From the IMG/VR virus record IMGVR_UViG_3300045911_000549, positions 1 to 27,311 of that record: a DNA stretch of 27,311 nucleotides; one strand, written 5' to 3'. Positions 1-27,311 of this stretch are shown here, one piece after another. Position 1 is the first letter of the stretch; every line of letters begins with the position of its first letter. Below the pieces are notes generated by a model. The model saw only the letters and a list, made by a program, of their open reading frames with translations. It did no database searches and had not been told where the DNA came from. The position numbers and the translations under genes are program-made. This DNA is from a virus (lineage: Duplodnaviria > Caudoviricetes).

Positions 1-85
1 CCGAATTGAAGCCTCAACCGGGCCGCGATCGAGTTCGCCGTCATGGACGATTTCCATGCTTGAATAAGCATGGCCGAATTGAAGC
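1..85 (+). CRISPR. CRISPR array fragment, type I-G (I-U)-like repeat: partial repeat (1-12), 37-bp spacer (13-49), full 36-bp repeat (50-85)
   Basis: Bases 1-12 (CCGAATTGAAGC) equal the last 12 nt of the 36-mer at 50-85 (ATTTCCATGCTTGAATAAGCATGGCCGAATTGAAGC). The repeat has a CCATGCT/AGCATGG hairpin and ends in ATTGAAGC, as I-G repeats do. The 37-nt spacer is far more GC-rich than the phage DNA. Confidence 0.85.
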
Positions 86-891
86 ACACAGCATTGGAGC
101 CTGTCCAAAAGGCTTTCCTCTTGATTATCGAGGTGTTTCAATCCGTTCAATCGGTCATTACTGACCTACTTGGGGCAGCCTTGTCTTTGGTAGGTATTGC
201 ATTGAAGCCTATCGGCTTTTTTTTGAAGATACTTCTTGCCCCCTTTCAGGTCTTGGGAAAGATTATCCAATTCTTGCTAAAGCCTTTGAATCTTGCTTTG
301 CAAGCATTTACGAAAGTCTTTGACGTTCTTACGTCTGTCTTTGGAATACTTGACCCGATTGCCAATTTATTCGATAGCCTTTTTGCTTCGGTCGGGGAAG
401 CCTTGAAAGGGATCGTAGAAACGATGGGGGGATTCTGGGGGGCAATCGGCAAGATATTCAAGTCGCTGGGGCAGGCCCTGATAAAGCTTACTCCAATTAC
501 TCCAATTATCGAAAGGATATTTAACGCTATCATTTCCTTTGTGAAAATGATCGGCGATGTAGTTGACTGGATTGGAAGGAAGGTTCAGAATCTTCTGGAT
601 AAATTACCCAATATCGGCGGTTCTTCCTCGGGCAAGTCTTCTTCGGCTTTCTTCCCGATTGGGGGGGCTTCTTCGGTAGGGGCAGCCAGCAATCAAGCCA
701 GCTACACTAGTTTTTACGATCTGGGGCAAAAAGCTCGCCAAATGTCGGCATCGGCAAGCGAAAGCCCAGAGACAAGGGAACTTGTCAAGTTGAATACTAA
801 CCTCAAAGCGATATTTGATAAAGTCTTCAATCTGGAAAAAGATACTCAAGCAAGCACCAAACTTTCGCAAATACCAACGGGTAACTACTAA
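86..891 (+). CDS. Tail tape-measure-like protein, C-terminal part (5'-truncated by the CRISPR repeat)
   Basis: Long amphipathic, hydrophobic helical repeats (LKPIGFFLKILLAPFQVLGKIIQFLLKPL...) upstream of tail genes. The ORF-track start MAELK at 70 is encoded by the repeat itself. Confidence 0.7.
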
Positions 892-1886
892 TGGCTTTAG
901 ATATTCAGCTCCCCGATTTCGCTATTCAAGAATTGGTCGAGAAGGTTGCCGATCAATCTCCGGGCACGGTTTCAATCTCCCTTGATGGGGCAGATTCAAA
1001 CATGGTCTACCAGCTACCGTGGGAAAAAAGATACGATGCAACGATCTTTATTCTTGGTGCAGCTTGGGTAGATCGTCCGTCAGGCGCTACTCCCGTTCTT
1101 CGACGGCTGATACCTTTACGACACCCAAGCTACCCGAATTTGTACGCTCGTAAGCTGTCTTACACTGGCAAGAAATGGACTGGCAAAGAATCGAACGGCG
1201 AAAATCTTCCTGAATGGAAAAGGCAAGATGAAACGTCTAAGTACTCTATCGCAGATTTTAACGTCGAATTTTCCCCGCTATACTTCAAAGTCTATACAGA
1301 CGATGAGGTATATAACCCAGAAACAGGCGAATACGAGGAATGGGAAAGATTTTGCAGGCTGTACTATCAGCCTGCCCCCGATCTCATTACCATCGAAAAC
1401 GGGTCATTCAAATGGGCAGAAGGACCAAAGACCGGCCAAGATTTCCCTGCAAATATAAGCTATCCAGAACGGAAAGCCGATATAACATTCAAATGGTTAT
1501 TCGTGCCACAAGAATACACGCACGATTCAAACGATATCCCTGTAAAGATCGAGGCTTGTATTGGAAAGCTGAATAGTCTTACAACCTTTGGAAGGGCAGC
1601 CGGTACTTTGCTTTTAGATTCGGTCGAATTTGAGCCGGTCACGATCCCCCTTGTGACCGATGATTGGCAAGCATATTTTGCCAATCATATCACCCTTAAA
1701 TTTAAGTTTTTCGATCCCCCGAACGGTGACCCCGGCTCATCTATTCGGGGGCATAATCTGCTGCCAGATCGGGGGGCAGATAATACTTGGTCTTATTATT
1801 ATGCAACTAATGATGGGACGATGACTGGCAAACCTTTGTATGATAGTACGGACTTTTATGAGATGTTTCGTTATTGGGGGGCTTAA
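891..1886 (+). CDS. Putative virion tail/baseplate protein (hypothetical)
   Basis: 331-aa ORF coupled to the previous stop (TAATG overlap), lying between the tape measure and the tail fibre. No family recognised. Confidence 0.55.
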   Translation: MALDIQLPDFAIQELVEKVADQSPGTVSISLDGADSNMVYQLPWEKRYDATIFILGAAWVDRPSGATPVLRRLIPLRHPSYPNLYARKLSYTGKKWTGKESNGENLPEWKRQDETSKYSIADFNVEFSPLYFKVYTDDEVYNPETGEYEEWERFCRLYYQPAPDLITIENGSFKWAEGPKTGQDFPANISYPERKADITFKWLFVPQEYTHDSNDIPVKIEACIGKLNSLTTFGRAAGTLLLDSVEFEPVTIPLVTDDWQAYFANHITLKFKFFDPPNGDPGSSIRGHNLLPDRGADNTWSYYYATNDGTMTGKPLYDSTDFYEMFRYWGA

Positions 1887-3787
1887 TTGTGCCTATCAAT
1901 ATCCCACCGGGGCCTTTATCTGCAAATACGGCTGCAAGACTATCTAGTCTTTTGAACAAGCTGGAACCGATTGCTGGGCTAAAATTTTCTGCCCCCCTTT
2001 CGATTTCTCGCTCAGGGGGCTTCCCCCTTGTTAATGCCGATGCCTTGCAAGATTCTGGGAACGGGGCAGGGATTACCGTTGAGGACACTTACGGGGCCAG
2101 CTTCTCGGGGATTGATACCCTTTTGCTGAATTATAGCGAAGTAACAAACCCTTCGGCTGGCACGGCTGAGATTACCCCTGTCCTTGCCAGCGACACCAGC
2201 CGGGGAGATATTAGCTTTGATCCAGACGAATGGGATTTACAAAAGCTGGGGCAGGGGACAAAAGTTGCGGACGGCTTTGGGATAGCGAACACCGAAGCCG
2301 ACAAAGATATTTTCCAGATATCAGGGGCACCCGGGGCTTCGGGGCCTTTTAGCATACCGGGGGTAAACGGGGGCAAATGCGTTTATTTGGGGAGAAGGAA
2401 CGTCGGGGGCACTTTCCCCGACTTTGATGGTTATACTTACCCTGCCCTTAAATGTAATATCGACACGTACTGGTATCGAGAAGGGGCAGCATTTGGGGAT
2501 ACCCCCGTTAGTGCAGGGGTGAGTGATCTAGTCCGCATTCGGGCAGGATCAACTGCAACAGGGGTATCGAGGGCCTTCACTTTTGCCCACCAATACCAGC
2601 ATCCTGTTTTCGGGACTTATGCATATTGTGATAGTCTGATCTCAGCCGTCAGGCCGATAGCTGATGGGTATTGGATCGGATTTCCAACGATGCCAACAAC
2701 TTTGGACGGGTATATCCTCGGGGCCAACGGGTATATTCAAGCGAAGATTAAATATCTAGTCGGGGACGGGATTGCAACGGTCGAAGGGGCCACCGGAACC
2801 GATTCTGTTGGCAATCACTTTACGGGTGGGATCGTTGACACGATTGGATCGGGGGGCAGCTTTCAAACGGGGATCCAATGGCAGGACGAAGGAAGTAATC
2901 TCGGGACATCGGGGACAGTAAACACGGTCGATTTTGTAGGCTCCGGCTTTACGGCGGAGCGATCAGGAAACAAAGTAACCGTGACTGGAACGGCTGCCCC
3001 TATCGATGCCCAATTCCTTTGCCTTGCTCTGAATGGTACTTTGACCCAAGAAAGACAACTGGCCCTTGAATCTGGGGTATTAACGGGAACCGACGGGGGG
3101 GCTGGGGGGAATTACACGATCTCAATTAATTCGGGGGGCATCGGGACGGGCAAGCTGGCTAACAATTCTGTAACCTTTGCCAAGTTTCAACAGATAGCTG
3201 CCCTAAGCTTATTCGGGAACCCAACGGGATCAACTGCAAACGGGCAGGAAATTACGCTCGGGCAGGGGCTTTCCTTTTCAGGGACTACCCTAGTTTGGAC
3301 AGGCACGACAGGGGCAACAGCTGCCCTTATCGATGGATCAGCCGTAACCTCGGGTCTGGTTTCAACGGCTGGCTCTGGGCTGGATTATGCCGAGCAAAGT
3401 TTAGCACCGGGTGTTTACAACATTTTTATGGGCCCGGGTTGGACAAACATTGGTCTAAATATGACCATCCCTTCGAATGGTAGATATACGTTCAAAGGCA
3501 TGTGGCGAGGTTACATTGTTCCTATTATGGGTGGGGCTGGTTACATGACGGCAGCTCTGTTCAAAAACGGAATTCTGATACCAAACTCCGAAAGCATACT
3601 TGTGGTGGACGCCGGCCGTGAAAGTGCTCAAGGCCAACAGCCAGTAACAGGAGATACTACAATTTGCATTGAAGGGGATATAATATCTTTGTACGCTCGC
3701 TGGAATGATGGCCCCCTAGTGGTTGCCCAAGTCGTGTCTGGGTTTGATGGTGTCACACGGATTGAATGCGAGCGTATAAAATTATAA
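1874..3787 (+). CDS. Tail fibre / receptor-binding-like protein (probable start GTG 1889)
   Basis: Gly/Thr/Ser-rich beta-type protein. Contains the tail-fibre-like segments DEGSNLGT..VNTVDFVG and IGTGKLANNSVTFAKFQ..SLFGNPTGSTAN, and a C-terminal beta-sandwich-like domain. Confidence 0.7.
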   Translation: MGGLIVPINIPPGPLSANTAARLSSLLNKLEPIAGLKFSAPLSISRSGGFPLVNADALQDSGNGAGITVEDTYGASFSGIDTLLLNYSEVTNPSAGTAEITPVLASDTSRGDISFDPDEWDLQKLGQGTKVADGFGIANTEADKDIFQISGAPGASGPFSIPGVNGGKCVYLGRRNVGGTFPDFDGYTYPALKCNIDTYWYREGAAFGDTPVSAGVSDLVRIRAGSTATGVSRAFTFAHQYQHPVFGTYAYCDSLISAVRPIADGYWIGFPTMPTTLDGYILGANGYIQAKIKYLVGDGIATVEGATGTDSVGNHFTGGIVDTIGSGGSFQTGIQWQDEGSNLGTSGTVNTVDFVGSGFTAERSGNKVTVTGTAAPIDAQFLCLALNGTLTQERQLALESGVLTGTDGGAGGNYTISINSGGIGTGKLANNSVTFAKFQQIAALSLFGNPTGSTANGQEITLGQGLSFSGTTLVWTGTTGATAALIDGSAVTSGLVSTAGSGLDYAEQSLAPGVYNIFMGPGWTNIGLNMTIPSNGRYTFKGMWRGYIVPIMGGAGYMTAALFKNGILIPNSESILVVDAGRESAQGQQPVTGDTTICIEGDIISLYARWNDGPLVVAQVVSGFDGVTRIECERIKL

Positions 3788-3805
3788 TCAAAGGAACGTC
3801 GAAGA

Positions 3806-4384
3806 ATGGATGAATTAAAAAAGGCTTTCGAGCCAGTCAAACAAAACTTTGAGGATGGCATTGCATCCTTGAATGCCATCGTCGGCAAGATCAATGCCAA
3901 GATGGCCGAGATATCTTCCAACGAAAGTGAGGTGGCTTCCCTTACGGGGCAAGTTTCAAAGCTCAAAAAAGAATTGGAGCAAATATCCAAACAACGGGAT
4001 GAGATGCGTCAGGGGCTTATCAATGCCCAGAACGATCTCGCAGACGGGGCACGCCGGGCAGCTTCCCAACGGGAAGAACTAGAGGCTCGATGCAAAGCCG
4101 ATATCGAGAAGGTGCTGGCAGAAAACGAACGGATCAAAAAAGAATCGGATGAGATCAAGAAGGCAAGCGATGCTATTCTCGCTGAGAATATGACCCTCAA
4201 GCAAATGTATGAGGATTATAAAAATCATCCTGCGGTTGTAGCTGCAAGGATCAAAAAGCAACAGGAATATCTTGAAAGCCTGCGAAAGGATGCGAAGGAA
4301 AAAGAAGCCTTAATCCTTGCGGAAATTGAAAAGTTAAAGAAACAAGATCAATCTTCCAATGAATCGGGAAGCCCTGTTTCGTGA
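3806..4384 (+). CDS. Coiled-coil protein, unknown function
   Basis: 192 aa, K/E-rich heptad pattern, no TM segment; AAGGA RBS upstream. Confidence 0.7.
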   Translation: MDELKKAFEPVKQNFEDGIASLNAIVGKINAKMAEISSNESEVASLTGQVSKLKKELEQISKQRDEMRQGLINAQNDLADGARRAASQREELEARCKADIEKVLAENERIKKESDEIKKASDAILAENMTLKQMYEDYKNHPAVVAARIKKQQEYLESLRKDAKEKEALILAEIEKLKKQDQSSNESGSPVS

Positions 4385-4399
4385 GGGGTAGCCATCGGC

Positions 4400-4624
4400 T
4401 TACTTCTCCTTCTTTGGGCTTGTCAAGCTGATAGCTTTGCCCAAGACGGCTGCCAGAATTTCGGCTTTTTCAAGGGTCAGCCTTTTCTCCCCTTTGATAA
4501 ATTCGGCAAGGAAGGTTCGGCTGATGCCTTCCTTGCCATCGATCTTAGACTTATTCGATAATTTGGTTATGCTCATGCCCGACTGAGCTACCAGCAAACG
4601 AAGGTCTTTAGAAATACTACTCAT
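4400..4624 (-). CDS. XRE/Cro-C1 family HTH transcriptional regulator
   Basis: SGMSITKLSNKS...ISRTFLAEFIKGEKRLTLEKAEILAAVLG is a typical HTH_3 pattern; GAGGAG RBS upstream. Confidence 0.8.
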   Translation of the reverse strand: MSSISKDLRLLVAQSGMSITKLSNKSKIDGKEGISRTFLAEFIKGEKRLTLEKAEILAAVLGKAISLTSPKKEK

Positions 4625-4669
4625 AACCGTTACAACTCCTCAAGTTAGATAGAAAAAGGGCTTAGTTTA

Positions 4670-4719
4670 AGTATAGCTATAGCGTCTTTCTTGTCAACTG
4701 AGAAGCAATAAAGTACGAT
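4670..4719. promoter_or_regulatory. Overlapping divergent sigma70-type promoters
   Basis: Minus strand: TTGACA(4697-4692)-N16-TATACT(4675-4670), towards the XRE gene. Plus strand: TTGTCA(4691-4696)-N17-TACGAT(4714-4719), towards the metalloprotease cassette. A GCTATAGC palindrome lies at 4676-4683. Confidence 0.65.
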
Positions 4720-4754
4720 TCCAAAAGAACTGAATAATCCGAAGAGAAGAATTT

Positions 4755-5708
4755 ATGTCAGATGCACAAAGCCCCAAAGATGCCCCCGTTCCTGCCCCTG
4801 CCCCTGCAATCGGGTCGGGGGGCTGGTTCACTGAAGCCCAAAAGAGTAAGCTGGTCGCTATCCTGATATTCTTTCTCGGGGCTCTGGCCCTTTTGATCCT
4901 ACAATGGCTTCGCAAGGAAGCTGGCCTAAATCAAGAAACCCCCACTCCCCAGCCACCAGCTTTGGTGGCTGAAAAACCTGCCCCTCAAGCCCTTGTCGAG
5001 GATGATATCCCCCTTTACTTTTGCGGGGATCGTCCACGGCTGCAAGATAATTTCCGAGCGAAGCGATTCCCAACCGATAAGATCACGTGGTCTATTGATC
5101 CTTCGGGATATGTTGGCAGATTGAAGCCCGAGGATATTATTCAAGCTTTCGAGATTGCTTGGCAGACTTGGAGACGCTGGCTAAATATCGAACCCGTGAA
5201 TGTTGGAAGCTGGGTCGCTGGGGCAGACGGGAAACAGGTCTGGAAGCCCAACGAGGCTAAAGCTTTGGTGCGGTCTCGGTTTGGGGTATTGATGCGAGAA
5301 GATGGCCGACCCGATGGCCCCCGCAACATTCTGGCTTATTCTGAATTGTCAGACGGAACGCTTGTTGCAAAAGAACAATTGTATGACAATGCCGAGAATT
5401 GGGGTATAGCAGAGAACCCCCCGGCTTCGATGATAGAAATGGTGCGGGTCGCTGCCCATGAGATCGGGCACGCTCTGGGGCTCGAGCACGATCACGTCGG
5501 CACAGGGGCTCTGATGGAACCGACGTATTCTCGCAACGTCCGCTTCCCCACCAGCCGAGACGCTAGTAGGATGTACCAGCTTGGATATAAGCCTCGTGAC
5601 GACAAGGCCAATCCTTCTAAGCCCATTCTCATTTCGGTAACAGCCGATGCGGAAAAACTAATTGATGCCCTGCGTCAGGCTGGGTATGCTATTGAGATAA
5701 AGAAATGA
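4755..5708 (+). CDS. Membrane-anchored matrixin (peptidase M10-like) zinc metalloprotease
   Basis: Metzincin motif HEIGHALGLEH followed by the Met-turn ALMEPTY; AFEIAWQTW helix; N-terminal TM segment LVAILIFFLGALALLIL. Confidence 0.85.
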   Translation: MSDAQSPKDAPVPAPAPAIGSGGWFTEAQKSKLVAILIFFLGALALLILQWLRKEAGLNQETPTPQPPALVAEKPAPQALVEDDIPLYFCGDRPRLQDNFRAKRFPTDKITWSIDPSGYVGRLKPEDIIQAFEIAWQTWRRWLNIEPVNVGSWVAGADGKQVWKPNEAKALVRSRFGVLMREDGRPDGPRNILAYSELSDGTLVAKEQLYDNAENWGIAENPPASMIEMVRVAAHEIGHALGLEHDHVGTGALMEPTYSRNVRFPTSRDASRMYQLGYKPRDDKANPSKPILISVTADAEKLIDALRQAGYAIEIKK

Positions 5709-5833
5709 TCGAAAGGTTAAAGATTGGGCTGGCAGCCGTAGAACCTTTGGCTAAATGGCTCACCCTTATAATCGCTATTCTATTCGTTGCATTTCTGTTA
5801 GATAATCTAAGGTTCCCAAAAAGAAAAAGGTAA
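5705..5833 (+). CDS. Small single-TM membrane protein (42 aa; holin-like candidate), not in the ORF track
   Basis: ATGA overlap with the upstream stop. Translates MIERLKIGLAAVEPLAKWLTLIIAILFVAFLLDNLRFPKRKR and ends 4 nt before the next ATG. Confidence 0.55.
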   Translation: MIERLKIGLAAVEPLAKWLTLIIAILFVAFLLDNLRFPKRKR

Positions 5834-5837
5834 AAAT

Positions 5838-7616
5838 ATGTTTTCGGCTTTGGCCTTATCGTATGTATTGGCTGCCCCAATTGATAAAGACGCTCAGATC
5901 ATCTCCCCAGCTTTGGTGGTTGTGGAAGTTGCCAAAGATATCGTCCGGCTTGTTGACAATCGAATTTATCGACCCGAAGAGATCCCTTTTCAGATTTGGT
6001 TTTCTTTTCATACTTTGCCCCCAGCTGATCGGGCAGACTTCCAAAGGATTTTTACCTTTTGGCTTAATCATCTTTCGGCAAGCCCCAGAATAGTAAGGCT
6101 TGAATACTTACAAGATAATTTAATAGGTCGGCTTGATGTTCGGGACGCTCCGAATTGGACACGCACGGGCTGGCAGATTGTCGGGAATCGCGACTATCTT
6201 TTTCGAGAACCGAATATCCCACACCTTGTTACCCAATTTGTTCGAGATTTCACAGGGGTAAAGCAAGATAAGGAAACGCTGGCAGCCGGAGTAATTTTGA
6301 ACGCTTGGCAGTTCTTTAGAGATACGATTGAATCCAATCGGGTGGGCAGCTATTACGATATCCTTTATGGGAAGCAAAGACACCCAGACGGGATTGTTCT
6401 GCCCCCTTCGGGGATCAGCCGACCCGCAAAGATTGAGCGAAAAGTAGTTTCTTGGGAAGGGGGGAAGTGGAAGGACGGGAAGGAATACCCAGCCGGTTCG
6501 TTTACTTATTACAAAGATATTGTGATTGAACCAGCCGTCGAAGCAAGCCCTTTTCCCCGAGTGATCCCCAGCGAAAAAAAAGGCGATGCGAATTTCCCAG
6601 CGACTGGTAAAGACTTCGAGACGATTTGGGGGGCAGACGTTTCAGCCGAAGCCCTGAAAAAGCTGGGGGTCGATCCTCGGGTTGGGGGCATCGCATTAGG
6701 CAAGCTTGACGGGGATGGGGCAGGAAGCTTTGTTGCCCTTCGCACAAGGGCAATTCGGGTAACTCCTTCGGCTTACGGGAATGTCAGCCGTACCTTTGAC
6801 GTTTTCCGCTCGCAAGGCGATAAAGATCATCGTCGAAGATTTGGGCAAATATCAAAAGGTGAGATCGGGGCAGACGGTTCGGAAATTCTCGCTACCTTGC
6901 CGAACGGGGCACAGGCTGGGCTTCTCTGTAATGACAAAGATGAACGGGTCGAGCTTGCCCCCTCTGACCTTGCCCAAGTCGATAGCAAGATTGATAAATT
7001 TGCAGACGTTAGAACGCATATGTCTTGCATCGTCTGCCATGCCCCGATGGGTGGATTTATCCCCTTCAACGAGCAAGTAAAGGCAGCTTTGGAAGCTGGG
7101 ATAAAGCTCGAAGCCCAAGACGATGACCCTGCAAAGCAAAGGGAGAAAGCCCGAAAGGTTGAAGAGTTTTATCTTGATTGGGAATACAAAATAAAGGGGT
7201 GGCAGGCCCCTTACCTTCGCTTCATTGAGCAAACTACGTTCGATCCAGTGACAAAAAAATCTTGGACACCAGCCGAAACGGTTGTCAGATTTCAAAAGTA
7301 CAGAGATCAATATGATAGACCTTTGAAAATTGACGATGCTTGCCGAGAATTGGGGGTAAGCCCTGCCCAGCTTCGGATAGCAATTTTGGCAAAGAAGCCT
7401 GTCGAGATTGGCCCTAACGAATTGGTCGTCGGTCGGTCGATATCCCGTGACTCTTGGGAATCGTCGGAGCAAGGGGGAGTCGCACGGGAATGCTATTTGC
7501 TCCTTGATGCTTGCAAAGAGCATGAAGAACGGGTAAAATTATTACTCAAAGATGGGCTGATCGAAGAAGCCATTAACGAGTTTAAAAAGCAATTCCTCGG
7601 GGAGAAGAAAAAGTGA
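5838..7616 (+). CDS. Exported Planctomycete-type protein with a c-type heme-binding motif
   Basis: SCIVCH (CxxCH), preceded by the GSEILATLPNGAQAGLL..D..VELAP segment that I recognise from planctomycete cytochrome-like proteins; short hydrophobic N-terminus. Confidence 0.7.
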   Translation: MFSALALSYVLAAPIDKDAQIISPALVVVEVAKDIVRLVDNRIYRPEEIPFQIWFSFHTLPPADRADFQRIFTFWLNHLSASPRIVRLEYLQDNLIGRLDVRDAPNWTRTGWQIVGNRDYLFREPNIPHLVTQFVRDFTGVKQDKETLAAGVILNAWQFFRDTIESNRVGSYYDILYGKQRHPDGIVLPPSGISRPAKIERKVVSWEGGKWKDGKEYPAGSFTYYKDIVIEPAVEASPFPRVIPSEKKGDANFPATGKDFETIWGADVSAEALKKLGVDPRVGGIALGKLDGDGAGSFVALRTRAIRVTPSAYGNVSRTFDVFRSQGDKDHRRRFGQISKGEIGADGSEILATLPNGAQAGLLCNDKDERVELAPSDLAQVDSKIDKFADVRTHMSCIVCHAPMGGFIPFNEQVKAALEAGIKLEAQDDDPAKQREKARKVEEFYLDWEYKIKGWQAPYLRFIEQTTFDPVTKKSWTPAETVVRFQKYRDQYDRPLKIDDACRELGVSPAQLRIAILAKKPVEIGPNELVVGRSISRDSWESSEQGGVARECYLLLDACKEHEERVKLLLKDGLIEEAINEFKKQFLGEKKK

Positions 7617-8215
7617 AACTATTTGCAGCCTTCGGGCTTCTGGCTTTTTTCGGGGCTTTGATGCTCCCCGAAGCCCACTCCGATTGTCGTAGGGTAATCG
7701 TCGGGGGGCAAACTTACGCTGCCCCCGTATATGCTGCTCCGATCTACCACCAAGCCCATGAAAACATTGTACTTGTGCCAAAGGCATTTCTGGTGCAGAC
7801 CCGTAGCGACTACGCTGCGGGAATCGGTGACGAGATTCGGCAGAAGCAATTTGCCAAAGATGTCGCCGACGAGCTTTACCGGATGATCCAAGAAGCCCAG
7901 CGATATCAAGCCCCTCCCCAGACAGGGGGGCAGACCAGACCACCCGTAGATGTAACTCCGAATCCTGCCCAGCCTTTGAAAGCCGAAGGGGTTACCATCA
8001 AGGATGTTCTGGCAAAAAATTGTGTATCCTGTCACGGGAAGGGTGGGAATCTGCCCCTACTGACTGGGGACCCCGACAAGATCGACTACTTAATTCGGGG
8101 GGATATCCTGAATGCAGTCGTCGAAGGCAGAATGCCCAAAAACAAGCCTGCCTTAACGCAGGAGGAACTTAACGTCGTTCACGCTTGGCAGGATCGAAGA
8201 AAAGCGAAAAAGTGA
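7613..8215 (+). CDS. Secreted monoheme cytochrome c domain protein
   Basis: Signal peptide MKLFAAFGLLAFFGALMLPEAHS. C-terminal KNCVSCHG, distal-ligand GRMPK and LTQEELNVVHAW helix fit a class I / Planctomycete cytochrome c fold. Confidence 0.8.
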   Translation: MKLFAAFGLLAFFGALMLPEAHSDCRRVIVGGQTYAAPVYAAPIYHQAHENIVLVPKAFLVQTRSDYAAGIGDEIRQKQFAKDVADELYRMIQEAQRYQAPPQTGGQTRPPVDVTPNPAQPLKAEGVTIKDVLAKNCVSCHGKGGNLPLLTGDPDKIDYLIRGDILNAVVEGRMPKNKPALTQEELNVVHAWQDRRKAKK

Positions 8216-8310
8216 TTGTATCGGGCAGATTCTTTGAGATAATATCTTTTTCGCTGTCAGATCGGGCGTAAAGCTACGTTACCCTTCTGTCTTTCTTCAA
8301 AGGAGATTTT

Positions 8311-8796
8311 ATGCGATTTTCTGCAATTCTGACCGCTCTGGGCCTTTTGGCTTTCGGGGCTGGCAATTCCTTCGCTGGGGATTGTTTGCGTATCAATCCT
8401 TCGGCTGGGGCAGCTTTCACCACAGGGGCTTACTCGCAAGGCTTTTCTGGGGGCTGCTCTGGGGCCTACACAGACGCACCTACCCAGACCCTTGAGATTC
8501 GCGGATTCTCGACGGGATCGGCTTACGTTGCCCCCCAACCGATTGTTTTGCGGGAAGTTGCACCCGCTCCGGCTTATCATCAAGGGCAGGCAATCGTTGT
8601 GCGACAGTTCAACGCGGGTCATGCTTACGGTGCCCAACAACCGGTGATTCTGCAACAACGAGCACAACCCGTAATTGTTCGTCGTCAAGTTGTCGTTGCA
8701 CGACAACAAGGACAAGCACAACAGGGGGTAGTTGGATTACTTCGAGTCGCTGCCAATACCGTCGCTGGTGTCGCTGGTGCTCTCATCGGTCGATAG
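8311..8796 (+). CDS. Secreted Val/Gln/Gly-rich protein
   Basis: Signal peptide MRFSAILTALGLLAFGAGNSFA, AAGGAG RBS, low-complexity QPIVLR/QPVIV repeats, C-terminal glycine-zipper-like helix. Confidence 0.7.
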   Translation: MRFSAILTALGLLAFGAGNSFAGDCLRINPSAGAAFTTGAYSQGFSGGCSGAYTDAPTQTLEIRGFSTGSAYVAPQPIVLREVAPAPAYHQGQAIVVRQFNAGHAYGAQQPVILQQRAQPVIVRRQVVVARQQGQAQQGVVGLLRVAANTVAGVAGALIGR

Positions 8797-8882
8797 GTTT
8801 GGATCGCCCCCTTTGTATTCCCTGATTCTGACACTTTCAAATCCTGTTTGGAAATCACGTCCACCACACACTAAGACTTTCA

Positions 8883-9074
8883 TCAGATACCCCCTCCGTC
8901 AGCAAGTTCACAGGGGACGGGTGTCGCGTTCTTCTTCTCGATGCGTCTTTCTTCGATCAGGTTGAACACGTCGGCGATCATCAGTGTGGGATAGATCACC
9001 ACAAGGAACGGTATCGCCAGCACGATTGCAGCGATAGCGAACGGGGCAAGGACGATCAGTTTCAAGAGTTTCAC
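8883..9074 (-). CDS. Small membrane protein
   Basis: Hydrophobic N-terminal ~35 aa; GGAGG RBS before the GTG start. Confidence 0.6.
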   Translation of the reverse strand: MKLLKLIVLAPFAIAAIVLAIPFLVVIYPTLMIADVFNLIEERRIEKKNATPVPCELADGGGI

Positions 9075-9116
9075 TGTTTGGCCTCCACTTGCTTGATGGT
9101 CATTTGTGCGATGTTG

Positions 9117-9413
9117 CTACTCTGCGTGTTTCGCAGTTCTCAAATATCGCTCCGCCGTTGCCGATGGCTTGATGATTGTGCAAGCGTCAAGAACACACAC
9201 AAGATCGTCCGAAGGTCGAGATAACCTATCATTCTCGCCCTCAATAGAAGAGACATCGATCAAGGTAAGTCGATGCACAGAGTTACTCCATTGATGAATG
9301 ATGCGAGCATTTTTCAACCAAACCTCTCGGCCATTGTGGTACTGATATTCTCCGCACAGGCAGCCTGATTCCCGCGACCGCACAACAACATAATCCCCCT
9401 CAGCAAAAGACAT
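9117..9413 (-). CDS. DUF6948-like phage protein (Sm/LSm-like beta barrel)
   Basis: YVVVRSRESGCLCGEY...GREVWLKNARIIHQW matches the DUF6948 pattern. It has its own GAGGAG RBS (9420-9425) but is also in frame with the upstream Gly-rich ORF. Confidence 0.7.
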   Translation of the reverse strand: MSFAEGDYVVVRSRESGCLCGEYQYHNGREVWLKNARIIHQWSNSVHRLTLIDVSSIEGENDRLSRPSDDLVCVLDACTIIKPSATAERYLRTAKHAE

Positions 9414-9794
9414 ATAAGGCTCCTCAAAATAATGATTTAACTTTGTAAATCCCCCATACCCATACCCAGACCCAGATCCAGACCCAGACCCAGACCCAGA
9501 CCCATCCCCATACCCAGACCCAGACCCAGACCCAGACCCAGACCCAGACCCAGACCCAGACCCATACCCATACCCAGACCCAGACCCATACCCATACCCA
9601 TACCCAGACCCAGACCCATCCCCATACCCATACCCATCCCCATACCCAGACCCATACCATCGGAGAGGTCGAGCAGGCGGAAGAATACCCTCCCTGCGAA
9701 GCCAATCCTCGGCGATGAAATAACCTCTCTCCCCGCACCAATCGGCGGCAATTAACGGACGATGCAACAACAAACGCAGGTCTTCAGGTATCAT
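9414..9794 (-). CDS. Gly-Ser/Gly-Tyr repeat protein with a degenerate TIGR02996-like N-terminus; reads through into DUF6948
   Basis: RPLIAADWCGERG resembles the RLVYADWLEERG motif and is followed by about 34 G-X dipeptides. No stop codon before the DUF6948 ATG. Confidence 0.55.
9453..9656. repeat. Hexanucleotide tandem repeat (CCCAGA/CCCATA/CCCATC) encoding (G-S/Y/D)n
   Basis: Directly visible 6-bp periodicity over about 200 bp. Confidence 0.95.
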
Positions 9795-9810
9795 GCAATT
9801 ACCTTTTGAA

Positions 9811-9918
9811 TCAGATTGTTCCATTCCCGAAAGCATCACGAACCCGCTTTCCTACCGGCATTCCCGCACGGGCGAGAAAGGGCTTTTCGTCGGTGTTCGG
9901 TTTCTCCGTTGCGTTCAT
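9811..9918 (-). CDS. Small hypothetical protein (35 aa)
   Basis: ATG at 9918 with AGGT RBS, downstream of a promoter. Translates MNATEKPNTDEKPFLARAGMPVGKRVRDAFGNGTI. Confidence 0.35.
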   Translation of the reverse strand: MNATEKPNTDEKPFLARAGMPVGKRVRDAFGNGTI

Positions 9919-9934
9919 GGTTTACCTGTGCTAT

Positions 9935-9994
9935 AGTTACTGGTAACTAAGTTACTCGACAACCAAAATATACAGTTCTTAGGAATTCTGTCAA
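9935..9994 (-). promoter_or_regulatory. Sigma70-type promoter with overlapping GTAAC/GTTAC inverted boxes
   Basis: TTGACA(9994-9989)-N16-TATATT(9972-9967). Palindromes AGTTAC-TG-GTAACT and GTAACT-A-AGTTAC lie at 9935-9955. Confidence 0.55.
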
Positions 9995-10226
9995 CTAGGT
10001 GGTTGGGGCAGCTCTGCGAACGGTCGGTAATGTCGCTGGGGCTATTATTGGCCGTCCATGATCTTGACAGCATAGGTGAAGATTTGGTACAATATCTTTG
10101 CCAAGATTATTGCTAGGGGCTTGGTCGATCCCTTACAAAATCTTCCAAGCCCCTTCGATATCGAGGGGGTCTTTTTTCTCGGCATAAGTATGTCCCATTA
10201 TTGATTCTCCAAAGGGGCTTCTGGGA

Positions 10227-10397
10227 TCAGGGGCTCGACATCCAAAGACCCAGCCAAGACTTATACAGGCTTTGGCCTTCGATCCCCGCACACAAGCGAA
10301 GTGTATCAACGGGGGCCTGTCGGTTACGGGCAGCAAATGCGTCCCAGCGTTTGTGGGCTTCCCCGATCATATCGAGGAATAATTTAGAGATATTCAT
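10227..10397 (-). CDS. Small hypothetical protein (56 aa)
   Basis: ATGA overlap with the DUF1064 stop; translates MNISKLFLDMIGEAHKRWDAF... Confidence 0.4.
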   Translation of the reverse strand: MNISKLFLDMIGEAHKRWDAFAARNRQAPVDTLRLCAGIEGQSLYKSWLGLWMSSP

Positions 10398-10948
10398 TTC
10401 CTTTTCCTCTCCCCTTTCGGGGGTTTCATAGTTTCTCTGATCTTATGCCCGTATAAGGCATAGAGTAATTTTTTGCGGATAACGTAGTCCCTTCTTTTGG
10501 CAGTTGAAGGGTTTTTGAAGTCTTCAACGATATAGATTTCTTCCCCAGCTTTGCCGATTTCCCAATAGCAAAAGTCAGCCGTGTAAGTGCTGATCCTTTC
10601 CCCGTTTACGATCAAGGGAAACTCAACCTGCCTTTCCAATCCCCGAAGCTGCCCGATGGCTTGCAGCCGTAGTAATTCGATCCAACGGTCTCGCTCCCCG
10701 AGGGAATGGAAAGTCTGCCCGTCGAAAATGGTAATTTTGTTGTTGAATTTGCCCCGTCGCTTGGGCTTTTCTGGGGTTGGGGTTGGGGCTGGGGATATCG
10801 AAAGATTGGGGGCAGCGAAGGGCAAGAAAATCGGCTTGTCTTCCTGCCCTTCGAGGGCTTCGATTCGGGCTTTTCTAACTGTTAGATTGCTGCCCATTTT
10901 CAGGATCAGGTCGTTCACTTCCTGCTCCGTCATTCTGATTGTTGGCAT
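10394..10948 (-). CDS. DUF1064 family PD-(D/E)xK endonuclease
   Basis: KFNNKITIFDGQTFHSLGE..RW, LERQVEFPL, YTADFCY, IVEDFK. Confidence 0.85.
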   Translation of the reverse strand: MPTIRMTEQEVNDLILKMGSNLTVRKARIEALEGQEDKPIFLPFAAPNLSISPAPTPTPEKPKRRGKFNNKITIFDGQTFHSLGERDRWIELLRLQAIGQLRGLERQVEFPLIVNGERISTYTADFCYWEIGKAGEEIYIVEDFKNPSTAKRRDYVIRKKLLYALYGHKIRETMKPPKGERKRK

Positions 10949-11468
10949 TACTTGCTCGCTGGGTAAAGTAGTTGGCCCAAGCCTCCTCGATCAATTCGGC
11001 TTTTTTGGCCCCGATTGAATATCAGTATAGGGACGGCTGAATTGCCCACCTCCTTGCGGGTTTGTGAATTCGTGCAGGCCCCCGAGGGTATTGATATTTG
11101 TGCCCCGAAGCTTTTGGATAATCGGCTCGGGCAGGCCCAGCACTTTGATATCTTCCCGCATCCAAGAGATATCTTCCCCCGAAGTATTGAGGGCAGGGTT
11201 TACGGCTTGCCCGTTAAAAAGGGTGTTGGAAGGCTTGCCCCTGCCACGCTCCCTATCTTCGATCAGGTCGGACAATTCGAGAAGCAACTGTTCTTTGATC
11301 TTGGGAGCATTGCTGGCGGCCGGCCACACAGCATTCTTGCCAAAGCCGTTTGGTTTCGCGGACTTGCTTGTTCTTTTCGCTTACGAGCTGCAAAGTTTCT
11401 TCGTCGTAGTAGCTAATGGCTTCGATCTCGATTTCGTTGGTCGGCTTAATCTCAACGGGATCAAGCCC
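10875..11468 (-). pseudogene. Frameshifted gene with an RNA polymerase alpha-CTD-like (HhH) domain
   Basis: Protein-like text spans three reading segments: ...EETLQLVSEKNKQVRETKRLWQECCVA / ASNAPKIKEQLL...IKVLGLPEPIIQKLRGTNINTLGGL...YTDIQ / IGAKKAELIEEAWANYF. Shifts fall near 11320 and 11015, and there is no clear in-frame start. Confidence 0.5.
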
Positions 11469-11471
11469 CTT

Positions 11472-13109
11472 TCAGACTTCTTTCTTGTAAGGATTTACGT
11501 GATACTCAGGCAGGGGGGGCCTACCGACCCCCGTAAAAGGTCGATCCACTGCCCGAAGCCAATTCAATTTGCAGAGATAGCTCAAAGGCCCATTCAGCTT
11601 TTCAATCGACGAAAAACGCTTGTTTCGGCATAAGCTACTCCAAGCCTCAGCACGGGTAAAAGTCCAACGCTTCCCGTTGATAATCCATCGCCACACAGCT
11701 TCGACATCGGGGATACGGCTGTCCATATGCCCTATTCCAATTACCTTAGCCGCATGTTTGCGAAAGTATTCAGTCACTTCGGCTGCCTTTGCCATCGATA
11801 CCCCCGAAACGGTTGTAGGCTCCGGATCATGCTCCCGACCCGGTGTGCTGGCCCAATCAAGAAGCTCGATAATTAGCGAAAGCCTTGCACAAAGGTCTTT
11901 CGATTTTCCCCAGAAGCTCCGAAGCTGGGGAGGGAATAAAGGGTCGTTGCATTCTTTTGCCAATGCGTCTCGCATTTCGCACCAAACTTCCCAAGCCGAT
12001 TCTGTCAGGCGCAGCTTTCTATCTTGGGTATGACGGGGGCACGGGGGCTCTGGGTTTTGATCGGTTGCCAGCGTCGGCTCGGCTAAATCCATTGGGATCG
12101 ACCAAAGTTTTCGGCATGTTTCCCTCCAAGTTACCCAATGGGAAGTTTCCCACTTTTTCCCGTCTTCCCCCTGCTCGGGCAATTCTTCGGGATAGCACCA
12201 CGCAAACCGCTCAGCAAAGCCGTCGTCAAATTGGAATAGCTCAGGCAATCGGGCAGGCTGCACCGATCCCATCAAGGTTACGGTTGGGGCTGAAAGGCTG
12301 ATCGTGTTTTTGGAACCCTTACGAACGATGGTAAGATTGCCCCCGTCTGCCAGCGTGAGAAATTGTTGCCTATCCCCCCCTTTGCCACCCCTGTATTGAT
12401 TCTGCCCCAGAAGCCACCCGAGGATCTCGTCGCTATGAATAATCAAGCCCCGTCGCTGGCAATACAAAAGCTCGGCAAGCCCTTCGGCTGTCATATCCGT
12501 GACGTACAATTCCCCTTCACCCGGTGGGTAAATTTTCAATTGGGGATGCTTTTCTCGGGGATTGATTACCCTGCAAAGCAAGCCAGCTTCGGACCGACGA
12601 TCCTGCTCCCGTCGGACCGGCTCCATTAGCTTTCGCATTGCTGGGGATTTTTTGGCATATGAGGGGCCAACAAGAACAAGGTTCAGCCGGGCAGTGTGGG
12701 TATATCCGTCCTTGATTTCGACCTTTCGGGTGGCCCCGATACACCCGGCTGCCACAGAAAGGGCACTGGTGGCAGCGTAATCTATCGGGCATTGAACGGC
12801 TTGGGCCAGAAGGTCCACGGCTTCCCCAATTTTGTCGTGAAAGATGTGCAAGGGGAATTTGGGGACAGCTTCGCTGGTCGTTGGCCCCAAAGGGAGCGGG
12901 GCTTCCCAATCGGTCACCACTGGGATGTAGGGCTCTGGCTCTTTGCCTTTCGCTTTGGCCTTCACTTCGGCTTCTTTCTTTGCTGCCCTGTATTTATCTT
13001 TCGCTGATGTCACGGGGGTATCCTTTGGAATTATGGGGGTATTAGCACGACTTCCATTTACGATTTTGCTGGGCTTCGATCTCTGCGACCCAGCTACGGA
13101 GAAGGGCAT
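11472..13109 (-). CDS. DUF3987 (YfjI-like) replication helicase/primase-associated protein
   Basis: FPLHIF...AVQCPID, LNLVLVGPSYAKKSPAM (degenerate Walker A), TDMTAEGL, SDEILGWL, GSVQP, DGFAERF, and a C-terminal winged-helix-like region. Confidence 0.85.
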   Translation of the reverse strand: MPFSVAGSQRSKPSKIVNGSRANTPIIPKDTPVTSAKDKYRAAKKEAEVKAKAKGKEPEPYIPVVTDWEAPLPLGPTTSEAVPKFPLHIFHDKIGEAVDLLAQAVQCPIDYAATSALSVAAGCIGATRKVEIKDGYTHTARLNLVLVGPSYAKKSPAMRKLMEPVRREQDRRSEAGLLCRVINPREKHPQLKIYPPGEGELYVTDMTAEGLAELLYCQRRGLIIHSDEILGWLLGQNQYRGGKGGDRQQFLTLADGGNLTIVRKGSKNTISLSAPTVTLMGSVQPARLPELFQFDDGFAERFAWCYPEELPEQGEDGKKWETSHWVTWRETCRKLWSIPMDLAEPTLATDQNPEPPCPRHTQDRKLRLTESAWEVWCEMRDALAKECNDPLFPPQLRSFWGKSKDLCARLSLIIELLDWASTPGREHDPEPTTVSGVSMAKAAEVTEYFRKHAAKVIGIGHMDSRIPDVEAVWRWIINGKRWTFTRAEAWSSLCRNKRFSSIEKLNGPLSYLCKLNWLRAVDRPFTGVGRPPLPEYHVNPYKKEV

Positions 13110-13482
13110 TTTGCTTTTCGGCTTCGGCCAGCCTAATCTCTAATTCTGCGACTTTTCCAATCAAGAACTCATTATCTTCGCTGGCAGATTGGAGTTTTGG
13201 GCCAATCTGGGCAGCAAGATCGGAGCAAGCTGCCCCCGTTGCCAATTCTACCACCTTCCAAAGGAGATCTAAAACAGGGGCTTGAATATCCCCCTGTCGC
13301 TCAATTTCCCGAAGTGCTTGCCCAATTTGATAGCGGGGTGATTCGATTGCCCGTAGGGTATCCTCAACCGTTCCCCGGGCTTGGCAAAAGGGCTCCGTTC
13401 TGGGGCTGGGTAGTGAATTTGACATCTGTTTTAGGTATCGATTGAAGGGTTGGGGTTTGCAAGGGGGTCGTCCCTGATCCAA
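13042..13482 (-). CDS. Hypothetical protein with a C-terminal coiled coil
   Basis: 146-aa ORF filling the gap between the YqaJ and DUF3987 genes; start uncertain. Confidence 0.55.
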   Translation of the reverse strand: MDQGRPPCKPQPFNRYLKQMSNSLPSPRTEPFCQARGTVEDTLRAIESPRYQIGQALREIERQGDIQAPVLDLLWKVVELATGAACSDLAAQIGPKLQSASEDNEFLIGKVAELEIRLAEAEKQNALLRSWVAEIEAQQNRKWKSC

Positions 13483-13533
13483 TTAGTCCGAAAGGAGAAT
13501 TCTTTCGGCTGCCCAGCCACCAAAGCCCTGTAA

Positions 13534-14226
13534 TTAACTTGCCCCATTTTCTTTTCTCCATTGTTGAATTCTCTGCCAGAATTTCTCGACTTCGGGCAGG
13601 ACTTGCTCCTTAAATACCGATTCGTTTTTCCTGATCTTTATAAGGGCCAATTGATCCCGTTCGGAAAACCTTTTGAGATTGTCTGAGTAGGAGCAATACC
13701 AGCACTCGTCCAAGCCCGTGACGTGGAGCTGCCATTGAACTTGGGGCATGTAAATAAGGGGAGGCTGCCCCATTAAAGCAAGCTGGTGTTTCTGCCAATC
13801 CAAGCACTTAATTGCCAAAAGGATCGGCTGCCCTTTGTGAAGCCCGATCCCGTCAAGGCTGGCCCTTTTCCAACGGTCGGCTTCCCCGATCATCTGGCAG
13901 CAAGCTGCATAAAATTGGATATCGTATCTTTGCTCGGTGAGGAATCGGGCAGTCGGTTCAAGCCCTGCCCCCCGTCGCATTGCAAAGGATGATTCTGTCT
14001 CCCAGCCGGGCTCGCTGGTTTTTTGCCGAAAGATCTTTTCTGCCCCTCGGTCATCGTAAGGCCAATCTTTCCCGAAATAAATTGGGCCAATATCAGACCC
14101 CCCGATACCCCAGCCACGCCAAAGATACCAGTCCCGGCTTCGCTGATCCAATCGCACAAGCTTGCAGCGATCCCGAAGGGGGGCCATGCTAAAGATCGAT
14201 TCTAGGGGGTCGGTGTAATTGCTCAT
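13534..14226 (-). CDS. YqaJ-like (lambda exonuclease family) recombination nuclease
   Basis: QRSRDWYLWRGWGIGGSDI, MRRGAGLEP, RASLDG, LAIKC (E-x-K position is Ala), YMPQVQWQLHVTG. Confidence 0.85.
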   Translation of the reverse strand: MSNYTDPLESIFSMAPLRDRCKLVRLDQRSRDWYLWRGWGIGGSDIGPIYFGKDWPYDDRGAEKIFRQKTSEPGWETESSFAMRRGAGLEPTARFLTEQRYDIQFYAACCQMIGEADRWKRASLDGIGLHKGQPILLAIKCLDWQKHQLALMGQPPLIYMPQVQWQLHVTGLDECWYCSYSDNLKRFSERDQLALIKIRKNESVFKEQVLPEVEKFWQRIQQWRKENGAS

Positions 14227-14272
14227 AAACCCCTCTCCGGTTTCGCACCGGCTGCCCCCGAAGGGGAGGTTT
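14227..14272 (-). ncRNA. tRNA-like three-way RNA element (UUCG hairpin + T-loop-like arm) covering the YqaJ RBS
   Basis: AAACCT-CCCC TTCG GGGG-GCAG-CCGG TGCGAAA CCGG-AGAGGGGTTT immediately before the ATG. Confidence 0.45.
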
Positions 14273-14366
14273 CGTTCGGGCTGGAAAACAGATGGTAAAA
14301 TCTGCCCGCTAAACAGAGGGGGGATAAATGATCCTGATTCGGGGCAGGATCGACCCCCGAAGCTGG

Positions 14367-15047
14367 TTAAGCTTCGACGTTTTGGTTGGCTTCGGCTTCG
14401 TTCATGTCCCGTTGGTATCGCAGCTCATCCCGTTTGAGGGCTTCCTTGTGGATGCGAAGGAAGGCACTGTAAAAGTGATTCCCCGTGTCCTTTTCATCCT
14501 GCAATACGGGGCAGCCTGCTTGAACGGCTTTAATATGCTGATCCCCAACAGACCGAAAGAAGTCTCGGCTTTCTCGCTCTCGCATTTTTTCAACGGGAAT
14601 GCAGCCGATTTTGGAAAGCTGGAAGCAATGAAAGAGGGCCAGCTTCGTGTCCCGAAGCAAAAATACAACCTCCTCGGGCAGATCGATTTCGGCTTTGGCA
14701 AGGGCCTGATAAATCTGGGAAAGGCAGCCAGCCGTTACCCCGAAGGAAATTGTAGCATTCACCATCAATTCCTTGTGGGTATCTTCGGGGTAATCGGGAA
14801 GCATTTGAACCTGTTGCCGAACATTTTCAAAGCCCCACATTTCGGGGGGCATCGGAACCTCAGATTTGGCAGCCTGAATACACATGTGGGCCTGCCCGTT
14901 GTACTTCCTGTCTTTTACCAGATCATCCCAAGAGAAGTCCTTGTTCTCGGGAACATCGTCCATGCTGATCGTTAGCTCGGACTTTTGCGTACCGATTTCT
15001 TTGGGGCCTTCTGGCCACGCATTGTTTGAAAAATACATTCTTGCCAT
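14367..15047 (-). CDS. Hypothetical phage protein
   Basis: 226-aa ORF with GGAG RBS, co-directional with the operon; no family recognised. Confidence 0.7.
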   Translation of the reverse strand: MARMYFSNNAWPEGPKEIGTQKSELTISMDDVPENKDFSWDDLVKDRKYNGQAHMCIQAAKSEVPMPPEMWGFENVRQQVQMLPDYPEDTHKELMVNATISFGVTAGCLSQIYQALAKAEIDLPEEVVFLLRDTKLALFHCFQLSKIGCIPVEKMRERESRDFFRSVGDQHIKAVQAGCPVLQDEKDTGNHFYSAFLRIHKEALKRDELRYQRDMNEAEANQNVEA

Positions 15048-15066
15048 CGATCTATCTCCGTTTATA

Positions 15067-15108
15067 GTAACATAGGGGATCGAACCCTACCCCAGCCTTT
15101 GCTGTTAC
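15067..15108 (-). ncRNA. tRNA-like minihelix element (acceptor-like stem + T-arm)
   Basis: GTAACA...TAGGG TTCGATC CCCTA-TGTTAC: a 5-bp T-stem with a TTCG loop stacked directly on a 6-bp closing stem. Confidence 0.55.
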
Positions 15109-15398
15109 GGCTGGGGGCTTCTAGCGACTTCGCTGAGGCTGGGGCTGGCTTTGCCATTACTCATCTTCTCCTCTTCTCCTTTCTGGGGCTTTCCTTTTCG
15201 GCTGATCTTGGGCAGCCGTTTACCTTTTTGCAGGTTGCAAAGGGTAGACCAGATTTCTTGGTTGGTATATCCGCTCGGGCATCGTTTCCGGAACCGAAAG
15301 GCAATACTCGTAAAAGATCGAGTGTAGGGTAGCTGATCGAGGGGAACCCCCATATCCGAGTACAGCTTGACCAGAATTTGAATATCACTTTCTTTCAT
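15105..15398 (-). CDS. Small basic protein (LDQLPYT...IWSTLCNLQKGKRLP family) directly downstream of the solitary CRISPR repeat
   Basis: Probable true start is ATG 15398 with AGGAGG at 15405-15410. The ORF-track start MAELK at 15494 lies inside the repeat. Confidence 0.7.
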   Translation of the reverse strand: MKESDIQILVKLYSDMGVPLDQLPYTRSFTSIAFRFRKRCPSGYTNQEIWSTLCNLQKGKRLPKISRKGKPQKGEEEKMSNGKASPSLSEVARSPQP

Positions 15399-15420
15399 AA
15401 TGAACCTCCTATTGTCATCT

Positions 15421-15470
15421 AAGCGTTTGCTCCGGACTCGAACCAGATCCTCTCGCGAGAAGATACCAAA
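15421..15470 (-). ncRNA. tRNA-like element (hairpin + T-arm) just 3' of the solitary repeat
   Basis: GTTTG-GT-ATCTTCTCGCGAGAGGA-TCTGG TTCGAGT CCGGA-G-CAAAC; canonical GGTTCGAGTCC T-arm at 15431-15447. Confidence 0.55.
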
Positions 15471-15478
15471 CCTACCAC

Positions 15479-15514
15479 GCTTCAATTCGGCCATGCTTAT
15501 TCAAGCATGGAAAT
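15479..15514 (-). CRISPR. Solitary CRISPR repeat unit (type I-G-like); candidate RNA anti-CRISPR / crRNA-like RNA
   Basis: The reverse complement is 36/36 identical to the repeat at 50-85. It is intergenic and in sense orientation in the early operon, with no second repeat at spacer distance on either side. Confidence 0.85.
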
Positions 15515-15555
15515 GATATATCGTTGTGCTTTGATGCACCAGATTAAGTAACAGA

Positions 15556-15753
15556 TCACGGCTTTTCGTCGCGGATGATTGCCCCGTTGGGGCCTGCCTT
15601 TAATACAATTTTGGGGCCTTTTTTTAATCCCTGATAAATCCAGACTGCAAGATCACGAAGGGCATCAATGGCTTTATCTCGGATTTCAATATCTTGAATA
15701 TCTTCGGATATACCATCCTCTAATTCATTGAAAATCTTTTGATAATCTACCAT
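15556..15753 (-). CDS. Small hypothetical protein (65 aa) upstream of the solitary repeat
   Basis: AAGGA RBS, acidic N-terminal half, co-directional with the operon. Confidence 0.65.
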   Translation of the reverse strand: MVDYQKIFNELEDGISEDIQDIEIRDKAIDALRDLAVWIYQGLKKGPKIVLKAGPNGAIIRDEKP

Positions 15754-15784
15754 TGATGTTCCTTTGTTTGATTGGGCTGCCCGA

Positions 15785-16372
15785 TTATCTTAATCGGATC
15801 GGCTGGGGGCAATTCCCGTTAGGGCAGCTTTCTTGATTCGGATACACGACCCAGCTTCCCGAGGAGCCTTGATTGGGATAAGGGAAGCCGGGGGTGCGAT
15901 TGAGATAAAAGCTTTCGACCCTTTGGGCTTCGGTCTGTCTTGGATCGATCCCAACGGACTCAGGGCTTGGCAGAATGATCGGGGCAGAAACAGGCCCCGA
16001 AGAAATTGCCACAGCTTGGGTAGGCCATTGGCATTGGGTAGTTACTCGGCGGGTGCGATTGAGATAAAAGCTTTCGACCCTTTGGGCTTCGGTCTGTCTT
16101 GGATCGATCCCAACGGACTCAGGGCTTGGCAGAATGATCGGGGCAGAAACAGGCCCCGAAGAAATTGCCACAGCTTGGGTAGGCCATTGGCATTGGGTAG
16201 TTACTCGGCTGCCCCCTGATCCACCGCAAGGCTGGCAGAATCGAACAGGCCCACCGCACGATCCCGATTGCAACGGCTGGCAGGGGAAACACCGGAAAAA
16301 GAAAGCTTCGGCTTTCGCTGGGGCAAAAACAAAAGCCCCCAATCCGAGAAGGGCAAACAACAATTTTTTCAT
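15785..16372 (-). CDS. Secreted Cys/Pro-rich protein with an internal 53-aa duplication
   Basis: Signal peptide MKKLLFALLGLGAFVFAPAKAEA, C-terminal SCPNGNCP, AAGGAG RBS. Confidence 0.75.
   Translation of the reverse strand: MKKLLFALLGLGAFVFAPAKAEAFFFRCFPCQPLQSGSCGGPVRFCQPCGGSGGSRVTTQCQWPTQAVAISSGPVSAPIILPSPESVGIDPRQTEAQRVESFYLNRTRRVTTQCQWPTQAVAISSGPVSAPIILPSPESVGIDPRQTEAQRVESFYLNRTPGFPYPNQGSSGSWVVYPNQESCPNGNCPQPIRLR
15892..16209. repeat. Perfect 159-bp tandem duplication (15892-16050 / 16051-16209)
   Basis: Both copies begin GGGTGCGATTGAGATAAAAG and end GGGTAGTTACTCGGC; the duplication is in frame. Confidence 0.95.
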
Positions 16373-16761
16373 ACTACCAACTCCTTTTTTTGGGGTTTCG
16401 GGATCTCAAAAACATTGAACTGGTAAAGATCGATCAAAGGCTTATCTGGGCTGCCAACGATCAGGATTCCCCCGAAAGTTTTGGGCAGATTGTAAGCCCC
16501 TGAAAGGTCAGCACCAACCACCTTTACAGTGTGCTGCAAGCCAAGCCCGAAGCTGAATTGATTGTTGGCCCTTCGGAGGGTATCCGTTCGAAGGTCAGAC
16601 CATTTCATCAATATACAGCCGAGCGGATTGTTGGCTTCGGCTTCGATCAGGGTGCGAGCAAAGCTGGGGCTGCAAACCTTGATCGATTGTCCGAACCCTG
16701 CCCTGATTTTTTCATCGGGGAGGGACAGCTTTATTTCTGAATTCACCAAAACGACCAGCAT
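16369..16761 (-). CDS. Hypothetical protein
   Basis: 130 aa, GGAG RBS, stop overlaps the next ATG. Confidence 0.7.
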   Translation of the reverse strand: MLVVLVNSEIKLSLPDEKIRAGFGQSIKVCSPSFARTLIEAEANNPLGCILMKWSDLRTDTLRRANNQFSFGLGLQHTVKVVGADLSGAYNLPKTFGGILIVGSPDKPLIDLYQFNVFEIPKPQKKELVV

Positions 16762-16778
16762 AAAAACTCCACAGGCGA

Positions 16779-16874
16779 AACGTCGTTCCGGAGTCGAACC
16801 GGAAAGGCCCCCACATCCAAGATCGTAGGATAAGTAAAACGATCTTTTTCTCTTGCCTTTGCCCAGCCGACGTT
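16779..16874 (-). ncRNA. tRNA-like element with an enlarged middle arm
   Basis: Closing stem AACGTCG/CGACGTT, internal stem AAGATCGT/ACGATCTT, T-arm TCCGG TTCGACT CCGGA (16787-16803). It fills the intergenic gap. Confidence 0.6.
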
Positions 16875-16880
16875 CTCAAT

Positions 16881-18395
16881 TTACGAGGACACCCCCTTCC
16901 CAGTTTCGGCTTGCCCGACCAATCTGGCTAGGGCAGCTTTGCTCATTGGGTCAATCCAATCGTATACTCGCTGGGCAATCGTGCTGGTAGTATTTTCCCA
17001 GCTATCCCCCAGCATTCCCGTTGGTTCGATTTCCTGTAATTGCTTCCAGCTTATCCCCTTCGCTGCTGCCTTGATCCCCAGCCGTGAACGGATATCCACA
17101 GCACCGTGAAGGTCTACGGCTTCCTTCGGAACCGAAGGGGGCTCCCATGCGTCCCCTTTTTCGTCGTCCCCTTCCCCTTCGGCTGGCTCATTGCTGGGGA
17201 CATGCGTATTAGGTAAAGGGACTTCCCCGTATTCGTCCTCCCGTTGCTGGGCATTTTTTGCCTTAGGCTCGGGCTCGTTTATTGGCCCTTCGCAAACATA
17301 GTGGTCGGGGCTGGGGTCGATGAGCTTAGTTGCACGCAAGGCAGTGTAAATGGCCTGCCCTTCGGATAGAAAAAGCTCCTCGGGCTTACGCACATCCCTG
17401 CCAATCACCCGGCTCATCATGGCCCAAGCCCAACCTTTTGGATATTGCAGCCGTTTCAATTCCCCGACGATTTTGTCCCAATCGGCTGGGGTGATCTTTG
17501 TCTTATCTGGGGCAGGGGCAGGGGCAGGGGCAGGGGCAGGGGCTGGGGCAGGTTGCGTATTCACGGCTGGCCTTATATTTGGATTTCTGTTTTCTGTTTG
17601 ATTCTGGGGGGCCTGATCCAACGAAGGCTTCGCTTTGGCTTTGGCGATTGCCGAAGCAATGTTGTTCCAACATTCTTTTGCTGACGATCCTGCCCGAATA
17701 ACCTCGGGCAAGCCGTAACGATTCTTGGCGACCACTGCCAGATTAGTCGATGTCCTGACGATCCTGCCCGATAAAGACTTCACTTTGTCGTCCTTGATCT
17801 CGCTCTGGTATCCCCCGAACAACATTGCATCTGCCCATTTGTGGGTAAGCTTGTAAAGCTCTTCCACCCCTTCGGGCTTATACTGGTCGTAGTCTTGGGC
17901 TTCGGGATTGTTGACCGTTTTGATCTTGGTGTGCGATAGCAAAAGGATCGTCATACGCCTTTGTTTCCTGATTTGATCCAAGACCCGTAAGAAGCCTGCC
18001 CATTCGTCCACGCAAGATTTTGCCCCCTGCCCGTAGCTGTTAAATTTGGCTGGGGAATTATCGTAGTATTCGGCTTGAACGTGCTGGCAGAGGAGTCTTT
18101 CAGCTCCGTTGCTGGTATCGATGACGAGGGTTTTGAATTCGTGATCGGCTTTAAGAACCTGATCGACACAGCTCATAAGCTGTCTCCAGCTTTTGCAATC
18201 CTCGGGAAAGTGTGCCGTTTCCCCGACCCGTTTGGCATCGATCAATTCAAGAAGCCCCGTTTCGCCTTCCGTCATAATAAAGACCGGGTCTTTGGCAAAA
18301 GCCCCGAGCGAGGATTTCCCCCAGCCTTCGGGGGCATAAAAGTAAATACGGGGGGGCAGGCTTTCAGTCGTTCTTACGACATTTAGCGGTGGCAT
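16881..18395 (-). CDS. AAA_24 / Sak4-like ATPase (phage single-strand annealing recombinase) with an (Ala-Pro)n linker and C-terminal extension
   Basis: Walker A YAPEGWGKSS, Walker B TLVIDT, LLLSHT, KWADAMLF, AKNRYGLP. ATG at 18395 follows a GGAG RBS. Confidence 0.85.
   Translation of the reverse strand: MPPLNVVRTTESLPPRIYFYAPEGWGKSSLGAFAKDPVFIMTEGETGLLELIDAKRVGETAHFPEDCKSWRQLMSCVDQVLKADHEFKTLVIDTSNGAERLLCQHVQAEYYDNSPAKFNSYGQGAKSCVDEWAGFLRVLDQIRKQRRMTILLLSHTKIKTVNNPEAQDYDQYKPEGVEELYKLTHKWADAMLFGGYQSEIKDDKVKSLSGRIVRTSTNLAVVAKNRYGLPEVIRAGSSAKECWNNIASAIAKAKAKPSLDQAPQNQTENRNPNIRPAVNTQPAPAPAPAPAPAPAPDKTKITPADWDKIVGELKRLQYPKGWAWAMMSRVIGRDVRKPEELFLSEGQAIYTALRATKLIDPSPDHYVCEGPINEPEPKAKNAQQREDEYGEVPLPNTHVPSNEPAEGEGDDEKGDAWEPPSVPKEAVDLHGAVDIRSRLGIKAAAKGISWKQLQEIEPTGMLGDSWENTTSTIAQRVYDWIDPMSKAALARLVGQAETGKGVSS
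17509..17552. repeat. GGGGCA hexamer repeat encoding an (AP)n linker
   Basis: About 7 tandem copies visible. Confidence 0.9.
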
Positions 18396-18578
18396 TTCTG
18401 GCTCCAAGAGTCAATAAAAAGGATGAGGGTTAAAAGCCCCAAGCCTATCAATCCTGAGATGGCAAAGGGGTTGCTGGTCTGGTGCTGGCAGGCAATACCT
18501 ACCAAGACAGCCAAAATACAGGCAGAAAAAAATCTCATTATCAACGTTCTCCGATGTTGATTTCCCCTCTTGGGGAAA

Positions 18579-18649
18579 GAATAGGCTGGGAATCGAACCC
18601 AGATTTCCCCCTTGTTTCGGGGGCTTCGCTACCGTTGGAATACCTATTC
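18579..18649 (-). tRNA. Full-cloverleaf tRNA-like gene with a non-canonical anticodon loop (nominal AAC)
   Basis: GAATAGG-TA-TTCCAACGGTAGCGAA-G-CCCCC GAAACAA GGGGG-AAAT-CTGGG TTCGATT CCCAG-CCTATTC. Acceptor, anticodon and T stems are perfect; it lacks U33 and an encoded CCA. Confidence 0.65.
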
Positions 18650-18772
18650 AATAGGGGTGGTGGATTCTTGCAGCCGTCCGTTGCTGAATCGATATCCCCC
18701 GTAGCGTCCTTGCTTCGCCACCCCTGATCTTTGTTTAGTAAATCGGCGTTGTAGCGTCAATACTAAAATCCG

Positions 18773-19009
18773 CTATTTAGAATTTTCCTCTTGGAAGGTG
18801 CAGAAAATTCTTTGATCCTGCCCCCCGATCTTGCAAGCAATCCAGCCTTTCCAGATACTTACGCAACCATAATCGTTTACAAGGCTGACCCCTTCGAGCT
18901 TCGCTTGCTCTGCCCCTATTCGCTTGCAGATTGCCCTAAGAGCATTAGGTCGGCTTTTGCATCGGGTCGAGATAAATTCTTTGTTGAATCGGATTGATAG
19001 CTCTACCAT
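18773..19009 (-). CDS. Small hypothetical protein
   Basis: 78-aa ORF co-directional with its neighbours. Confidence 0.55.
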   Translation of the reverse strand: MVELSIRFNKEFISTRCKSRPNALRAICKRIGAEQAKLEGVSLVNDYGCVSIWKGWIACKIGGQDQRIFCTFQEENSK

Positions 19010-19054
19010 TCTGGTATTGTACCAATCCCTTAAGGGAAAAGGGGCAGCGAAAGG

Positions 19055-19786
19055 TTAGTAAGATCGGATGAGACGGGTCACGGCTACAATGTTTCCGTTT
19101 TCCCTGATTGCCCCATCATTAGGCCCTGTTCCCGGGTAAAAAATATCAGATCGGCTGGCCCCAATCCTCGAAGCAACAATGGCTGAGACGATATAAACCT
19201 TTCCAGCTTCTGGGGCAGGAATTCCTTCGACCTCGCCGAAAGTTGTTCCTGCCCAAAAGAATCCTGTCAAAGCTGCCCCCGAGGTTGTGGCGACTCGTGC
19301 AACGATCCCAGACGGTTCAACGATGATCTTTTCTTCCCCCCACAAGATCGTTATCTTGTGGGGGGTCAGATTGACCAGCTCATAATTTTGCGGAACAGGG
19401 GGCTTTGAAGCTTGGGCTTCCTTCACGAAAGCTTCAAGGTCATCAAGGCGTTTTGCTTGATCGGGATACGATTGTTGCAAGATTTTACGGGCATTCTCAA
19501 GACTGACTTTCAGCCTAGCTCGCACTTCTTCCCAACTATTGCAATCATCCCCCCAAGTCTTGTGCAGGGGAGAAAGCAATTCGATTGCCCGAACCCCTTC
19601 GCACAAAAGAAGTTTGTAATCAGTAAATGACCACTTTCCGTTTTTTGTGTATTGCTCGGATGATATCGCATACCACCCAGCTTCGTTGCTGCCCGTAAAG
19701 GCAAGTACCTCGTTTCCTTTGGCGAACCAAAGATGAGGACGACGGTTGCCTGCTTGCAAACCGTTGTTGTAATTGTAAATTTCCAT
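19055..19786 (-). CDS. Two-domain phage protein; C-terminal NLTPH-motif domain
   Basis: ATG 19786 after AAGGAG. The C-terminal LVNLTPH...PSGIVARV...GIPAPEAGKVYIVS...RSDIFYP...RENGNIV belongs to a widespread small phage protein family. Confidence 0.7.
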   Translation of the reverse strand: MEIYNYNNGLQAGNRRPHLWFAKGNEVLAFTGSNEAGWYAISSEQYTKNGKWSFTDYKLLLCEGVRAIELLSPLHKTWGDDCNSWEEVRARLKVSLENARKILQQSYPDQAKRLDDLEAFVKEAQASKPPVPQNYELVNLTPHKITILWGEEKIIVEPSGIVARVATTSGAALTGFFWAGTTFGEVEGIPAPEAGKVYIVSAIVASRIGASRSDIFYPGTGPNDGAIRENGNIVAVTRLIRSY

Positions 19787-19882
19787 AACGCTCCTTTTTG
19801 TCATTTACTTACAATCTGGATAGTTCCCAAATGACAAAAAACTATCCAAAAAAATAAAATCTTTAGGCTGGGCTTATCAAGA

Positions 19883-20101
19883 TTAGAAAGCTCGTCGATC
19901 CCCTACCCAGACTTCGACGATTCGGGGCCGATCCAAAGAATTCCCGTATTGAAGGGATTCAATTTGCATTAAGGCAAAGACTTTTTTGACCACCGAATCG
20001 TCGGTTTCATTCGGGTAAGGCCCCATGTTTACGAATCGGGCAGGGATACCGTTCTTGCTGTTCCATTCGGTTGTTACTAAAACTCTGACTGCAATGTTCA
20101 T
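19883..20101 (-). CDS. Small hypothetical early protein
   Basis: 72 aa, GGAG RBS, first gene after the promoter at 20138-20166. Confidence 0.65.
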   Translation of the reverse strand: MNIAVRVLVTTEWNSKNGIPARFVNMGPYPNETDDSVVKKVFALMQIESLQYGNSLDRPRIVEVWVGDRRAF

Positions 20102-20137
20102 CTGTTTGTCTCCGTGTAGCGTAATTGCTATGTAAGT

Positions 20138-20166
20138 ATCTTATCCGCTATAGCGGATTATTACAA
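20138..20166 (-). promoter_or_regulatory. Early promoter with a 16-bp palindromic operator in its spacer
   Basis: TTGTAA-N17-TAAGAT; perfect palindrome ATCCGCTATAGCGGAT at 20143-20158. Confidence 0.7.
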
Positions 20167-20303
20167 GTGAGATTCTGGGAATTATTGAGATTTATTTTTG
20201 AAGGGAAAAGGGAAAGAAGGGGCAGGGGCAAGGGCAAGGGCTTTATTCGGCTGGGGCTTCTTCGGGCATCGGGCTTTTTATTTCTTCGGTTTGGCAGCAA
20301 GTC

Positions 20304-20340
20304 AAAAAAACCCCTGCAAGATTTTTAGGTCTTGCAGGGG
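20304..20340 (-). terminator. Rho-independent terminator
   Basis: CCCCTGCAAGA/TCTTGCAGGGG stem followed by a T7 run on the minus strand. Confidence 0.65.
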
Positions 20341-20399
20341 TATCGGAGAAAATCGACCTTGCAGAAATGCGAGCTAGGTCATCCCCTTTTATACGAATT

Positions 20400-21010
20400 T
20401 TCGCAGGGCAGTAAAGACTGAATGTGTCTTCATTTTCTGATCCAATCAGGCACTACCATTTTGCCCCCTTTTTTGATCGATTTTTCTCCCCCTAAATCTT
20501 ATCAAATTTTGGTCAAAATTCAAAGTATCGAATTTTCCGGCTGCTCCTAATTTAGGATAGCCTAATCTACCTAAATCTTTGCAGAATAAGACCTTACAAA
20601 ATTGTAAATTTACGCTATAGCTACGGCTTACTTAATCTGACTTTATTTGATTCGCTTGTCGAATTTAATCTAAGTGCTTGTGCTGCAAGGCTTTAGGTGG
20701 TACTATCTGGCAAATTTTACCTACTAAATCTGACTTTCGTAAACCCTTATCCTACAAGGGTTTAGGTACTTAATTTGATTATTCAGACAATACCATATAA
20801 GTATTTTATTAAAGAAGGAGTTTTAAGAAATAGATAGTATACTTCATATATATCTATGGTTGTCGAATTAATCAATTTTAATATCTAAACCCTTGCAGGG
20901 TAAGAAGTTAGATAGCTCAATTTTATGCGAAAAAATGCGGAAAAAGTCAGATTTATTTAACCCCTTTGTCGATAATATGTTATGATCGATTTTTTGGGCT
21001 TTAATTTCTA
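20400..21010. promoter_or_regulatory. AT-rich non-coding control region (ori/packaging-like) with five TAA-N4-TT-N7-AA-N4-TTA sites
   Basis: No ORFs. Dyad sites start at 20572, 20671, 20740, 20886 and 20958. AATCTGACTTT and TTGTCGAATT are repeated, and an extended -10 (TGtTATGAT) lies at 20978-20986. Confidence 0.65.
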
Positions 21011-21027
21011 GGGGGTTAAAATCGCTT

Positions 21028-21494
21028 ATGGCAGCCGATCATTTACAGGGGGTAGAAAGTCCAAATGACCACCCAAAATCGATTCTCGGGGCATCTGGTG
21101 CGAAGCTACGGCTTGAATATCGAAAAGCTTCTGAATTGGTCGAAAATCCTAAAAATTGGAGACGACACCCGCAAAGTCAGATCGACACCCTCGGCGATGT
21201 CATCTCGCAAGTAGGCTGGGCAGGGGCTTGTTTGCTTAACGAAAAAACGGGTAGGTTAATCGACGGGCACGCAAGGCAAAAAGTGGCCCTCCAAAATGGG
21301 GATGTTCCTATCCCTGTTTTGATCGGGTCGGCAAACAATTTACCAGCACCCGAAAATTTGGCAAGACCCATCAAAATGTGTTAGTATTTGTAAAGGGAGA
21401 CGCTCGCAAGGCTGTCGAAGCTTTGGGGGAATGCGTTTTCGGGGAGCTGCCCGACCCCGACCAAGCCGAAGGAGAACCCGATGGGCAAGCCTAG
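21028..21494 (+). pseudogene. ParB-N / DNA methyltransferase fusion gene with a large internal deletion
   Basis: The ParB-like NPKNWRRHP...GRLIDGHAR...IPVLIGS is joined out of frame at ~21324 to RVGKQFTSTRKFGKTHQNVLVFVKGDARKA..., the C-terminus typical of phage ParB-methylases. Confidence 0.7.
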
Positions 21495-21906
21495 AAAGCT
21501 TTCGTCTCAATCCCCCCTGCTCAGGACAATAGTAAGAACGATTCCCCCATTGTCGGGGGATCAACTACGGGATAGCTCTACGGCTGCAGACGGGTCAGGG
21601 GCAGCCGGTTACGAAGCTGGGGAGCCTATTCAGCAAACACAATTTATTTTTCGCATGGATGATAGTTTTGAGTCCGAGTCAAGCGATTGGGTTAGCCGAG
21701 CGGAATGGTTTAAAGACGGGTCAGCTATCGGAAGCCCCGGGCCTTGTGTTGTCGTGACCTACAAAGACAAACAAGGGGCTGAAACCGTATCGTGCCTTTA
21801 TTCCGGTTTTACCAGATACCAGTGGCGTCTTTTTCTCGCTGCCCCTTCAAAAGGCAAATTTGTCCACCGTTGGCTATACGATAAACCTTACCGGAAAATA
21901 GGGTAA
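21481..21906 (+). CDS. KTSC domain-like protein
   Basis: ESSDWVSRAEW...WRLFLAAPSKGKFVHRWL matches the KTSC pattern; AAGGAG RBS. Confidence 0.6.
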   Translation: MGKPRKLSSQSPLLRTIVRTIPPLSGDQLRDSSTAADGSGAAGYEAGEPIQQTQFIFRMDDSFESESSDWVSRAEWFKDGSAIGSPGPCVVVTYKDKQGAETVSCLYSGFTRYQWRLFLAAPSKGKFVHRWLYDKPYRKIG

Positions 21907-21928
21907 TTACTCTAAATAGTGTACAATT

Positions 21929-22321
21929 ATGACCCCCCTGAGTCGTGATCCCGAAAGAATCAAAAAAGCCCTTACAAAGTGCAAGGGTAATATCTCGCAG
22001 GCAGCCAAAGCCCTTGACGTAACCCGGGGCTGGCTGCACACGTTAATAAATCAATATCCCGAATGCTTAGAAATCGTCGAAGATGCCCGTCAGGAGCTTG
22101 TTGATCTTGCCGAGCTAAAGATGCACCAGTTTGTTCTAGAGGGACAGCCGTGGGCTGTTTCGCTTACCCTTACGCATCTTGGGAAGAACCGGGGCTGGAC
22201 GAAAGAAAAGGAAGAGAAAAAAGAATCTTTGGAGACCTTACTTGATCTCTTACCCCCCGAGCTTGCCGAACCAATTAGGGGATATATTGCTCGAAAGATT
22301 GCCGAGGCATCTGCTCAATAA
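21929..22321 (+). CDS. Terminase small subunit-like HTH protein
   Basis: Fis-type HTH ALTKCKGNISQAAKALDVTRGWLH followed by VDLAELKM..GQPWAV..L..LGKNRGW; lies immediately upstream of TerL. Confidence 0.7.
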   Translation: MTPLSRDPERIKKALTKCKGNISQAAKALDVTRGWLHTLINQYPECLEIVEDARQELVDLAELKMHQFVLEGQPWAVSLTLTHLGKNRGWTKEKEEKKESLETLLDLLPPELAEPIRGYIARKIAEASAQ

Positions 22322-23750
22322 AATCGCAGCCGATTACAATACAAGCCCCCGACGATACCGCAAAAAGCCTTTTGAGTATGTCGCTGAGTATTGTGGTGTG
22401 ATTTGGGATAAACAAAGGCAGATTATCCAGTCTTTTGAGACTGCCCCCCATCGCGTGCTTGTCCGATCAGGGCACAAGGTCGGCAAAAGTTGGCTGAACG
22501 CTGCCTTAATCACATACGCATACGAATGTTGTGGGCCTTGTCGCGTTATCGTCACTGCCCCTACCAAAGACACTTTGAAGGATACCCTTTTTGGGGAGCT
22601 GCGCAAGAACCGTCCGAATCTGCCCGGGCTAAAGCCAGTCAATCCCGAGGCTTCAATGCGACCCGGCTGGGATATCATGGCAAGGGCCACCAATCGGGGG
22701 GAAGCCTTTCAGGGCAGGCACGGGGAGATCGTATACTTATTTTTCGACGAAGCTACGGGGATTCACCCGATTTATTTTGAAGCTGGGACTTCGATGCACA
22801 CCGGCGTTCAAGACATGGGGTCTTGGGTATGCACATACAATCCCTTAGATATTACTTCATACGTATATTTCTTAGAGCAAACAGGGCTTTGGGATGTGAT
22901 ATCTATATCCCAGCTTGAACATCCGAACATCCAAGCTGAATTAAACGGGCTGGCCCCACCGTATCCTTCGGCTGTTCGGCTGAATCAAGTAATTACTTCG
23001 CTTGATGAGTACGGGACAAGGCTTTCGGATCGTGACCCAGAATATCCCAACGAAGTCGTTTTGACTTGGAAAGATGGGAGAAAAGTCCGGTGGCTGCCCG
23101 GGCCAATTGCAGACGCTCGGGTTCTAGGACGCTGGCCCCAAGAAGGGATAAATACCGTGTGGACAGAAAGCCTTTGGAATAGGGTAATGGGAATCCGTCG
23201 CGACGTCGATCCTAAATGGAAAGTTCAAATAGGGTGCGATGTTGCCAGATACGGGGATGATTCCACGACAATTTGGGTAAGGAAGGGAATCGCCTTTATG
23301 GAAGCTCACGAGATTAAAAAGGCCAGCACCAAGCAAATTGCCGATATTCTGAAGAACCTTTGTTGGCAGTACAAAGCCGACAGAGATGAAAAACAGATTC
23401 CCGTTCTAATCGACGGAATTGGGGTCGGGGGTGGGGTCGTTGACAATGCCGACGGCTTCAAATTTATTGACGTACAATCTTCAGCGAAACCTAGCCGAGA
23501 AGACTGTCATAATTTTCGATCCGAGCTTTGGATTGCCCCCCTTGAACATGCAAAAGAAGATTTGATAGACCTAAGCCGGATTCCTAAGAATATGCTCCAT
23601 CGGCTTCGGAATGAATTATTAGGGGCCAGATATATCATCACCCCAGATAATAAATATCTGGTAGAATCTAAAGACCGTATGAAGGAAAGACTAAAACGCT
23701 CGCCTGATTATGCGGACGGCTTCAATCTAGCTTGTTATTGGGTGCATTAG
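22179..23750 (+). CDS. terL: Terminase large subunit (true start probably ~22263-22300)
   Basis: Walker A VRSGHKVGKS, VTAPT, Walker B LFFDEA, coupling motif TYNP, nuclease motifs IGCDVARYGDD and RSPDYADG. Confidence 0.93.
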   Translation: MGRTGAGRKKRKRKKNLWRPYLISYPPSLPNQLGDILLERLPRHLLNKIAADYNTSPRRYRKKPFEYVAEYCGVIWDKQRQIIQSFETAPHRVLVRSGHKVGKSWLNAALITYAYECCGPCRVIVTAPTKDTLKDTLFGELRKNRPNLPGLKPVNPEASMRPGWDIMARATNRGEAFQGRHGEIVYLFFDEATGIHPIYFEAGTSMHTGVQDMGSWVCTYNPLDITSYVYFLEQTGLWDVISISQLEHPNIQAELNGLAPPYPSAVRLNQVITSLDEYGTRLSDRDPEYPNEVVLTWKDGRKVRWLPGPIADARVLGRWPQEGINTVWTESLWNRVMGIRRDVDPKWKVQIGCDVARYGDDSTTIWVRKGIAFMEAHEIKKASTKQIADILKNLCWQYKADRDEKQIPVLIDGIGVGGGVVDNADGFKFIDVQSSAKPSREDCHNFRSELWIAPLEHAKEDLIDLSRIPKNMLHRLRNELLGARYIITPDNKYLVESKDRMKERLKRSPDYADGFNLACYWVH

Positions 23751-23751
23751 T

Positions 23752-25347
23752 ATGGTAACACAATCGACGCAGGCTCGGCAAATGACCGAAAAAGAATGGC
23801 AATCGCTGGTGGATGAGCGTTACCGGGAGTATGTGGCTAAACAGGGGGGCATCGATCCCCTTGTTACAGCTGTTCAGGAAGCAATGTTGGCTCTCAATGG
23901 GGTTGGGCAGGCAAATTACTGGTGGGGTGACCCGAGGGAAAAAATATACGATAGTCAGAATAATATCTTACAAACGGCTTACCCTGCTACGCTGTCCCCC
24001 AATCGGGGCATGGGGGAAGACCTGCCCGTCCAGATCACCGAAACAGAATTGATGTGGCTTCGGAACATTTCGAGGGTTCTTTGTGCCACAAACGAATATG
24101 CAGCCTCGGGGCTTGAAAACCGAATCAATTACATAATCGGGGAAGGGCTGCAATACAAAGTGAAGGCAATCGAAGGGGCTCCGAATCTGGGCAGCCTTGT
24201 CAGAGATGCCCAAGCCCTGATAGACCTTTTTTGCGAGATGGTCGATCTTTCTGACATCGAGGAAGAGTGGCAGGTTAGAAACGACATCGACGGGGAAAGC
24301 TTCCTTCGGCTTTTTCCACAATCTGACGGTTCAATGAAGGTAAGGTTTGTCGAACCGGAATGGGTGCGGTCGGTCAACGGGAATTCCCCCCAATGCTCAT
24401 ACGGGATCGAAACCGACCCTGATGATGTCCAAACCGTTCTACGATATTGGGTCTGCCCCGACCCCTTTACAAACGCACCCCCCGAACCTATCGATCCTGC
24501 CTTTATTATGCACAGCAAAATTCGGGTCATGCGTTCGAGCAAAAGGGGCAGGCCCCTATTCTATCCCGTCTTCGCGAATCTAAAAAGGATCGAAGCCCTC
24601 GGCAAATCGATATCAGCTATCGCAGTGGCAAGAGCAAAAATTGCTATGATCCGAAGGTTAAAAAACGGAACCCAAAACGCTGGGAATATCCTAAAAGAAA
24701 AGGTCACAGCCGTAACTGCTACCGATCCTGTCACGAATCGGGAGCGGAATATCGAGGATTTCAAAGACGGTTCAATTGTAAACGCTAATGATTTGATCGA
24801 CTATGAGTTCCCTTCTGCCAATATCTCGGCTGGTGAATTTATCGCAGTTTTCCAGCAAGAGCTTCGGGGGGTGGCAGCATCCCTAAATATGCCCGAATGG
24901 ATGCTAACCTCCAATAGCGAGAATATGGGGGCTTACACATCTTCTTTGGTATCCGAAGCCCCGATGAACCGAAGTATAAAACGCTGGCAGAAAAGGGCAA
25001 AAAACTTTTTTGCACGCCGAAGGATAAACCCCAATATGTCCCTCCTTTGGCGATACCTTTGCCATTGTGCTGCCCTCGGGATGGTCGATCAAAAGTATTT
25101 TCGTTGGATCGAGATTGAAGCTACTTGCCCGTCACTGGAAACGCGAGATCTCGATAGACAGGCCAATCGCCACAAAACCTATTTTGATATTGGTGTGATG
25201 ACAAAGCCCGAGATAAGGGCAGAAATTGGGCTTGATCCAAACGCAGTTTTCCAAAAAGCATTGGAGGGGCAGACCGAAAAAACCGATACCCAAAATGGTC
25301 AAGCTGGAGATGATTCGGGGGACGACCCTTTCGAGTCCGCCGACTAA
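23752..25347 (+). CDS. Portal protein (lambda-like)
   Basis: Follows TerL. Contains RVLCATNEYA, DGESFLRLF, VRFVEPEWV, YGIETDPDD, KRGRPLF and ASLNMPEWMLT. Confidence 0.88.
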   Translation: MVTQSTQARQMTEKEWQSLVDERYREYVAKQGGIDPLVTAVQEAMLALNGVGQANYWWGDPREKIYDSQNNILQTAYPATLSPNRGMGEDLPVQITETELMWLRNISRVLCATNEYAASGLENRINYIIGEGLQYKVKAIEGAPNLGSLVRDAQALIDLFCEMVDLSDIEEEWQVRNDIDGESFLRLFPQSDGSMKVRFVEPEWVRSVNGNSPQCSYGIETDPDDVQTVLRYWVCPDPFTNAPPEPIDPAFIMHSKIRVMRSSKRGRPLFYPVFANLKRIEALGKSISAIAVARAKIAMIRRLKNGTQNAGNILKEKVTAVTATDPVTNRERNIEDFKDGSIVNANDLIDYEFPSANISAGEFIAVFQQELRGVAASLNMPEWMLTSNSENMGAYTSSLVSEAPMNRSIKRWQKRAKNFFARRRINPNMSLLWRYLCHCAALGMVDQKYFRWIEIEATCPSLETRDLDRQANRHKTYFDIGVMTKPEIRAEIGLDPNAVFQKALEGQTEKTDTQNGQAGDDSGDDPFESAD

Positions 25348-25362
25348 AAAGGAACCCCCCGG

Positions 25363-25410
25363 GCTGGGGCAGTCCAGTAATAACGAAGCCACATTTACTG
25401 GCTGCCCCAG
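25363..25410. other. Long intergenic hairpin between the portal and protease genes
   Basis: CTGGGGCAG-T-CCAGTAA ... TTACTGG-CTGCCCCAG; no downstream U-tract. Confidence 0.55.
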
Positions 25411-25460
25411 ATATTGAAAACCTATCTTGACAATTCAGTGATTTTGGTAAAACTTAGAAT

Positions 25461-26402
25461 ATGCTCTCTAAGCTTCGTGAACGAATTCTAACTATGTCTC
25501 CTTCCTTCCCGAAGGTCGATAGGGAGAAATGCGTAGTCGAAGGAGTAAAGATTCTCGGCACAACTGCCCGAGATGGCAGCCGAATCTATCCCCCCGATTT
25601 AATCAAAAGCTCTGCCCCCCGATTTGAGGGGAAGCCTTCCAATATCAACCACCAGATCGAAGGCCACCGTAAATTTGGGGATAGATTCGGCTGGATTACC
25701 GATGTCGTTGCCAAAGATGACGGCTTGTATGCTACCCTGCACTACAATCCCCATATTGAAGGGGTCGAAGCTTTTCTCTGGTGGTGCGAGAATAACCCTA
25801 ACGGGTGTGGCTTTTCAATTGATGCCTTGCTTCAATTCGATAGGCCCCCCAATCAGCCGGGTAGGGTCGTCCAAGAATTCATAGAGATTTTTTCTGTCGA
25901 TTTGGTAGCTGATCCCAACACAACCGAGGGGATTACCGAATCTTTCAACCGAGGTAATTACATGGAACCGAAAGACGTTGTCGCTGGGCCTGCCCAAGAA
26001 GCCGAAGAAATTGTCGAAGCCGAAGTCCCGACCCTTTCGGAACTTGTCGGGCAGATTATCGCAAAAGTCGCAGTCTCGTCAGAATACGACGAGATTGCCC
26101 GAAACAAGATCATCAAGACCTGTCAGGATCTTTTGACCTTAATCAAAGGGGACGGGGCAGCTCCAACGGATACAAGCAACGAAGAGGAAGTAACACAAGA
26201 AAGCTTTAATGTGAAGCTACTCGAAACCCTTTCAAAGCTGAACGATAAGATCGATAACGGCTTTGCCAGCCGAACGGTCGAAGGAAGCCCCAAGCCAGCC
26301 AATCCCCAGCCAAAAAGCTTGCCTCGAACCGATGCAATTGTTCCCCCTGCCCCTGCAAGCTATCCCACAGTCGATCAACTGTTCGGGGAAGCCCAAAAGT
26401 AA
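25461..26402 (+). CDS. Prohead protease / scaffold fusion
   Basis: VEGVKILG, RIYP, NINH, GFSIDA and SVDLVADP.TT are HK97-like protease motifs; acidic, Pro-rich C-terminal scaffold region. Confidence 0.8.
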   Translation: MLSKLRERILTMSPSFPKVDREKCVVEGVKILGTTARDGSRIYPPDLIKSSAPRFEGKPSNINHQIEGHRKFGDRFGWITDVVAKDDGLYATLHYNPHIEGVEAFLWWCENNPNGCGFSIDALLQFDRPPNQPGRVVQEFIEIFSVDLVADPNTTEGITESFNRGNYMEPKDVVAGPAQEAEEIVEAEVPTLSELVGQIIAKVAVSSEYDEIARNKIIKTCQDLLTLIKGDGAAPTDTSNEEEVTQESFNVKLLETLSKLNDKIDNGFASRTVEGSPKPANPQPKSLPRTDAIVPPAPASYPTVDQLFGEAQK

Positions 26403-26454
26403 AATTTTTTGTCTGAAAGGTTCTTTGATTTAATAACTCTTCGAGGGTTCAATT

Positions 26455-26931
26455 GTGGCTAACAGAATTATCAGTAACCCATGGACATTTCCCGTCACGG
26501 TTCCTGTCGCTACGGCAAAAGCCGTATCTATGGGGGATCTCGTCGGGCTTTCTTCCAATACGCTGGTGAAAGCTTCGGACACGGCTTGGGACACTGATTT
26601 GGCAACTACGCAAACGAATTTTGCTGCCCTTTTCTTGGGCTTTTCCAACTGCGATAAGCTGGCAGATGTTGCCCGGGTTGTCGGGCAGCCGAACAACAAC
26701 GAGATCACGGTGAACGTATCGGGCTGCATCGAATACGATGCAGCCCCCGGGACTTATACGATTGGGGCTTTTGTTGGACCAGCCAAGCAATCGGGTAACG
26801 CTTTGGAAGACCAAAAGGTCGTGCCTGTCGATTCCCTTACCAAAGCTATTGGTATCAGCCAGACCACTGGCACGAATCCCAGCAAGTGCGTCGTTTTGAT
26901 CTTATCTAAGCTGATGCCAACCGCTCGCTGA
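26455..26931 (+). CDS. Head decoration / capsid cement protein
   Basis: AVSMGDLVG...FLGFS...YTIGAFVGP...LEDQKVV...AIG; lies between the protease and the MCP. Confidence 0.65.
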   Translation: MANRIISNPWTFPVTVPVATAKAVSMGDLVGLSSNTLVKASDTAWDTDLATTQTNFAALFLGFSNCDKLADVARVVGQPNNNEITVNVSGCIEYDAAPGTYTIGAFVGPAKQSGNALEDQKVVPVDSLTKAIGISQTTGTNPSKCVVLILSKLMPTAR

Positions 26932-27000
26932 TAAGATTGGGTAAGAATTTCCGAAAGGCAATAGTCTTGGCAGACCTTCAACCTTTGGGAGATTTGGAAT

Positions 27001-27311
27001 ATGTTTGTGAAAGATTCGGGTCGCACCATTGGTGAAAAGGTGCGAGAAGTAATGAAAAGGCCAGATATGCCTTTTCATATTAAGGTTGAAAGAACCGTCG
27101 AAGCCTTCAACAAAGGCAAATTCGAGAAGTCTTTTCAAGAAATGTCTTTGGCAGGATTTGCTGAGGGGCTTCTGGGCTCCAATTGGCAGATGTACCTGTT
27201 GCAATTTTCGCACGGGGCCAACTCGGGGATGATGGATAAGAACGGGCAGACCTATTGGGGGCGGGCGCAAGAATCGGTCGTCGGTATCGATCCCTCAGCC
27301 TTTACCAACAT
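27001..27311 (+). CDS. Major capsid protein, N-terminal part (runs off the window)
   Basis: Open frame from ATG 27001 (GGAG RBS) to the window end, MFVKDSGRTIGEKV...QESVVGIDPSAFTN; expected position after the decoration gene. Confidence 0.7.
   Translation, partial: MFVKDSGRTIGEKVREVMKRPDMPFHIKVERTVEAFNKGKFEKSFQEMSLAGFAEGLLGSNWQMYLLQFSHGANSGMMDKNGQTYWGRAQESVVGIDPSAFTN

Follow-up and report, generated by a model that had tools for sequence, protein, structure and literature searches.

The window, a stretch of 27,311 bases, covers the whole of a viral sequence record, and no sequence is readable 5′ of base 1. At its left end, on the plus strand, are found the 3′ end of a type I-G CRISPR repeat truncated by the contig end (positions 1–12, identical to 74–85), a 37-nt spacer (13–49), a complete 36-nt repeat in the transcribed orientation (50–85) and, directly joined to it, the 3′ part of a tape-measure gene (86–891, residues 226–492 of 492). 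The order of repeat end, 37-nt GC-rich spacer and repeat is confirmed by the sequence as it had been given in a preliminary description of this DNA. The rest of the record is that of a tailed phage, with terminase, portal and capsid genes directed rightward and genes for Sak4, a RecE-like protein and a helicase directed leftward. The 36-mer of 50–85 recurs exactly once elsewhere in the phage, at 15479–15514 on the minus strand. The two occurrences of the repeat differ in their properties and are treated in turn.

The repeat at 50–85 is ATTTCCATGCTTGAATAAGCATGGCCGAATTGAAGC and has an 8-bp hairpin (z −2.75). Rfam at gathering thresholds gives no matches in the window. An exact scan of the GTDB genomes with the 36-mer yields 12 loci, all 12 of which are in one Gemmataceae MAG (G004), and the repeat is carried by two of the 252 genomes of the family to which G004 belongs. 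Since the same 36-mer forms Gemmataceae arrays and recurs once in the phage, its presence at 50–85 is not due to chance.

At the level of the host genome, one G004 contig displays the order cas3g-cas8g2-cas7g-csb2-cas4/1-cas2, followed by a leader and an array. A second operon has cas3g, cas8g1, cas7g and csb2. Spacers in G004 are 34–40 nt in length, with a mode of 37, in 116 of 118 intervals; the two longer intervals span a damaged repeat. The two repeats adjacent to cas2 are one base off the window repeat, and both forms are common to the same arrays, with 93 and 165 copies of the two among the G004 contigs fetched. The repeat in 1–85 is therefore that of arrays with 34–40-nt spacers which lie beside cas3g, cas8g, cas7g (Csb1), csb2 and cas4/1, and the type I-G assignment that had been made from the sequence alone is borne out by the adjoining operon. 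The leader, next to cas2, is on the 5′ side in the orientation of the window, and accordingly 1–85 runs in the direction of transcription; the direction of I-G integration was taken from the literature (PMC10504553). Type I-G leaders (loci L095–L147) show a CTCG(A/C) motif at about −51/−52 from the first repeat, which 17 of the 23 have within −58 to −48, together with a less pronounced AAG block near −20. Genome G206 (L127 and L128), which is placed in the family of G004 and has a record titled Alcaligenaceae, has a repeat variant and a leader in common with G004.

The spacer at 13–49 has a GC content of 68% versus 45% for 86–891. It matches the tail-tube gene (PF06199) of an unrelated virus of 64% GC at 37 of 37 positions, in both of the two viral contigs found, and the target is preceded by TTC. 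Logan contigs of runs X5 and X7 also contain this spacer. Positions 1–85 are most likely host array DNA. Among the 241 unique spacers of G004 none matches the phage at full length, nor does any of 829 spacers of related arrays. Thus, G004 marks the host lineage and not the targeting strain. When the phage was compared with G004 and G206 by BLAST, the matches were of low complexity or at chance level only.

The open reading frame at 70–891 scores as a tail tape measure (PHROGs). Its ATG falls inside the repeat, and the protein would begin with MAELKH; the reading frame has no genuine start, and its first residues come from the repeat, as had been observed previously. A scan of viral contigs with 86–106 gave two matches, G001 and L001. 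The latter was dropped as a chance match, as only 21 nt are in common and the flanks are unrelated. The former is a record of the intact phage. It is 100% identical to the window over 26284–27311 and 98.5% identical over 86–3345, with a single base difference within 86–891, and it supplies 4,972 nt that are absent between these window parts: the remainder of the capsid gene, genes of the tail and the beginning of the tape-measure gene. In G001 the tape-measure gene encodes 492 amino acids, window base 86 corresponds to position 2 of codon 225, and TTT stands directly before base 86. The gene is also unbroken in a circular relative, G002. In three of four Logan runs compared over 1–700, a long contig spans 86 onward, and its upstream sequence is that of G001 and not the repeat; the four runs are by record one sample, and the contigs come from runs other than the source of the window. 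An intact allele across the junction is thus present in G001, in G002 and in three of the four runs.

In the fourth run (X5), phage cover has gaps at 97–120 and 443–446. A contig of this run joins repeat bases 57–85 to 139–442. This second joint is 53 nt past the first and also follows TTT (136–138), which suggests a second spacer against the tape-measure gene, with a putative protospacer that starts at 139 (PAM and protospacer, 136–175). TTN is the reported I-G PAM (10.1101/2022.08.08.503147), and the three protospacers are preceded by TTC, TTT and TTT. The frequencies of TT at the three sites are 0.10, 0.10 and 0.033, and the chance product is about 3 in 10,000.

The junction at 85/86 is very probably an assembly chimera through a spacer-protospacer match. 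This was the reading favoured in the preliminary description, and it is supported by the intact gene in G001, in G002 and in three of the four Logan runs; the in-frame tape-measure sequence and TTN motif expected upstream of 86 in the phage allele are both present. From the PAM and the geometry we infer a spacer, identical to its protospacer, that begins at 86 and joins array and phage; it would extend to about 122, with an uncertain right end, as array spacers are 34–40 nt. A host cell would carry an array in the order repeat, spacer 13–49, repeat, spacer 86 to ∼122. With phage coverage absent upstream of 86, array reads would be the only extension of the contig, which would thus have run from the protospacer into the array. 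The array allele, that is 86–122 followed by a repeat, was not found (no matches in the metagenome scan or in the genomes), and no joint that returns to the repeat after 86–122 is among the joints listed in the four Logan runs. Neither of the two metagenome scans made gave a match.

Fragments of host arrays joined to viral contigs via a spacer-protospacer match are a known assembly artefact. The present case resembles it in the location of the array at a contig end, in the spacer-length overlap with a phage gene and in the correct PAM in the intact allele. It differs in two respects: another run has a second, independent joint of the same kind, 53 nt downstream of the first, and a copy of the repeat is encoded by the phage as well.

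Two other accounts of the junction had been put forward in the preliminary description, and neither has gained support. The first is that phage DNA was truly recombined or inserted at a spacer match in the host array, which would leave the array attached to a shortened tape-measure gene. The reading frame across the joint is open and takes its ATG from the repeat, and joints of repeat to phage are seen in two assemblies, the window and X5. However, these joints are located exactly at PAM-defined spacer starts, as ordinary array reads would give, and where phage cover is thin, as seen in the two gaps of X5. In addition, the tape-measure gene would lose 224 of its 492 residues, and the four virus records, one of which is circular, yielded neither a tyrosine nor a serine recombinase. 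A true fusion is accordingly very improbable. Less probable still, to the point of being hardly credible, is that the tape-measure gene is interrupted by a phage-borne mini-array at 1–85. A related phage, G003, does have a five-repeat array of the same repeat, but this lies between two intact genes; the tape-measure gene is unbroken in G001, G002 and the three Logan runs, and the fragment is terminal in the contig, without phage DNA on its far side. The flagged junction is therefore most likely an artefact and not biology. A chimera formed through a spacer match nevertheless implies that a Gemmataceae lineage with a type I-G system likely hosts and targets this phage, with targeting at 86 deduced from the PAM and the geometry.

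The array of G003 merits description in its own right. This phage has portal and terminase proteins 52% and 50% identical to those of the window phage. Its array (L004:482–808) has five repeat copies and four spacers, is situated between two intact convergent genes and displays no leader motif. Depth of the spacers is 415–850 (runs X1 and X2) versus about 170 for a host trailer-end spacer (X2), which suggests that this is a real phage-borne mini-array. No target of its spacers was found in the four phage records.

Three further features of the window phage were observed. An exact 159-nt tandem duplication is present at 15892–16209, within a gene for a 195-aa protein. G002 has a single copy of the 159 nt, run X7 contains the junction of the duplication, and the duplication is likely a real polymorphism. 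At 4755–8796, rightward after the tail genes, are genes for a matrixin-type metallopeptidase, a 592-aa protein and a cytochrome-c-domain protein, which by judgement are Planctomycete-like. A tRNA-Val gene with the unusual anticodon AAC is at 18578–18649; it is present in G001 and not called in G002.

The second copy of the repeat (15479–15514, minus strand) is encoded by the phage. It matches the G004 repeat at 36 of 36 positions, the hairpin is intact, and it is co-oriented with the leftward replication/recombination gene block. The preliminary description had stated that the phage carries the repeat of the array, and an exact copy is indeed real in G002 and in Logan contigs. In G002 the flanks are identical over 300 nt upstream of the repeat and over 80 nt on its downstream side. 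G002 is 99.2% identical to the phage over the whole block and is therefore too close for the shared repeat to speak of selection; it speaks of the reality of the element. Contigs of Logan run X9, with depths of 33 and 41 and thus at the level of the phage, enter the lone repeat from opposite sides, and runs X7 and X2 have one side each. The flanks are without cover in run X11. No contig in the Logan runs bridges the repeat with 31 nt on both sides, as would be expected in a 31-mer graph for a 36-mer of very high copy number, and no joint that skips the repeat is found among the Logan joints listed. A sister allele free of the repeat was sought via the neighbouring proteins; viral contigs gave only G002, and genomes gave two weak, unrelated matches.

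The lone repeat is situated in a 157-nt gap (15399–15555) between two small genes, both on the minus strand. Upstream is a gene for a 65-aa acidic protein (15556–15753), which has one 49%-identical relative of the same extent. Downstream is a gene for a 97-aa protein with a small Planctomycete domain (15105–15398). Some gene calls for the latter start inside the repeat, at an internal ATG, and give 129 amino acids; an intergenic search would therefore miss the repeat. The true start is at 15398, where relatives also start, and the motif AGGAGG is at 15410–15405. The 80 nt between repeat and gene (15399–15478) end in this ribosome-binding site and have no significant fold; no guide target was found for them. 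A T-arm-like appearance of the sequence downstream of the repeat was considered and rejected, as ARAGORN calls no tRNA here and the fold is no better than those of shuffled sequences. Nor does the repeat split a gene, since the upstream protein terminates at the same residue as its relative.

At the protein level, no Pfam, PHROGs or PADLOC match and no anti-CRISPR annotation was found for the small neighbours of the repeat, and the 97-aa protein has no match in Pfam, PHROGs or NCBIfam. The 65-aa protein shows a weak fold likeness to Acb2/Tad1 hairpins, below the threshold of the tool. Rfam gives nothing meaningful around the repeat.

By sequence, the lone repeat is a solitary repeat unit. The SRUFinder criteria (PMC10651486) of at least 90% identity and coverage, an intergenic location and no repeat within 100 nt were applied by hand, and the repeat has all three properties. 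No full or partial repeat is present within 100 nt, the best similarity being 15–16 of 36 positions on each side. Solitary repeat units have been described as RNA anti-CRISPRs (Racrs) (Camara-Wilpert et al., 2023; PMC10651486). The element resembles these in that it is a single intergenic repeat of the host subtype with an intact hairpin, has no second repeat within 100 nt and is surrounded by small genes of unknown function. It is unlike them in subtype: the phage repeat is of type I-G, where Csb2 is a Cas5-Cas6 fusion, and those tested in that report are I-C, I-E, I-F and V-A. Racrs are often found next to acr genes. A further difference is that the phage unit has no clear promoter of its own. 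Two promoter sites were found, with 1.0 ± 0.9 expected, and the nearer one is weak and 270 nt upstream of the repeat; the Racr promoter criterion is a location within 250 nt upstream.

Perhaps the lone repeat is a decoy akin to RacrIF1, a tentative identification to which we give slightly less than an even chance. By analogy with RacrIF1, the leftward transcript would carry the repeat hairpin, and host Csb2 would bind and cut this hairpin and stay on the upstream product; the cut is predicted to fall between 15487 and 15486. Cas7g would then coat the guide-less RNA, such that effector subunits would be titrated. For RacrIF1, inhibition is carried by the product upstream of the cut (PMC10651486), and the I-G Csb2 is described as binding the hairpin tightly and remaining on it (10.1101/2022.08.08.503147). 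The supplement to the Racr study lists about 25 I-G candidates, and the phage repeat is not among the 16 of these I-G rows that were compared (PMC10651486). No report on a Racr with type I-G was found in the literature searched. Apparently lone I-G repeats are also found in other viral contigs (L072, L076, L079, L084, L087 and L090). L084 and L090 are in the same supplement, and L072, L076, L079 and L087 are not among the 16 I-G rows compared.

At the transcribed RNA level, the repeat is on the coding strand in the 5′ leader of the 97-aa gene. This raises the question of whether it functions as a Csb2 cut site in phage mRNA, 84 nt ahead of the gene, by which the level of the protein would sense the host I-G effector. 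A relative of the 97-aa protein, 31% identical, is encoded in the Gemmataceae genome G013 between cas3 and cse1, together with a repeat-like RNA whose guide matches the promoter of the relative, which links the family to CRISPR control in at least one case. Of seven family matches, however, only one has a CRISPR context within 1.5 kb; the others are fusions with TIR (two) or standalone. Such an mRNA switch is unlikely. A more elaborate version, in which the phage captured a gene of a family held under CRISPR repression in Gemmataceae hosts and placed the host repeat in the mRNA leader, where Csb2 would be both soaked up and set the level of the protein, is distinctly improbable.

The G013 module is of type I-E (L177:1368–1790; G013:C3, about 2,919,000–2,919,420). 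Between cas3 and cse1 is a 68-aa gene, after which come a repeat, a 35-nt guide and a degenerate repeat. The guide matches the promoter of the gene itself over 15 nt with mismatches only at 6 and 12, with the PAM AAA, just before TTGACA. The 68-aa protein, which is the 31%-identical relative of the phage protein, has no NCBIfam match, and it is a candidate for a new CRISPR-repressed toxin family. The arrangement is similar to that of CrePA (10.1101/2024.01.05.574328). The phage locus differs from CrePA in that no promoter target of a guide was found in the phage, and in that CreP is described as a KilAC-domain protein, whereas the 97-aa protein is without a Pfam, PHROGs or NCBIfam match (10.1101/2024.01.05.574328). 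No report on crlRNA in Planctomycetes was found in the literature searched.

The 8-nt handle of the lone repeat and the next ∼37 nt might instead function as a guide, either against sister phages, as in one-repeat homing cassettes, or against a promoter, as a CRISPR-like regulatory RNA. An intact handle is present, and in the phage's own copy the repeat occupies the PAM position, which would protect self. There is also a 16-of-20 match in the related phage G003, but this has GTA at the PAM position, mismatches at 1 and 2, and ends at 19. An exact 20-mer scan of viral contigs returned only G002. No TTN-flanked seed exceeds 8 nt in any of the four phage records or in the two host cas loci; the best seed against a PAM-flanked promoter, the CreA/CreR-type arrangement, is 8 nt. 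The seed pattern has no matches in G004 and one in G206, and no terminator or second repeat bounds the putative guide. A guide function is consequently rather doubtful, and somewhat more so than the simple mRNA switch.

Virus-borne mini-arrays offer a further comparison. SPV1 and SPV2 carry mini-arrays (Medvedeva et al., 2019; PMC6858448), and the likeness is that a virus lacking cas genes has a host repeat; an array of this sort is present in G003. From what is described for SPV1 and SPV2, the window phage is unlike them in that it has one repeat, with no inter-repeat spacer, no conserved leader motif and no target found.

The lone repeat could also be a recent neutral relic of recombination with the leader end of a host array, or an attachment site for integration into the array. 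The flank in question (15515–15570, minus strand) has a weak likeness to the host leader, and part of this likeness is the coding end of the upstream gene. Of 23 leaders, that of the host itself gives the best alignment with the 62 nt upstream of the repeat (score of 38 versus at most 30), a score reached by 0.1% of random phage stretches, although this was tested after the likeness had been noticed; in addition, all known carriers are near-identical here. Against this, the flank lacks the CTCG(A/C) motif that 17 of the 23 leaders have at −58 to −48, and random sequences score as well on the leader profile. The block of greatest similarity codes for the end of the upstream protein (Glu-Lys-Pro-stop), which the 49%-identical relative also has. 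With respect to an attachment site, no phage integrase was found: PF00589 and PF00239 have no matches in the four virus records, and other recombinase families were scanned in the 31 proteins of the window. Integration of prophages into CRISPR repeats is described in Streptococcus pyogenes (10.1101/2020.10.09.333658), and the sharing of a repeat sequence by phage and host is common to both cases. The window phage is unlike the S. pyogenes example, as far as it is described there, in that no integrase was found in the circular relative G002 and in that the sequence which follows the repeat at 86 differs from the flank of the copy at 15479–15514. A relic or attachment site is unlikely, to about the same degree as the mRNA switch. 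The decoy RNA is the most probable of these readings.

Repeats at the ends of viral contigs can thus simulate mini-arrays and gene starts, and the window provides a warning in this respect. The chimeric junction still gives a strong host assignment, in that a small hot-spring phage family is linked to Gemmataceae with a type I-G system. The lone repeat provides an exact type I-G candidate for an RNA anti-CRISPR, one that is directly testable since purified I-G effectors exist. Within one phage family, the same host repeat is found as a lone copy in the window phage and as a five-repeat array in G003, and the two phages therefore offer a natural comparison.

Follow-up and report, generated by a model that had tools for sequence, protein, structure and literature searches.

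Does a single CRISPR repeat that lies between two small genes of a phage early operon, with its end overlapping a tRNA-like fold, give rise to an RNA anti-CRISPR, and if so, which part of the transcript would act? The window, i.e., the whole stretch of DNA analysed here, is an entire virus record of 27,311 bases, with terminase, portal and tape-measure genes on the plus strand, and an early arm on the minus strand where AAA_24, YqaJ and DUF3987 genes (Pfam and PHROG assignments) stand among many small genes without assigned function. At least half of the words from 13500–19000 are contained in 10 of the 12 listed sequencing runs, all 12 are labelled hot-spring or microbial-mat metagenomes, and no RNA dataset containing phage words is among them. 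Three relatives were used for comparison: G001, a circular record of 32,242 bases that is near-identical to the window over most of its length; G002, a related phage with a portal protein 52% identical; and L056, a more distant relative with an AAA protein 37% identical. Two differences from G001 are noted in passing. An exact 159-bp tandem duplication within a 195-aa gene (15892–16209) is absent from G001 and present in a further locus (L052), and a DUF6948 gene with a long Gly-Ser/Tyr/Asp repeat (9117–9998) includes a block that is missing in G001. This block is 99.5% identical to two pieces of L056 that are 2.4 kb apart there, and represents either a recent exchange or a second mis-join.

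The solitary repeat, its likely host and its flanks

The repeat (36 nt, 15479–15514, minus strand) is the exact reverse complement of positions 50–85 (36/36), and is oriented in the sense of the minus-strand early genes, as the initial annotation had described. No other copy within 13 mismatches exists in the window, and none of the 27 window ORFs scanned with Pfam belongs to a cas family, in agreement with the earlier statement that partner repeat and cas genes are lacking. A hairpin with an 8-bp stem and a 4-nt loop is formed at 15491–15510 (z −2.75); its stem probability in context is about 0.9 at 37 °C and about 0.4 at 60 °C, the latter being inside the range of 0.07–0.91 calculated for 30 host contexts. 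In type I-G, Csb2 cuts 4 nt past the hairpin and leaves an 8-nt handle (10.1101/2022.08.08.503147), which agrees with the handle rule that the annotation had applied, and by analogy, the cut is predicted between 15487 and 15486 with the handle at 15479–15486. Upstream of the repeat is a 65-aa gene (15556–15753, minus strand) that has no Pfam or PHROG family and is identical in G001. Downstream, a 129-aa ORF call begins inside the repeat, but a ribosome-binding site (AGGAGG, 15405–15410) favours the 97-aa form of this gene (15105–15398, minus strand). The 97-aa protein has no Pfam or PHROG family. Within it is an unnamed domain spanning roughly 65 aa, for which a search gave 122 relatives (E ≤ 0.001); these are often tandem or fused, and structural look-alikes occur on Planctomycetota TIR and methyltransferase proteins.

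G001 carries the same single repeat in the same place, with one base different in the surrounding 900, and should be regarded as a second assembly rather than an evolutionary replicate; the unit is present in these two assemblies only. Contigs over 14300–15880 were built from four runs representing three samples (X1 and X3 are one sample). X1 and X9 each provide one contig that runs from 14300 into the repeat and another that runs from inside the repeat to 15880, at depths of 10.2 and 7.8 in X1, and 41.8 and 34.9 in X9, so that the two junctions for which the annotation had proposed a read check are each entered in two samples. No joint that skips the repeat is present in X1 or X9, and both flanks are unbranched; X3 covers only the left side of the repeat and X11 neither phage flank, and these runs do not bear on the joint. 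Since a mis-join driven by a spacer would branch at the junctions, and none of them branches, the solitary unit is real, and an assembly artefact is ruled out by the second assembly together with the unbranched flanks in X1 and X9. The 31-mer contigs cannot span a 36-nt repeat and hence cannot count the repeats between the junctions; the two assemblies give one.

The copy at 50–85 is a different matter. Positions 1–85 (plus strand) comprise a partial repeat, a 37-nt spacer and a repeat, the last of which the annotation had called an array repeat. In a contig of the same strain (L051, 99.7–99.9% identical), the match to the window begins at base 86 exactly; further upstream, L051 continues as tape-measure gene, with TTT directly before base 86. 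The gene is also intact at this site in G001. Thus, an array belonging to the phage is ruled out. One of the array spacers has the same sequence as the phage from base 86 onwards, and it is through this spacer that the array piece was wrongly fused to the tape-measure gene. The spacer at 13–49 has no match in the phage records compared. Because the array spacer equals phage sequence behind TTT, i.e., a TTN PAM as described for type I-G (10.1101/2022.08.08.503147), the chimeric join indicates that the I-G system in the source sample targets the window phage, and that the phage is under immune pressure. The array piece could instead belong to another phage.

All 12 genome matches of the repeat are on contigs from a single Gemmataceae genome, the likely host, which holds 288 repeat copies within three mismatches and is the only one of 301 genomes of the host's class to match. 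In the 27 host loci that were fetched, 93 of 269 repeat copies are identical to the phage repeat and 153 are one base off. Contig C289 encodes cas3g, cas8g2, cas7g, csb2, cas4g/1g and cas2, all above the NCBIfam cut-offs, followed by a leader and two repeats that each differ by one base from the phage repeat. With a complete I-G operon adjoining an array of a 1-nt repeat variant, the type I-G assignment made in the annotation holds, and the proposed search for host and subtype leads to a single Gemmataceae genome and to I-G. None of 240 spacers from the fetched loci of this genome, a fragmented draft, matches the 11 phage records and loci compared, and the host link therefore rests on the repeat and on the chimeric join. 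A search by terminase gave no host prophage; the host has no match to window positions 86–9400, and for 9700–27311 each of the 150 matches listed of 302 is the repeat. Elsewhere in the host genome (G003, C254; L035, 7134–10080), a second cas2 and a cas1 flank a group II-type reverse transcriptase, and the repeat is not nearby.

Compared with the SRUFinder definition of a solitary repeat unit, identity to a known array repeat is 36/36 (at least 90% identity and coverage is called for), the unit is intergenic with no other repeat within 100 bp and no cas genes, and its subtype matches that of the host, the host link being made through repeat identity and the chimeric join. Based on the host-identical repeat, the I-G operon, and a hairpin predicted to fold in context, we thus retain the solitary repeat in the early operon as a plausible Racr candidate. 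The repeat has no match in metagenome contigs, and only one chance 21-mer was found among annotated phages. G002 has a mini-array of five copies of the same I-G repeat (482–808; L002), with no likeness to a leader, and with four spacers that have no match in the phages compared; a tRNA with a TAT anticodon is located at 1603–1675 of the same phage.

The 64 nt directly before the repeat (15515–15578, minus strand) resemble the host I-G leader, with which they share a 9-mer (15560–15568) and a 6-mer (15548–15553). An end-anchored alignment gives a score of 34. Among 7786 phage 64-mers, 0.1% score this high, and the nine other leaders all remain lower (8–26); the comparison includes 10 of 30 cas4/1g loci, namely those where an array was found. 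In local alignments, 25–28 of 2000 shuffles do as well at 60–80 nt, and there is no signal at 150 nt. The shared 9-mer falls in the final codons of the 65-aa gene, and is not confined to this place in the phage. A conserved leader motif is positioned at 50–51 nt in 9 of 10 I-G leaders, whereas its phage counterpart is broken and lies at 54 nt, with a score of 1.2 vs 20.1 for the host, and 16% of random positions score as well. With this motif broken and displaced by 4 nt, the phage stretch does not qualify as a functional I-G leader-repeat, i.e., a target for adaptation, and judging from the alignments it is likely a decayed remnant of a host leader and not a working one. Seven promoters were found near the repeat against 7.5 expected, and none stands out. 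The 5′ end of a decoy RNA may therefore be 0.3–1.3 kb upstream, which would make the RNA far longer than RacrIF1 (70–76 nt).

tRNA-like elements in the early operon and their overlap with the repeat

A strict T-arm motif occurs four times in the window, with starts at 18602, 16803, 15447 and 15089, compared with 0.07 expected per simulated window (100 simulations). Each of the four has the orientation of the early genes and falls between genes, in an arm that is 15% intergenic. Element 1 (18578–18649, minus strand) is a full cloverleaf with a 7-bp acceptor stem and a non-canonical anticodon loop, called by ARAGORN as tRNA-Val(aac); the same slot in G001 is occupied by a different, three-way-junction RNA with a T-arm at G001 30612–30628. 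The T-arm of element 2 (16787–16803, minus strand; T-stem probability 0.9) is placed directly after the AAA_24 gene, and the corresponding slot in L056 has a full cloverleaf right after its AAA gene (L056 594–669). Element 3, which overlaps the repeat, is discussed below. In element 4, the 6 nt that come after the T-arm (15073–15089, minus strand) are complementary to a hexamer further upstream, and the element has a weak mascRNA match (E 8.4, far under gathering). None of the four ends in CCA, and elements 2–4 each end 25–33 nt ahead of a start codon. Taken together with the relatives, these tRNA-like RNAs form a set in which the T-arm is perfect and the anticodon arm odd or missing, and which fills exchangeable slots of the operon; Rfam does not describe such a set. 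Rfam gave no match at gathering, and of 10 weak ones (E 0.68–8.4) none is credible; a likeness to C4 antisense RNA and to Y RNA was considered and dropped, being without Rfam support. Base pairing across six T-arms is complete (30 of 30 cells, with 8 double changes), but the arms were chosen by a pairing rule and this covariation is not independent evidence. Two other structured stretches on the minus strand may be mentioned: a stem-closed one just upstream of element 1 (18650–18730), after a promoter-like site near 18760 and replaced in G001, and an intergenic gap without a T-arm (14227–14366), with a weak Rfam ribozyme match on the opposite strand (E 2.3) that is not credible alone.

The annotation had described the tRNA-like element as fused to the repeat. 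Such an element is not unique to the repeat, since the same operon has three sister T-arm elements that lack one. In G001 and L056, T-arm RNAs likewise occupy matching slots with no repeat. As for the same arrangement in related phages, the single repeat recurs in the near-identical G001, but the T-arm RNAs of G001 and L056 elsewhere in the operon are repeat-free. The pattern is not family-wide, since G002 has a single T-arm, in a canonical-looking tRNA. From these sequence comparisons, the T-arm elements are likely older processing marks that did not evolve for the repeat. A full-length RNase Z-like gene is present in the host genome, with a score of 279 bits, just short of the cut-off of 293.

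Element 3 (15421–15482, minus strand) is closed by a helix in which the last four repeat bases plus two (15477–15482) pair with 15421–15426, and contains a D-like arm (15462–15476), a GNRA-capped arm (15448–15461), and the T-arm (15431–15447). The T-arm, TCTGG-TTCGAGT-CCGGA, starts 32 nt past the repeat and is thus where the annotation had placed it, about 30 nt after the handle. The compact tRNA-like fold that was claimed around it is supported by the motif, one of four in the operon, but not by the folding energy, which is unremarkable (z = +0.64, +0.04 and −0.75 against shuffles), nor by the T-stem probability of 0.18–0.24, the weakest of the four elements. The reality of element 3 therefore follows from the recurring T-arm motif and not from its folding energy. 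With the T-arm formed, the cloverleaf adopted by the RNA beyond the predicted Csb2 cut lies 1.3–2.2 kcal/mol above the minimum-energy fold; the closing helix is present in the minimum-energy fold at 37, 55 and 65 °C. ARAGORN calls the element only at a cut-off that yields 24 sites in the window, and not at default or −ps90, there is no Rfam match at gathering, and the middle arm has a 4-nt loop, all of which set it apart from a tRNA gene. Conserved T-arm motif, non-canonical cloverleaf and position at a gene boundary are instead the features of a t-element. Four unpaired bases separate the T-stem from the closing helix, a geometry that, as modelled, would be poor for RNase P and RNase Z.

Candidate roles of the repeat

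A reading that we tentatively prefer, at somewhat less than even odds of being right, is a RacrIF1-like I-G decoy that ends in the repeat hairpin, placed on an older tRNA-like processing mark and with a decayed leader remnant upstream. The early message, carrying one exact copy of the I-G repeat of the likely host, would serve as a decoy in the manner of RacrIF1. The repeat hairpin would be bound and cut by Csb2 of the host, which would then remain on the upstream piece, and Cas7g would coat the RNA behind Csb2, so that both are drawn off real guides. The four tRNA-like elements would be t-element-like marks for host RNase P and RNase Z that predate the repeat, and the repeat, accompanied by part of the host leader, would have been inserted at the 5′ end of element 3, whose closing helix it now provides. 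Once cut off by Csb2, the downstream product would take the shape of a tRNA mimic in which the handle is paired, and trimming by tRNA enzymes would free the message of the next gene; this product would not be loaded as a guide. The host-identical repeat, the I-G operon, the four T-arms and the conservation of their slots are seen in the sequences; transcription, all cuts, binding, and an effect on immunity are what we infer here. The upstream, hairpin-ended piece is the candidate decoy because Csb2 has a KD of 43 nM for the 3′ hairpin product and no appreciable affinity for the isolated handle (10.1101/2022.08.08.503147), and because, by analogy, inhibition by RacrIF1 is accounted for by the upstream product, which carries Cas6f and a Cas7f filament (PMC10651486). 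Data for the isolated handle leave binding of the handle in the assembled complex possible. Selection on the repeat is weakly favoured by its 36/36 integrity beside a decayed leader-like stretch; a perfect repeat fits a recent capture too, and two assemblies that are one base in 900 apart provide no evolutionary test of selection.

Somewhat unlikely, in our judgement, is that the unit is a scar of capture. In this case, the phage would have acquired a host leader together with the first repeat and the most recent spacer, by recombination at the protospacer which that spacer matches (in the 5′ part of the tRNA-like element), and the repeat end would have replaced the PAM and rendered the site immune. 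The phage would gain escape at the DNA level, and any RNA would be a by-product, or else a guide directed at siblings without the insert. The order of leader-like stretch, repeat and phage-type sequence is as expected from such an event, and the host system targets the phage according to the chimeric join. Furthermore, the T-stem is followed by two bases that pair with the last two of the repeat, and 2 nt separate the repeat from the D-like arm. This spacing is that of a canonical tRNA, and looks as though the repeat had been written over the remainder of the acceptor strand. We infer that the complement of the orphan 3′ strand (15424–15430) would hold a TTN, but 1–2 nt from the junction and thus 1–2 nt off register for a PAM. 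The sequence downstream of the repeat is matched by no host spacer, and a neutral scar should decay as the leader part did. In addition, no joint skipping the repeat occurs in the four runs, and no repeat-free allele or sibling was found, either through the T-arm pattern, the 97-aa protein or its 76% relative P0002, or through a terminase alignment, which gave 12 loci, none covering the repeat site in a new phage.

A more elaborate form of the preferred decoy, which we consider improbable, would have the repeat wired into the tRNA-mimic punctuation. The handle would serve as an acceptor-like helix, RNase P or Csb2 would release a hairpin-ended RNA that soaks up Csb2 and Cas7g, and the fold would hide the handle, block a stray guide, and give the downstream gene a clean 5′ end.

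The annotation itself had proposed that Csb2 makes the 5′ end and that the tRNA-like fold stands in for the second repeat, in that it defines or protects the 3′ end. In this model, the product would be loaded into I-G Cascade, either mimicking a crRNA or serving as a guide, in a Cracr-like role or against competing elements. Guides composed of a single repeat, a spacer and a 3′ hairpin do exist (CracrVA1; 10.1101/2024.10.29.618823), engineered t-elements release working crRNAs in the Haloferax I-B system, where the 3′ handle is dispensable (PMC6546412), and the 31 nt from handle to T-arm would correspond to about five Cas7 steps. However, the fold does not follow the spacer zone but sits in it: it begins at or inside the handle, fills the 36-nt zone, and pairs with the handle. 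Host spacers are 34–40 nt. With the fold in this position, and with Csb2 binding the hairpin and not the handle, it is unlikely to cap a guide. As modelled, a cut by RNase P at element 3 would land inside or just after the handle and would destroy the guide rather than finish it. The known anchor of Csb2, the hairpin, is absent from the downstream piece, and if RacrIF1 is a valid analogy, inhibition would come from the upstream one (PMC10651486), which argues against the downstream piece as a loaded guide.

Nor did the 36 nt after the repeat give a TTN-PAM target above chance in host or phage sequences, as the annotation had envisaged. For the downstream 99 nt, the best host match (E 0.1) is the T-arm of a host tRNA. 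A PAM-plus-seed search gave two host matches against two in the reversed control, and none in four related phage records; a longer pattern gave two host matches with two mismatches and none in the control, roughly as expected by chance (an estimate of 0.6). The host cas contig has nothing beyond nine seed matches, none of them with TTN, and none of the 17 viral matches to the 36 nt exceeds 22/36. A PAM-flanked partial match to a cas or toxin promoter, as in Cracrs, was likewise not found in the sequences searched, where the host is represented by a fragmented draft. A guide capped by the tRNA-like fold is thus quite doubtful.

Even less probable is that the phage uses Csb2 as a further endonuclease on its early message, possibly tying expression of the 97-aa gene to an active host I-G system. 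The operon is punctuated at four gaps, and the closing helix and its extension end about 8 nt from the ribosome-binding site, but the tRNA-like element already offers a cut at the same gap, and we found no precedent in the literature searched. Very unlikely, finally, is a use at the DNA level (as a target or sink for Cas1–Cas2–Cas4, or as an attachment site for host arrays) or a mini-array collapsed by the assembler, for while G002 has its five-repeat mini-array, the short contigs do not span the repeat, and repeat-mediated integration is cited as a precedent, the leader motif is degraded, two assemblies show one repeat, and no integrase family was found among the 27 window ORFs (Pfam).

Relation to known systems

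As for the solitary repeat units that give rise to Racrs (PMC10651486), the window unit has one intergenic repeat matching the host, no partner within 100 bp, no cas genes, a matching host subtype, and small genes of unknown function nearby. It differs in being of type I-G, in having no dedicated promoter that could be found, and in having the repeat end built into a tRNA-like fold. Solitary I-G repeats as such have been catalogued already, with ‘I-G’ appearing 50 times, two per row, in supplementary file 3 of the same work (Camara-Wilpert et al. 2023), where the function tests described concern I-C, I-E, I-F and V-A only; the window repeat is absent from the nine supplementary files searched, and the words ‘tRNA’ and ‘leader’ from the main text.

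The tRNA-like elements are similar to the t-elements of Arabidopsis mitochondria, which mark mRNA ends and have the same T-arm motif (Forner et al. 2007, PMC1920247). In both cases, there are non-canonical cloverleafs with a GGTTCRANYCC T-arm and no CCA at gene boundaries, proposed as marks for RNase P and RNase Z, but those in the window are candidate marks in a bacteriophage early operon. In the Haloferax icrRNA, the t-element follows the spacer, whereas the window element overlaps both handle and spacer zone (PMC6546412). CracrVA1 shares with the window unit a single phage repeat followed by spacer-length sequence and a 3′ hairpin, but in Cracrs about 10 nt match a cas or creT promoter next to a PAM, and no such match was found here; the main text of that report has no mention of an I-G Cracr (10.1101/2024.10.29.618823). 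Viral CRISPR mini-arrays also consist of phage repeats identical to those of the host (PMC11656645), and the one in G002 uses the window repeat, but the window unit has one repeat and no target for the sequence that follows. A natural fusion of a CRISPR repeat with a tRNA mimic was not found in the literature searched, outside which subscription journals and bioRxiv supplements lie.

Type I-G has no separate Cas5. A hairpin decoy in such a system therefore provides a testable prediction, namely that the upstream piece is active and the handle dispensable, for which an in vitro system exists. No I-G Racr is among those tested in the defining paper (PMC10651486). If the repeat is wired into the tRNA-mimic punctuation, it would be the first I-G RNA anti-CRISPR, and the first to be matured by tRNA-processing enzymes. 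If the tRNA-like marks are cut, this phage operon would be punctuated by t-elements and would show a way for an anti-CRISPR RNA to be matured by tRNA enzymes. Even as a capture scar only, the locus would still record the transfer of a leader-repeat unit from a host array to a phage.
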